NCBI GenBank assembly: GCA_031422435.1 | Contig: JANPLU010000108.1 | Coordinates: 1-58,065, forward strand | Source of the DNA: Acaryochloridaceae cyanobacterium VAR_48_metabat_390 | GTDB taxonomy: Bacteria > Cyanobacteriota > Cyanobacteriia > Thermosynechococcales > Thermosynechococcaceae | DNA: 58,065 nucleotides | Direction: 5' to 3' | In this document: positions 1-58,065 of the stretch, piece after piece | Layout: every line of letters begins with the position of its first letter | Numbering within the stretch: position 1 is the stretch's first letter | Program-made: the position numbers and the translations under genes | Notes under the pieces: model-generated | Seen by the model: the letters and a program-made list of their open reading frames with translations, nothing else | Told to the model about the DNA's origin: nothing | Databases searched by the model: none

Positions 1-115
1 AATCTGATTCACTCCCTAGGCTGACACAAACGTTCCGCCTAGCAACCTGGTAGAATTTAAGACTCAATCTATCGCAATCTCAATTACTTTCAACTCTGAT
101 TCACAGATTTTTTCC

Positions 116-1333
116 ATGACGTATTCTTGGTCGCCAGCCCTTCAGCGTGGCATCAGCGACATTTTTCCAAATCTTCCCGACTCCACAGACCCAGCCGAAA
201 ATATTGTGGCAAGGCTTCAACAGGCCAGTCGCCCTCTCAGAATTAAGTTTGGCATTGATCCAACGGGTTCAGACGTGCATTTGGGTCACAGCATCCCCAT
301 CCGCAAGCTGCGTGCATTTCAAGACCAGGGGCACATTGCCGTTCTCATTTTTGGTGATTTTACGGCTCGAATAGGCGATCCTACAGGGAAGTCTGAAGTA
401 CGACGACAGCTTAGCGAGGCGGATGTAGCAGCGAATGTCAAAACCTACATTGAGCAAATTCGCCCAATTTTAGACTTTGAAACCCCAGGGAGGCTAGAGA
501 TTCGTCATAACTCTGAGTGGCTGGCTCAGCTTGATTTATCCAAAATTTTGCAGCTATTGACTACCATGACCGTGGGACAAATGTTGGCAAAGGAAGGGTT
601 TTCAGATCGATACAGTAAAGGAAATCCGATCTTTCTCCATGAGTTCTTGTATCCGCTGATGCAGGGCTATGACTCTGTGGCAGTTGAGGCGGATGTTGAA
701 ATTGGCGGAACCGATCAAAAGTTTAATATTGCCGTAGGGCGCGATCTTCAGCGCGTATTTGGTCAAAAACCTCAGTTTGGGCTATTGATGCCCATTTTGC
801 TCGGCACTGATGGCGTTCAAAAAATGTCTAAGTCTCTCAATAATTACGTCGGATTGGCAGAGAATCCTGTAAGCCTTTACTCTAAGCTAGAGAAAATATC
901 CGACTCAAGTATTGAGCAATACTTTGAGTTGCTGACAGACCTACCCCTCGATGAACTGCCGGAAGTACCCCGCGATCGTCAGAAGCTTTTGGCATTAGAC
1001 ATTGTGGGTCAGTTCCATGGCAAAGAGGCTGCTCAACAGACACAAGCCTCAGTCATCGCCATGATTAAGGAGGGGAAAACGACTGATACGGAATTAGTTC
1101 CTGAATTTTCTTTAACTCAAACGCAATTTCCGGTTAAGCTGTTTTATCTACTCAGCATCTGTGGGCTTTGTACCAGCAGTAGCGATGCTCGACGTCAAAT
1201 TCAGGGGGGGGCTGTAAAGTTAAATGGTCAAAAAATTTCCGAAGTGGACTGGACTGTGGCGACGCCAGAACAATTAGACACAAGAGTCCTTCAGGTTGGC
1301 AAAAAGAAGTTCGTGCGATTCGTTTCGACCTAA
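116..1333 (+). CDS. tyrS: Tyrosyl-tRNA synthetase
   Basis: [15 protein letters not shown] (HIGH-like), [14 protein letters not shown]-terminal S4-like domain ending QVGKKKF. Confidence 0.97.
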
Positions 1334-1594
1334 AAGCCGCCTGCTGTATAAAGCCTACCGTTCTTGATTGGACTGGCAAACCTTTTTAGGTGCAGCGTCT
1401 TAGTTAACGACAGGTTAAAGGTTTCGCCAAATATCCGTAATTTCATGGATGTAAAAAATAAGTTTATTCGTCATGATTCAGTTTTACTCCTTGGCTCTCC
1501 AGAATTCTCGGTATAGTGACAACAGCAGTTACTGTAGCGCTCTAATTTTGGGCATACTTTCCGTGGAGGGAGATACCTCAAAGAGGTTGTGCAA

Positions 1595-1963
1595 ATGACG
1601 ACAGTGATGGTTGTGGATGATAGCCCGACGATTCGGGCGATGTTGGTCAATTTATTGAGCCAGCATGGATTAACGGTGGTTGAAGCGGAAGATGGGCTGG
1701 TTGCAAAGCAGCTTTTGAAAGACAGCCGACCAGACTTGGTCATCACGGACGTGGTGATGCCCAATATGAACGGCTATGAGCTTTGCCGCTGGGTTAAAAA
1801 TGAGCTTCAGGGTGTCCCTGTCATTTTGTGTTCGACCAAAGGTGAGGCGTTTGATCGTCACTGGGCGATGAAGCAGGGAGGTGATGCCTACATCATTAAG
1901 CCCTTTAACCCAGAGGAAATGATGACGGCGGTGCGGTCTTTATTACAGAGCGTTAAGCCATAA
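1595..1963 (+). CDS. Single-domain CheY-like response regulator (PilH/PixH-like)
   Basis: VVDDS, DLVITDVVMP, KPF receiver motifs. ATG at 1595 is preceded by AAGAGG; the ORF track starts at GTG 1589. Confidence 0.9.
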   Translation: MTTVMVVDDSPTIRAMLVNLLSQHGLTVVEAEDGLVAKQLLKDSRPDLVITDVVMPNMNGYELCRWVKNELQGVPVILCSTKGEAFDRHWAMKQGGDAYIIKPFNPEEMMTAVRSLLQSVKP

Positions 1964-1986
1964 GTCGTAGTTAGTATGAGACCAGC

Positions 1987-2499
1987 ATGGGAACGGAGAT
2001 CGAGCGTAAGTTTTTGGTTAAAAGTGACGCTTGGCGTTCCCAAAGGGTTGGAAAGCTCTACCGTCAAGGGTACGTTTTTAAGTCTACTGGCGTGACGGTT
2101 AGGGTTAGAATCGCTGGCGCTCAGGGCTATCTCACCCTTAAGGGGAAGGCAGAAAACTACGTTCGGCCAGAATTTGAGTACGAAATTCCGGTAGCTGATG
2201 CGAAAGAGATGCTGGATTTATGGTGTCATCCTCGTATTGTTGAGAAAACTCGATACCGCATCCCTTGGGGCGATCTGTTTTGGGAAGTTGACGAGTTTCA
2301 GGGATTCAACCAGGGACTGGTGTTAGCGGAGGTTGAGCTAAGTACAGCCGATCAGGTGGTAAATTTACCCGATTGGGTTGGGGAGGAGGTTTCTGAGCAA
2401 GACCGCTACTACAACTCTAGTTTGGCGCTAAACCCCTACTCTTTATGGACGACTGAGGATGGGCGATCATTAAGTGCGGACGAATGCGGATGGGTGTAG
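1987..2499 (+). CDS. CYTH-domain protein (triphosphate tunnel metalloenzyme / class IV adenylate cyclase-like)
   Basis: N-terminal EIERKFLV, RVRI..YLTLKG, EFEY, WEVDEF, AEVEL. Confidence 0.92.
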   Translation: MGTEIERKFLVKSDAWRSQRVGKLYRQGYVFKSTGVTVRVRIAGAQGYLTLKGKAENYVRPEFEYEIPVADAKEMLDLWCHPRIVEKTRYRIPWGDLFWEVDEFQGFNQGLVLAEVELSTADQVVNLPDWVGEEVSEQDRYYNSSLALNPYSLWTTEDGRSLSADECGWV

Positions 2500-2599
2500 G
2501 CTAAAGCCTATCTGCTGCTAAAGCCCATGTGCTAAAAGGCGGCGCATTTCGCTAAGATGGCGATTGTCTCGTTGGCTGTGCTCTTAACATTTAAATCCC

Positions 2600-4402
2600 A
2601 TGTCAGGGTCACGCTTGTGTCATCAAGGCCACTCTAATCCCCTTGCGAGCCGCTATTGCAACCAGTGCGGTGTGCCTTTGATGGGGGCGAATGACCTGAT
2701 TGAAAAGGTGGTGGGCGATCGCTATCGAATTGTGCGAGATATTGGTCACGGAGGGTTTGGGCAGACCTACCTAGCAGAGGATATCAATCGCTTTAATGAG
2801 CGCTGCATCCTGAAGGAACTGGCTCCTGCTGCCGAAAACCAGGACAGCCTAGAGAAGGCAAAAGAGCTGTTTGCCCGTGAAGCTGAAGTGCTGTACAAGC
2901 TTCAGCATCCGCAAATTCCGAAGTTTCGCGAGTGGTTTACAGAACCGACGCGCCAGTCGATGTTTTTGGTGCAGGACTACGCCGAAGGGCCGACCTACCA
3001 AGACATTTTGCGAGATCGTGCCCGACAGAATCAAACCTTTGTCGAATCTGAAGTTGTTACGCTGCTGCTTCAGCTTTTGCCTGTGCTGAGCTACATTCAT
3101 GGGCGCGGCGTCATTCACCGTGATTTATCCCCCGATAATCTGATTTGCCGAAATAGCGATCGCCTGCCTGTGTTGATTGATTTTGGCGGCGTTAAAGAAG
3201 TCACGGTCAGCGCTTCAGCAATACACAGCAAAAACTCAACAGACACCGCCAAAGATAGCGTGACCCTCATTGGCAAACCAGGCTATTCTCCTGAAGAACA
3301 AATGCGGCGGGGACAGGTTTCTGCGGCGAGTGACCTTTATGCACTGGGCGTGACGGCACTGGTGCTGCTGATTGGCAAAGATCCGGCTGATTTTTATGAT
3401 GCCTTTCATCTTGCCTTTGACTGGCGAGATAAGGTCAACGTTAGCCCAGGTCTAGCCGTCATTCTAGATAAAATGGTCGCCCATCGTGTGGCGAATCGCT
3501 ACACAACCGCTCAGCAGGTTTTACAAGATTTAGAGGCGCTCGTTAGCCAGAAGCTGCCATCACCCCTCGACGGGGTTGTTGCCGTGCAGCAGAATTCCAC
3601 TGCTATACCGTTAACGGCTTATGACGGTTCCAAAACCGTTGGTGCTTTTAAAACGCAGGTCGTTGCGCCCTTGGGCACTGCTGTGGCAACAGCGGTAGCG
3701 GCTTCGCCCTCTATAGAGCGGATAGAGCCTGCACCCATCGCGGGTGCGACACAGGGTGCGTCAGGCTGGATCTGGAAACAGGTTACGGTGCTGGGGCGAA
3801 GTTTGCTCGTGCTAATTCTGCTGCTGGGCGCTGGCGCACTAGGATGGGTCGCTGTTCGCGGGTGGCTCCAGTCTCAATCTCTTTTGCCGTCTTCTTCTGC
3901 GCCCTCAACAGCGGTATCTTCCGCGTCTGTTCAGCAAACTCAGACTTATTCTGCTGCTGAACGGCAGCGTAAAGCACAGATGATTAGTCGGCTAGAAAGC
4001 CTAGGCGTTTCTTCTAATTTCTTTTACCGTTTGGTGAATGAAGCCTATTTTTTGCAATATCCTGACCAGCGAGGGCGGCTCTTGGGCAATGGGCCAGAAG
4101 ATGAGGCGCTACGCACAAATTGGGATCGAGTGGGTTCTCAGGTACTCGATGCCATTGAGCCATTACGTCCTGCGGCTCGTGATCGCCTGGGCAGCTATAC
4201 TGAGGGCGATCGCACCTCATGGATAAGCCAGCTTGAGGCAGCGGGTCAAGATTCAGGTCAGTTTTTTGAGCAGGTTGAATCTCAGCTCACAGATGCGTTG
4301 CCGATGTATCGTGGAATTGACCTGCGCGGGAAGTCCGCAGCATTTCAACTTGCCAGCGGCATCGCGGCGGATCGGATGGTGGAGGCAGGTCGATCTCAGT
4401 AA
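2600..4402 (+). CDS. Membrane-anchored Hanks-type Ser/Thr protein kinase with N-terminal zinc ribbon
   Basis: CHQGH..CNQCG ribbon; GHGGFG, HRDLSPDN, LIDFGG, GYSPEEQ, SDLYALG; hydrophobic TM helix near aa 400-420. Confidence 0.93.
   Translation: MSGSRLCHQGHSNPLASRYCNQCGVPLMGANDLIEKVVGDRYRIVRDIGHGGFGQTYLAEDINRFNERCILKELAPAAENQDSLEKAKELFAREAEVLYKLQHPQIPKFREWFTEPTRQSMFLVQDYAEGPTYQDILRDRARQNQTFVESEVVTLLLQLLPVLSYIHGRGVIHRDLSPDNLICRNSDRLPVLIDFGGVKEVTVSASAIHSKNSTDTAKDSVTLIGKPGYSPEEQMRRGQVSAASDLYALGVTALVLLIGKDPADFYDAFHLAFDWRDKVNVSPGLAVILDKMVAHRVANRYTTAQQVLQDLEALVSQKLPSPLDGVVAVQQNSTAIPLTAYDGSKTVGAFKTQVVAPLGTAVATAVAASPSIERIEPAPIAGATQGASGWIWKQVTVLGRSLLVLILLLGAGALGWVAVRGWLQSQSLLPSSSAPSTAVSSASVQQTQTYSAAERQRKAQMISRLESLGVSSNFFYRLVNEAYFLQYPDQRGRLLGNGPEDEALRTNWDRVGSQVLDAIEPLRPAARDRLGSYTEGDRTSWISQLEAAGQDSGQFFEQVESQLTDALPMYRGIDLRGKSAAFQLASGIAADRMVEAGRSQ
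2715..2722. repeat. HIP1 octamer GCGATCGC (one example; dispersed throughout the window)
   Basis: Further copies at 3156, 4206, 5437, 39465 and many more, often as GGCGATCGCC. Confidence 0.9.
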
Positions 4403-4471
4403 AGCGATGCGTCAGGTTTTGGTTCCTTCCTCGAGCGTACAGAACTCTCAAGCATTCATCGGCATGGATCT

Positions 4472-5401
4472 GTGACAAACACCTCCGTCCCCCAGCTATT
4501 TCTTAAGTCTGAGTCTCTTTATGCGAATAAAGAGGCGATTGACAGTGGGTTTTGGAGTCCGATGACGTGGATGGCTCGATCTCCCGCTGCTCTGCCCGTG
4601 GGCTACTATTATTCATTGGTCGGCAAAAAATTCTGGCTGGTGGGCAGTGGAATAGACTGCACCATTGTCTTTAATGACGATCAGATTTCAAGCCAGCATG
4701 CGCTGCTGTTGGCGACCGCCGACCGAGAGATCTATTTCTGTGATTTGCAGAGTGTGAATGGCTCGTCTATCAATGATGTCTCGGTTCGCTATCCGGTGCT
4801 GTTACGGCACGGCGATCGCCTGAGGATAGGGCCACTTGAAGTAGAGTTTCAGTATTCTGGAGAGGTGCCGGGTACGCAGCTTTTTAGTGTTCATAAAACG
4901 GTCTTGTTGGTGCAGACTCAAAAAGCGCAGTACGACATTTGGCAAACGCTACTCAAGACTTGTAGCGTATCAATTCTGGAGGAAAGCTGTACGGATCAAA
5001 CCTTAAGGGAAGAAGTTGAGGCGCTACTAGAAGGTTTGGTTCAAACGCCTGACCTTATGGTGGTGGATTTAGAGGCGCTAAAGCCAAATCCCTATGAATT
5101 CTGCCGCTGGTGCCGAGTGCAGTATCCTGGTCTCAAAATCATTTTGACCTGCGGCAGCAGAACGGACATTTTTTTATCAGAAAAACGCTGGGTGCAGCAG
5201 CAGGGTGCGGTTGATTTACTGCCTGGGTTTTCTCAAGAAAGCTTTTTCTCGCTGAGCTTAACGGATGTAGTGGCTCGGTTTGAGTGCTTATTACAGGCGT
5301 TGGAGCTTCCTGCCTCTCAGGTGAATTCTCTGGAGCCGGTACTGCGATCGCTCATGCATCGACTCAATTTTCCACTCAATTCTCCGCAGGGCGAGCTGTA
5401 A
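4472..5401 (+). CDS. FHA-domain protein fused to a degenerate receiver-like domain
   Basis: ISSQHA, DLQSVNGSSIN, LRHGDRLRIG (FHA); PDLMVVD..PYEFCRWCR..RWVQQQGAVDLL (receiver-like). Confidence 0.75.
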   Translation: MTNTSVPQLFLKSESLYANKEAIDSGFWSPMTWMARSPAALPVGYYYSLVGKKFWLVGSGIDCTIVFNDDQISSQHALLLATADREIYFCDLQSVNGSSINDVSVRYPVLLRHGDRLRIGPLEVEFQYSGEVPGTQLFSVHKTVLLVQTQKAQYDIWQTLLKTCSVSILEESCTDQTLREEVEALLEGLVQTPDLMVVDLEALKPNPYEFCRWCRVQYPGLKIILTCGSRTDIFLSEKRWVQQQGAVDLLPGFSQESFFSLSLTDVVARFECLLQALELPASQVNSLEPVLRSLMHRLNFPLNSPQGEL

Positions 5402-5445
5402 GAGTAGCTCTTGTTTCTTTATCAACTTACCTATAGGCGATCGCC

Positions 5446-6726
5446 ATGCCAACATTTCTGCACCTTGCTGACGTTCATTTAGGGTTTACCAAATACGACT
5501 CACCAGAGCGCACAAAAGATTTCTTTTATGCGCTCCAGGATGCGATCACAAAATATGCTCTAGAGCCACAGGTTGATTTTGTGCTGATTGCGGGAGATTT
5601 ATTCGAGCAGCGTCAGGTGATGCCCGCCACGCTCAATCAGGCTCAGCTTTGCCTCACGCCGCTTAAAGAAGCAGGAATTCCAGTACTGGCGATCGAGGGG
5701 AATCACGACTACAGACCCTACGGTACCCAAACAAGCTGGCTGCGGTACCTCTCAAGTTGGGGCGTACTCAAGCTGCTTGAACCCAATGAACACGAGGAAC
5801 TAGAGCCTTGGTCAGAAGAGCATCGCAGCGGAGGCTATATTGATTTACCCTGCGGCGTGCGGGTGATTGGATCGCGGTGGTATGGCGCCGCGGCTCCCCA
5901 AGCCATTCAAAAGTTGGCGGCAGCGATTCCGCCGCTTCCGACTGGACCAGCGTTTACGGTCATGATGTTTCATCACGGGCTAGAAGGCCAAATTGCGCGA
6001 TACAGCGGCGCACTGCGCTACCAAGACTTTTTGCCGCTTAAAGAGGCTGGGGTTGACTACCTAGCTTTGGGGCATATCCACCGCAACTACAGCCTAGAAA
6101 ACTGGATTTTTAACCCTGGCTCCATTGAGGCCAATAGCGTTGCCGAGAATCAGGCACAGAACCCGCGCGGAGTCTACTTAGTAGAGCTATCGGCTGAAGG
6201 AATCAAAGCAGAGCTAAAGCAAGATTACGAACAGCGCAGCATTCTGCGGCTGAGCCTAGAGGCAAACCCAGATCAAACTTCAGCAGAGCTAGAGCAAGTG
6301 GCGATCGCCCTAGTCAACCAGTCTGCCGCCCAAGACAACACTAAAGGGGCAATTGTGGAGTTGCGACTGCACGGCAGCATCGGGTTTGATCGCTCTGATC
6401 TAGACATTCGTGCGTTGCGAACCGTACTGCATGAGCTGAGCCAAGCCCTCATTTTTCTGCTGAAGTATGACGTTAGCGGGCGTGAATTTCAGACCTACAT
6501 TAATGAAGATGAACTCCCTTCTCGCTTAGAGATTGAGCGCACGGTTTTTACCGACTTTTTGGTGGCAAATGTGAACTACAGAGACAGCGCTGAAGCATTA
6601 ATACAGGGCTTACTCGATCTTAAAATTAGGGTTCTGAATGAGCAGCCTGAAGATGAACTGTACGGCTTTATCGAAACGCTACTGGCACAGACTCAGATTA
6701 ATGCTGCTGCAAGTCAATCAACTTAA
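5446..6726 (+). CDS. sbcD: SbcD/Mre11-family DNA repair exonuclease
   Basis: ADVHLG, AGDLF, GNHD, YLALGHIH, NPGS metallophosphoesterase motifs. Confidence 0.88.
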   Translation: MPTFLHLADVHLGFTKYDSPERTKDFFYALQDAITKYALEPQVDFVLIAGDLFEQRQVMPATLNQAQLCLTPLKEAGIPVLAIEGNHDYRPYGTQTSWLRYLSSWGVLKLLEPNEHEELEPWSEEHRSGGYIDLPCGVRVIGSRWYGAAAPQAIQKLAAAIPPLPTGPAFTVMMFHHGLEGQIARYSGALRYQDFLPLKEAGVDYLALGHIHRNYSLENWIFNPGSIEANSVAENQAQNPRGVYLVELSAEGIKAELKQDYEQRSILRLSLEANPDQTSAELEQVAIALVNQSAAQDNTKGAIVELRLHGSIGFDRSDLDIRALRTVLHELSQALIFLLKYDVSGREFQTYINEDELPSRLEIERTVFTDFLVANVNYRDSAEALIQGLLDLKIRVLNEQPEDELYGFIETLLAQTQINAAASQST

Positions 6727-6788
6727 TTTCTGCTCTCGCTCGACGAATGTCAAGTACAAATGCTCTCAAGTTCCAATCGACCAGATTT

Positions 6789-7103
6789 TTAAGATTCGGA
6801 CAATTTTCGTTCTAGCGCTACAACTCGATGCCGTAAATCTAATATGTCTTGCTGGATATCTAGGGAATCGCGCTCTCGGTTGATGCTGTACCCAATGAGC
6901 TGCTCAATTCTGCGGTCTGTGGCCTTACCATGTTCCAACAAAGCATCCATTGCAACCAAGGTTTGCTTTTGAGATTCCTTCAAATCACCCACAGACTGTT
7001 TTAAGTCGCCTAGCTCAGCTTCAAAACGTAACTGGCTACCCTGCAATTCTCTTTGCACTGAGAGCATCCCCTCAATAGCCTGCTGAATTTGTTCAAATGT
7101 CAT
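6789..7103 (-). CDS. Small coiled-coil hypothetical protein
   Basis: 104-aa ORF with a strong AAGGAGG RBS and heptad-like sequence (LGDLKQSVGDLKESQ). Confidence 0.75.
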   Translation of the reverse strand: MTFEQIQQAIEGMLSVQRELQGSQLRFEAELGDLKQSVGDLKESQKQTLVAMDALLEHGKATDRRIEQLIGYSINRERDSLDIQQDILDLRHRVVALERKLSES

Positions 7104-7204
7104 AATTTACCCTCCTTCATAAGTTCCTGCTGTGTCGCTTTGGTGATGACTCGGCGCAGCTATGCAAAAGGATTGGCTAATGATCGCACCACAATATCAA
7201 CTGA
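7100..7204 (-). pseudogene. Truncated remnant of a small putative DNA-binding (RHH-like) gene
   Basis: Frame reads SVDIVVRSLANPFA*LRRVITKATQQELMKEGKL*, with an internal TAG at 7160-7162 and its TGA overlapping the next ATG (ATGA). The family resemblance is recalled, not searched. Confidence 0.4.
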
Positions 7205-7215
7205 CTTCCCTAACC

Positions 7216-7291
<76 letters not shown>

Positions 7292-7372
7292 GCTACTCGT
7301 AAAGCTCAATATTACAACACCCACAAAGGCTGAGACAACGCCTCATCAATAATATCCACGCTTCACTAATGT

Positions 7373-8440
7373 TTAGAACGGCGTTGGCGGAATGTCTTTT
7401 TCTGGCACTGAAATTGGGATTTGGCTATTGGGTAATGAGGGTTCTTCTGGATTGATCGCAGGCAATGTTTCCCAAAGTTTTGGAAGGCGATCGCGCTGAT
7501 TAACCAGATAAATACTCACTAGCGTCAGACACACGCCCAAAAACTGAATGGGGCTAAGCACCTCTGCCAAAAATAAATTGCCAAAAATAAGGGCAAACAC
7601 AGGGGTCAAAAACGTGAGTGCGCTCAGGCTGGTCAGGTTCCCCTTGGAGGCAAACCAAAAGAAAAGACCATAGGCGATCGCACTACCAAAAACAGTAGAG
7701 TAACCCATCGCCAACCAGCTCTGAAGCGTTAACCCCTGCCACTGATGGCTCTCCCATAAAACCGAGCCGACCAAAAGCGGAACGCCGCCTATCAGCATGT
7801 GCCAGCCCGTTGCCATAATGGGGTCTGCGTACTTACTGACGCGCTGAATCATGACTGTGCCCACCGCCATCGAAAGCGCTGCCAACAGCATCCAGCTTTC
7901 GCCTCGGCTCAAGAATGCCTGCAAACTCTCCCCCACAGAGAGGTCTAAAACAGGCCATGCAAAATGGCCGCTAAACCAGTCCAGAATCCATTCGTCGGGG
8001 AGTCCAATGCAGCTAATGCCCGTGATGCCGACCAGTAGACCCAGCCAACCCCAAAATCTGACCTGTTCGCCGTAGAGCAACCAGGCTAAAACCGCAACGG
8101 CTAAGGGCTGAGAATCAATCATCACCGAGCCTAGACCTGCCCCCGTTTTAGAGAGTCCCGTCACTAAAAAGCCCTGAAATAGGGTCGCATCTACTAAGGC
8201 AAATAGGGTAATCCAAAGCCATGCTTTCCAGCCCTGGGGTTGCGCTTTGCCCATCATGACTGCCGCCACAATCACCAGTAACCCCGCTGGCATAATCCGT
8301 AAAGTGCCCACAAACAGAGGGCTACTCTGATCCATCACGCCCTTCATGGCAACCATCGCCGTTCCCCATAGGAAGAACGGCGCAATGAGCAGCAGCCACT
8401 GAAGCAGAGATTTAGGATGGGTAGACGACGAGTCTTGCAT
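7373..8440 (-). CDS. DMT/EamA-family transporter
   Basis: About 10 TM helices in two EamA repeats (PFFLWGTAMVAMK; LTFLTPVFALIFGNLFLAE). Confidence 0.9.
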   Translation of the reverse strand: MQDSSSTHPKSLLQWLLLIAPFFLWGTAMVAMKGVMDQSSPLFVGTLRIMPAGLLVIVAAVMMGKAQPQGWKAWLWITLFALVDATLFQGFLVTGLSKTGAGLGSVMIDSQPLAVAVLAWLLYGEQVRFWGWLGLLVGITGISCIGLPDEWILDWFSGHFAWPVLDLSVGESLQAFLSRGESWMLLAALSMAVGTVMIQRVSKYADPIMATGWHMLIGGVPLLVGSVLWESHQWQGLTLQSWLAMGYSTVFGSAIAYGLFFWFASKGNLTSLSALTFLTPVFALIFGNLFLAEVLSPIQFLGVCLTLVSIYLVNQRDRLPKLWETLPAINPEEPSLPNSQIPISVPEKDIPPTPF

Positions 8441-8651
8441 AGTCTAATGAGGGATGAAACACGAAACAATTGAAAAACCGATGCTTGGAGAGAGAGACTG
8501 CCTAAAACAGTCAACAGCTACGATCTTACTGACATTTCCTAAAGAAGCGAATGTTAGGGCTACCGTCTGACCGACGACAAATTGAAAAACTTTAGCCATA
8601 GCTTTGCGATAGAGTCAAAGAGAAGTCTCTATGACGTTTTAGGATAGTTTC

Positions 8652-10076
8652 GTGACAGTTCGAGTTCGCATTGCGCCCAGTCCCACAGGCAATCTCCACA
8701 TTGGCACCGCCCGTACAGCCGTCTTTAACTGGCTGTTTGCCCGTCATCACCAGGGTCAGTTTATTCTGCGCGTTGAAGATACTGATTTGGAGCGATCGCG
8801 CCCCGAATATACCCAAAACATCATTGATGGACTCACCTGGCTCGGCTTAACTTGGGATGAAGGCCCTTTCTTCCAGTCTGAGCGCATGGATTTGTATCGT
8901 CAGGCGGTGCAGACGCTACTCGACAAAGGGTTGGCCTACCACTGCTACGCCACACCCGCAGAATTAGATGCTATGCGTGCTGCGCAAGAAGCCAACAACG
9001 AAGCGCCTCGCTACGACAACCGCCACCGGAACCTCACCCCAGACCAAAAAGCGGCCTTTGAAGCCGAAGGCCGAAAGCCTGTTGTCCGGTTCAGAATTGA
9101 AGACGACCGCGTCATTTCCTGGACGGATTTAGTCAGAGGCCAAGTCACCTGGCAAGGCAAAGACCTAGGCGGCGATATGGTGATCGCTCGCGCAGCCTCC
9201 AGTACCGAAATGGGTCAGCCCCTCTATAACCTCGTGGTGGTGGTAGATGACATTGATATGACCATTACCCACGTCATTCGCGGCGAAGACCATATTGGCA
9301 ATACGCCCAAGCAAATTTTGCTTTACGAAGCCCTCGAGCAAAAGATTCCAGAATTTGGTCATACGCCCCTCATCCTTAGCCCAGCGGGTAAAAAGCTCTC
9401 CAAGCGAGACGGCGTTACGTCTATTTCTGAATTTCAAGAGATGGGCTTTATGGCTCCGGCGCTGGTCAACTACATGACCCTTCTCGGCTGGTCGCCCACA
9501 GACTCGACCAAAGAGCTGTTTTCTTTAGCAGAAGCCGCCGAAGACTTTGAGATGCAGCGCGTGACTAAAGCAGGCGCTAAGTTTGATTGGGACAAACTGG
9601 ACTGGATTAATAGCCAGTATCTCCACACTATGCCCATTCCTGAGCTGACGGATCGGCTGACGACCGTATGGCAGGCTGCTGGCTACGATACAAAAGCCGT
9701 GAGCCAATCCTGGCTAGCGCAGTTGACAACGCTGTTAGCGCCCAGCCTTACTCGCCTCAAAGATGCGGCGCAACAAGCTCAAGTCTTTTTTACCCAAGAT
9801 TTGACGCGCAATAAAGAGGCTTCTGCCCAGCTTCAGCAAGCAAACGTGCCAGAAGTTTTGGCCTTTATTGCCCAACAGCTACAGCAAACGCCAGACTTTA
9901 CCGCAGATGCCGCCAAAGACCTCATCAGTCAAGCAGTTAAGCAGCATGGCGTCAAGAAAGGACTGGTGATGCGATCGCTCCGTGCAGCCCTCACAGGCGA
10001 AGTGCATGGCCCTGACCTCATCGAAACTTGGCTGCTGCTCCATCAGCGCGGCTGGGATCAGACCCGCCTTGAGTAA
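8652..10076 (+). CDS. gltX: Glutamyl-tRNA synthetase
   Basis: [36 protein letters not shown]. Confidence 0.97.
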
Positions 10077-10114
10077 AGTCTGGTGATCGCCTAAAGGCAT
10101 CTGTTTAAGCTTTT

Positions 10115-11131
10115 TTAAGCAAAGGGTGAAGGCATGGGCTGCCCAGGAGATACCTTCACTCTAATGCCAATAACCGTAACGTTGTCATGACCGTTTTCAG
10201 TATTGGCTAACGCAATGAGCCGATGTAGCCCTGCTGCTAAAGAGAGCTGAAAATCAAGCAGGGGCGCCAGATATTCTGCTTGAAAACGCTCCAGAAGCTG
10301 ATTGTCAGTTAGCCCATCGGAACACAGTAAAAACACGCTATCTTCCTGAAGCGTCAGACTCTGCACGTCGGGCTTGAGGGAATGACTGGACCGTGGCCCC
10401 AAAGCTTGGGTGAGCTGATAAGCATCAGGACGCGCATAAGCAACATCTGGGGCAGTGCCGCGCTGCATATCTCGCTGACCCACTTCATGATCAACGGTCA
10501 GCTGCTCCAATCCGTGGCGATGGGTCAGTCGATAGAGCCGACTGTCCCCAACGTGGGCAAATCGGAACTGCGTATCTTGAAGCATAGCGAGAACCAAGGT
10601 TGTCCCCATTCGACCTGCACCCAAACGGGTTTGAGATTCATTGAGGGTATGGAGCGTTTGATTCGTCCAGCTAATCGCATCTTTGACCGCCGCTTCACTC
10701 GGCATCTGTTCTTGCCAATGCTCTCTAAAGAATAGAGCTAGGGTTTCTGCTGCCATTCGGCTGGCGACTTCTCCTTGGGCATGTCCTCCCATCCCATCAC
10801 ACAAAATATAGACGCCGCGTGTGTAGGTCTGAGCACCGTCCGAATCGATGAGCTGGGTGCATCGGTTATCGATTACAAAAAAGTCTTCGTTATGATGTCG
10901 ACTATTGCCAACGTCTGTTACGCCAAAGGCCTCCAGTTCCAGAACTCTATTTGGCAAAATGACCGTTGGGAGTTCTTCTGAAAAATCCTCCGAGAATAGA
11001 TCGGTAGCAAAATGATCTAAAAATTCATCGCTCTCACTTGCGCCTATCCCATCGATTCCATTCTCATAGGTTTCGGTACAGATTTCAGCATCAGTCGGTG
11101 CATTTGTGAGAGAGTTTAGAGGCTGATTCAT
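10115..11131 (-). CDS. PP2C/PPM-family Ser/Thr phosphatase
   Basis: RHHNEDF, CDGMGGH, MGTT, HVGDSR, LCSDGL, GHDNVT. Probable start is ATG 11131; the ORF extends to 11290. Confidence 0.92.
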   Translation of the reverse strand: MNQPLNSLTNAPTDAEICTETYENGIDGIGASESDEFLDHFATDLFSEDFSEELPTVILPNRVLELEAFGVTDVGNSRHHNEDFFVIDNRCTQLIDSDGAQTYTRGVYILCDGMGGHAQGEVASRMAAETLALFFREHWQEQMPSEAAVKDAISWTNQTLHTLNESQTRLGAGRMGTTLVLAMLQDTQFRFAHVGDSRLYRLTHRHGLEQLTVDHEVGQRDMQRGTAPDVAYARPDAYQLTQALGPRSSHSLKPDVQSLTLQEDSVFLLCSDGLTDNQLLERFQAEYLAPLLDFQLSLAAGLHRLIALANTENGHDNVTVIGIRVKVSPGQPMPSPFA

Positions 11132-11362
11132 AATATTCAAGGTCAGATTGAACCTTAAGGTCTGTCTGGGGTAGAAGCCGCAGGAACTACGCTTTTTTTG
11201 CGATGGGCCAACATTTAGGCACCGGTACTGGGGAAGCAAGGCTCTGTCACATTGCGTGTCTTCGACTGTCAGACAAACGCTCTGCCCCACCTTAATATTA
11301 GTCAGTGCTTCTCACGAGTCCATCCGCTAAAATACGTAACTTTAGGCAAAAGTCATAAAGGT

Positions 11363-11959
11363 TTATCGAGACTTTAGGTTTAAAAGCTGATAGAGCGCTT
11401 TAATTTCTGCCTCGGTTAGGGTTCGCCACTCCCCAGGCGCTAATCCTTCTAGGGTGAGATGGGCGATCGCCACTCGAATCAACCGCAGCGTAGGCAGACC
11501 TACAGATGCCGTCATCCGACGCACTTGACGGTTACGGCCTTCAGTTAAGGTCATCTCAAGCCAGTCAGTCGGAATAGACTGGCGCACGCGAATAGGAGGA
11601 TCTCTTGGCGGCAGATCAGGCGCTACAGTCAGCGTTTGAACCTGAGCTGGACGCGTCTGGCAGCCCTGAATGGTAACGCCTTGGCGGAGAGATTCAAGGG
11701 CAGCGGCTTCGGGAGTCCCTTCGACCTGTACCCAATAGGTGCGGGGATGACCAAACTGGGGATCGCTCAGTCGATGCTGGAGCGTACCGTGATTGGTCAG
11801 TAGCAGCAGCCCTTCACTATCTCGATCTAGACGACCCACCGGATACACATCCGGCACCGAAACGTATTCTTTTAGAGTAGGACGAGGATTCGCAGACGCA
11901 TCGCTAAATTGAGTTAAAACCCCATAAGGCTTATTCAGCAGTAGGTACGTCCACTTCAT
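11363..11959 (-). CDS. rRNA pseudouridine synthase, RsuA/RluE family
   Basis: [32 protein letters not shown]. Confidence 0.92.
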
Positions 11960-12096
11960 GAGGCATCAGCCAATAGATAGAGGATCAGGGTGTGGTAAAG
12001 AATTACGGGTGCCTCCAGACGGGTTTGTGCTGTGCTGCAATCCGTTGGAAGATAGACTGTAGAAGCTTCTAATCATTTCAATCGTACCAAGCTGGG

Positions 12097-13095
12097 ATGG
12101 ATTTATTACGCTCACTGCCCCTAGGGCTTTACCTCGAACAGCCGATTACCTGGCTTCATCGGCTAGATCCTAGGGTAAAGCTGGCGTGGCTAATGACTTT
12201 TTTGGTGACGCCACTGCTCTCGAATCTGACTTGGAGAATTGGGATTGTGGTGCTGCTCGTCTTACTGACGGGTTTAGCTCAAATTCCGTGGCGCGCCTTA
12301 AAACAGCAGATGGGCTGGATTTTTGTATTTTGCCTGCTGATTTTAGCAATTACGGCAGTCATGCCCGATGGTTTAGCTGTTCGCTATCAGCCGCGACTAC
12401 CCGCTAATGAGCTTCAGCCTCAGGTAGTCTCTGTCACTGCTGCTGAAGCCCGACGGGAATGGTACGACCCGTTAGGGTGGTTTAAGGCATCCCCGTCACC
12501 GTCTTCTCAAGCGCCTTCTTTAAATCCTTCTTCTCGTTTTGAGATGAAGCCCTATCGCTATGTTCTGCTGCAAAAGGGTCCTGTTACCGTTACCCGTCAA
12601 TCACTGCGTTTAGGGGTACAGCTTTGCACAGGGTACTTCACGCTGATCTATAGCACCACACTGTTTTTGCTCACAACCGCCCCTGAAGAAATTACGGCGG
12701 CGCTAGATACCGTATTTCAGCCGCTCAAGCGCTGGAGAATTCCGGTCGTTGAAGTGAGCTTGACCTTGACCCTATCGCTGCGGTTTATTCCCCTCGTGCT
12801 AGAGGAAGTGCAAAATTTGGTGCGCTCGGTGCAGACCCGAGCCATTAATTGGAAGAAGCTGGGCGTTCGGGGTGCGGCACAGCTCTGGCTCACGATCGCC
12901 GATCGCCTGCTCGAAAACCTATTTTTACGTGCGGAACAGATTGCAGGTGCAATGGCGTCTCGCGGGTTCACGAGTCCTAACACCCATCAGGTCAAGTGGC
13001 AGCAGTTAAGAATGCGATCGCGCGATTGGGTTGCCCTCAGCTTTCTGTCTGTAGTGCTAGGATTGCGTGTGCTTGCGGCCTTTGAGCTGTTTTGA
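12097..13095 (+). CDS. ECF transporter transmembrane T component (EcfT/CbiQ, Ycf92-like)
   Basis: LHRLDPRVKL, TTAPEEI, LSLRFIPLVLEE, AMASRGF. Confidence 0.88.
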   Translation: MDLLRSLPLGLYLEQPITWLHRLDPRVKLAWLMTFLVTPLLSNLTWRIGIVVLLVLLTGLAQIPWRALKQQMGWIFVFCLLILAITAVMPDGLAVRYQPRLPANELQPQVVSVTAAEARREWYDPLGWFKASPSPSSQAPSLNPSSRFEMKPYRYVLLQKGPVTVTRQSLRLGVQLCTGYFTLIYSTTLFLLTTAPEEITAALDTVFQPLKRWRIPVVEVSLTLTLSLRFIPLVLEEVQNLVRSVQTRAINWKKLGVRGAAQLWLTIADRLLENLFLRAEQIAGAMASRGFTSPNTHQVKWQQLRMRSRDWVALSFLSVVLGLRVLAAFELF

Positions 13096-13131
13096 CCTTC
13101 TACCACTGCCCCCGCTTATCAACCCTAGCTT

Positions 13132-14574
13132 ATGAATGTTTTGCGGCCTTGGTATTGGCGACCGCTCCCCCTCGACCATAAAAGTGGCACTGAAGTATTT
13201 GCAGCGCTCTTTCAACATCAGCCCATTGCCGTTTTGTTAGAGAGTCCCTCTGATACCGCCGCAACCCTGTCGCCATTGCCCCACAGTCGCTACTCCATTT
13301 GTGCGGGTGCGCCACGCCAGCAAGGGGGATGCGATCGCATTTGGACTCCTGCCCTAGGCCAAATTTTTGACTGCTTAACCGCAAGGCTTCAAGAAGGCGA
13401 ATTTCTGCCGCCCAATGACACATCGCCCAGTCACTTGCCCTTTACGGGCGGCTGGCTGGGGTGGCTGGGGTACGATCTGGCCTGGGAAATTGAAACCCTC
13501 CCCTGGCTGCGCTCAGATCCACTACCCTTTCCCGTTGCCTTTTGGTACGAACCCGAAACCTTTGCGGTTTTAGACCATCACCAGCAGCAGCTATGGCTAG
13601 CAGCCTCTGACCCTCAAGACTTAGACAATCTTGAAACACAGATCCATCAGCCCATAGTGTCGCTGTCTGTAGATGAAGCGATCCAGCAGTACCGCAATCT
13701 ATCAATGGATCTCTGCCAGACCACCTTTGAAGAAATGGTCAAAACCGCCAAACAGCATATTCAGGCGGGGAGCGTATTTCAAACCAACCTTTCACTGCGC
13801 TATCGTGCCGAGGCGTATCTCCACCCATGGCGGCTCTACAAAGCCCTTCAGCAAATCAACCCGTCCCCCTTTGCCAGCTACTGGCAAACCCCTTGGGGCT
13901 GTGTGGTGAGTGGCTCTCCAGAGCGGCTGGTTGAGTATCGTCACGGACAGGCGCAAACCCGTCCCATCGCAGGGACTCGACCCAGGGGTGATAACGCTGT
14001 CGCAGAGCAAGACTATCTTCAGGCACTGCTCAATAGCCCTAAAGAACGCGCAGAACACATCATGCTGGTAGACCTAGAGCGCAACGATTTGGGTCGTGTG
14101 TGCGAGTGGGGCAGCGTGCAGGTTGATGAGCTTTTGAGCGTGGAATTCTATAGCCACGTCATGCATCTAGTCAGCAATGTCAAAGGCAACCTCCATTCCA
14201 ACGCAACACCCATTGACCTCATTAAGGCCGTATTTCCAGGGGGAACCATTACAGGTTGCCCCAAGGTGCGCTGCATGGAAATTATTGAAACCCTGGAGCC
14301 AGTTCGCCGCAGCCTATTTTACGGCTCCTGCGGCTACCTAGATGTTCGCGGTCATCTAGACCTCAATATTTTGATTCGCACACTGCTGATTGCGGCAGCA
14401 GATCGCCAGCCTGCGCCTTGGCATCAAACGGCCTTACAGCATACGCATCTCTGGGGACAGGTGGGCGCAGGCATTGTGGCAGACAGCGACCCGACGCAAG
14501 AATGGCTAGAATCCTTACAAAAAGCAAAAGCGCAGTGGAAAGCCCTTAAAAATATCGCTGAGGATTCCTGCTAA
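13132..14574 (+). CDS. Chorismate-binding enzyme (aminodeoxychorismate synthase I / anthranilate synthase I-like)
   Basis: SPERL, TRPIAGTRPRG, KERAEHIMLVDLERNDLGRV, FPGGTITGCPKVRCMEII, GAGIVADS. Confidence 0.88.
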   Translation: MNVLRPWYWRPLPLDHKSGTEVFAALFQHQPIAVLLESPSDTAATLSPLPHSRYSICAGAPRQQGGCDRIWTPALGQIFDCLTARLQEGEFLPPNDTSPSHLPFTGGWLGWLGYDLAWEIETLPWLRSDPLPFPVAFWYEPETFAVLDHHQQQLWLAASDPQDLDNLETQIHQPIVSLSVDEAIQQYRNLSMDLCQTTFEEMVKTAKQHIQAGSVFQTNLSLRYRAEAYLHPWRLYKALQQINPSPFASYWQTPWGCVVSGSPERLVEYRHGQAQTRPIAGTRPRGDNAVAEQDYLQALLNSPKERAEHIMLVDLERNDLGRVCEWGSVQVDELLSVEFYSHVMHLVSNVKGNLHSNATPIDLIKAVFPGGTITGCPKVRCMEIIETLEPVRRSLFYGSCGYLDVRGHLDLNILIRTLLIAAADRQPAPWHQTALQHTHLWGQVGAGIVADSDPTQEWLESLQKAKAQWKALKNIAEDSC

Positions 14575-14643
14575 TCTCTATTAGAGACCTTCGTTAGACC
14601 CTTCTGATCAATCCGCCATGCTTGGGCGTACCTATCCCCATCA

Positions 14644-14910
14644 ATGACCACCGAAACCTACCTTAACCATCCAACCTTTGGGCTACTGTTTAGCATCTGT
14701 GCTTTGGATAAAGATCGGTCGCTGTTTACCACGCTTTATGCTCAGCGTCTATTTTTTCTGGTCGTTCAGAATAGTGAGGGGACAAAGTTTGACCCGATCA
14801 CGCGAAATGAGGCGCGTATTTTTGCCGAAACGTCCCTTAGAATGCTGCGACGTGAAGGTTCTAAGGCAGATTACGATAGACTACAGGCAATTCATCGTCA
14901 AACATTTTAG
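14644..14910 (+). CDS. pipX: PII-interacting protein X
   Basis: ETYLNHPTFGLL..LFTTLYAQRLFFLV signature; directly upstream of a YggS-family gene. Confidence 0.95.
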   Translation: MTTETYLNHPTFGLLFSICALDKDRSLFTTLYAQRLFFLVVQNSEGTKFDPITRNEARIFAETSLRMLRREGSKADYDRLQAIHRQTF

Positions 14911-14935
14911 TTAAATATCTTGGTCAAACCCTTTA

Positions 14936-15640
14936 ATGGTTGATTGCTCTAATTTCCCAACCGTGGCTGAGCGCATTCTTCATTTGCGCCGTGATGTACC
15001 ACCCTTCGTTCGGATTATTGCTGTCACCAAGACAGTCCCTATTCATTTGATGCGAGAAGCTTACGCCGCAGGGATCAGGGACTTTGGCGAGAGTCGCCTG
15101 CAAGAAGCTATTCCGAAGCAGCAGGCATTGGCAGATCTGTCTGATATTACTTGGCATTTGATTGGTCATCTGCAAAGCAATAAAGCGAAGCAGGCGCTCC
15201 AGCATTTTCAGTGGATTCACTCTGTGGACAGCTTGGCGATCGCCCAGCGCCTAAACCAGCTCTCCGTAGATTTGGGTCTTGCGCCCAAACTCTGCCTCCA
15301 GGTCAAACTCAATCCTGACCCCAATAAGTTTGGCTGGACGACTCAAGCGCTCATAGAGCAACTTTCGCTTCTGCACGCCCTTGAGCATCTGAGCATTCAG
15401 GGGTTAATGACCATCCTGCCGCTCAACCTTTTCCCCCCTCAGCAGCTCACCATCTTTCAAGAGGTCAAAGATCTCGCCCAACGCCTGAGTCAACACCCTC
15501 AAACCCCACTGCCGATTACCGAACTTTCCATGGGCATGTCTTCCGACTATGCACTTGCTATCCAAGCTGGAGCTACCATGATTCGTCCTGGAAGAATTTT
15601 ATTTGGTGAAAGAGAACGTATCTCTTCGCTCTACATCTGA
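14936..15640 (+). CDS. pipY: PLP-binding YggS/PROSC-family protein
   Basis: IAVTKT, DFGESRLQE, WHLIGHLQSNK, LSMGMSSDY, GATMIRPG; pipX-pipY synteny. Confidence 0.93.
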   Translation: MVDCSNFPTVAERILHLRRDVPPFVRIIAVTKTVPIHLMREAYAAGIRDFGESRLQEAIPKQQALADLSDITWHLIGHLQSNKAKQALQHFQWIHSVDSLAIAQRLNQLSVDLGLAPKLCLQVKLNPDPNKFGWTTQALIEQLSLLHALEHLSIQGLMTILPLNLFPPQQLTIFQEVKDLAQRLSQHPQTPLPITELSMGMSSDYALAIQAGATMIRPGRILFGERERISSLYI

Positions 15641-16013
15641 TCGGCTTTTGGCTCAAGCCCCTCAACCAGGTTTCTGCATACCGCGTCAGATAGACGAAGT
15701 TATGCCTTTTTGCCGAGTGACTTTATAAAATTTTTATGGAAACGTGTCAGATTGCTCTGTACATATTAGATGCATGATGTATAATCTGGTTTTGAATTTA
15801 CTCTATGGATACAAATACTGGAGCTAGTCTCTTAATTTGTCTTTGTAGCGCCCTATACCAATAGTGGTTGGGGATCAAAAATAATCCTTTGAATCTCTAA
15901 AATCTGATCGATCAGGAGATTTGCAGGTCATTTTTTGGTTTAATACGTTGATACAAATAGATTTTATAGAAAAGGTTATTTGACCTTGAGCCGTTTACGA
16001 TGGAGCCTGCGCT

Positions 16014-16625
16014 GTGAGTAGTTTGTTTGGAAAATTTAGAGAATTTGTCGGCATTCCTGCCTCAGACGAGTACGACGAATATGGTGAGGATGATCTAGAC
16101 CTAGCCAGTGAAGATTATTCTCATGGCTACGAGCCAACCCTAGAGCAGTCTACCGAAGAAGACCGAAAGCAGACACGGATGCAGTCTGTAGAGCCTGTTC
16201 GCTCATCTATCCCTCCTGCAGGCAGCGGCGGCAGCAATGTGGTCGGCATGCCTGGAGCAGGCCGCTATTGGGGTAGCAATGCCGCAGAGGTTCTTGTGCT
16301 AGAGCCTCGTGCGTTTGAAGAAATGCCCCAAGTGATTCAGGCGCTGAGAGATCGCAAGTCAGTTGTGCTCAATCTGTCTTTGATGGAGCCTGCTCAGGCT
16401 CAGCGCTCGGTTGATTTTGTGGCAGGTGCAACCTTCACTATTGATGGACATCAAGAACGCGTAGGCGAAAACATCTTTTTGTTTACGCCAAGCTGTGTGG
16501 AGGTGCGTACCCAATCTGGGGTAATTCATGAAGCGCCTCAGACCATCGCTACCCCCGCCGCGACGTCTTCTCGCATTGCGACAACGTCTTGGCAAATGGA
16601 TCCGCTGAGCGCGATCGCCCAGTAG
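16014..16625 (+). CDS. sepF: Cell division protein SepF
   Basis: [56 protein letters not shown]. Confidence 0.95.
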
Positions 16626-16650
16626 TCATTCCGTTACTCAATCCATCGGT

Positions 16651-16699
16651 TGAAATAGATCTTGCTGTGCGAAAATTTTCTACAGCAAGATCTATTTCA
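16651..16699. terminator. Perfect 18-bp hairpin between sepF and proC (terminator or mRNA-stabilising stem-loop)
   Basis: TGAAATAGATCTTGCTGT (16651-16668), 13-nt loop, ACAGCAAGATCTATTTCA (16682-16699). Confidence 0.6.
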
Positions 16700-16721
16700 T
16701 ATCTGGCCTCATTTATAAACT

Positions 16722-17555
16722 ATGACAGTGTCTCAGTCCGCTCCAGGTAAGACTAAGCAGCTTGGCATTATTGGTGGAGGGGTAATGGCTGAGGCAATTT
16801 TGTCTGGTCTATTAGCCCAAAATGCCTATGCTGCCGCTGACCTCATCGTGAGTGATGTGACCGCGCATCGCCTCGATCATTTGGCGACAACCTACGGCAT
16901 CGCCACCACGCTGAGCAACCTTGAAGTGGCGCAGGCTGCCGCTACCGTGGTCTTAGCTGTTAAACCCCAAACCTTTTCTAGTATTGCGGCGGAATTTGCA
17001 GGTGCAGCAATTTCCTGCGATCTCTGGCTCTCTATTTTGGCAGGGGTGCCGCTCTCAAAGTTAGAGGCGGCTTTAGGTGAGCACGCCATCATCCGCGTCA
17101 TGCCCAATACCCCAGCGCTGGTGGGGGCAGGCATTACGGCGCTTGCTCCAGGCAAATCTGCCCAGCCTTATCACGTTGCGACGGCAGAAAAAATTTTTGC
17201 AGCCGTTGGTGAAGTGTTAACTGTCTCTGAAACTTGGATGGATGCCATTACGGGGCTTTCTGGGTCAGGGCCGGCCTTTGTGGCGATCGCCATTGAAGCC
17301 CTAACAGACGGCGGCGTGGCAGCGGGTCTACCTCGTCCTATTGCGGCAAAGCTGGCGGTGCAAACGGTACGAGGCACCACGGAGCTGATGATTCAGAAAG
17401 ACCTGCATCCAGCGCTTTTAAAAGACCAAGTGACCAGTCCTGGCGGCACCACTATTGCAGGGGTCGCTAGTCTCGAAGCCTCTGGGTTTCGCTCTGCATT
17501 GATTGGGGCAGTGCAGGCGGCCTATCGGCGATCGCAAGAGCTAGGCCGCTCCTAA
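16722..17555 (+). CDS. proC: Pyrroline-5-carboxylate reductase
   Basis: GIIGGGVMAEA, LAVKPQ, RVMPNTP, GLSGSGPAF, VTSPGGTT. Confidence 0.96.
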   Translation: MTVSQSAPGKTKQLGIIGGGVMAEAILSGLLAQNAYAAADLIVSDVTAHRLDHLATTYGIATTLSNLEVAQAAATVVLAVKPQTFSSIAAEFAGAAISCDLWLSILAGVPLSKLEAALGEHAIIRVMPNTPALVGAGITALAPGKSAQPYHVATAEKIFAAVGEVLTVSETWMDAITGLSGSGPAFVAIAIEALTDGGVAAGLPRPIAAKLAVQTVRGTTELMIQKDLHPALLKDQVTSPGGTTIAGVASLEASGFRSALIGAVQAAYRRSQELGRS

Positions 17556-17567
17556 CGCGAGCGATTT

Positions 17568-19265
17568 TCAGTCAAACTGAATCTCTTGCTCCACCAAAAG
17601 TTCTGCTAGAAACTGTCGATCTTCGTTGATGTGGGGAAACTTGAGTTGAGAGTCAGACATTCCCCGATCCACCTGACGTTTTCGGACCGCGCCAAAACTT
17701 CCTGGAGCTAGGATTCTGAGCCTAGGCGGAGGGACTTGATCCGTCCGAACCGTTCCATAGGGGTTATTGGCCTCCTTCAAGCATTCGTCAAATCGGCGCA
17801 AAAAGGCTTCGGGGTGGGTCAGCACTTGCCCTTTTGCTAACTCGATATTCACCCAATAATAGGCTGGGAATTCATGCTCTGAAAGCGTCACGCAAAAGTC
17901 ATCCAGGTGAATCTGAAACTCTTGCTGTAGAATCTTCATCACCTGGGTAACGTGAGCTTCCGTCGTTTTTTCAGTTGTGGCGGAAAGCAGCCCCCCTTGG
18001 CGATAGCGAAACACGATCATTGGCGCTTGCCCATAAAACCCGACGACTTCAACGACATCGCCAATGTCATAGCGATAAAAGCCGCTATAGCTGGTGACTA
18101 AAATCCGATAGTGATCGCCCACGCGCACTTCTGTCGGCAGCAGCGTTTTCGGATGCTCAAGATCCCACTGATCTTCGCTGACAAACTCATAAAACCCGCT
18201 TTCGATCGCCAAAATACTGCCGTCAGTATTAAAGTCTGGAAAAATTCCAAAAGTGGCTTCTGCCGATCCATAAACCCCGCCGAAGATGAGAGGTCGCTCG
18301 AAAAATTGCGGAAAGTTTTCAAAATAAAAGTCCGAGGTGCCGCCCCGTGCGGTTGCAATATAGGACAGTGCGGGCCAAGCAAGATGAGGGGTCAACTGCC
18401 CATGGTGTCGCAGCAAATTGTCCAGTTCATCAGCACGACTCGGATCCGCTCGCCACTGACGCTCCAGACGCGGGCGCAAATCAGGCTCTATCGCAAGCCA
18501 GTTTGCAATCGTGCCCTGGCGTAAATCCTGAATTAAATTTTCAGCGTACTGCCCTAAATAACTGCAAGTTCGCAAAATCAACATTGGAAAATTTGCCGTC
18601 ATACAGCTCAACTGACGCTCCCGTAAGGCAAACAGCAAGCAGACATAGTGGCGCGCCAAACTATCTCCAATCAATAAGGCATCGTAGGGCTGGGCAAAGG
18701 TTTGCGCATAGAAAAACTTACCCATTCGCAAGCTTCCCACGGTCACTGGACCATAGGAGATCCCCCCTGACGTTTTGCCCTGAAGTCTAGCGGAATTCGT
18801 GGTCAAAATCTTGCCAAACTGAAGGGGTTGACCGGCTGCATCCCAATTTTTTTGAGATTGCAGCGCTTCTAGGCAAAAGCCAATTGCAGCAAAATTAGCC
18901 TGGCGCAGCGATCGTTGAAATCGCCAGGTCACAGGCACCAACTTTTGCTTGCCTGTAGAGCCACTGGTCAAGCTAATGTAGACCACTGGGTCAGGATTTA
19001 AAACGTTGGCTTCCCCTTGAGCAATTCTTTCCGTATAAGGTTCATAAAAGCTGTAGGGGTAAACTGGAACTTGCGAACGGAACTGATCCAGGGTGCGAAT
19101 CGTACCCAATCGAAAGTGTTTGCCAAGTTCTGTGTTTTGATGCTGGGCTAATAGCCGCTGCAAAAATGCCTCCTGTACATCCATGACTCGGCATGTTTTA
19201 TCTATAAACTGCCGTTTGATATGGGTGGTATAGAGTTTGAGAACTGGCTGAAAAACAGAGTTCAT
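17568..19265 (-). CDS. GH3-family acyl-adenylate/acyl-acid amido synthetase
   Basis: FRSQVPVYPYSFYEPY, SLTSGSTGKQK (motif I), YGSAEA (motif II), GFYRYDIGDVV (motif III), SQLKFPH. Probable start is ATG 19265; the ORF extends to 19292. Confidence 0.88.
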   Translation of the reverse strand: MNSVFQPVLKLYTTHIKRQFIDKTCRVMDVQEAFLQRLLAQHQNTELGKHFRLGTIRTLDQFRSQVPVYPYSFYEPYTERIAQGEANVLNPDPVVYISLTSGSTGKQKLVPVTWRFQRSLRQANFAAIGFCLEALQSQKNWDAAGQPLQFGKILTTNSARLQGKTSGGISYGPVTVGSLRMGKFFYAQTFAQPYDALLIGDSLARHYVCLLFALRERQLSCMTANFPMLILRTCSYLGQYAENLIQDLRQGTIANWLAIEPDLRPRLERQWRADPSRADELDNLLRHHGQLTPHLAWPALSYIATARGGTSDFYFENFPQFFERPLIFGGVYGSAEATFGIFPDFNTDGSILAIESGFYEFVSEDQWDLEHPKTLLPTEVRVGDHYRILVTSYSGFYRYDIGDVVEVVGFYGQAPMIVFRYRQGGLLSATTEKTTEAHVTQVMKILQQEFQIHLDDFCVTLSEHEFPAYYWVNIELAKGQVLTHPEAFLRRFDECLKEANNPYGTVRTDQVPPPRLRILAPGSFGAVRKRQVDRGMSDSQLKFPHINEDRQFLAELLVEQEIQFD

Positions 19266-19477
19266 AGACGGGGTCAACTTCAAAACGATCAATCAATCGG
19301 GCATTCTGCTGGCATTTCTACAACAGATCGCCATAAGCAGGAAAGAGACTTCCAGAATAAACGTATTTAGTCCCTCTAGAGCAAATGCCGTCACCTGCTT
19401 AGCGTTTCATGCATTTAAAAGATATAGTCTTAAAATTTAGTGTTTAGTGAAATTTGAAAACTTCGCCTTAGTACAGA

Positions 19478-21586
19478 GTGAATGCATTGCTAGCGAATAC
19501 TTTGCCAAGAACAACCGTTGTAGACGTATTAAGGCACAGATCGAACGGTCAGTCGAACCTGACGGGCTATACATTTTTGGTGGATGGTGAAACACAAACC
19601 GTTAGTCTGACCTATCAAGCCCTTGATCTTCAGGCTCGAACGATTGCAGCGCATCTGCAATCCCTCAACGGTTATGGGTCTCGTGCATTACTGTTGTACC
19701 CTCCAGGGTTAGAGTTTATTGCTGCATTCTTGGGCTGTCTCTATGCTGGCGTTACAGCAGTCCCCGCTTCTCCCCAACAGAACCAAAATCGGCAACGATT
19801 ACAGGCCATTGTGGCAGATGCAGATGCGACGTTTGCACTCACAACAGCTGCCTTACTGACGCAAAACAAAGCCCAGTTTAACGACTCTCAAGCATTTCGA
19901 CTGCTTCACTGGATGACAACCGATAACCTGAAAGATGCTGCGTCCGCATGGAACGCGCCGACCTTAAAGGATGACACCATTGCTCTCCTGCAATACACAT
20001 CAGGCTCCACAGGGGCGCCCAAAGGGGTGATGGTGACGCATGACAACCTCATCCATAACGCCACCATGATTCAGGATTGTTTCCAGGATAGCGCCGACAG
20101 CATCGGCGTTTCTTGGCTACCTCCACATCATGACATGGGCTTAATTGGCGGCATTCTCCAGCCACTCTCCATTGGTCGCCCCATGATTTTGATGTCGCCC
20201 ACTGCATTTTTGCGAAAGCCCGTGCGTTGGCTCCAGGCTATTTCTCGATACCGCGCCACAACGAGCGGTGGACCTAACTTTGCCTATGACCTTTGCGTCA
20301 ACAGAATCACCCCCGCAGACTGCGAAACCCTCGATCTCAGCAGTTGGCAAATTGCCTTCAATGGCGCTGAACCCATTCGGCCTCAGACCCTAACGTCTTT
20401 TTCTAAGGCCTTTGAACCCTATGGATTTCATAGCGCTGCGTTTTACCCCTGCTACGGCATGGCAGAAGCAACCTTAATGGTCACGGGCTGCACTCGGATG
20501 AACCCGCCTGTGGTGTGTACCGTTGATGCGATCGCCCTAAAAGACAAACAGGCAATCCCCGTCGAGCATTCACTACAAACGGCTCAAACGATTGTGAGCT
20601 GTGGTCAGGCTCGGCGAGAGAAAAAGGTCATGATTGTTGACCCAAACTCTTTAGAGCCGTGCGAGGACTCTACAGTGGGTGAGATTTGGGTCTCCAGTTT
20701 GAGTGTGGCTCGGGGCTACTGGAACCAGCCGCAAGAAACGGCACGAATTTTTAATGCGTACCTTCATCATTCCCATGAGGGGCCTTTTCTTCGTACAGGT
20801 GATTTAGGGTTTATTCGGGCGGGGGAGCTATTTGTCACGGGTCGGCTTAAGGAACTCATTATTATTCGGGGTCGCAACCACTATCCCCACGATATTGAAT
20901 GGACGGTGCAGTCTAGCCACGCTGCCCTGCGCTCCGGTGGCGGTGCGGCTTTTTCCATTGAGGCCAGTGGCGTTGAGCGCCTTGTAATTATACAAGAGGT
21001 AGAGCGCAGCGCTGTGCGGCAGCTCGCCGCCGCAGAAATCTTTGCTGTGCTGCGCAGAGCCATATCAGAAAATCATCACCTTCAGGTGTACGCGATCGCC
21101 CTCCTAAAGCCCGGCAGCATCCCCAAAACATCCAGTGGCAAAATTCAGCGGACAGAGTGCCGCACTCGTTTTATGGAAGGTAGCTTGGCAACACTAGAGA
21201 CTTGGAGCGAGCGTTCTGTTGACTTTCAGCAGGTGCAGGTCGCAGCAGAAGCAATGCTGAAAACCTTGACTAGTGCGCGACCCTCTCCTTTGTTCGGGAG
21301 CGAAGAATCTAGCAGCAGAACCATCCCAAGTTTGACTACTCCTCCTCTGGCTCCGACCGAAGAAGATATTCAGACTTGGATGACAGCTAATCTTGCCCTT
21401 TATCTTAAGATTCCGCTAGACGACATCGACCTCTCAGAGCCTTTCTCTCATTACGGATTAGACTCTTCGAGTGCGGTCAGTCTTGCGGCTGAACTCTCTA
21501 ACTGGTTGGGGCGTGAACTAGAGCCAACCTTATTTTGGGAATATCCCAGTATTGAAGCTTTAGCCCATCATCTCGGCAGTGCCTAG
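19478..21586 (+). CDS. Fatty acyl-AMP ligase fused to an ACP (FAAL-ACP loading protein)
   Basis: LQYTSGSTGAPKGV, SWLPPHHDMGLIG, YPCYGMAEAT followed by a FAAL-type insertion, RTGDLGF, IPKTSSGKIQR; C-terminal ACP YGLDSSSAVSL. Confidence 0.93.
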   Translation: MNALLANTLPRTTVVDVLRHRSNGQSNLTGYTFLVDGETQTVSLTYQALDLQARTIAAHLQSLNGYGSRALLLYPPGLEFIAAFLGCLYAGVTAVPASPQQNQNRQRLQAIVADADATFALTTAALLTQNKAQFNDSQAFRLLHWMTTDNLKDAASAWNAPTLKDDTIALLQYTSGSTGAPKGVMVTHDNLIHNATMIQDCFQDSADSIGVSWLPPHHDMGLIGGILQPLSIGRPMILMSPTAFLRKPVRWLQAISRYRATTSGGPNFAYDLCVNRITPADCETLDLSSWQIAFNGAEPIRPQTLTSFSKAFEPYGFHSAAFYPCYGMAEATLMVTGCTRMNPPVVCTVDAIALKDKQAIPVEHSLQTAQTIVSCGQARREKKVMIVDPNSLEPCEDSTVGEIWVSSLSVARGYWNQPQETARIFNAYLHHSHEGPFLRTGDLGFIRAGELFVTGRLKELIIIRGRNHYPHDIEWTVQSSHAALRSGGGAAFSIEASGVERLVIIQEVERSAVRQLAAAEIFAVLRRAISENHHLQVYAIALLKPGSIPKTSSGKIQRTECRTRFMEGSLATLETWSERSVDFQQVQVAAEAMLKTLTSARPSPLFGSEESSSRTIPSLTTPPLAPTEEDIQTWMTANLALYLKIPLDDIDLSEPFSHYGLDSSSAVSLAAELSNWLGRELEPTLFWEYPSIEALAHHLGSA

Positions 21587-21859
21587 CCTCATCAAGCCGA
21601 GATGAAATCCATTAGGGCTACATGTCTTTGTTTCAGGATCTAATCGTTATAATGACTTAAAACTTTGCCGAAAGAAGCCTAACGCAACCGTTAGTGCCGA
21701 TTCGGCAGATTGCCTCATCTGAGCTTGAGGGCATTTTGGAATGTTTGACCAGCGCTTTATTTTTTATAGAAAATGCTGAACGAATAAGACTGAAGATATA
21801 AATTCGCCGTCTACTGTAAATGTCTAAGTCTTAAATTTCTAAGGTCTGGTCGGAGCAAA

Positions 21860-24800
21860 ATGCATAAAGAACCTATTGCTGTTATTGGAATTGGCTGCCG
21901 TTTACCAGGAGCCAATAACCCACAGGAATTTTGGAAACTGCTGCACGACAATGTGGATGCCATTACAGAAGTGCCATCGTCCCGATGGGATTTGAATACT
22001 TTTTACGACCCCGACCCGACTCAGCCTCACAAAATGAGTACCCGCTGGGGTGGCTTTTTAGAAAATATTGATCAGTTTGACCCCACTTTTTTTGGCATTA
22101 CGCCCCGTGAAGCCAACACCATCGATCCGCAGCAGCGGCTGATTTTAGAAGTGGCTTGGGAAGCGCTTGAAGATGCAGGGCAGGTGCCATCACGCTTATC
22201 TGGGTCACAAACGGGCGTTTTTATGGGCATCTCTAGCCACGATTATTCTTCGTTAGTCACTACAAATGACCCTTACGCCCTCACAGGAAATGTTAACTGC
22301 ATTGCGGCAAACCGAATTTCTTACGTTCTGAATTTCAGGGGCCCTAGCTTAGCGATAGATACGGCCTGTTCCTCATCCTTAGTAGCGGTGCATTTAGCCT
22401 GTCAAAGCCTTTGGGATGGCGAGAGTACGCTGGCTTTAGCGGGTGGGGTACAGGTCATTTTATCGGCAGATGTCGCTGTGAGCTTTAGCAAGGCGGGGTT
22501 GATGGCACCAGATGGTCGCTGCAAAACCTTTGACGCGAAGGCCAATGGCTATGTCCGTAGCGAAGGGGCGGGGGTTGTGCTGCTCAAGCCGCTTTCTCAG
22601 GCCCAAAAAGATGGCGACCCTATTTACTCGGTCATTTTAGGCACTGCGGTGAATCAAGACGGACGCAGTAATGGCTTATCTGCACCCAATCCAGAGGCGC
22701 AAGAGGCAGTTGTGCGCGAGGCGTATCAACGCGCTGGGGTATCGCCAGGACAGGTGCAGTATGTAGAGACTCACGGTACCGGAACAAAACTGGGCGACCC
22801 GATGGAGCTGAAAGCGCTGGGTGCAGTTTTAAAGGAGGGACGCGCTGAGGGCGATCGCTGCGTAGTTGGCTCAGTTAAGGCAAATCTGGGGCATTCCGAA
22901 ACGGCAGCAGGCATTACGGGGTTTATTAAAGTTGCGTTGGCGCTTAAGCATCAGCAGATTCCGGCAAGTCTGCACTTTCAAGAGCCGAACCCCTATATTG
23001 ATTTTGATGCCCTACAGCTCAAGGTTCAGCAAACTCTGGAACCTTGGCCCTATCGAGAGGGAGCTGCCGTTGCGGGGATCAACTCCTTTGGGTTTGGGGG
23101 CACCAATGCCCATGTAGTGCTTCAGGAAGCGCCGCCAAAGCTTCCTAAGCTTGATTTCTCTAAATTTCAAAGACCTTGGCATCTGCTGACGCTCTCGGCA
23201 AAAAGTGAGGCGGCTTTACGCGCGTTGAGTGGGCGGTACCAAACGCTGCTAGCGCAAAACCCGATGCTGTCTTTGGCGGATGTTTGCTATAGCGCGAATG
23301 GGGGGCGATCGCAGTTCAAACATCGACTAACCGCCATTGGCTCTTCGAGTGCCGAGGTGCGAACGCAGCTTGCGGCATTTGCGGCAGGAGAGACAGATAT
23401 CACAGGTGTTTTAGAAGGACAGGTGACGGGCAAAAAAGCGCCTCGAATCGCCTTTTTATTTACAGGCCAAGGTTCGCAGTATGTCGGCATGGGTAGGGCG
23501 CTGTATGAATCTCAGCCCACCTTTCGGAAAGTATTAGATCGCTGTGATGAGATTTTGCGGCCTGAGCTAAAGGTGTCGCTACTGTCGGTTCTGTACCCCG
23601 AAACGGAAGGGCAAAGCCCCATTGACGAAACGGCCTATACGCAGCCTGCCCTGTTTGCCCTAGAGTATGCCCTCGCCCAGCTTTGGATGTCGTGGGGCAT
23701 TACCCCTGCTGTAGTGATGGGGCACAGCGTTGGGGAATATGTGGCGGCCTGTATTGCAGGCGTATTTAGCCTAGAGGATGGCCTAAGGCTGATTGCGGCA
23801 CGGGGTCGTTTGATGCAGGCACTGCCCCAGAATGGCGCAATGGTGTCTGTGTTGGCGGATGAAGCCAAGGTTACAGCAGCGGTGCAGCGTTATGGGGATT
23901 CGGTGGCAATCGCCGCCATTAACGGCCCTCAAAGCATCGTTATCTCTGGGGCGCAGGTCGCCATTGCCGCCATTATGACGGAACTAGAGGCAGAGGGCAT
24001 CAAAACTAAGCCGCTCCAGGTTTCCCATGCCTTTCACTCGGCACTGATGGAGCCAATGCTGGCAGAATTTGCCCAAGTCGCTTCAGAAATTGCCTATGCT
24101 CGTCCGCGCATCAGCCTTATTTCTAATCTCACGGGCGACTTGATTGGCGCTGAAATTGCAACGCCAGAATACTGGTGCCTACATATTCGTCAGCCCGTCA
24201 AGTTTGCCGCCAGCATGGATACCCTTGCGCGCCAAGAGTATCGCGTGTTTCTAGAAATTGGACCAAAGCCGATTCTGCTGGGGATGGGACGTGCTTGTCT
24301 GGGCGATGAAGAGAATCTATGGCTCCCTAGCCTGCGACCTGGTCAACTCGACTGGCGGCAAATCCTCAACAGCTTGGGTTCGCTTTATCTGCATAATGTA
24401 GCCGTAGACTGGGCTGGCTTTGAGCAAGACTACGTTCGCCAATGGGTGAATTTGCCGACCTACCCTTTCCAGCGGCAGCGGTACTGGTGGTCTGAAGCAG
24501 AGCTGAAGGCGGGAGTCAAGAACGGCGCATCACTCCCTACAGGCACAGAACAAAAGACACTGCATCCGCTGCTGGGCTTTAAGCTGTCCTTGGCAGGGAC
24601 TTCAGAGCTACGGTATCAGTCTCAGCTCAGTGCGCGATCGCCCTCATACCTACAAGATCACTGCGTTTTACAGCAGCCCGTTTTACCCGCCGCCGCCTAT
24701 TTAGAAATGGCTGCTGCCGCCGCAATCCAGGTGTTTAACGAGAGTTCTTGGCAAATTGAGGCGGTGGTTATTGAGCAGCCGCTTTTACTCAATGCACAAG

Positions 24801-27800
24801 ACAGCGCTACGCTCCAACTCCAGCTCATCCCTGAAGGGCTATCGAACTATGGGTTCCAAATTTTTAGCCTGCCTCAGGACGCTGATTCTACGCGGCTCTC
24901 TTCCGTGCGCCATGCTACAGGTAAATTGGTATTTACGCCTCCGTCCGCCCTGCTTGAGAGTGCAGCGTTAGATCAGATCCAGGCCGATTGTGCTGAAGCA
25001 ATTGAGATTTCGACCTATTACCGCCAGCTCCAAGATCGAGGACTTTACTATGGCTCCAGTTTTCAGGGCGTACAGCAGCTCTGGAAAGGTGAAAATCAGA
25101 CTTTAGGACGGATTCAGCTTCCTAACGCGCAGCGCACAGAAGCAGAGAACTATACTCTTCATCCTGCGCTGCTAGATGCCTGTTTTCAGGTTTTGGGCGC
25201 GGCAGATTTAGGCAGCAAGGAAACGTTTTTGCCTGTGGCGCTCGGACGGCTACAGGTTTATAGCCGTGTGGCTCAAGATACCCTGTGGTGTCACGCTCGG
25301 CTGCAATCTTTTGATGCAAAACAGGTCTGTGCCGATCTGACCTTGTTTGACGCAGCGGGTGAGAAGGTGGCTGAGATTGAAGGGTTTACCCTTCGAGCCG
25401 TGGGTCGCCGAATGCTTCAGCGGTTGCTACAGCAGGAGGTCGATCGCAGTAAGTGGCTGTATGAGATCGCTTGGCAGTCTAAGCCCCACGTCGCTTTGCC
25501 TGTGGTGGAGGAACAACAGGAGGGGAAGACGCTTGGTGCAAAACCATCACCTAAAACCTGGCTCATTTTTTCAGAGACCCAAGGCGTGGGTGCTGCGTTA
25601 AGCCAGCAATTGCAGACACAGGGAGACTCCTGCATTTTAGTATCCGTAGCTCAGCACTTTGAGCGGGTTGATTCTCATACCTACCGCATAGATCCAGCCA
25701 ACCCTGAGCATTTTCAACAATTGCTACAGGGCATTGTCAGTGCCCAGCCGTCATTGTTTGGCGTGGTTCACCTGTGGAGTTTGGCTGAGCCATCCGAGCT
25801 TCCACTCTCTGGCGTAGATCTCACCGCAGCTCAAATTCAAGGCTGTGGCAGTGCGCTGTATTTGGTGCAGGCGTTAGACCAAGCCAGTTTTACCGAATCT
25901 CCGCGTCTATGGCTTGTCACTCAAGGCGCTCAGTCCGTTGGAGCCACCGCCGCGCCGCAGTTTCAGCAGTCTGCCCTTTGGGGCTTAGGCCGCACGATCG
26001 CCCTGGAGTATCCCGATCTGCAATGCGTTCGCCTAGATCTCGACCCAGACCACGATAATGTCTCCTGTCTCGTAGCGGATCTCCAGCTTCCAGACGGGGA
26101 AGACCAAATTGCCTATCGCCAAGGCGATCGCCATGTAGCGCGGCTCATCCGTCATGAACCTGAGCAAAGTGCCTTACTTCAGCGCCCTGACAGCAATGCC
26201 GCGTTCCAGCTCAAAATTTCTAGCTACGGCATTCTCGAAAATCTCATGCTGGCTCCCGTCAGCCGTCGATCGCCTGGGCACACAGAAGTAGAAATTCAGG
26301 TCGATGCCGCAGGACTTAACTTCCGCGATGTTTTGAATGCCCTAGGAATGCTTCAGGCTTATCTCGCACAAATGGGTCTATCCAATGCCGCTGATGTGCC
26401 CTTTGGTGGGGAATGTGCGGGTCGGGTTGTAGCAATGGGCGAAGGGGTTGAGGGGCTTCAGACTGGGGATGAGGTGATTGCCGCCAATGCGATTGGCAGT
26501 ATGGCGAACTTTGTGACTGTGCCAGCCCAGTGCGTCATCAGCAAGCCAGAACACCTGAGCATGACAGAAGCTGCAACTCTTTCCACGGCGTTTTTGACGG
26601 CTTACTACGGTCTACACCATTTGGCAAATATTAAAGAGGGCGATCGCGTCCTCATCCATGCCGCAGCGGGGGGCGTAGGCCAGGCAGCAGTGCAGTTGGC
26701 GCAACGGGCAGGCGCTCAGGTTTTTGCCACAGCAAGCCCTGCTAAGTGGGCCTTTTTGCACGATATGGGCGTTGAGCATACCTTCAACTCTCGCACCCTA
26801 GACTTTGCAGCAGAAATTTTGGCGCTCACCGAGGGGCAGGGCGTTGATATTGTCCTCAATAGCCTCAATGGGGACTTTATCTCTAAAAATTTAGAGGTTC
26901 TAGCCCCTAAGGGTCGATTCATTGAAATTGGCAAACTGGGCATTTGGGAGGAATCCGAAATCCACGCTCAGCGCGCAGACGTTTCTTATTTCCCCTTTGA
27001 CTTATTAGAGGTATCGCTCCAAAATCCGACTTTGTTTACATCGATGCTGCGAGACTTGATGCAGATGTTTGAGCTGCGTCAGCTTCAGCCATTGCCCCAT
27101 CAAGTTTTCCCCATTGAAGAAGCCGTCAGCGCCTTCCGACACATGGCGCAGGCCAAACACAAAGGCAAAGTGGTGCTTTCTGTGGCAGACAGCTCTGCAA
27201 ATGCTGCTGAGATTGTTCGTGCAGACGGCACCTACCTCGTAACGGGCGGGATGGGAGCTTTAGGGCTTCAGGTTGCCCATTGGTTAGCCGACCAAGGCGC
27301 GAAAACCCTCGTTTTAACAGGTCGAAGCTCCCCTTCTGAGGCAGCGCAGCAAGACATTCAGCGGCTTGAGCAAAAGGGCGCTCAAGTCTGCCTAATCCAG
27401 GCTGATATTGCCCAACCCTCTGATGTACAGGAGATGTTTGCAACCATTGGGCAGTCTCTGCCGCCACTGCGGGGCATCATCCACGGGGCTGGAATTTTGG
27501 ATGACGGCGTGCTTCAGGGACAAACTTGGGCGCGTTTTGCCAAGGTGATGGCACCCAAGGTGGCAGGAGCTTGGAATTTACATACCCAAAGTCTAGACCT
27601 TCCCCTCGACTTTTTTGTCTGTTTTTCGTCAGTTGCGGCATTGTTAGGTTCCCCTGGGCAGGGCAACTATGCGGCAGCGAATGCCTTTATGGATGGGTTA
27701 GCCCACTACCGCAGAAGCCTCGGGAAACCAGCCCTAAGCCTCAACTGGGGACCTTGGGGTGGCGTGGGCATGGCGGCAGAACTGGGAGATCGCAACATAG

Positions 27801-29827
27801 CACGTCTAGCCCTCAGCGGCATCACGCCTCTAGACCCAGAGCTAGCCTTAGAAACAATGGGCGAACTTCTGACCCAGAATGCCTCCCAGAAATCGTCTCA
27901 GATTGGCGTAGTGCAGATTGAATGGTCTAAATTCCTGGAGCAGTTGTCTAACGGGGTAGTTCCGCCCTTTTTGGAGCAGGTCGCAGCCGTCGCTGAAGCT
28001 GGAACCCAGGCTTATTCGGCTTTTCGGCTCCAGCTTGAGGCTGCACCCCCTGAAGAGCGGCGGGGTTTGTTAACGCAGCATGTGCAAACTCAAATCGCCA
28101 AGGTCATGGGAATCAGTTCCCCTGAAGAGATTGAGCTAGACCGAAGCTTTACGGACTTGGGGATGGATTCTCTCATGGGCATGGAAATGAAGAGTCGGCT
28201 TCAGGCCAGCCTGAACTGCTCTTTCCCCATTACGCTGGCGATGGACTACCCCACGGTCGGTTCTCTCATTAACTACATTGAGCAAGAGGTGCTATCGGCT
28301 GGTTCACCTCCCGTCAACGCTGGTTCAGCGCAGTCTACTTCTGCCCCTCAAGCGTTAGCGGCACCCTCTGCGGTGGAGTCTAGCGCTGCGGCTCAAATGC
28401 TAAACCCGACGGAAGCGTCTCTTAAAGCATCGGGGAATGGTCATCAGCCCTCAATCGCTGGCGCAAATAGATCGGCACAAACCCAAGCGATTCCACCGGA
28501 GTTTTATCAGTTTGAACTGTCGCCAGAGTATCTAAACCTCAAGGAATATCTAGAGCAGGGCAAGAAAATTGGGAATCCCTTTTTTACGGTGCATGACGGC
28601 ATTGCAAAAGACACCACGTCCATTGAAGGACAAGATGTTGTTAATTTCTCCAGCTATAACTACTTAGGGCTGTCAGGCGATCCAGCGGTTTCTGAAGCCT
28701 CAAAAGCTGCCATTGATCGCTATGGCACTTCGGTTTCAGCCAGCCGAGTGGTGTCAGGGGAGCGCTCCATTCACCAAGATTTAGAACGGGCGATCGCCGA
28801 TTTCCTCGGCACCGAAGACTGCATTGTCTACATTGGCGGACACACCACCAACGTCAGCACCATTGGGCATCTGTTCGGTAAAAATGACCTGATTGTGTGT
28901 GACGCCCTTAGCCACAACAGCGTTCAGATTGGCTGTAAGCTTTCGGGTGCAACCACCATTTCATTTGTGCATAATGACATGCGATCGCTAGAGAGCATCC
29001 TTCAGTCGCATCGCCATGAATTTGAAAAGGTACTGATTGCTGTTGAGGGCGTCTACAGCGCCGACGGCGATTTAGCGCCACTGCCAGAGATTATTGAACT
29101 CAAGAAACGCTTTAAGACCTTTTTACTGGTTGATGAAGCCCATTCAATTGGGGCAGTGGGGCATGAGGGGCGTGGCGTGGGAGAACACTTTGGGGTTGCC
29201 CGTACCGATGTTGACTTGTGGATGGGCACCTTAAGCAAATCCTTTGCAAGCTGCGGGGGCTACATTGGAGCCTCCACCGTAATGGTGGAGTACCTCAAAT
29301 ACACCTCCCCTGGATTTGTCTACAGCGTGGGGATGACTCCCTCCAATGCAGCATCCGCGTTAGTGGCGCTTCAAAGGCTCCAAGCAGAGCCGGATCGGGT
29401 CACGCGACTGCAAGAGCGCACCTTACTGTTTTTGTCTTTGGCAAAAGAACAGGGGTTCGATACGGGCACCAGTCACGACTCGCCTGTGGTGCCCATTATT
29501 ATTGGCGACCCCTATAAAGCAGTGCAGCTTTCTCAGGCGATGCTGCTGCGCGGCGTTAATGCTCAGCCGATGATTTATCCTTCTGTACCCTATGACGCGG
29601 CGCGTCTGCGGTTCTTTTTGAGCTGTGACCACACCGAGGCGCAAATTCGACAGACCATCACAATTCTGGCGGAGGAAATTGCAAAGATGGAGGGCATCAC
29701 AAAGAATAGCAACGACTGGCTGCATTATCTAATGCGATCGCAGTTTGTAGCGGATAAGGCCGCAGATCGACCTGAGCAGTCATCGCCAAAATCTTCGAGA
29801 GATTCTACTCTCCGTGAAGCGGGATAG
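21860..29827 (+). CDS. Type I PKS, KS-AT-DH-ER-KR-ACP fused to a PLP-dependent alpha-oxoamine synthase (BioF/SPT family)
   Basis: KS DTACSSS/HGTGT/NLGHSE; AT GHSVG + HAFHS (malonyl); [93 protein letters not shown]. Confidence 0.93.
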
Positions 29828-29892
29828 GAAGGGTGGGGGTGATTTCACTTCACTCCCACGGTCAGTATCGAAGGTTTACCGAATCTACAAAA

Positions 29893-31128
29893 TTAGCGAC
29901 CCAACTTATTAGGGATATTGCCACAGCCCCCCGCAATAGTACCTCGGGTTTTAGAGCCGCCCCAAGCGCAGCAGTAGTAATGTTGCTCTTGCGAGAGGTT
30001 TTTGACCTGGCTCAAGTCTGCACCTTCAATCACGGCTCCTGTATAGGCTCCAGTGCTGTAGTTTGGCGCGTTAATGCGATCACGGGGGCTGGCAGTCTCC
30101 GCATCTCCATGAAACAAACAGGCGCGAGACAAATCGGCCTGTTTGAGGTTAGCCCCCAACAGCAGCGCCCGTGAGAGGTTCGCGCGGGTGAGGTCGCAGG
30201 CCGCCAAGCTAATGTTGGTTAGGTTTGCTTCGCTCAGTTCTGTAGAGCGTAGATCGCTATTGGACAGATCTGCCCCTGCCAACATATTGGTGAGGTCAAT
30301 GACTCTTACCCCGTATTCAATATCTTCTTCATAGCCCCCCAACCCATCAAAAATAGGGCGACCCAAACGGCGATCGCGTTTTAAAGGCGTGAGCAACTTC
30401 GCACTTGACAAAAACCGGATCACCTTGGCCTTCCCCTCGCCATCTAACCCCGTCAAAATCGCCGCCGTGCGCCCTTCGGCGATCGCCCGTTCGGGAGGCC
30501 AGTCTTCTAAAAGACCTTCTTCATCTAGCACTAGGTCAGAAATACCTTGAAAATAAGCGTCAATAGTCTGCTGCTGAGTGATGCGATTTTGTTGACTGGT
30601 CAGGTCTTTAGAAATAACGTACTGTCGCCACGCCACATAGAGCGCCAAAAAAGCGACCGAGATTTGTCCAATCGCCCCAAAAACTTCGCCAAGCGCACTC
30701 AGTGCCTCCCAGTTAATGCCGCGATTGCCGGGGGCAAGCTGATCGGTTGCCCCACTAAACCGAAGCAGCCCAATGATGCTAAATAGCGTAATTGCCCCCG
30801 CCGCAATAATCATTTGCAGGGGACGGGGAATCCATTCATTAACGGCGGCGACCAGGACAGGCCAAAGCACGCGAATGGCCAAGGCGATCGCCACCAAAGC
30901 CGCCGGAATGCCGAGCCAAGGCAAATGGAGAAATAGCGCAACACCCAGTACGGCTGTGGCTGCGGCTGCAATTGCTAGTAGTGACCATACTTCAGGGCCT
31001 GAGCCGTTGAGAGAAGTCAACGTTTTAGAGCGATACAAGGGCGCTAGGACTAAGGAAGCGTCTTCCTTAAGACCGGAGCTAAATTCATTTTCTGGGTTAG
31101 AAGAATTGGGCGGAGGCGGATTATTCAT
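29893..31128 (-). CDS. Membrane-anchored pentapeptide-repeat protein
   Basis: N-terminal TM helices; A(D/N)Lxx repeats (ADLSNSDLRSTELSEANLTNISLAACDLTRANLSRA). Confidence 0.88.
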   Translation of the reverse strand: MNNPPPPNSSNPENEFSSGLKEDASLVLAPLYRSKTLTSLNGSGPEVWSLLAIAAAATAVLGVALFLHLPWLGIPAALVAIALAIRVLWPVLVAAVNEWIPRPLQMIIAAGAITLFSIIGLLRFSGATDQLAPGNRGINWEALSALGEVFGAIGQISVAFLALYVAWRQYVISKDLTSQQNRITQQQTIDAYFQGISDLVLDEEGLLEDWPPERAIAEGRTAAILTGLDGEGKAKVIRFLSSAKLLTPLKRDRRLGRPIFDGLGGYEEDIEYGVRVIDLTNMLAGADLSNSDLRSTELSEANLTNISLAACDLTRANLSRALLLGANLKQADLSRACLFHGDAETASPRDRINAPNYSTGAYTGAVIEGADLSQVKNLSQEQHYYCCAWGGSKTRGTIAGGCGNIPNKLGR

Positions 31129-31161
31129 CCAGGTTTTTATAGACGAAAAACTACAGGTATA

Positions 31162-31509
31162 TTACTCTGAGCGGTCAAATATAGCATTCAGCAATCCAGA
31201 AATAACTGACAGCACCAAAGATCCAATCAGCGCAGGGATAAACCCATCAATTGTAAATCCAGGAGTCAAACCGCTGGCAATCCAGATGGTAATTGCGTTG
31301 AGAACAAAGGTAAATAGCCCAAGGGTCAAAATCGTAATCGGCAGCGTCAACCAAAATAGGATAGGTCGCACGATCGCATTGACTAGCCCAACGATTACCG
31401 CTGCGATCGCCGCCGCTTCCACCCCTCTCAGATCAAACCCTGGGATAAAGTGAGCCGTAATCAGCAGCGAAATCGCCGTAATCAGCCAAGTGATTAAAAA
31501 TTGAGGCAT
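31162..31509 (-). CDS. YvlD/phage-holin-4-family 4-TM membrane protein
   Basis: GLVNAIVRPIL..LTLPITILTLGLFTFVLNA signature; probable ATG at 31509. Confidence 0.85.
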   Translation of the reverse strand: MPQFLITWLITAISLLITAHFIPGFDLRGVEAAAIAAVIVGLVNAIVRPILFWLTLPITILTLGLFTFVLNAITIWIASGLTPGFTIDGFIPALIGSLVLSVISGLLNAIFDRSE

Positions 31510-31590
31510 AGAACCGTCTCCCAACACATAAAAACGATGGCACTATCAACGCTACCGAGGCCAAATCCATACTAGGGTTAAAGGAAACGG

Positions 31591-32958
31591 GTGCTGATTC
31601 AATCGTCACCACTTGTAAAGATTCGGAGTAACGTTCCCTTGTCTCCTGAAGCGATCGCTCAATCTCTTGCCGCTATTTTGCCCTCAGACCAAACCGCTTT
31701 CTATGATAGCTGGACTCCAGCGTGGCAGACTGCCCTTTCTCATACCTATGTCGGGGACGCATCTTCACTCCCTTTGGTTTCTCCCGAAACGGTCAAAGAT
31801 CTGTCGGCGGTGATGACCTTGGCCTATCAATCTCAGTGGCGATCGCTCATCGCAGGTAAAGGCACAAAGTTAGGCTGGGGCATCCCTGCCCAAAAAATTG
31901 ATTTACTGGTTAGTACCCATAAGTTAAATGACCTCGTAGACCACGCCGTCGGCGATATGACCGTCACCGCCCAGGCAGGGATGACTTTTGCCGCACTGCA
32001 AACTCTCCTGGCAAAACACAACCAGTGGATTCCGCTCGATCCGGTTTACCCTGCTCAGGCTACCTTAGGCGGCATTTTAGCAACCAGAGATGCTGGATCT
32101 TTGCGTCATCGCTATGGCGGAGTGCGGGATTTGTGTTTAGGGCTATCTTTTGTTCGTTCCGACGGTCAAATTGCTAAAGCAGGCGGACGCGTGGTTAAAA
32201 ACGTGGCGGGCTATGACCTGATGAAGCTCTTTTCTGGCTCCTTTGGCACCTTGGGTATTGTCACTGAGATGACGTTACGAGCTTACCCCCTGCCAGAACG
32301 CTCCGGCACGGTATTGGTGAGGGGTGGGGTGGAGGCGATCGCCACACTTACCCAAGATCTCATGCAGTCTACCCTTACCCCCACTGCTTTCGATATCTGG
32401 ACAGGGTTAGATGCAGCATCAGCAGACCTTACCTTAGCGCTGCGGTTTCAAAGTTTGAAAGAAAGCGTTTTGGCACAAACTGAGCGAGTTTACAAAATGG
32501 CTGAGGTAGAGTCGCTCAAAGCCGAGGTAGTTTCGGATAGTGATAATACGTGGTGGGCTACCGCCGCTGCTACTCTTCGTGAATCGACCGAACCCGATAC
32601 CGTGCTGTGTCAGGTTGGTATTGTGCCAGCATTAGCGACAGCGAGCCTCGCTAAAATGCAGCAGAAAGCAGAGCAAACTGGCGTAAAGCTTCAGGCACGA
32701 ATTCATGCAGGTAGCGGTGTAGGGCAATTGCGGCTGACGGGCACAGAAATAGACTGTCGAAGGTTGTTGGGCGAGTTACGGTCTTTCCTTTCGCAGTCAG
32801 AAGGCTATTTATTTTTATTAGAAGCACCCTTTACGATCAAAAAAGCCATTGATGTTTGGGGCTATTCTGGCAATGCCTTAGCCGCCATGCGTAAACTAAA
32901 AGAGCGCTTTGATCCCCAAGGGGGACTTAATCCTGGTCGTTTTGTGGGTGGACTTTGA
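31591..32958 (+). CDS. glcE: Glycolate oxidase FAD-binding subunit (GlcE-like)
   Basis: ATLGG, GGRVVKNVAGYDLMKLFSGSFGTLG, C-terminal FDPQGGLNPGRF; overlaps glcF by 4 nt; start uncertain. Confidence 0.85.
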   Translation: MLIQSSPLVKIRSNVPLSPEAIAQSLAAILPSDQTAFYDSWTPAWQTALSHTYVGDASSLPLVSPETVKDLSAVMTLAYQSQWRSLIAGKGTKLGWGIPAQKIDLLVSTHKLNDLVDHAVGDMTVTAQAGMTFAALQTLLAKHNQWIPLDPVYPAQATLGGILATRDAGSLRHRYGGVRDLCLGLSFVRSDGQIAKAGGRVVKNVAGYDLMKLFSGSFGTLGIVTEMTLRAYPLPERSGTVLVRGGVEAIATLTQDLMQSTLTPTAFDIWTGLDAASADLTLALRFQSLKESVLAQTERVYKMAEVESLKAEVVSDSDNTWWATAAATLRESTEPDTVLCQVGIVPALATASLAKMQQKAEQTGVKLQARIHAGSGVGQLRLTGTEIDCRRLLGELRSFLSQSEGYLFLLEAPFTIKKAIDVWGYSGNALAAMRKLKERFDPQGGLNPGRFVGGL

Positions 32959-34331
32959 TGGCTGTACCAGAACTGAATACTGCACCCCTAGAAGCAGCAC
33001 CCATGGGGCAGCCCTTTGACGCAGAGCATTCCCCCGACATCAAGCTGATGGATACCTGTGTCCACTGTGGGTTTTGCCTTTCAACCTGTCCTAGCTACCG
33101 CGTCATCGGGAAAGAAACCGATTCCCCTAGAGGCCGCATCTATATGATGCATGACATTAGCGTGGGTAAAACGACCCTCACAAAGGCCACGGTGCAGCAC
33201 TTTGACTCTTGCCTAGGCTGTTTAGCCTGTGTAACCACCTGCCCATCTGGGGTGGAGTACGACAAACTGATTGCGGATATGCGCCCTCAGATTGAGCGCA
33301 ACTACAGTCGTAGCCTGCCTGAGCAGGCATTACGGAAGCTTATTTTTGCAATCTTCCCCTACCCCCAGCGTTTACGGCTGCTGCTGCGACCTTTACTGAT
33401 CTATCAACGTTTAGGTTTGGAAAGCTGGGTACGGCGCAATCCGCTGTTCAAGAAGATTCTGCCCAAAAATATTGCCGCCATGGAGTCGGTTTTGCCGCCG
33501 CTCACCGAAGCTAGCTTTCACGATAATCTACCCGCAGTAATTCCAGCCCAAGGCACCCAGCGCTACCGTGTCGGGATGCTGTTAGGCTGCGTCCAGCGGA
33601 TTTTTCTGCCAGAGGTGAATGACGCAACGGTGCGCGTGTTGACGGCGAACGGCTGCGAGGTGATCATTCCGCCAGAGCAGGGCTGCTGTGCGGCACTTGC
33701 CCATCACCAAGGCCAAGAAGACCAGGCCAAAACCATGGCGCGATCACTGATTGACCAGTTTGACTTCGAGAACCTCGACGCAATTTTAGTGAATGCCTCG
33801 GGCTGTGGACATACCCTCAAAGAGTATGGCATGCTGCTCAAGGACGATGGGGAGTATTGCGATCGCGCCCAAGCCTTTGCCCATAAAGTCCGCGATGTCC
33901 AAGAATTTCTGGATGAAGTGGGCTTAACCACAGAGCTTTCTCCCCTTCAAGGTTCAATGCCCTTGAGCTTGGTGTACCAAGATGCGTGCCATATGCTCCA
34001 CGGACAAAAAATTCAGGCACAGCCCCGTCATCTGCTCAAAAAAATCCCTAACGTGAAGCTACGAGAGCCAGTCGATGCGGCGCTCTGCTGCGGCAGTGCC
34101 GGAATTTACAACATTTTGCAGCCCGAAGTAGGCGATGAGCTGGGCACCCAAAAGGTGCAAAACCTGACCAATACCAAAGCTCAAGTCATAGTGTCTGCCA
34201 ACGTAGGCTGCACGGTGCAGTTACGCAAGCATCTCAGGCTTCAGGAGAAAACCACGCCTGTTTTTCACCCGATGCAGCTCTTAGATTACGCAATTCGAGG
34301 GGAATCTCTGCCGCTAGAGAAGAAAAGCTGA
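32955..34331 (+). CDS. glcF: Glycolate oxidase iron-sulfur subunit
   Basis: CVHCGFCLSTCP and CLGCLACVTTCP 4Fe-4S motifs; two CCG domains (GCCAAL, CCGSAGIYN). Confidence 0.9.
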   Translation: MMAVPELNTAPLEAAPMGQPFDAEHSPDIKLMDTCVHCGFCLSTCPSYRVIGKETDSPRGRIYMMHDISVGKTTLTKATVQHFDSCLGCLACVTTCPSGVEYDKLIADMRPQIERNYSRSLPEQALRKLIFAIFPYPQRLRLLLRPLLIYQRLGLESWVRRNPLFKKILPKNIAAMESVLPPLTEASFHDNLPAVIPAQGTQRYRVGMLLGCVQRIFLPEVNDATVRVLTANGCEVIIPPEQGCCAALAHHQGQEDQAKTMARSLIDQFDFENLDAILVNASGCGHTLKEYGMLLKDDGEYCDRAQAFAHKVRDVQEFLDEVGLTTELSPLQGSMPLSLVYQDACHMLHGQKIQAQPRHLLKKIPNVKLREPVDAALCCGSAGIYNILQPEVGDELGTQKVQNLTNTKAQVIVSANVGCTVQLRKHLRLQEKTTPVFHPMQLLDYAIRGESLPLEKKS

Positions 34332-34404
34332 AGCTTATTTTGGGCTGGGTGGCGATCACCCGTCTAAAGATAGATCGATCTATTTTGGCTGCGTAAACCA
34401 AAGA

Positions 34405-34773
34405 TTAACGAGGAGGATTCCATTGATAGTGCTTGAGGTCTATCCGTTCTTGGGCATCAAAAACAATGCCTTCTTGCTCTAGCAAAATTCGCTGGAGTTC
34501 GTCACTGCCTTCACGCATAGGCGACTGCGATATCATCCCCTTCGCATTGATCACCCGCTGCCAGGGAATCTCAGATTCTGGCGCGGCGGCTCGAAATAGC
34601 GCATAGCCAATCACCCGTGCGCGTCCGTATAGCCCCACTAGGTCTGCAATTTGTCCATAAGTTGCCACCTGCCCTGCCGGAATTTGTCGCACCATTGCAT
34701 AGATGGTTTCGTACAAAGGGCTATTCTCTTTGGGGTCTTTTGGCTTAGACAACCTTGGTTTAGACAAATCCAT
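34405..34773 (-). CDS. Alkyltransferase-like protein (ATL/YbaZ, MGMT family)
   Basis: IPAGQVATYGQIA, ARVIGYAL, IPWQRVINAKG with W in place of the catalytic Cys. Confidence 0.88.
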   Translation of the reverse strand: MDLSKPRLSKPKDPKENSPLYETIYAMVRQIPAGQVATYGQIADLVGLYGRARVIGYALFRAAAPESEIPWQRVINAKGMISQSPMREGSDELQRILLEQEGIVFDAQERIDLKHYQWNPPR

Positions 34774-35413
34774 GCTCCGCTAAGAAGTCTGGCGTAATTT
34801 CAGCTTCAGGTTGGTGACGCGCAGGGTACTGCAATAGCTTTGCCACATATTTGCCCAGCATATCCGTTTCAATATTGACCGCGTGACCCGAGGCAAGATA
34901 CTGCAAATTGGTATTCGCAAAGCTATGGGGAATGACCGCAATCATAAACTGAGTGCCGTCAGTGGTGCAGTTAGCAACGGTTAAGCTCACCCCATTAATG
35001 GCAACGCTGCCCTTAGACAAAATGTAGCGCCCTAGCTCAGGCGAGACTGTAAAGTGCATTTCCCACGATTCTGCACTTTGCCCAAAGACTTTGACGTGAC
35101 CAATACCGTCAACGTGCCCCGAGACAAAATGGCCGCCCAGGCGATCGCCCACCCGCAGCGCAGGCTCTAAATTAACGACCCAATCTGTATTAATCGTTTT
35201 TTCGAGCGTCGTTCGCCGCAGCGTTTCTGGAGAGACTGTTACCACAAACCCACTGTCTGTCAGCGTTTCGACAGTTAAGCAAGAACCATCTACCGCCACG
35301 CTGTCCCCAATAGCAAGCGCACTCACAAAGGCTTTGTTGGAGCAGCGCACCAAGAGCTGACGCGGACTTAGCGACTGAAGCGACCCAGACGCCTGAATTA
35401 ACCCTGTAAACAC
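34760..35413 (-). CDS. ribE: Riboflavin synthase (alpha chain)
   Basis: MFTGL N-terminus, GDSVAVDGSCLTV, GGHFVSGHVDG, GSVAINGVSLTV. Confidence 0.95.
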   Translation of the reverse strand: MFTGLIQASGSLQSLSPRQLLVRCSNKAFVSALAIGDSVAVDGSCLTVETLTDSGFVVTVSPETLRRTTLEKTINTDWVVNLEPALRVGDRLGGHFVSGHVDGIGHVKVFGQSAESWEMHFTVSPELGRYILSKGSVAINGVSLTVANCTTDGTQFMIAVIPHSFANTNLQYLASGHAVNIETDMLGKYVAKLLQYPARHQPEAEITPDFLAEHGFV

Positions 35414-35655
35414 AGTCTAAATATCTAAAGGTGAATATGTATAGTCTACTTTCCGTAGTTTTGCGGATGTAACCTATCTGGCTAGTTCGTTAGTATGTTA
35501 ATAGATTTATTATCACAAAAACTAAGCGATCCATCTCCCTTAAAATTCAGTATTCTGAAGATAGATTCAGCTCATTGCTTGTGTAACGTTGCGACTAGAC
35601 CGATTGTGTCATCGCACTGCCCTGTTTGAAACCCGCATTCTGTGAGGCATCGCGC

Positions 35656-36171
35656 ATGATTGAGATGAATGTTGCAGGCATTGCCCTAGACGCAACTACC
35701 CGTGTTCCAATTGTGTTGCTTAAAGACTCAACAGAGCGTCGCGCGTTACCGATCTGGATTGGTCAAAACGAGGCCAGAGCCATTCTGAGCGTCCTCGAAA
35801 ATCAGTCCCCGCCCAGACCCATGACCCACGACCTGCTGGGGAACTGTCTGACAGCGCTTGGCGTTTCCCTAGAGCGCATCATTATTCATTCCCTCGAAGA
35901 CAATACGTTTTATGCAGTGCTCACCCTCAAGCAAGGAGAAACCACCCATCGCGTAGACGCTCGCCCCAGTGATGCGATCGCCCTTGCCCTGCGTCTCAAT
36001 ACGCCCATCTGGGTGATGGAAGAAGTGGTAGCAGATGCCTCTATCCCCGTCGATCAGGAGGCAGATGAAGAAGAACGCGCTGCCTTCCGCAGTTTCTTAA
36101 ACAACATTCGCCCTGAAGATTTTGCCCAAAGCTCTGGTGGTAGCGGCGGCGAACCCTCTAGCTTGGGTTAA
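35656..36171 (+). CDS. Bifunctional nuclease family protein (DUF151)
   Basis: LPIWIGQNEARAI, PRPMTHDL, DARPSDAIALALR; ATG at 35656. Confidence 0.9.
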   Translation: MIEMNVAGIALDATTRVPIVLLKDSTERRALPIWIGQNEARAILSVLENQSPPRPMTHDLLGNCLTALGVSLERIIIHSLEDNTFYAVLTLKQGETTHRVDARPSDAIALALRLNTPIWVMEEVVADASIPVDQEADEEERAAFRSFLNNIRPEDFAQSSGGSGGEPSSLG

Positions 36172-37307
36172 TGCAGTACCGCCGCTTTGGCAAAACCAAT
36201 CTCTCCCTATCGGTATTTACCTTGGGGACGATGCGCTATTTGGCCTCAGCACATAACGCTCAGGCAACGTTAGAACGGGCGATCGCCCTGGGCATCAATC
36301 ACGTTGAAACGGCTCAAGGTTACGGTCAAAGCGAAGTGTATCTCGGCAACGCCCTTAAGCAAGGGATTGGCGCTGCACGAGAAAACCTAATTATTACGAC
36401 TAAAATTTCGCCTAAGCCGGATGCAGCCAGCATGGCAGAGGCCATTGGGCGATCGCTTTCTCGGCTACAGCTAGAGTCGGTAGACTGTCTTGCTATCCAC
36501 GGCATCAACACAGCGGAGCATCTAGCATGGGTTCAAAACCCGAAGGGCTGCATGACTGCGGTTCGGGATGCAGTTGCCGCCGGAAAAATTAAGCACGTTG
36601 GGTTCTCTACCCATGCGCCTCTAGACATTATTCTGGCCACTATCAACAGCAGCTTCTTTGAATTTGTAAACCTACACTACAGCCTATTCTTTCAGCGCAA
36701 TGCTCCAGCTGTTGCCTTAGCGCATCAAAAAGACATGGGCGTGTTTATTATCTCCCCTGCTGATAAAGGCGGAATGCTCTACACGCCACCCCCGACCCTA
36801 AAGGAGCTTTGTGCGCCGCTCGATCCGCTGCACTTTAACGCCAGATTTTTGCTCAGTCAGCCCGCTGTAACGACTCTGAGTGTTGGGGCGGCGATACCCA
36901 AAGAGTTGGACTGGCCTTTGGCGATCGCCGACCAAACCGCTCCTCTCACCAGTTCTGAAGAGAATATTCTAGAACGACTTAAAACTCACGCTGCCCAAAC
37001 GCTCCAAGCCGATCAGTGCCACCAGTGCAGCGCCTGTTTACCATGCCCAGAGAATATCAATATCCCAGAAGTGTTGCGGCTGCGAAACTTAGCGGTGGCT
37101 TACGATATGACAGATTTTGGACGCTACCGCTACCGCATGTTTGAAAACGCAGGCCACTGGTTCCCTGGACGCAAGGCCGATAAATGCACTGAGTGTGGTG
37201 ATTGTCTGCCCCGCTGCCCCTCCAATTTACCAATTCCAGCGCTATTGTTGGACACCCATGATCGCCTTCAAGACACGCCTCGCCCTCGCCTGTGGGACTC
37301 TATGTGA
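36171..37307 (+). CDS. Aldo/keto reductase with C-terminal 4Fe-4S dicluster
   Basis: YRRFGKT, ETAQGYGQSE, HVGFSTH; CHQCSACLPCP and CTECGDCLPRCP. Confidence 0.9.
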   Translation: MQYRRFGKTNLSLSVFTLGTMRYLASAHNAQATLERAIALGINHVETAQGYGQSEVYLGNALKQGIGAARENLIITTKISPKPDAASMAEAIGRSLSRLQLESVDCLAIHGINTAEHLAWVQNPKGCMTAVRDAVAAGKIKHVGFSTHAPLDIILATINSSFFEFVNLHYSLFFQRNAPAVALAHQKDMGVFIISPADKGGMLYTPPPTLKELCAPLDPLHFNARFLLSQPAVTTLSVGAAIPKELDWPLAIADQTAPLTSSEENILERLKTHAAQTLQADQCHQCSACLPCPENINIPEVLRLRNLAVAYDMTDFGRYRYRMFENAGHWFPGRKADKCTECGDCLPRCPSNLPIPALLLDTHDRLQDTPRPRLWDSM

Positions 37308-37389
37308 AGAAGCAAATATTTTTGGCAGCGCCTAGGGATATTACAAGACGTGATGATACGTCTAAATAAATCAACGCTAGAACAGCGCT

Positions 37390-37437
37390 AAAAAAATCTG
37401 AGAGCCTACCTTGATGATTATCAAAATAGACTCCCAG
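37390..37437 (-). terminator. Rho-independent terminator of apcD
   Basis: Minus strand CTGGGAGTCTATTTTGAT-AATC-ATCAAGGTAGGCTCTCAG forms an 18-bp stem with G:U pairs that work only on this strand, followed by A and T7. Confidence 0.75.
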
Positions 37438-37478
37438 CTTTTTTCTAGACGTAGATTCAGGCAATGGAAAATGAAACG

Positions 37479-37964
37479 CTAAGACATTGCCTGCACAATG
37501 TAGTCAAAGTAAGGCGCAGCCACTGCCGCTTCATCATCAGACAGCAGCGCCAAAGACGCAGCCTTAAGGCAACGAATCGCCTCCGCCATGCCAGGGACAG
37601 GGACACCCAAAGAGCTATACATTTCCCGAACCCCAATCAGCCCAATCTTCTCAATCGGATCCTTGTCCCCAGAAACCAATCCGTAGGTGATCAGGCGCAT
37701 GTACCAACCGTAGTCACGCAGGCACAGCGCCCGCTCACGACTGCCGTAGGCGTTACCGCCCGGTGCAATAAAATCAGGGCGCTTTTGCCAGAGCTGCCGA
37801 CTGGCCTGCTCTACAATTCGCTTCTCATTTTCGCCGAGGGTGTTGGCAATTTTAACCCGCACCTCACCAGATTTGAAGAACTCCGCAATGCTTTGTAGTT
37901 CGCCGGCGCTGGGGTAGCGCAGCTCATCATCGGCCTGAAGTACGACTTGACTGACAACACTCAT
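37479..37964 (-). CDS. apcD: Allophycocyanin alpha-B subunit
   Basis: [30 protein letters not shown], chromophore Cys in [22 protein letters not shown]; 161 aa. Confidence 0.95.
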
Positions 37965-38080
37965 AACGTTTTTGCCACCTTTTTAATACCACTTTGTAGT
38001 TTACCGACTCAAGGGGAACCGAAGAAAGAGAATCGCTTCTGTCTCAGGAAAGCTTTACGATTCTAAACATCTTTTCAGAT

Positions 38081-38386
38081 TTAGGGTAGGAGCTTTGAAT
38101 GTCCGTGGGTTGGACAAGGCGGTGCGCTAATGGTGCGATCAAGCCATCCTGTAGCCTGCTGTAGCCGCGCTAAAGCCTCTTCAGGCTCATCCTTGAGCAG
38201 GTATATTAAAGCAGTTGCGGCCTGCTCCAAAGCACGGCTGCGACGATTCGATTTAAGGCGATGCCAGTCTTCGGGCTTGAGGCTAAGCTGATGAGCGAGC
38301 TGTTGCGCCAACGCCAGAGAATTATCCGGTTTAGCCAGACTCCGGAGGTCAGGCTTGGCGCTAAGGTTTGGTAGAGAGACGGTCAT
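38081..38386 (-). CDS. Conserved cyanobacterial hypothetical protein (DUF6439-like)
   Basis: DWHRLKSNRRSRALEQ..QATGWLDRTISAPPCPTHGH; probable ATG at 38386. Confidence 0.7.
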   Translation of the reverse strand: MTVSLPNLSAKPDLRSLAKPDNSLALAQQLAHQLSLKPEDWHRLKSNRRSRALEQAATALIYLLKDEPEEALARLQQATGWLDRTISAPPCPTHGHSKLLP

Positions 38387-38680
38387 AGTAATCCTGTGGG
38401 CGTCCGTACTGATTTTAGCGAAGATTATTGCTAGAATGCCTATGGCTTTATCTGCGGCGTTGGTGACTGCCAACAAGTTTATTGATCTATGCTTGTTTTG
38501 TACGGGAGCTATTTTGTCCGGTTGCGGTAGACCAGGCTTGTACCTGGAAACCTTATACCAAGACACTCGGCACCCACCTGGTTCTAGCCAGGTCACAAAC
38601 TGAGGTAAAACGGCGCTGCGGGAAAGCTACCTCACGACACCTGCCTCTACTTTAAATTTATTTAATTTGCAACCTTTAGG

Positions 38681-38998
38681 TTAAGTTTGACCAAACTGAA
38701 GGCTGTATACAATGTCTTCTTTATTCGATTCAATCTTGAGGTTAGAGCGGGGATAGGCCACGCATAGAAGCGCATAGCCTTTCGCCACAATCTCAGGACC
38801 CAAACCCATCGCGTCTATCTGCTCAACATCGCCTTCTAAAATTTGAGCGGCACAGGTTGTACAAACGCCAGCACCACAGGAAGTGGGCAAATCCACTCCA
38901 GCGGCATGAGCGGACACCAAAACGGTCTGGTCATCAGGTGCTGGGATGGTGTAGATAGTTCCGTTATGGCTAATTTCTGCGGTGTAAGTGTTGCCCAT
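38681..38998 (-). CDS. Plant-type 2Fe-2S ferredoxin (minor paralogue)
   Basis: LPTSCGAGVCTTCAA..LLCVAYPRS; ATG at 38998. Confidence 0.92.
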   Translation of the reverse strand: MGNTYTAEISHNGTIYTIPAPDDQTVLVSAHAAGVDLPTSCGAGVCTTCAAQILEGDVEQIDAMGLGPEIVAKGYALLCVAYPRSNLKIESNKEDIVYSLQFGQT

Positions 38999-39766
38999 CG
39001 GTAAAACAATCAATAAGAAAGGGTAGGGACTGCCTTTACAAGGCAGTCTTTTATTTTTTCATATTCCAGGACGTTTAGGAAAAATGCAAAGACGTGTCCC
39101 AAAGCTTGTGTAGAGCATCTGTACGCTTACAAAGGTTGCTAAAGCTAAGGTCAGAAGGGGTAGGAACTAATTTGAGACAATGGCGGACTTCAAAATTCGA
39201 TGTTAACGAGTGATGTAATTATTCTGGCAAAGATCGCCCTCATGGTCGTTGTGCGTTGGTAGTTCTTGGACGTTAGCCCCAAAGCGCTTTGATATCAAGT
39301 CATTCATCTGCCCCAGCTTACACAGAGCCTCTGGAAATCAGTCAAAGGCTCACGCCTGTTTTCTTAGCTGCCCAACCCCCCAAAGGTCGCGGTCGTAAAC
39401 AGCGAGCCAGGAGTGACTTGACTAATGGCACCTGCATCTAGAAGTGGTTGGAAGGTGAGCCAGTGCGATCGCTCTACTTAAGTCTTGCTGCAAAAACGCC
39501 AGCAGCACATAAACACCGCTGTAAAGCACGGAACCTAGCATCAAGAAAAAATGTTAATTCGTTAAAGTGGATCTATTGCAGGGGCTGCACGATACCGCAG
39601 GAAATATGATCTGCCTACATTTAATGCAATAAGATCATTGCCTATGACACTGCCGCACCAAGCCATGCATCAAGTTGGCGGTGGTCAGCGTTTTCACAAA
39701 TCAAAGTCAACTCCTGCTACCCGATGATGGTCGCTGTTAGCCTGTCCTAGGCAAAGAGAGATACTC

Positions 39767-40636
39767 ATGAAATCAAAAGATGTAAGTAAAACCGTGTCTA
39801 CCAAAGAAGCTTCGCTCAGACAGGCGCTTAAGAAAAATAAGAAAATCAAAAAAACTGTCAAGAATGCTGCCAGTGAACTTGGAGGGGTAAATGAAGTTCT
39901 GAAGGAAGAAGAAGCCCCTGCTCAGACTAAGAAACAGGCTCTCTCTGAGAACGAAGAGGTTGAACGGAAGGTTGCGAAAGCCGCAGCCGAGTTGAAGGTA
40001 GTTAACACCAAACTCACCGATGAAATAGCTGAGCGAAGGGTTATCGAATCTGAACTTACCCATACGAAGACCAACTTAGCCGAAGTACGCGACGATTTAT
40101 CAAAAGCCCAGTCAAAAACGGAAGAAGCCCAACAAATGGCGCTTCAGGATGCACTCACGGGGCTTCCCAACCGTGTATCATTTGAACAGAGTCTCAACGA
40201 AGGGTTGAACCAGGCAAAACGGCACGGTTGGGGACTCGCCGTCCTATTTATTGACATCGACAAATTCAAGAGTATTAACGACTCTTATGGTCATGATGTG
40301 GGAGATCAGGTGCTGCTGATGGTGGCAAATCGTTTAAGGTCTTTTTTGCGCGATCAAGACATAGTTAGTCGCTGGGGAGGCGACGAATTTGTAGGGCTGT
40401 TGCTAGAAGTTAAGCAAGAAGCTGACATAACTCGCCTTGCAGGAAAGATGGTAAGTTATATTGCTGAAGCTTACGAGTTTAATGGGCATATTTTTTCTAT
40501 AGTAGTCAGTATCGGTATTGCCATTTATCCTACGGATGGAGACATATCCGATATTCTTTTCAAAAATGCCGATACAGCAATGTATAAAGCAAAGGGAACC
40601 AAGAAGCGAGTTGTACTGTTTCAAGACCAGGGTTAG
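39767..40636 (+). CDS. Diguanylate cyclase (N-terminal coiled coil + GGDEF domain)
   Basis: DALTGLPNR, DIDKFKSINDSYGHDVGD, RDQD..RWGGDEF, ADTAMYKAK. Confidence 0.92.
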   Translation: MKSKDVSKTVSTKEASLRQALKKNKKIKKTVKNAASELGGVNEVLKEEEAPAQTKKQALSENEEVERKVAKAAAELKVVNTKLTDEIAERRVIESELTHTKTNLAEVRDDLSKAQSKTEEAQQMALQDALTGLPNRVSFEQSLNEGLNQAKRHGWGLAVLFIDIDKFKSINDSYGHDVGDQVLLMVANRLRSFLRDQDIVSRWGGDEFVGLLLEVKQEADITRLAGKMVSYIAEAYEFNGHIFSIVVSIGIAIYPTDGDISDILFKNADTAMYKAKGTKKRVVLFQDQG

Positions 40637-40680
40637 CAAAAAAAACGGACTGCCATAGTCCCTAAGATAGATTGATAGAC

Positions 40681-41690
40681 TCAAAGGTCGGCGGTTTCTA
40701 AGCCCAGCTCACGCTTCAGCAGCTCGATCGAATGTGGGTCAATATAGCTGTCACAGCAGACCACCTGAGGAATGCGAATCAGGTCATCGGCAGCCTTGGC
40801 GATCGCCGCTTTCACTGGGGCACAACTGGCGCGATCGCAGATAATCGTCTGAGATTGCTTAATCAACGCCCGTACCTAGTCGCATCTTGGCACTGAGCCG
40901 TCATTACATAGAGATCTTCGCCCCGCACACTATGTACCATCACCTCCGCCACACCCAAAGTGCCAGAACTTAAGCTAACAAGCCCCACACGAGAACCTGC
41001 GGGGAGCGAATGGATCAGCGCCAGCTCCCGCTGATAGTTATAAATGTCGATCGCAATAATACGAAATGCTCGGCTGGCAGGCTGGTCGGTCTGCTGTAGC
41101 TCTTTGAGTAAATTTTCGGCCTGACTGGTAAAGTAGCGCACCGTCACCAGCGTTGCGGCACTGCGCTGGGTCAGCACCGCCGCCAAATCTTCTAAAAACA
41201 CAAGCTGTACAGGAATCGACAGAGCGCTTTGTAGCTCCTGCACAATAATTTCCCCCGCGCCTAGGTCGTGGCGCGGCACCGTCACCAAAAGCTGGGTGCT
41301 GGCTCTTAAGCGCTCATCCATCGCCCGCAAAAATAAATCTCGCACCTGGTTAAGAGAATAGCCCTGCTGCAAAAATCCATCCAAGCTTTGCTCAATCATC
41401 TCCCGAATGGGGACAGGCGTTGCATTGGCAGGTTGGGTGCTTTCTTGACCTAGAGCGCGCACGTAAATACCGGAACCCATGTGAGCCTCTACAAAGCCAG
41501 CCGTGGCTAGGCGCTCATAGACCTTACTGATGGTGTTGCGGTGTAACCCTGTCTGCATCGCCAACTGGCGTGTGCTGGGCAGACGGTACCCAGGCGAAAA
41601 CTGACGAGAGGCGATCGCAAAGCAAATCTGGCTAAAGAGCTGCGTCGAAGCCGGAATTTCGCCATCGGTTTGAATATGAAACTCGACCAT
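40681..41690 (-). pseudogene. plmA: PlmA-type GntR regulator split by a 1-nt frameshift (true pseudogene or sequencing error)
   Basis: N-terminal part 41690-40863 (IPASTQLF..LPSTRQLAMQTGLHRNTISKVY) continues in another frame as VRALIKQSQTIICD..DLIRIPQVVCCDSYIDPHSIELLKRELGL to 40681. Confidence 0.85.
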
Positions 41691-41850
41691 GCTAAAGACT
41701 TAACCTATTGCGCGAGAACCTTACCTAACCTTAGAAGCATTTTCGATAGATTATGAGCCTCACTGAGCAGAGTGGTGGCTTACATTCCCGTTGATGTAGC
41801 CTCGCTTAGGCAATAGGGTAGCCAGCGGTAAGCTGTATCCCAGCAATATT

Positions 41851-44085
41851 CTAAGACTCAGTCTCCAGAGAAAGTTGCTTAGCCTTGTCTACTTCTGCTG
41901 AAGAACGACGACGACGACGACGGCGTGGTGCGCTGCTTTCTAGTTCCTCCTGACTGGGTTCTATAGGAGCTTCAATCACCTCGTTCTGGGCGGGTTCTTC
42001 CGGTATTGGTAGATCAATAGACTGCTCTACAGACTCCACCAGACTCGTTGTTATTTCGGGTTTTGCCGCTGCTGGCGTAACTTTGAGAATAAGAGATTTT
42101 TCCTTGATCTCCTCTACAGGCAAGGGTTCAACCTCTGAGGGTAGGTCAACCTCTAACGCCACTGTCGCTGCCACTTCTTCTGGCAAGAGTGCCGTTGCGT
42201 CGCCATTGCCATTGCTTTCGCTGGTGTCGCTGCTCACATATCCAGGCGGATGAATCTCAATTACCGCAGTACGAGGACTTTTGATTTCTCCCTCAAACAA
42301 AATTAAGGGTGAAATGCCCATAAATGCAAACACATCCTGCTCTTCGGTCGTCATATTGACCGAAATAATCTCGGGTGGCTTGTCTTCCCGCATCTTGATG
42401 CTGTCCAAACGGCTGGGTTTAGCGCGTTCAGGCAATACTTTATCAGGAAGTTTCTTAACCCCTAAGCCATTAGACTCAATGACTAAAACACTAGGGCTAG
42501 GAATCACAACGCCACTAGGGCTAACGTCAACACTGGGGCTGCTGCCGCTTAATCCAATCGGCGTAGGCGCTGACTGCCGCACAACTTTGCCTGAAGGCAC
42601 GCTGGGGGGGCTGCTCTCACGGGGCAAGATTTCTCCTAATCGACGACCACGGCGGCGACGTCTAGAGCCTTTGTCTTGGTAGTTAGGGTGATTTGTTAGA
42701 TCTAATTCTTGCAAATCATCGGATGGATCTAGGGACAGCGCTGGGTTATGGGAAATCACGTCTGGTAGTCGTAACCCAGAAGGTACGACTGGCTCGTAAG
42801 GTCTAAGAACCGGAACGCGCTCTACCATCTCTCCAGGGGCATCGGGAGCTTCGCCAGGAAGGTGCGCCAAATGTCCTAAGCCGCCGCATGTGTAGCAGGG
42901 CTTACTGAACAGCTCGTAGATGTTTTGCCCCATTCGTTTACGGGTCAGCTCTACAAGCCCTAGTTCTGTTAGCTGCGCAATTTGGGGGCGTGCTTTATCA
43001 GCCTTAAGCGCCTTATTGAAATGCTCTAACACCTGAAGCTGGTCGCGGCGAGCATCCATATCAATGAAGTCGATAATGATGACGCCTGCGATGTTCCGCA
43101 AACGAAGCTGTCGTGCAATTTCTGTCGCGGCTTCGCAGTTTGTCCACAAAACGGTTTCACGAGCAGTGGCAGATCGCGTAAAAGAGCCGGAGTTTACGTC
43201 AACGACGGTCAGTGCCTCGGTGCGCTCAATGACGATATAGCCGCCAGAGGGTAAGTCAACGCGGGGCTTTAGAGCCTCTCGAATGGCTGCGTTGACGCGG
43301 AAATACTCTAAAACAGAGCTGCCTTCACGATGCTGATCGACTAAAACGCCTTGGGGTAAACGATTACCACTCCAGTTGGTGAGGTGCTGCTTTACCCGCT
43401 TAAGTCCGGTGGCAGAATCGACCACAATGCGGTTGACGTCTGTGCTGTAAACATCTCGCAACACGCGCTGAATAAAGTCGTCGTCTCGGTTGAGCAGGGC
43501 GGGGGCACGGGTAGAGCCAGCCTGGAACTGCACAGACTCCCACTGCTTTTGGAGCTGATCTAAATCTTCAATAATGGCGTCTTCGGATACGTCTTCTGCT
43601 TCGGTGCGAACCAGTAGCCCCATTCCTGCTGGCTTGATTAAAATCCCCAGCGCCCGCAGTCGGTTGCGCTCATCTTCGTCACGAATCCGGCGAGATAGGT
43701 TAACGCCTTTACCCGAGGGCATCAGGACAAGGTAGCGTCCTGGCAGTGAAATATTGCCCGTCAGACGTGGTCCTTTATTGCCCGTCGGTTCCTTCATGAT
43801 CTGAACCAGCACCTTTTGTTGAGGTGCTAGCAGTTCGGTAATGGCTCCGGCAGTCTTTTTGAGCTTGACTGGCCCAAGGTCGCTGACATGAATAAAGCCA
43901 TTGCGCTCGGTATCGCCAATGTTGACGAAAGCCGCATCGATGCCAGGAAGCACATTCTCGACAATGCCGAGATAAATATCGCTGACTTGGTGTTGCCCAG
44001 TGGCAACCACTAGCTCTTGGATCTGATCTTCTGAAAAAACGGCAGCAATTCGATGCTGTTCCGCAATAATGATTTGTTTGGACAT
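41851..44085 (-). CDS. rne: Ribonuclease E
   Basis: S1 domain (VLPGIDAAFVNIG), DVNSGS, IIIDFIDM, Zn-link CYTCGG, disordered C-terminus with an RRRRRRRSSA motif. Confidence 0.96.
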   Translation of the reverse strand: MSKQIIIAEQHRIAAVFSEDQIQELVVATGQHQVSDIYLGIVENVLPGIDAAFVNIGDTERNGFIHVSDLGPVKLKKTAGAITELLAPQQKVLVQIMKEPTGNKGPRLTGNISLPGRYLVLMPSGKGVNLSRRIRDEDERNRLRALGILIKPAGMGLLVRTEAEDVSEDAIIEDLDQLQKQWESVQFQAGSTRAPALLNRDDDFIQRVLRDVYSTDVNRIVVDSATGLKRVKQHLTNWSGNRLPQGVLVDQHREGSSVLEYFRVNAAIREALKPRVDLPSGGYIVIERTEALTVVDVNSGSFTRSATARETVLWTNCEAATEIARQLRLRNIAGVIIIDFIDMDARRDQLQVLEHFNKALKADKARPQIAQLTELGLVELTRKRMGQNIYELFSKPCYTCGGLGHLAHLPGEAPDAPGEMVERVPVLRPYEPVVPSGLRLPDVISHNPALSLDPSDDLQELDLTNHPNYQDKGSRRRRRGRRLGEILPRESSPPSVPSGKVVRQSAPTPIGLSGSSPSVDVSPSGVVIPSPSVLVIESNGLGVKKLPDKVLPERAKPSRLDSIKMREDKPPEIISVNMTTEEQDVFAFMGISPLILFEGEIKSPRTAVIEIHPPGYVSSDTSESNGNGDATALLPEEVAATVALEVDLPSEVEPLPVEEIKEKSLILKVTPAAAKPEITTSLVESVEQSIDLPIPEEPAQNEVIEAPIEPSQEELESSAPRRRRRRRSSAEVDKAKQLSLETES

Positions 44086-44563
44086 TCAAATTCCTCTATA
44101 CGGTTCAGCTCCAAACCATCAAAACGCCTCAGATTAGGGGTTTGAGCTGTAAAACACGCTGTATTGAGTTGGGGATAAAATCGCAGGGTCTGCTTGCCAA
44201 TTAAACCAAAGCTAGCGTCTCGACCGAGACACTCAAAGCAAGGATGGCTATCAGCAGCTTGCTGATGAGAAGCAAAAAGTGATGAGAACCTTTTAGGTAA
44301 AAAAGGCTGACAGACCGTTGAGGCATTTGGAAAAGCACACTTTACAGCTTAAAAGCTACCGCCTACTATCTCAGTCAGCCGCTTTGCGAGGGTGAGGGTT
44401 AGTAAAGCAAGTGCGATAAATCTGTGGTGGCTTGTGAAGCAGCAGACCTCACAAACACAGTTGCCTGCTGCCAATATTAAATGGGTTAAATGATAGCGTG
44501 GGGTTCAAAATCTAAGATCCCCTACCGCGATGTTAAACCAAAGGGCTTCGTTTCGTCAAAAAA

Positions 44564-45337
44564 TTAGTGAGCCACAAGGCTGAAACAGCAAATTATTAGC
44601 GCTTCTGTCCATTCTACAACTGCGCCGTAGCTGTCACCCGTCATGCCCCGCAGCCGCTGATAAAACCAAGCCCCCACGCCCCAAGAGATGAAAAGACCCA
44701 AGGCAAAGGTGCCGAGATGGCTTAGCCATTGGTGCGGCTCAACTGCAATGGAAATAAGGCTGATGCCTGCTAACAGCAGGAGGCTAGGCCATAAATCTTG
44801 AGGGATCTGAAGGCTGCGGCGATGGAATGCGCCTTTGCCTTCGGCTTTGAGGTAGGGGTAGAGGGCGATCGCCACCAATTGCCCCCATCTTCCCCACACA
44901 GGGGCAAGACACAGCAAAATGCAGGCGTGGGGTGAAGTGAATTCGGCGATCGCCCCCACTTTGAGCAGCAGCAGCACCGCTGCCGCCATCACGCCATAGG
45001 CTCCAGTGCGGCTGTCGCTCATCACCACAAGGCGACGGTCTGGGTCTGGGACGGCAAGGCCATCGGCGGTATCCATTACGCCATCGAGGTGCAGCCCTCC
45101 GGTAATGGCAATCCATGCCGCCAGCACTAACACACCGCGCAGAAAGCCCGAAAGGGGGAGCTGGATTAGCAAAAGATTGAGTGCTGCCAGCACAAACCCA
45201 ATTAGCAAGCCGATCCAGGGTGCCCAACGCGCAATGCGCTGAAAGTCTAAAGGCCAATCCGACGGCAGCGGAATAATGGTGTAAAACACCAGTGCGCCCC
45301 CCATCTGACGGAGGCTGTGGAGCATTGCCTTAAACAC
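44564..45337 (-). CDS. cobS: Cobalamin synthase (adenosylcobinamide-GDP ribazoletransferase)
   Basis: TGGLHLDGVMDTADGL, MSDSRTGAYGV, GMTGDSYGA. Confidence 0.93.
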   Translation of the reverse strand: MFKAMLHSLRQMGGALVFYTIIPLPSDWPLDFQRIARWAPWIGLLIGFVLAALNLLLIQLPLSGFLRGVLVLAAWIAITGGLHLDGVMDTADGLAVPDPDRRLVVMSDSRTGAYGVMAAAVLLLLKVGAIAEFTSPHACILLCLAPVWGRWGQLVAIALYPYLKAEGKGAFHRRSLQIPQDLWPSLLLLAGISLISIAVEPHQWLSHLGTFALGLFISWGVGAWFYQRLRGMTGDSYGAVVEWTEALIICCFSLVAH

Positions 45338-45410
45338 AAAAAACCTAGCCCTAGCTTGAATTTAACCTGAGAGCCGTTAAGATGATGCCAGTTTGTGGCA
45401 GTGAAGCACC

Positions 45411-46526
45411 ATGAAACGACGAAATTTTTTACTTTTTGCGGGGCTGCTCTCTGGATGTGGGGCTGCTGCACAGTTTAGAGTGCACAAACAGTCTGCAACC
45501 CTGCCCACTGAACTATCTCGGTCTTTGCGTAAGCAGCAGCCCATTGGCCCCAAGGGTTTCTATGCCCCTGTGCGCGGCGATGTGCGGGTTGTGGTCATTA
45601 GCGATCTGAATAGTCAGTATGGCTCTACAGAGTATGAGCCAGAAGTACATCAGGCGATCGCACTTCTCCCCAAGTGGCAACCAGACCTGGTGCTGTGCAG
45701 TGGCGATATGGTGGCGGCTCAGTCTACTCAGCTCACAGATAATGAGGTGAAGGCCATGTGGGCAGGGTTTGACCGCGCCATTGGCGCACCCCTCCGCAAA
45801 GCAAACTTACCCTTAGGTTTTACCCTGGGCAATCACGATGGATCGGGGGCTACGGGGGCAGGTGGGCAGATGACGTTTGAGCGCGATCGCCGTTTAGCGC
45901 AAACCTACTGGACGAAACACACGCCTGCGCTTCCGTTTATAGACCGTGAGCATTTCCCCTTTTATTACTCTTTTGCCCAAAACAACGTGTTCTATCTGGT
46001 TTGGGATGCCTCAACTGCAATCATTTCTGCTGCGCAGTTGGCCTGGGCAGAAAAAAGCTTGAGCAGCAGTGCTGCCCAGCAGGCCAAGATGCGGATTGCA
46101 ATAGGCCATCTACCACTGTATGGGATATCGGTAGGGCGCGAAAAGCCAGGGGAGTTTTTAAACCAGGCCGAAAATCTGCGGGCTTTGTTAGAAAAATATC
46201 GGGTGCATACCTACATCAGCGGTCACGACCATGCGTACTTTCCAGGTCATCGTGGCAAGCTTCAGCTTCTGCAAACGGGTGCATTAGGCGCAGGGCCGCG
46301 CCGATGGCTAAACAGCAATCTTTCCCCGCGAAAAACCTTGACCGTTGTAGATATGGGGCTAACAGATGTCTCTACTCGATACACCACCTATGATTTAACG
46401 AATAAGACTGTGTTGGACTCTAAAATTTTGCCCCGCATGATTACGGCTCACAATGGGCCAGTGCTTCGGCGAGATATAGAACCTAGCAAGCTTACTGCAA
46501 AAGAAAAAATGCAGTTCTGGACTTGA
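45411..46526 (+). CDS. Calcineurin-like metallophosphoesterase, predicted Tat-exported lipoprotein
   Basis: MKRRNFLL twin-arginine signal and LSGC lipobox; ISDLN, SGDMV, GNHD, GHLP, SGHDH. Confidence 0.85.
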   Translation: MKRRNFLLFAGLLSGCGAAAQFRVHKQSATLPTELSRSLRKQQPIGPKGFYAPVRGDVRVVVISDLNSQYGSTEYEPEVHQAIALLPKWQPDLVLCSGDMVAAQSTQLTDNEVKAMWAGFDRAIGAPLRKANLPLGFTLGNHDGSGATGAGGQMTFERDRRLAQTYWTKHTPALPFIDREHFPFYYSFAQNNVFYLVWDASTAIISAAQLAWAEKSLSSSAAQQAKMRIAIGHLPLYGISVGREKPGEFLNQAENLRALLEKYRVHTYISGHDHAYFPGHRGKLQLLQTGALGAGPRRWLNSNLSPRKTLTVVDMGLTDVSTRYTTYDLTNKTVLDSKILPRMITAHNGPVLRRDIEPSKLTAKEKMQFWT

Positions 46527-46607
46527 TTTATATGCTTCCGAGGCAGATAAAACAAATCTCCCCTGTATCATTGGTAAAGATGGGGAGAACAACGTTTTAA
46601 TTGCGAT

Positions 46608-48221
46608 ATGTCAATTTCTGATTCAAAAAAGCCAGCTCAGTTTTCACTCACAACGCCGCTCTATTACGTCAACGGCTTACCCCATGTTGGCAGTGCATAC
46701 ACCACAATGGCAGCCGACGCCCTCGCCCGCTTTTATAAACTGCGTGGCTATGACGTGCTTTTAATCACGGGCACCGATGAGCATGGTCAAAAAATTCAGC
46801 GCACCGCAGAACAGCTCCATCGCGATCCTCAAGCCCATTGTGATGAAGTAGCAGCAGGCTTTCAAGATCTGTGGCAACGTCTCAATATCCAATACGATCG
46901 CTTTAGCCGTACAACCTGCGATCGCCATGCCCAAATCGTCAAAGAATTTTTCCTGCCCGTGTGGGAAAAAGGCGACATCTACCTAGGGCAGCAGCAGGGA
47001 TGGTACTGCGTTGAGTGCGAAGAATTTAAAGAAGAGCGGGATTTACTAGGCGAGAAACGCTGCCCCATTCATACCAACCGAGCCGTCGAGTGGCGAGACG
47101 AACAAAACTACTTCTTTCGGCTGTCGCGGTACCAACAGGCGCTGCAAGATCACTACGCCAACAGCCCCCATTTCCTCCAGCCCGATATTCGCCGTAACGA
47201 AATTCTCAATTTTGTGAGCCAAGGGCTGCAAGATTTTTCCATCTCTCGGGTGAACTTAGATTGGGGCATCCCCGTCCCTAACGACTCCAAACATACCCTG
47301 TATGTGTGGTTTGACGCACTGCTGGGATACATCACCGCGCTCCTAGAGCCAGACGCTGAACCGACCTTAGAAAACGCGCTTAAAAACTGGTGGCCTATTA
47401 ACCTACACCTCATCGGCAAAGACATTCTGCGCTTCCACGGCGTGTACTGGCCTGCCATGCTGATGTCTGCGGAGCTGCCGCTGCCCAAGGCTATTTTTGG
47501 TCACGGGTTTTTAACCAAAGACGGGCAAAAAATGGGCAAAAGTCAGGGCAATACCCTAGACCCCTTTGACCTTGTTGATCGCTACGGTGCGGATGCCGTG
47601 CGCTACTACTTCCTCAAAGAAATTGCCTTCGGTCGAGATGGAGACTTTAACGAGACTCGGTTTATCGACATTCTCAATGCAGATTTAGCCAATGACCTAG
47701 GCAACCTGCTTAACCGCACCCTAAAAATGGCAGTGAAATACTGCGATAGCAAAGTACCCGCCATTGACCCTCAATCAATGCCCCAAGACTGGTCTTTGGT
47801 GCAGTTGGCTCAGAGTGCTGGGGGAAAAGCCTCCGAAGCCTATAGTGCCCTTAGCTTTAGCATTGCCTGCGAGGTCGCCTTGAGCCTAGTGAGAGTAGGC
47901 AACAAGTTTATTGACGAACAGGCACCTTGGAGCCGCTACAAAGCAGGAGAGATTGAAACAGTCAATCAAATTCTGTATGCCGTTTTAGAGAGCGTGCGTC
48001 TGGCAGCGTACCTGCTCGCCCCCATCGTGCCCGATTTAAGCACTAAGATTTACCAACAGCTTGGCTACAGCATTGACTTCAATGATTTAGGGGAATCTAC
48101 ATCACTGAAGTTATTGCAGGAACACGATCTCTGGGGCTGCTTACCCCCTGGACAAACCTTTGGACAGCCAGAACCTATTTTTCAAAAGCTGATGGCTCCA
48201 AGTCTAGATTTAGAACCGTAA
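46608..48221 (+). CDS. metG: Methionyl-tRNA synthetase
   Basis: YYVNGLPHVGSAYT, TGTDEHGQKI, YVWFDAL, GKDILRFH, KMGKS. Confidence 0.97.
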   Translation: MSISDSKKPAQFSLTTPLYYVNGLPHVGSAYTTMAADALARFYKLRGYDVLLITGTDEHGQKIQRTAEQLHRDPQAHCDEVAAGFQDLWQRLNIQYDRFSRTTCDRHAQIVKEFFLPVWEKGDIYLGQQQGWYCVECEEFKEERDLLGEKRCPIHTNRAVEWRDEQNYFFRLSRYQQALQDHYANSPHFLQPDIRRNEILNFVSQGLQDFSISRVNLDWGIPVPNDSKHTLYVWFDALLGYITALLEPDAEPTLENALKNWWPINLHLIGKDILRFHGVYWPAMLMSAELPLPKAIFGHGFLTKDGQKMGKSQGNTLDPFDLVDRYGADAVRYYFLKEIAFGRDGDFNETRFIDILNADLANDLGNLLNRTLKMAVKYCDSKVPAIDPQSMPQDWSLVQLAQSAGGKASEAYSALSFSIACEVALSLVRVGNKFIDEQAPWSRYKAGEIETVNQILYAVLESVRLAAYLLAPIVPDLSTKIYQQLGYSIDFNDLGESTSLKLLQEHDLWGCLPPGQTFGQPEPIFQKLMAPSLDLEP

Positions 48222-48491
48222 ATTGGCTAAACAGCCTGAATTTGTGAGTTTTTACAACAAACTTGTTAAGTTGTCATCGTTTCATTGACTTGGCGTCGTA
48301 AACCTGAGACAAATAAAAAGAGTATAATTACTTACTGGATACGTCGCAAGACGTTTTGCCTAGAGATTCGCTTATATTCTTGTGCTTCTAAAAGAAATAG
48401 GCTGACTTTCCGGTTTACTTAAAAACTTTTTGCAAATATTTTTGATTGCTTTCACCTTTAATACGATTTTTAACCCAGGTTTAATATCCTA

Positions 48492-49124
48492 ATGATTCAA
48501 AATGCATCGGGACAAGACTCTATTTTTACGCCGGAGCAGGTTTTAGAAAATCGCGGTCGTATCGCAATTTTTGTGGATGGCTCCAATCTATTTTATGCAG
48601 CGCTCCAACTTGGAGTTGAGATTGACTATGCTAAGCTGCTGTGCCGTCTGACGGGTGGGTCTCGCCTCCTCAGGTCTTTTTTCTACACTGGGGTTGACCC
48701 CACCAATGAGAAACAGCAGGGTTTTTTGCTGTGGATGCGTCGCAATGGCTACAGGGTGATCACAAAAGAGCTAATTCAGCTTCCAGACGGGTCAAAAAAG
48801 GCCAATCTAGATGTTGAAATTGCAGTAGACATGATGGCGTTGGTGGGATGCTACGATACGGCAATTTTGGTGAGTGGTGACGGTGATTTAGCCTATGCCG
48901 TTGATGCGGTGAGCTATCGAGGCATTCGGGTGGAAGTGGTGAGTTTGCGCTCTATGACTAGCGACAGTCTCATTAACGTGGCGGATCGCTACATTGACTT
49001 AGACAACATCAAAGAGGATATTCAAAAAGCGCCGCGAGTAGGATATGCCTATCGTCCGCTTTCGGGAGTGAGTGCGGGTGCAGATAGTCTTGATCGTCCG
49101 GCAGTGCCTGTATTTAATGACTAA
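48492..49124 (+). CDS. NYN-domain (LabA/DUF88, PIN-like) protein
   Basis: IFVDGSNLFY, KANLDVEIAVDM, LVSGDGDL, ADRYIDL. Confidence 0.92.
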   Translation: MIQNASGQDSIFTPEQVLENRGRIAIFVDGSNLFYAALQLGVEIDYAKLLCRLTGGSRLLRSFFYTGVDPTNEKQQGFLLWMRRNGYRVITKELIQLPDGSKKANLDVEIAVDMMALVGCYDTAILVSGDGDLAYAVDAVSYRGIRVEVVSLRSMTSDSLINVADRYIDLDNIKEDIQKAPRVGYAYRPLSGVSAGADSLDRPAVPVFND

Positions 49125-50283
49125 TAAACTGCGCAATCGCTGGATACGATTTGGCTCCTACGGTATTCTGAGCTTTTTCTGTCTTCACTTGAGCGCTTGT
49201 TCTTGGCGAGCGCCTCAAGCGTCCAAGGTACTGACAAAGCCAGTGCAGGGAGGCGTGTCTTTTTCTGATGTGGTTCTTGCCCAAACGGATGTAAAAGGTA
49301 AGCTGCTGTGGAAGTTTCAGGCGAAAGGCGTTACGTCTAAAGAAGGGCAGGCCGCAGCGGCGCAGTCTATTAAAGGGCAGCTTTATGAAGCGGGGCAGCC
49401 TGTGTTTGATATTGTGGCAGGGCAAGGCTCTATTCGCCAAACCAATCAGCAGGTGAATCTTCAGGGCAATATTCAGGTAACAGATCGGCAGAATCGGGTG
49501 GTGTTTCGCGGGCGAGAGGCGCAGTGGAATCCACAGACTGGGCGGCTCGTGGTGCGCAGTGGGCTGACGGTAACACATCCCCAACTCCGGCTATGGGCGA
49601 ATGAGCTACAGGCTTCTAAGCAGGGCAAAGTGATTTTGGTGAAGGGCAGTGTGGTGATGGAAACCCGTGCCAGTGGGGATCAAAAAGACGCCCAACGTTT
49701 ACGACTGAAGGCAAATCATGCGGTCTGGAACGTTGAGCAGCAAAGTCTCCAGGCTGGCACGGCATTGGAGAGTGGGCAACAGCCTACCGTTGAAATTGAG
49801 CAGTTAAACCCGACTGCGGAAAAAGCGGTGGCTTTAGCAGGGGAGGCAAAGGCTGACCTCAAGCGCGGTGTGGTAGAACTCCGTAGCCCTGTGCGGCTAA
49901 CGCTGGGAGCTTTGATGCTGACCAGTCGTGAGCTAAAGTGGGACACGTTGACAGGACGGATCTCAACCCGTGAGCTTTTGCAATTACAGGATCCGCGCCG
50001 TCAGGTAACGGTTTTAGCTAATGCTGGATCTGTGGAGCAGTCTCGAAATTTAGTGGATTTACAGGGCAAGGTGGAGATAACGGGGCTTAAAGATCGCGCT
50101 CGGTTGACAAGCGATCAGCTACTTTGGAATACCAAGACGGAGCGGATCGAGGCGTTAGGCAATGTGAACTATGTGCAGGAGTCTCCTGGGTTTACGCTCC
50201 GTGGGCCAAGAGCAGTGGGCAAACTTGAAGCGCAAACCCTCCGCATCAGCGGCGGGGATGTGGTGACGGAGATTTTGCCTTAA
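49117..50283 (+). CDS. lptC: LPS export periplasmic protein, LptC-like repeats
   Basis: N-terminal hydrophobic anchor, GKLLWKFQAK, repeated beta-jellyroll-like segments; metG-NYN-lptC synteny; ATG at 49117. Confidence 0.75.
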   Translation: MTNKLRNRWIRFGSYGILSFFCLHLSACSWRAPQASKVLTKPVQGGVSFSDVVLAQTDVKGKLLWKFQAKGVTSKEGQAAAAQSIKGQLYEAGQPVFDIVAGQGSIRQTNQQVNLQGNIQVTDRQNRVVFRGREAQWNPQTGRLVVRSGLTVTHPQLRLWANELQASKQGKVILVKGSVVMETRASGDQKDAQRLRLKANHAVWNVEQQSLQAGTALESGQQPTVEIEQLNPTAEKAVALAGEAKADLKRGVVELRSPVRLTLGALMLTSRELKWDTLTGRISTRELLQLQDPRRQVTVLANAGSVEQSRNLVDLQGKVEITGLKDRARLTSDQLLWNTKTERIEALGNVNYVQESPGFTLRGPRAVGKLEAQTLRISGGDVVTEILP

Positions 50284-50325
50284 AATTCAGTCTACCGATT
50301 GCTTGGCTTGCGCTCTAAAATTTTT

Positions 50326-50772
50326 ATGACTCAGCCCCCGCTCAAACACGTTGCGATCGCCATCCTAAAATCCTCTCCCAATCAATACCTCATGCAGCTA
50401 CGCGACCCCATCCCTGACATTGTGCATCCAGGGCACTGGGGCATGTTTGGTGGGCACCTAGACCCAGGCGAGACTCCAGAAGAATGCATCTGGCGAGAGT
50501 TAGCTGAAGAGATTTGCTATACCCCTCCAGCCTTATCTCTATTCTGTGAAGATCATGACATGACCGTAGTTCGTCATGTTTTCTATGGTGCATTGACCGT
50601 TCCCGTTAGCGCACTCACGCTTCAAGAAGGTTGGGATTTAGGGCTGCTGACGCTAGCGCAAATTCAGACGGGAGAGGCGTATTCTGCGATCGCCCAGCGC
50701 AATTGCCCCATTGGTGCCCCCCATCAAAGGCTGCTGCTCGAATTTCTTCGCCGATGCCCTGAAATGATTTAA
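50326..50772 (+). CDS. NUDIX hydrolase
   Basis: Nudix box GGHLDPGETPEECIWRELAEE; ATG at 50326. Confidence 0.9.
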   Translation: MTQPPLKHVAIAILKSSPNQYLMQLRDPIPDIVHPGHWGMFGGHLDPGETPEECIWRELAEEICYTPPALSLFCEDHDMTVVRHVFYGALTVPVSALTLQEGWDLGLLTLAQIQTGEAYSAIAQRNCPIGAPHQRLLLEFLRRCPEMI

Positions 50773-50832
50773 CGAAAACTCAAGAGAATGCTGAAAAAAC
50801 TTGCAGTAAAATCTGAAGGCATCCTGGTCTAA

Positions 50833-52623
50833 ATGTGGAGTAGCGACGGTATGGCGGTCGGTAATCATCAAACGTTATTTCCTCAAGAAATGGCGCTCCA
50901 AGATACTTTTCAGCTTTATAACCCGATCACAATTGCTGCTGCTGCTCTGGCTGCTGTTTCGTGCTGCATAATGGCAACTTCTGCCGCTGCTGCTGGCCTG
51001 AATCCTGAAATTAAGGTGGGTATTAAGCAGCGCTTTGGTCAGCAGCCGAAAGATCAGCTTGTGCTTCAGGCACAGACAGGCGATCGCCTCACCGTCAAAT
51101 TTTGGACAGACAAAAAGCCCGTCACCGCCATCGTCAACAAGCTGCAAATCAACATCGCCCAAGAACCTCTGGCAAGCCCGCGTATAGACGAGCGACTGGT
51201 CATCAGCACCCACCGAAGCTTTGAGAGTGCAGAGGCCAGTGCCAAAACGTGGCAAGCCAAGGGCATTGCGGTTGAACTGGCTCAGCCCGATAACTGGCAG
51301 GTCTGGGCCAAACGCGATCGCTATGACTCTACGGTGAGCCGCCTGCTGCTACAGCAAGACCTCAAAAGCAAGGGGCTAACCACAAGCTACTTAGACCAAA
51401 AAACGATTACAACCCGCCCCATCCTAAGCTGGGAACTCAACGGATACCGCTACAACCGCCATGAACTAGAGATCGCAGCCGACAAAAACGTCATTCAAGT
51501 GGGCACTCAGCGTTTTGGCGGACGTCTGCGGTTTCAGCCTAATTCTTATGGATCTTATACCCTCGTTAATCAAGTCCCCATCGAAACCTACCTGCGCGGG
51601 GTAGTCCCCTACGAAATTGGGCCTAAAGCGCCCGAAACCGCCGTCCAAGCCCAGACTATTTTGGCGAGAACCTATGCACTGCGAAACCTGCGGCGTTTTA
51701 AGATTGACGGATACGAGCTATGTGCCACAACCCAGTGTCAGGTCTACGAAGGACTCAACGGCACCACACCCCTGTCTGATCAGTCTATTGCAGCAACGGC
51801 GGGGCAGGTGTTGACCTATGGCAACGAACTGATTGACGCACTGTATTCTTCTACAACGGGCGGCGTTACAGCAGCCTTTGAAGACGTGTGGGAAGGCGCA
51901 CCCAGACCCTATCTTCAGCCCAAAATTGATGCTTACCCAAATCGAGTTTGGGATCTCAAAACCCGCAACCTTTCCGATGAGAAAGCGTTTCGAGCCTTTA
52001 TTCAGATTAGGCAAGGCTTTAATGAAGACGGCTGGGGCTATCTCCGCTGGAAAACGACTGCGCTGCTGCCAAAGCTCAACAAAGATCTTCGTGATTTCTT
52101 GAAAAAACAGCAGCATCCCCTGACCGGATTTACCACTATTGAAAATATTCAGGTGGTGGAACGTGCCCGTTCTGGACGCGTTCAGCGGCTGCGAGTTACC
52201 ACCAACCTTGGCGCTATTGACCTGACCAAAGATGAGATTCTAAGAGCCTTTGAAACCCCAAATAGCCTGCTATTTTATGTGGAGCCAGTTGCTGCTGCTG
52301 GGAAAGATTCTAAAACCCTTAGTGGTTTTGCTTTCGTCGGAGGTGGTTTGGGCCATGCCGTTGGCCTCAGTCAGGCGGGATCTTACGCCCTCAGCCAGCA
52401 GGGGTTATCCGCGCCAAAGATTTTGAATTTCTACTACCCCAATACGGTGCTGCAACCGCTCTCTCCTAAAATTATTGCTTGGAAAGATGATGCCTTACCT
52501 GATACAGTAGCGTCCCAAAAACCTCAGTCTGAAGAAGACTCAGGCTTTCAAATTTTTGGCTGGAAATTTCCAGAACTAGGACTGAAGCCGATTTTTCAAT
52601 GGTTTCAATCCCTCTCGGCCTAA
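50833..52623 (+). CDS. SpoIID/LytB-domain protein
   Basis: VPIETYLRGVVPYE, AQTILARTYAL, CATTQCQVY, GGGLGHAVGLSQAG..ILNFYYP; start uncertain. Confidence 0.88.
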   Translation: MWSSDGMAVGNHQTLFPQEMALQDTFQLYNPITIAAAALAAVSCCIMATSAAAAGLNPEIKVGIKQRFGQQPKDQLVLQAQTGDRLTVKFWTDKKPVTAIVNKLQINIAQEPLASPRIDERLVISTHRSFESAEASAKTWQAKGIAVELAQPDNWQVWAKRDRYDSTVSRLLLQQDLKSKGLTTSYLDQKTITTRPILSWELNGYRYNRHELEIAADKNVIQVGTQRFGGRLRFQPNSYGSYTLVNQVPIETYLRGVVPYEIGPKAPETAVQAQTILARTYALRNLRRFKIDGYELCATTQCQVYEGLNGTTPLSDQSIAATAGQVLTYGNELIDALYSSTTGGVTAAFEDVWEGAPRPYLQPKIDAYPNRVWDLKTRNLSDEKAFRAFIQIRQGFNEDGWGYLRWKTTALLPKLNKDLRDFLKKQQHPLTGFTTIENIQVVERARSGRVQRLRVTTNLGAIDLTKDEILRAFETPNSLLFYVEPVAAAGKDSKTLSGFAFVGGGLGHAVGLSQAGSYALSQQGLSAPKILNFYYPNTVLQPLSPKIIAWKDDALPDTVASQKPQSEEDSGFQIFGWKFPELGLKPIFQWFQSLSA

Positions 52624-52870
52624 ACACGGCTGTACTCAGTCAAAATCGTTATGCAGAAATGTGCTGCTTAGATACGCTCCATGCATCGTGATGCTGCATC
52701 ACGTTTCCCAAAGCCGTTTGAAAAACCTAAAATAGAGGAGCGTCATATTTCAGAATCGTTACAAACGACGATTGAGACGGACGATTATAGGCAAAACACC
52801 GCACAATAAGGACGTGCGGGATGCCCTCATTAGGCGTCTTTCTTCGCCCTCTATTTCTTCAGTATCCGTT

Positions 52871-53935
52871 ATGCAAAAAACCTATGACTGTCGTGTCATA
52901 AAGACTACCCCCTTGATTAGCCCCGCACTGCTTCACCACGATCTACCCATTACAGATACCGCCTCGAGTTTGGTTGCCGAAACCCGCGATCGCATTCGCA
53001 ACATCATGCGAAATGAAGATCGGCGATTGCTGGTTATTGTAGGCCCTTGCTCTGTGCATGATGTAGATGCCGCCTACGATTACGGTCAGCGGCTTGCTGC
53101 CCTGCGCCAAGAGCTATCCGACGACCTCGAAATTGTGATGCGGGTGTACTTCGAGAAACCCCGCACCAATATCGGCTGGAAAGGGCTAATTAACGACCCT
53201 TACTTGGATGGCAGCTACGACATTAATACAGGGATGCGTCTTGCCCGTAAGCTGCTGCTAGATCTCGCCCACCTGGGTTTACCTGCCGCCACCGAACTAC
53301 TAGATCCAATCACGCCTCAATATATCGCTGACGTGATTGCCTGGACAGCGATCGGCGCGCGCACCACTGAGAGCCAAACCCACCGCGAAATGGCCTCTGG
53401 TTTATCTATGCCGATTGGGTTTAAAAACAATACCGATGGCAGCTTGCAAGCCGCTATCAACGCCATGTTAGCCGCCAGCCAACCTCACCATTTTTTGGGG
53501 ATTAACCTCCACGGTCTTGCCAGCATTGTTTCAACCATGGGCAACCCAGATACGCACTTGGTGCTGCGCGGCGGTAAATCAGGCCCCAACTTTAGTGCAT
53601 CTCACGTTGAGGCATCTGCAAAGGAACTGGTTCGACTTAATCTCAACCATCGCGTTATGGTCGATTGCAGTCACGCCAATGCTGATAAAGACCACAACCG
53701 CCAAACATCTGTATTAGACAATGTGGCTGAACAGCTTTTGGCAGGCTCTCGGCATTTGCTAGGCGTTATGGTGGAAAGCCATTTGGTTGCGGGAAATCAG
53801 CCCATCAAAGATGATTTATCTCAGCTTGTTTATGGTCAAAGCATTACCGATGCTTGCGTTGACTTTGACACAACGCAGGCCATGCTTAGAAAACTGGCTC
53901 AATCGGTTAAAAGCTCGGCAATGGTGTCCTGCTGA
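52871..53935 (+). CDS. DAHP synthase, class I-alpha (AroF/AroG/AroH type)
   Basis: GPCSVHD, RVYFEKPRTNIGWKGLINDP, IGARTTESQTHRE, VDCSHAN, YGQSITDAC; ATG at 52871. Confidence 0.93.
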   Translation: MQKTYDCRVIKTTPLISPALLHHDLPITDTASSLVAETRDRIRNIMRNEDRRLLVIVGPCSVHDVDAAYDYGQRLAALRQELSDDLEIVMRVYFEKPRTNIGWKGLINDPYLDGSYDINTGMRLARKLLLDLAHLGLPAATELLDPITPQYIADVIAWTAIGARTTESQTHREMASGLSMPIGFKNNTDGSLQAAINAMLAASQPHHFLGINLHGLASIVSTMGNPDTHLVLRGGKSGPNFSASHVEASAKELVRLNLNHRVMVDCSHANADKDHNRQTSVLDNVAEQLLAGSRHLLGVMVESHLVAGNQPIKDDLSQLVYGQSITDACVDFDTTQAMLRKLAQSVKSSAMVSC

Positions 53936-53968
53936 GGCAACTCCACTCGATTTCTCATAAAATGAAAC

Positions 53969-54005
53969 CGAAAAAAGCATCTAGGTAGACTAGATGCTTT
54001 TTTCG
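53969..54005. terminator. Bidirectional Rho-independent terminator between the convergent DAHP synthase and desA genes
   Basis: Perfect 16-bp inverted repeat CGAAAAAAGCATCTAG-gtaga-CTAGATGCTTTTTTCG containing A6/T6 tracts. Confidence 0.85.
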
Positions 54006-54025
54006 ATTTTATGACCTAAGCAAGT

Positions 54026-55066
54026 CTATTGATTGCGGTGAAATGTCTTAAAAGACTGATAGTTATCTTCAGGGTGATAGAGATGGCACTCTTGCACAAT
54101 GTTAGACATCAAAGACCAGTTAAAACGGCACTCTCGCACATACTCGCCCCAGTTTTCTTTGATGCTATCGTGAGCCATCCGGAGGCGATAGGACGGAATT
54201 GCCGTTGAAATGTGATGGGGGACATGAACGTTAATGTCATGACATAGTACCTCAACCCAATGTGGGTAGTCACAGTGGACGGTTCCATTTAGCTGAGATT
54301 CAGCAGCATTCCACTTAGATTCGGGGTAGAACGCAATATCTGTGGAGGTGTGGTGTACCAAGGTAAAGGTACTCATCCAGAAGTGATACACCAGCCAAGG
54401 CATTAGCCAAAACTTAACGAAGCCCCAAACGCCTGTGGTGATGATTAGGGTTGGAAAGACGATGGCGGCAAACGCGGCGATCGCCAACACTGAAATTCGC
54501 ACTTGGTCGCGCTCTTTTCCTTCAAAGGCACGCCAATCTAGGTGATATTTTGCCCAGTGCGCAATAGAGCCAGCCCACCAAAAATAGCCGCGCAGCGCGC
54601 GATACCCTGCCTGAATATTAGAGGAGTACTGAGCATAATCTTCAGCGCGGCTAGGATGCCAAGCGTTATCAACATCTAGCTTATTGGTGTGGGCGTGATG
54701 AAAATTATGCTGAATCCGCCAGCTATGAAAAGGATAGATCAGCGGCAGCAAAAAGATGTGACCCACCCAGTCATTTACCCAACGTTTTTTAGAAAACGAG
54801 CGATGTCCGCAGTCGTGGGCAATCACAAAAAAGCCTGTCAATGCGGTTCCGGTTAAAGCCCAGGCAAGCGGCAGTAAAAACCAAGGAGAGAACACAATAG
54901 ACCCATAGCCCAGCGCCACAAACAAAACGCTGATGACAACGCCCTTCCACGCTTGGATAGGATCTTGCTCAAAACAGGCTTTGGGAAGCGATTGAATAAT
55001 ATTGCGAAGCTGAAGCGTGTTGTCCTGCTCGGCAGGACGAAGAGAGGCAGATACAGTCGCTGTCAT
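54026..55066 (-). CDS. desA: Delta-12 acyl-lipid desaturase
   Basis: His boxes HDCGH, HNFHH, HVPHH; FWMSTFTLVHH; probable ATG at 55066. Confidence 0.9.
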   Translation of the reverse strand: MTATVSASLRPAEQDNTLQLRNIIQSLPKACFEQDPIQAWKGVVISVLFVALGYGSIVFSPWFLLPLAWALTGTALTGFFVIAHDCGHRSFSKKRWVNDWVGHIFLLPLIYPFHSWRIQHNFHHAHTNKLDVDNAWHPSRAEDYAQYSSNIQAGYRALRGYFWWAGSIAHWAKYHLDWRAFEGKERDQVRISVLAIAAFAAIVFPTLIITTGVWGFVKFWLMPWLVYHFWMSTFTLVHHTSTDIAFYPESKWNAAESQLNGTVHCDYPHWVEVLCHDINVHVPHHISTAIPSYRLRMAHDSIKENWGEYVRECRFNWSLMSNIVQECHLYHPEDNYQSFKTFHRNQ

Positions 55067-55428
55067 GGAGTTGGAATCATAGTAAAGAACAGCAGATGAG
55101 AGACGCCTTACCTGGGCAGGCGACAGACGCACCGCTGGGGAAAGACTGTGAAAAGTTGGGTGAATTGCAGCCGCAGCCGCCGATGCTAGGGATTATGTCT
55201 TGCAGGAAACAGGCCGTGCCGATAGAATGCACAACTTGTGCTGTAGGCAAAGCCTAATCACCTAAACCCTTGTTTTTTATAACATATCTTGACCATTCAC
55301 TCAGGATTCCCACTCAGGCAATCTTTATAAATGCTGACAGCCAAAGAATCAGTATTCATAATGCAGAGCGCCCAGCCATGTTTTACGATAGAGCTTAAAG
55401 CTTTGCGTATGGTTCGGTTTTGTCATCC

Positions 55429-56784
55429 ATGAGTTTAGAGTCCCGTCGCTACCACATTGTCACGTTTGGATGCCAAATGAATAAGGCAGATTCTGAACGA
55501 ATGGCTGGAGTTTTAGAAGAGATGGGCTACGAGTGGGCAGAGCAGCCTGACGACGCAAAGGTGATTCTCTACAACACCTGCACGATTCGAGACAATGCCG
55601 AGCAGAAGGTTTACTCGTACTTAGGGCGACAGGCTAAGCGCAAGCAGAAGGAGCCAGATTTAACCTTGGTAGTTGCTGGCTGCGTGGCGCAGCAAGAAGG
55701 TGAAGCGCTATTGCGCCGCGTGCCAGAGCTAGATTTAGTGATGGGACCTCAACACGCCAATCGGCTTCAGGAGCTACTAGAGCAGGTTTTTGCAGGCAAT
55801 CAGGTGGTTGCGACCGAACCGATCAACATCGTCGAAGACATCACCAAGCCCCGACGAGATAGTGCAGTAACGGCCTGGGTGAACGTTATCTACGGCTGCA
55901 ATGAACGCTGTACCTACTGCGTGGTGCCCAACGTGCGCGGCGTTGAGCAGTCTCGCACCCCTGATGCCATCCGCGCCGACATGGAAGACCTGAGCCGTCA
56001 GGGGTTCAAAGAGGTGACGCTTCTGGGGCAAAACATTGATGCCTATGGACGGGACTTACCAGGCTCCACCGCTGAAGGTCGTCATCAGCACACCCTTACG
56101 GATTTGCTGTACTTTGTCCATGATGTACCAGGCATTGAGCGCATTCGCTTTGCTACCAGCCACCCTCGCTATTTTACCGAGCGACTAATTCACGCCTGTG
56201 CGGAGCTGCCCAAGGTCTGCGAACATTTCCACATCCCGTTCCAGTCTGGGGATAACGAGGTGCTAAAGGCGATGAGCCGAGGCTACACGCAAGAACGTTA
56301 TCGCCGCATTATTGAGATGGTGCGCGGTTACATGCCCGATGCTTCCATTAGCGCAGATGCCATTGTGGGGTTCCCTGGCGAAACGGAAGCGCAGTTTGAG
56401 GCCACCCTTCAGCTTGTGGAAGACTTGGAGTTTGATTTGTTAAATACGGCGGCTTATTCCCCTCGCCCTGGCACCCCAGCGGCACTCTGGGAAAACCAGT
56501 TGAGCGAAGAAGTGAAAGGCGATCGCCTTCAGCGCCTCAACCGACTGGTGAATCAGAAGGCAGCGGGGCGATCGCAGCGATACCTAGGGCGTACAGAAGA
56601 AGTCTTGGTAGAAGATGCCAACCTCAAAGATCAAACCCAGGTGATGGGGCGTACACGGGGCAATCGCCTCACCTTTTTTGCAGGGAATATTGAGCAGCTT
56701 CGGGGTCAGCTCATTCCGGTCAAAATTACCGAAGTTCGACCCTTTAGTCTGACGGGTGTACCGATGGTGCCTGTAACCTGCTAA
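55429..56784 (+). CDS. miaB: tRNA-2-methylthio-N6-dimethylallyladenosine synthase
   Basis: [22 protein letters not shown], radical [20 protein letters not shown]-terminal TRAM domain. Confidence 0.95.
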
Positions 56785-56791
56785 CTTGCAG

Positions 56792-57622
56792 CTAGTTTTT
56801 CAGCCCTGTTGCTGCAATACCGCGCACGAGCTGTCGTTGCCCCAAAACGCATAGCACCACAACGGGAATGCTAGAAATCACCACCGCCGCCATCATCAAA
56901 GGCCAGTTATTTGTAAACTGCTCCTGAAAACTGGCGAGAGAGATCTGCACCGTGATCAGTTCCGGTTTAGTGGTAAACACTAAGGGCTTAAACAAATCAT
57001 TCCACTCGCCAATAAAAGTAAATAAAAATAGCGTCACTAGCGCCGGACTCGCCAACGGCAGCAGCACCCGCCACAGCACCTGAAGCCGCGTAGCGCCATC
57101 TAGCTCAGCGGCTTCTTCTAGCTCTACAGGGATGGTCATAAAAAACTGGCGCATCAGCACAATGCCAAACCCGTTGGCGGCAGTCGGCAAAATGAGCGCG
57201 CCGTAGGTATTGAGCAGATGAGCAGACTTAAGCACCAAAAAGATGGGAATCACCAAAAGCTGAAAGGGAATGACCAGGGTTGTCAGCGCAACAAGCAATA
57301 CCGTCTGCCGTCCCCAAAACTGGATCCGCGCTAATGCGTAGCCTGCCAGTGCCGAGGTGATAATCTGTAGCCCCGTGACGCACAGGGCGACCAGGGTTGA
57401 GTTAGCAAAGGCGAGTAAAAAATTCCCGCCTCGCCATGCCGTCTCATATTGGGCAAGGCTCCATTGAGAATGAGCGCTGGGAATCCCCGCTGCTGCGCCA
57501 GGAGGCAAAAAAGACGTGGCAACCACGATGATGAGCGGGGCAAGTACGGAGATCGCACTCAACCCCAAAACCCCAATCCCCAAGCTTCGAGACAGGAATG
57601 GATTGACTTTCATAGGGGACAT
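56792..57622 (-). CDS. Carbohydrate ABC transporter permease (MalG/UgpE-like)
   Basis: EAA motif IPVELEEAAELDGA, FIGEWNDLFKPL; probable ATG at 57622 or 57613. Confidence 0.9.
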   Translation of the reverse strand: MSPMKVNPFLSRSLGIGVLGLSAISVLAPLIIVVATSFLPPGAAAGIPSAHSQWSLAQYETAWRGGNFLLAFANSTLVALCVTGLQIITSALAGYALARIQFWGRQTVLLVALTTLVIPFQLLVIPIFLVLKSAHLLNTYGALILPTAANGFGIVLMRQFFMTIPVELEEAAELDGATRLQVLWRVLLPLASPALVTLFLFTFIGEWNDLFKPLVFTTKPELITVQISLASFQEQFTNNWPLMMAAVVISSIPVVVLCVLGQRQLVRGIAATGLKN

Positions 57623-57626
57623 CTCT

Positions 57627-58064
57627 TTAGCTAGCCTGGGGTAGTAGACCCGACGGAATGGCGGCAATAAGCTGCTGGGTGTACGCCTGCTGAGGGTGAC
57701 GATAGATTTGCTCCGCCGCGCCAATTTCCTCAATTTTGCCTTGATTCATCACCATAATGCGATCGCTCATAAATTTCACCACGCTCAAATCATGGGAAAT
57801 AAAGAGGTAGGTGAGGTTAAAATCTTGCTGTAGCTCTTTAAGTAGATTGAGTACCTGCGCCTGTACCGAGACATCCAAAGCCGAGACGGATTCATCGCAC
57901 ACAATAAACTTAGGGTTAAGCGCCAACGCTCGCGCAATGCAGATCCGCTGCCGCTGTCCACCAGAAAATTCGTGGGGGTAGCGCCGTAGGTCACTGGGCT
58001 GTAGGCCAACTCGCTCTAGAAGGTAGAGGGCGCGATCGCGGACGTTTTGCTTGATGCCGCTCAG
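57627..58064 (-). CDS. Peptide/nickel-type ABC transporter ATP-binding protein (partial; 5' end lies outside the window)
   Basis: Frame is open to the window edge: [43 protein letters not shown]. Confidence 0.9.
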
Positions 58065-58065
58065 C

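Follow-up and report, generated by a model that had tools for sequence, protein, structure and literature searches.

Gene content of the locus

Three uninterrupted open reading frames are found at the locus, encoding a GH3 acyl-acid amido synthetase, a FAAL-ACP loading didomain, and a polyketide synthase that ends in an alpha-oxoamine synthase (PKS-AOS). Open reading frames, Pfam, and motifs show that all three genes are intact, with GH3 divergent from FAAL-ACP as originally described (Table 1). Pfam recognizes the N, M, and C domains of GH3 (E 6e-75, 5e-24, and 3e-19), AMP-binding (E 7e-67) and PP-binding domains in FAAL-ACP, and KS, AT, DH, ER, KR, ACP, and Aminotran_1_2 domains in this order in the PKS (E 1e-98 to 7e-15). 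Catalytic motifs were detected in every domain, including the KS residues C170, H305, and H345, the AT serine S623 with HAFH, an established malonyl-type motif, the PLP and active-site residues H2352, D2425, H2428, and K2460 of the AOS, the carrier serine S663 of FAAL-ACP, and three nucleotide motifs in GH3. The ATG at 19265 is the likelier GH3 start than the upstream TTG, and the resulting protein of 565 aa is exactly as long as database protein P0001.

Table 1. Features of the locus, in positions of the window (the whole stretch of DNA analysed, 58,065 nt)
Feature	Position	Strand	Basis and remarks
proC, flank	16722..17555	+	TIGR00112 above cut-off
Segment replaced relative to closest genus-mates	17548..19341		Other GH3 paralog, same place and orientation
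GH3 acyl-acid amido synthetase	17568..19265	-	Pfam, motifs, PDB; 565 aa
GH3 open frame, full extent	17568-19292	-	Reaches upstream TTG at 19292
Divergent intergenic region common to GH3 and FAAL-ACP	19266..19477		Sequence
FAAL-ACP loading didomain	19478..21586	+	702 aa; Pfam, PDB, ACP Ser663
PKS-AOS, monomodular, fully reducing, KS-AT-DH-ER-KR-ACP-AOS	21860..29827	+	2655 aa; Pfam, NCBIfam, motifs
KS domain	21869..23128	+	PF00109/PF02801
AT domain, malonyl-type motifs	23453..24367	+	PF00698; GHSVG, HAFH
DH domain	24563..25417	+	PF21089/PF14765; H934, D1106
ER domain	26279..27178	+	PF08240/PF00107/PF13602
KR domain	27227..27760	+	PF08659; Y1937
PKS ACP	28082..28279	+	PF00550; S2104
PLP-dependent alpha-oxoamine synthase, SgaB/RkpG clade	28634..29659	+	Pfam, PDB, tree
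Pentapeptide-repeat membrane protein, flank	29893..31128	-	Pfam

The GC and GC3 contents of the three genes are near those of the genome and its housekeeping genes, and promoter-like sites between GH3 and FAAL-ACP occur at chance level (4 found vs. 4.0 expected). The flanking genes, proC and a pentapeptide-repeat gene, are unrelated here, as originally described, but this does not hold in relatives: in three of them, a KDSR-like reductase occupies the position of the pentapeptide gene, and it directly follows PKS-AOS in G419, G414, and G411. The three genes are thus not the whole pathway.

Identity of FAAL-ACP and PKS-AOS

FAAL models and structures top all matches of FAAL-ACP, with PDB entry 7r7e ("polyketide synthase"), presumably the FAAL of olefin synthase, as the best structural match (E 3e-186). 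The FAAL-type adenylation domain is fused to an ACP that retains its serine.

By sequence, the last PKS domain is an alpha-oxoamine synthase. Its best PDB match is a serine palmitoyltransferase (SPT; E 8e-71), and it also matches the BioF and SPT models of NCBIfam, with scores under the respective cut-offs. In quick or FastTree trees without bootstrap, it forms one clade with SgaB-like and RkpG-like enzymes (SH-like support 99) that includes neither BioF nor the Caulobacter-type Spt. Comparisons to SgaA, SgaB, and SgaC were made with a stand-in, L277, a Pseudomonas plasmid cluster that contains a PKS-AOS pair with an SDR five locus tags on and is syntenic with the published sga cluster; the printed PfSgaB sequence closely matches the L277 AOS by eye. 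The AOS of the locus is 54% identical to this SgaB-like enzyme, 48% to the RkpG-like enzyme, and 33% to the Caulobacter-type Spt, and its KS is 46% and 44% identical to the SgaA-like and RkpA-like proteins, respectively. As the active-site motifs are common to the whole clade, the amino-acid choice of the AOS is not safely readable from them. Outside cyanobacteria, 8 of 80 loci with this AOS clade have a bCerS homolog beside them and 7 of 80 a CerR homolog. A single-sequence fold prediction of the AOS was unusable (pLDDT 36).

A co-occurring reductase and the putative sphingoid-base route

An SDR resembling 3-ketosphinganine reductases (KDSR) that travels with PKS-AOS was overlooked in the original prediction. 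In the genome under study (G000), this KDSR-like gene lies away from the PKS locus (G000:C113:21261-22085), with a Rieske gene divergent from it. Its best PDB match is the 3-ketodihydrosphingosine reductase TSC10 (E 5e-32; next match E 2e-25), and its top Atlas clusters are named 3-dehydrosphinganine reductase. The SDR is present in 20 of 48 genomes of the order, all within the 22 with a tethered AOS and none among the remaining 26, in 17 of 70 chosen genomes of the class, each with a carrier-tethered AOS, and in 27 of 28 further PKS-AOS genomes, the genomes counted being related, so that such co-occurrence counts overstate independence. Of 23 other genomes of the class that carry this AOS clade, 8 gave no KDSR match; members of the clade therefore act in the synthesis of other products as well.

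From these domains, motifs, homologies, and distributions, we infer each chemical step of the following route. The FAAL would adenylate a free fatty acid and load the acyl chain onto its own ACP, the reaction of this family proceeding from fatty acid via acyl-AMP to acyl-S-ACP. The PKS would receive the chain and elongate it by a fully reduced malonyl unit, once or several times; the single C2 extension originally proposed is not established, because the closest characterized PKS is iterative. Given its clade membership and identical active-site motifs, the fused AOS is predicted to join the ACP-bound chain to L-serine with loss of CO2 and release 3-ketosphinganine, which the KDSR-like SDR at C113 would reduce to sphinganine, as suggested by homology and near-perfect co-occurrence. 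The base would then be decorated, probably by the genes at C102 (see below), to a glyco- or ceramide-type lipid of the cell envelope. FAAL-ACP and PKS-AOS probably make up the initial half of a sphingoid-base pathway of the polyketide type, which would be a cyanobacterial form of PfSgaABC with GH3 outside the route; judging from sequence comparison, a sphingoid base is the likely product. This retains the core of the original prediction, a 3-ketosphinganine-like base formed by FAAL-ACP, PKS, and AOS, which the PfSgaB clade and the co-travelling KDSR-like reductase corroborate.

PfSgaABC of Pseudomonas fluorescens MYb115, described in 2025, makes C24-C28 sphinganines that are not N-acylated, and PfSgaB is a proven serine-specific SPT (PMC12134224). 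Both systems have a monomodular reducing type I PKS (fully reducing at the locus), an AOS of the same clade with PLP residues, a KDSR-like reductase, and active-site motifs in common. In contrast to the two separate SgaAB-type genes without a loading FAAL, PKS and AOS form a single protein here, preceded by a FAAL-ACP as the priming unit; the system may therefore be regarded as a variant working like SgaAB and not as a plain member. It also differs in its host, in a reductase of a different, more RkpH-like branch (41% to RkpH-like vs. only 31% to the reductase of L277), and in having GT4 and FAAL2 genes in place of capsule/LTA-synthase genes. The genus table of the sga survey contains no cyanobacterial genus (PMC12134224). 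The original statement that no characterized pathway has this trio holds within the open-licence literature searched, but a sphinganine pathway of PKS, AOS, and reductase exists outside cyanobacteria (PMC12134224).

The gene order PKS, AOS, SDR of G419, G414, and G411 is also that of the Sinorhizobium rkpA-rkpG-rkpH and wcbR-type clusters, although these have a separate AOS, lack a FAAL, and are surrounded by capsule genes. The rkp names on locus L218 are presumed from gene order. It is unlikely that the PKS-AOS product is a non-sphingoid aminoketone or amino alcohol, such as a 1-deoxy base derived from Ala or Gly, a short signal, or a secreted metabolite, or that it anchors a surface polysaccharide as a lipid, as proposed for the rkp/wcb clusters, which are linked to capsular polysaccharide. 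The similarities of AOS and SDR to RkpG and RkpH, the same PKS-AOS-SDR order in the S. meliloti capsule locus, and other clade members that lack the reductase and lie beside methyltransferases and exporters would fit such a product, as would GT4, ArnT-like, PagL-like, and OlsC/LpxO-like neighbours that point to the cell surface. Yet the one clade member found with biochemical tests, PfSgaB, is specific for serine, the reductase is KDSR-like, and the window contains no capsule export genes. Since a sphinganine could also serve as a polysaccharide anchor, that alternative is only partly a rival to the sphingoid-base reading.

Distribution of GH3

With its three domains and three nucleotide-binding motifs, the GH3 protein has the features of its family, and it matches GH3 enzymes in the PDB (E 2e-37). 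It resembles OlsH, a bacterial GH3 with the same nucleotide motifs that forms a fatty amide in an ATP-dependent manner (PMC12493201), but OlsH acylates ornithine instead of a long-chain base and has other neighbours, and the locus GH3 reaches only 93.6 of the 620-bit cut-off of the OlsH model (NCBIfam NF052613). The lysine aligned with AtGH3.12 Lys428, which is reported to contact the amino-acid substrate, is retained.

GH3 is present in all 12 PKS-AOS genomes of the same order and head to head with FAAL-ACP in all six genus-mates with PKS-AOS, directly adjacent in G413, G415, G416, G418, and G419 and with one gene between in G414. In G415, the PKS is relocated away from both genes, in the sister genus G411 GH3 is not beside the PKS, and G426 (L130) has a proC-GH3 neighbourhood without a tethered AOS. 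GH3 occurs in only 7 of 28 other PKS-AOS genomes and in none of nine genomes of genus g157, which carry FAAL, ACP, AOS, and reductase. It adjoins the PKS only within the genus under study, and among 80 loci the two with GH3 beside the AOS are both of this genus type. Outside the order, none of the 29 loci with a GH3 has a PKS or FAAL in the stretch retrieved. In the genome under study, DNA alignment and a quick GH3 tree show that the GH3 paralog was exchanged for another exactly in place: identity to G418, G413, and G416 is 88-89% up to position 17547 and 84-87% from 19342, with only patches of 68-70% between.

GH3 tracks a second module, comprising a ceramide-synthase-like GNAT, a standalone AOS, and Rieske and hydroxylase genes. 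The GNAT is found in 24 of 24 GH3 genomes and the standalone AOS in 41 of 44, the exceptions being G000, G414, and G430, all with PKS-AOS. In the G000 assembly, only BioF-like and fused AOS were found and no standalone AOS/Spt, while GNAT, reductase, Rieske, and hydroxylase genes are intact. A general displacement of the standalone AOS by PKS-AOS was rejected, since most genus-mates as well as G158, G017, and G014 hold both; the pattern holds for just three genomes, G000, G414, and G430, the last of them fragmented (92%, 1030 contigs).

By its distribution, GH3 looks like a part of the GNAT/standalone-AOS lipid module and not needed for the sphingoid-base route. Its proposed role as the N-acylating enzyme is not supported: the counts above largely show the lack of co-occurrence with the PKS in other genomes that was originally named as refuting it, and a GH3 step appears unlikely from sequence data. 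Recruitment of the neighbouring GH3 at genus level, as an ATP-dependent N-acyltransferase that turns the PKS-derived base into a ceramide-like lipid, seems improbable to us. The head-to-head arrangement in six of six genus-mates is in line with it, but one genus amounts to one event, and the proC-GH3 pair of G426, the separate GH3 of G411, and the relocated PKS of G415 argue against a fixed association, as does the scarcity of GH3 in other PKS-AOS genomes and in g157. OlsH sets a precedent for a bacterial GH3 able to N-acylate with free fatty acids; yet GH3 enzymes in published work acylate amino acids, the Lys428 equivalent is kept, and a sphingoid base has no carboxylate. Recruitment is also consistent with the in-place paralog exchange, the absence from this genome of the standalone AOS, the usual GH3 partner, the absence of FAAL2 in G419, and a distant GH3 (27%) overlapping a FAAL-KS-AT-KR gene in G028 (L062), but the same genome encodes two other acylating candidates.

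Candidate acylation and tailoring genes

The first of these is FAAL2, a standalone FAAL encoded at G000:C102 (C102:30690-32564) together with two GT4 glycosyltransferases, a fatty-acid hydroxylase, and MFS and ABC transporters. Its clade consists of standalone proteins only (SH-like 97-99) and tracks AOS plus reductase: it is present in 10 of 10 tested PKS-AOS genomes without GH3 and GNAT, and none of nine control FAALs from AOS-negative and none of five from AOS-positive, reductase-negative genomes fall inside it. FAAL2 is not obligatory, since the complete genus-mate G419, with PKS-AOS and reductase, has no FAAL2-clade protein among its matches. If the base is N-acylated at all, FAAL2 is the strongest candidate for this step; by analogy to Pseudomonas, the base may also stay unacylated.

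The second is the GNAT (C56:51590-52735), 33% identical to E. coli YghO, which has been named as the ortholog of the acyl-CoA N-acyltransferase of Caulobacter, and 34% to a Roseomonas protein encoded in an spt-acp-aasR cluster. It is a bCerS homolog at E <= 1e-30 and >= 50% cover (PMC11334938), a threshold applied here to homologs named in other papers instead of that paper's own queries (YghO, E 9e-46 over 97%; Roseomonas protein, E 1e-57). As in the Caulobacter/Rhodobacteria ceramide pathway (AasR-AcpR-Spt, bCerS, CerR), a dedicated ligase would load a dedicated ACP feeding an AOS (PMC9386255, PMC11087976), and a bCerS homolog is encoded; that pathway, however, has no PKS and an Spt of another clade, and standalone Spt and CerR homologs were not found in G000. 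The cyanobacterial epimerase-type reductase was rejected as a CerR because the similarity is too weak (Roseomonas epimerase match E 2e-8 over 89 aa); the best models of the epimerase homologs are HpnA/SdmB-like, below cut-off.

A general role of the GNAT in N-acylating the product of the PKS route was rejected, as 0 of 10 tested GH3-free PKS-AOS genomes have it. A merged pathway is rather doubtful. In it, the genome, having lost its standalone AOS, would pass the PKS-AOS product to the second module for N-acylation by the bCerS-like GNAT, and GH3 would attach an amino acid to a carboxyl that the Rieske oxygenase or another tailoring step had introduced. In its favour are the likeness of the GNAT to YghO and the Roseomonas protein, the presence of PKS-AOS in all three GH3-positive genomes without a standalone AOS, and the otherwise intact module, with the Rieske gene divergent from the KDSR-like gene. 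However, the PKS route does not need the GNAT, as the GH3-free genomes indicate, G430 is fragmented, the two better assemblies without a standalone AOS are the two holding FAAL2, and the GH3 role would be purely conjectural.

Beyond the sphingoid base, the genes may tentatively be read as a carrier-bound cyanobacterial ceramide or glycosphingolipid route of FAAL, PKS, fused SPT, and eukaryote-like KDSR, possibly with the amide closed by the ATP-dependent FAAL2 or, in this genus, GH3. If true, such closure would constitute a third independently evolved ceramide synthase besides the eukaryotic and the GNAT-type bacterial enzymes, and the route would be the first genetic basis of cyanobacterial sphingolipids. 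A 2022 study (PMC8895605) reports that no sphingolipids were found in Nostoc punctiforme, that no sphingolipid enzyme or genetic basis had been reported for cyanobacteria by then, and that two ceramides are reported from Scytonema and Moorea. Our search of the open-licence literature returned no account of a cyanobacterial FAAL-ACP/PKS-AOS system. The PKS route to sphinganines would thereby extend from Pseudomonas to phototrophs absent from the sga survey, with candidates named for a new kind of N-acylation chemistry. A PPTase-family gene is present (detected by family search; a regular-expression scan gave none). The gene set of FAAL-ACP, PKS-AOS, KDSR, FAAL2, and GT4 is concrete and testable, and it recurs in dozens of cyanobacteria. 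By their record titles, the carriers include cultured strains, namely L142, which has a GH3, L167, which gave no GH3 match, L186, and L219.

The locus and its predicted product

The GH3, FAAL-ACP (loading didomain) and PKS-AOS genes expected between proC and a gene for a pentapeptide protein were found there uninterrupted (table), the PKS-AOS being a polyketide synthase that ends in an alpha-oxoamine synthase (AOS). All catalytic motifs checked are present in the three proteins, and phycobilisome and further genes elsewhere in the window indicate a cyanobacterial host. All results come from comparative genomics on hand-chosen genome and locus sets, in which related genomes make counts non-independent and absence means no match with the given query in the given assembly.

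Coordinates of the three genes in the window and of further genes on other contigs (C) of the same genome (G000)
Feature	Position	Strand	State or neighbours
GH3	17568-19265 (frame to 19292)	-	intact
FAAL-ACP	19478-21586	+	intact
KS-AT-DH-ER-KR-ACP-AOS protein (2655 aa)	21860-29827	+	intact
KDSR-like SDR	C113:21261-22085		
FAAL2 (standalone FAAL)	C102:30690-32564		two GT4, hydroxylase, MFS, ABC transporter
B12 radical SAM gene	C90:83131-84497		two overlapping pieces, no full ORF called

Judged from sequence comparisons, the product probably has a sphinganine-type backbone, with GH3 not acting as its N-acylase. The FAAL would convert a fatty acid to acyl-ACP, the PKS would lengthen the chain by at least one reduced C2 unit, the AOS would condense it with serine, and a 3-ketosphinganine-reductase-like (KDSR-like) SDR would reduce the AOS product, which the C102 genes could then glycosylate, hydroxylate and possibly N-acylate to an envelope lipid. 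In other cyanobacteria the neighbours include ArnT-like, PagL-like and OlsC/LpxO-like genes, which point to the outer membrane. The locus would work like PfSgaABC, the PKS, AOS and reductase sphinganine pathway of Pseudomonas fluorescens MYb115, yet it is not a plain member, differing in its fused AOS, FAAL primer, other tailoring genes and new phylum. The genus table of PMC12134224 contains no cyanobacteria, and according to PMC8895605 none of the sphingolipid genes or enzymes of cyanobacteria has been characterised.

A probable fourth pathway gene outside the locus

The three-gene locus misses a predicted fourth pathway gene, the KDSR-like SDR, which lies away from the PKS locus in this genome and immediately downstream of PKS-AOS in the genomes G411, G414 and G419. 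Its best PDB match is TSC10, a 3-ketodihydrosphingosine reductase (E 5e-32; runner-up 2e-25), and its top Atlas clusters bear the name 3-ketodihydrosphingosine/3-dehydrosphinganine reductase. Of the 48 genomes of the order, 22 have a tethered AOS, and 20 of these carry the reductase, the two misses being fragmented assemblies; it was found in none of the remaining 26. Among 70 chosen genomes of the class, all 17 with the gene encode a carrier-tethered AOS (15 of the window clade, 2 of another), and 8 with an AOS of the window clade gave no match. A further 28 genomes were chosen from 80 AOS loci (kept from 123) for a PKS-linked AOS, the link being broken by a stop or contig end in three; 27 carry the reductase, the sole miss being a 0.9-Mb partial genome.

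Relationships of the AOS

The solved structures closest to the window AOS are serine palmitoyltransferases (SPTs; E 8e-71, PDB comparison), a match that is indecisive by itself because BioF models score the domain about as well as SPT. We read it as SPT-like because of its PfSgaB-like clade, the bCerS and CerR neighbours of that clade outside cyanobacteria and the co-travelling reductase; a non-sphingoid product of PKS-AOS is quite unlikely. As a stand-in for PfSgaAB we used L277, a Pseudomonas plasmid locus of the same layout, whose AOS closely resembles the printed PfSgaB sequence by eye and is 54% identical to the window AOS. In a FastTree of 35 chosen AOS domains, these two and an RkpG-like protein form one clade (SH-like 99), outside which BioF and a Caulobacter-type Spt fall. 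Outside cyanobacteria, members of the clade occur as FAAL-ACP-AOS or PKS-AOS fusions; of the 80 loci, 8 have a bCerS homolog alongside and 7 a CerR homolog.

Five loci from other cyanobacteria (L107, L110, L113, L066 and L065) have a PKS-AOS primed by an adenylation-PKS protein instead of FAAL-ACP, accompanied by an isopropylmalate-synthase-like (HMGL) gene and sometimes an isopropylmalate-dehydrogenase-like gene, which suggests a starter derived from a 2-oxo acid. Planktothrix agardhii plasmid p3 (L219, NZ_LR882937.1) carries the whole module (PKS-AOS, FAAL2, two GT39, GT4 and a second PKS), which is therefore mobile.

GH3 and a probable second lipid module

The original prediction made GH3 the N-acylating enzyme of the PKS-derived base, a role that we now consider very unlikely. 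The expected partnership with PKS-AOS did not hold up in other genomes: GH3 occurs in 7 of the 28 further PKS-AOS genomes, and of the 80 loci just two have it next to the AOS; these two are of the window's genus type and possibly duplicates of counted genus-mates. It gave no match in the nine genomes of genus g157, which carry FAAL, ACP, AOS and reductase. By its distribution, GH3 appears to go with a module of a bCerS-like GNAT and a standalone AOS, not with the PKS. Across 401 genomes sampled evenly from the phylum, 30 close GH3 genes (44-63%) lie in 29 loci of 23 genomes, this genome not counted, with no FAAL or PKS in the 29 stretches (at most about 9 kb per side, several shortened by contig ends). 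Their neighbours are fatty-acid hydroxylase (11), Mpo1-like (10), amidohydrolase (10), MFS (9), divergent standalone AOS (6), GNAT (6) and Rieske oxygenase (6) genes. A close GNAT is present in 24/24 GH3-positive genomes of this sample and just four others, in one of which (G002) the contig ends where GH3 would sit. Standalone AOS occurs in 41 of 44 GH3-positive genomes, and all three misses carry PKS-AOS. The GNAT is homologous to a Roseomonas protein from an spt-acp-aasR cluster and to E. coli YghO, a named ortholog of the Caulobacter N-acyltransferase (PMC9386255, in part).

A compact form of this module (L126, G410:C138:17000-36900; kindred loci L032, L037 and L124) combines amidohydrolase, Mpo1-like, fatty-acid hydroxylase, B12 radical SAM, GH3, MFS, Rieske, divergent standalone AOS, GNAT and HpnA/SdmB-like reductase genes. 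The AOS of this form differs from others in its motifs (26-30% to other AOS), which are unusual, and so may use another amino acid; its GH3 partner may amidate an acidic product. Elsewhere GH3 directly follows a PlsC-type acyltransferase (L049, L051 and L052, 8230-10847) or immediately precedes an OlsC-like hydroxylase (L047, L048, L058 and L111), arrangements that resemble an acyloxyacyl amino-lipid route. Some GH3 homologs have fused C-terminal pentapeptide repeats (L031:8766-11351; P0009-P0011).

Within the window's genus, a link between GH3 and the PKS finds some support. The order proC, GH3, FAAL-ACP, PKS-AOS is conserved in G413, G416, G418 and G419, and in G414 with one extra gene. In the order as a whole, each of the 12 genomes with a PKS-AOS also has a GH3 somewhere. 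Compared with G418, G413 and G416, the window shows 88-89% DNA identity up to 17547 and again 84-87% from 19342 onwards, whereas the GH3 proteins are 53-54% alike and hence not orthologs. In a quick tree, the window GH3 clusters with that of the G420 standalone-AOS cluster (SH-aLRT 99), outside the proC-linked GH3 clade (SH-aLRT 100); one GH3 paralog therefore replaced another in place. Against such a link, G426 has proC-GH3 without any PKS, GH3 and PKS lie apart in G411, and conserved order in one genus counts as one evolutionary event. In G415, the PKS is relocated away from GH3.

This genome's assembly gave no match to the standalone AOS and its MFS, and it retains GNAT, the epimerase-type reductase, Rieske and hydroxylase genes. 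This would fit a merged route, overlapping with the sphinganine-backbone reading, in which the PKS-AOS product passes through the GNAT module; it is unlikely, and GNAT was found in 0/10 GH3-free PKS-AOS genomes tested.

An 800-aa pentapeptide-repeat protein recurs in this family (L093:2480-4930, L099:4413-6881, L105:1636-6634, L130:10192-12501) next to GH3, FAAL-ACP or the GT4 cluster, one copy with a weak beta-barrel match. In a genome outside the class (L062, G028:C23:260800-280700, 9131-17504), a distant GH3 (27%) and the beginning of a 2249-aa FAAL-KS-AT-KR protein overlap, and an ABC transporter comes next; this is an independent GH3/FAAL-PKS pairing without AOS. A Streptomyces plasmid (L220, NZ_CP027299.1) has a GH3 (7914-9584, 27% identity) among the P450, aminotransferase and ThrRS genes of a PKS cluster whose layout is reminiscent of the borrelidin cluster; PKS pathways can thus employ GH3 proteins in other roles.

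Candidate N-acylating enzymes

Should the sphinganine-type product be N-acylated, FAAL2 is a candidate for making the amide. Together with relatives from genomes that have both AOS and reductase, it falls into a single clade of proteins lacking an ACP (SH-like 97-99), separate from loading FAALs, with Trp in the A8 region in 18/20 members (exceptions in G000 and G414) where loading FAALs mostly have Arg. A member occurs in all 10 GH3-free PKS-AOS genomes tested. Among 20 control FAALs, the clade includes 0/9 from AOS-negative and 0/5 from reductase-negative genomes, and 3/6 from AOS-positive genomes in which the reductase is present or likely. The usual function of FAALs is ACP loading (PMC8460268, in part), and FAAL2 could alternatively load a second chain that a different transferase then uses. 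The Pseudomonas products have no N-acyl chain whatsoever (PMC12134224).

In the alignment, GH3 retains a lysine at the position of AtGH3.12 Lys428, a residue that may be in contact with the amino-acid substrate (PMC6073592, in part). This would fit an amino-acid acceptor, as in the GH3-type enzyme OlsH (PMC12493201, in part), although the generally conserved residue is weak evidence.

FAAL2 gave no match in the one-contig genome G419, whose GT4 cluster contains a second FAAL-ACP with a P450; the same pair sits upstream of the PKS in G411, an arrangement that connects the PKS with the GT4 cluster. FAAL2 occupies the position of the radical SAM gene of G419 and G415. Genus-mates carry this B12 radical SAM gene inside their GT4 cluster; the G000 copy may be broken. 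In L082 (G298:C170), FAAL-ACP-AOS, reductase and FAAL2 accompany inositol-phosphate synthase, Stealth, LicD and GT4 genes, making it a candidate inositol-phospho-sphingolipid cluster.
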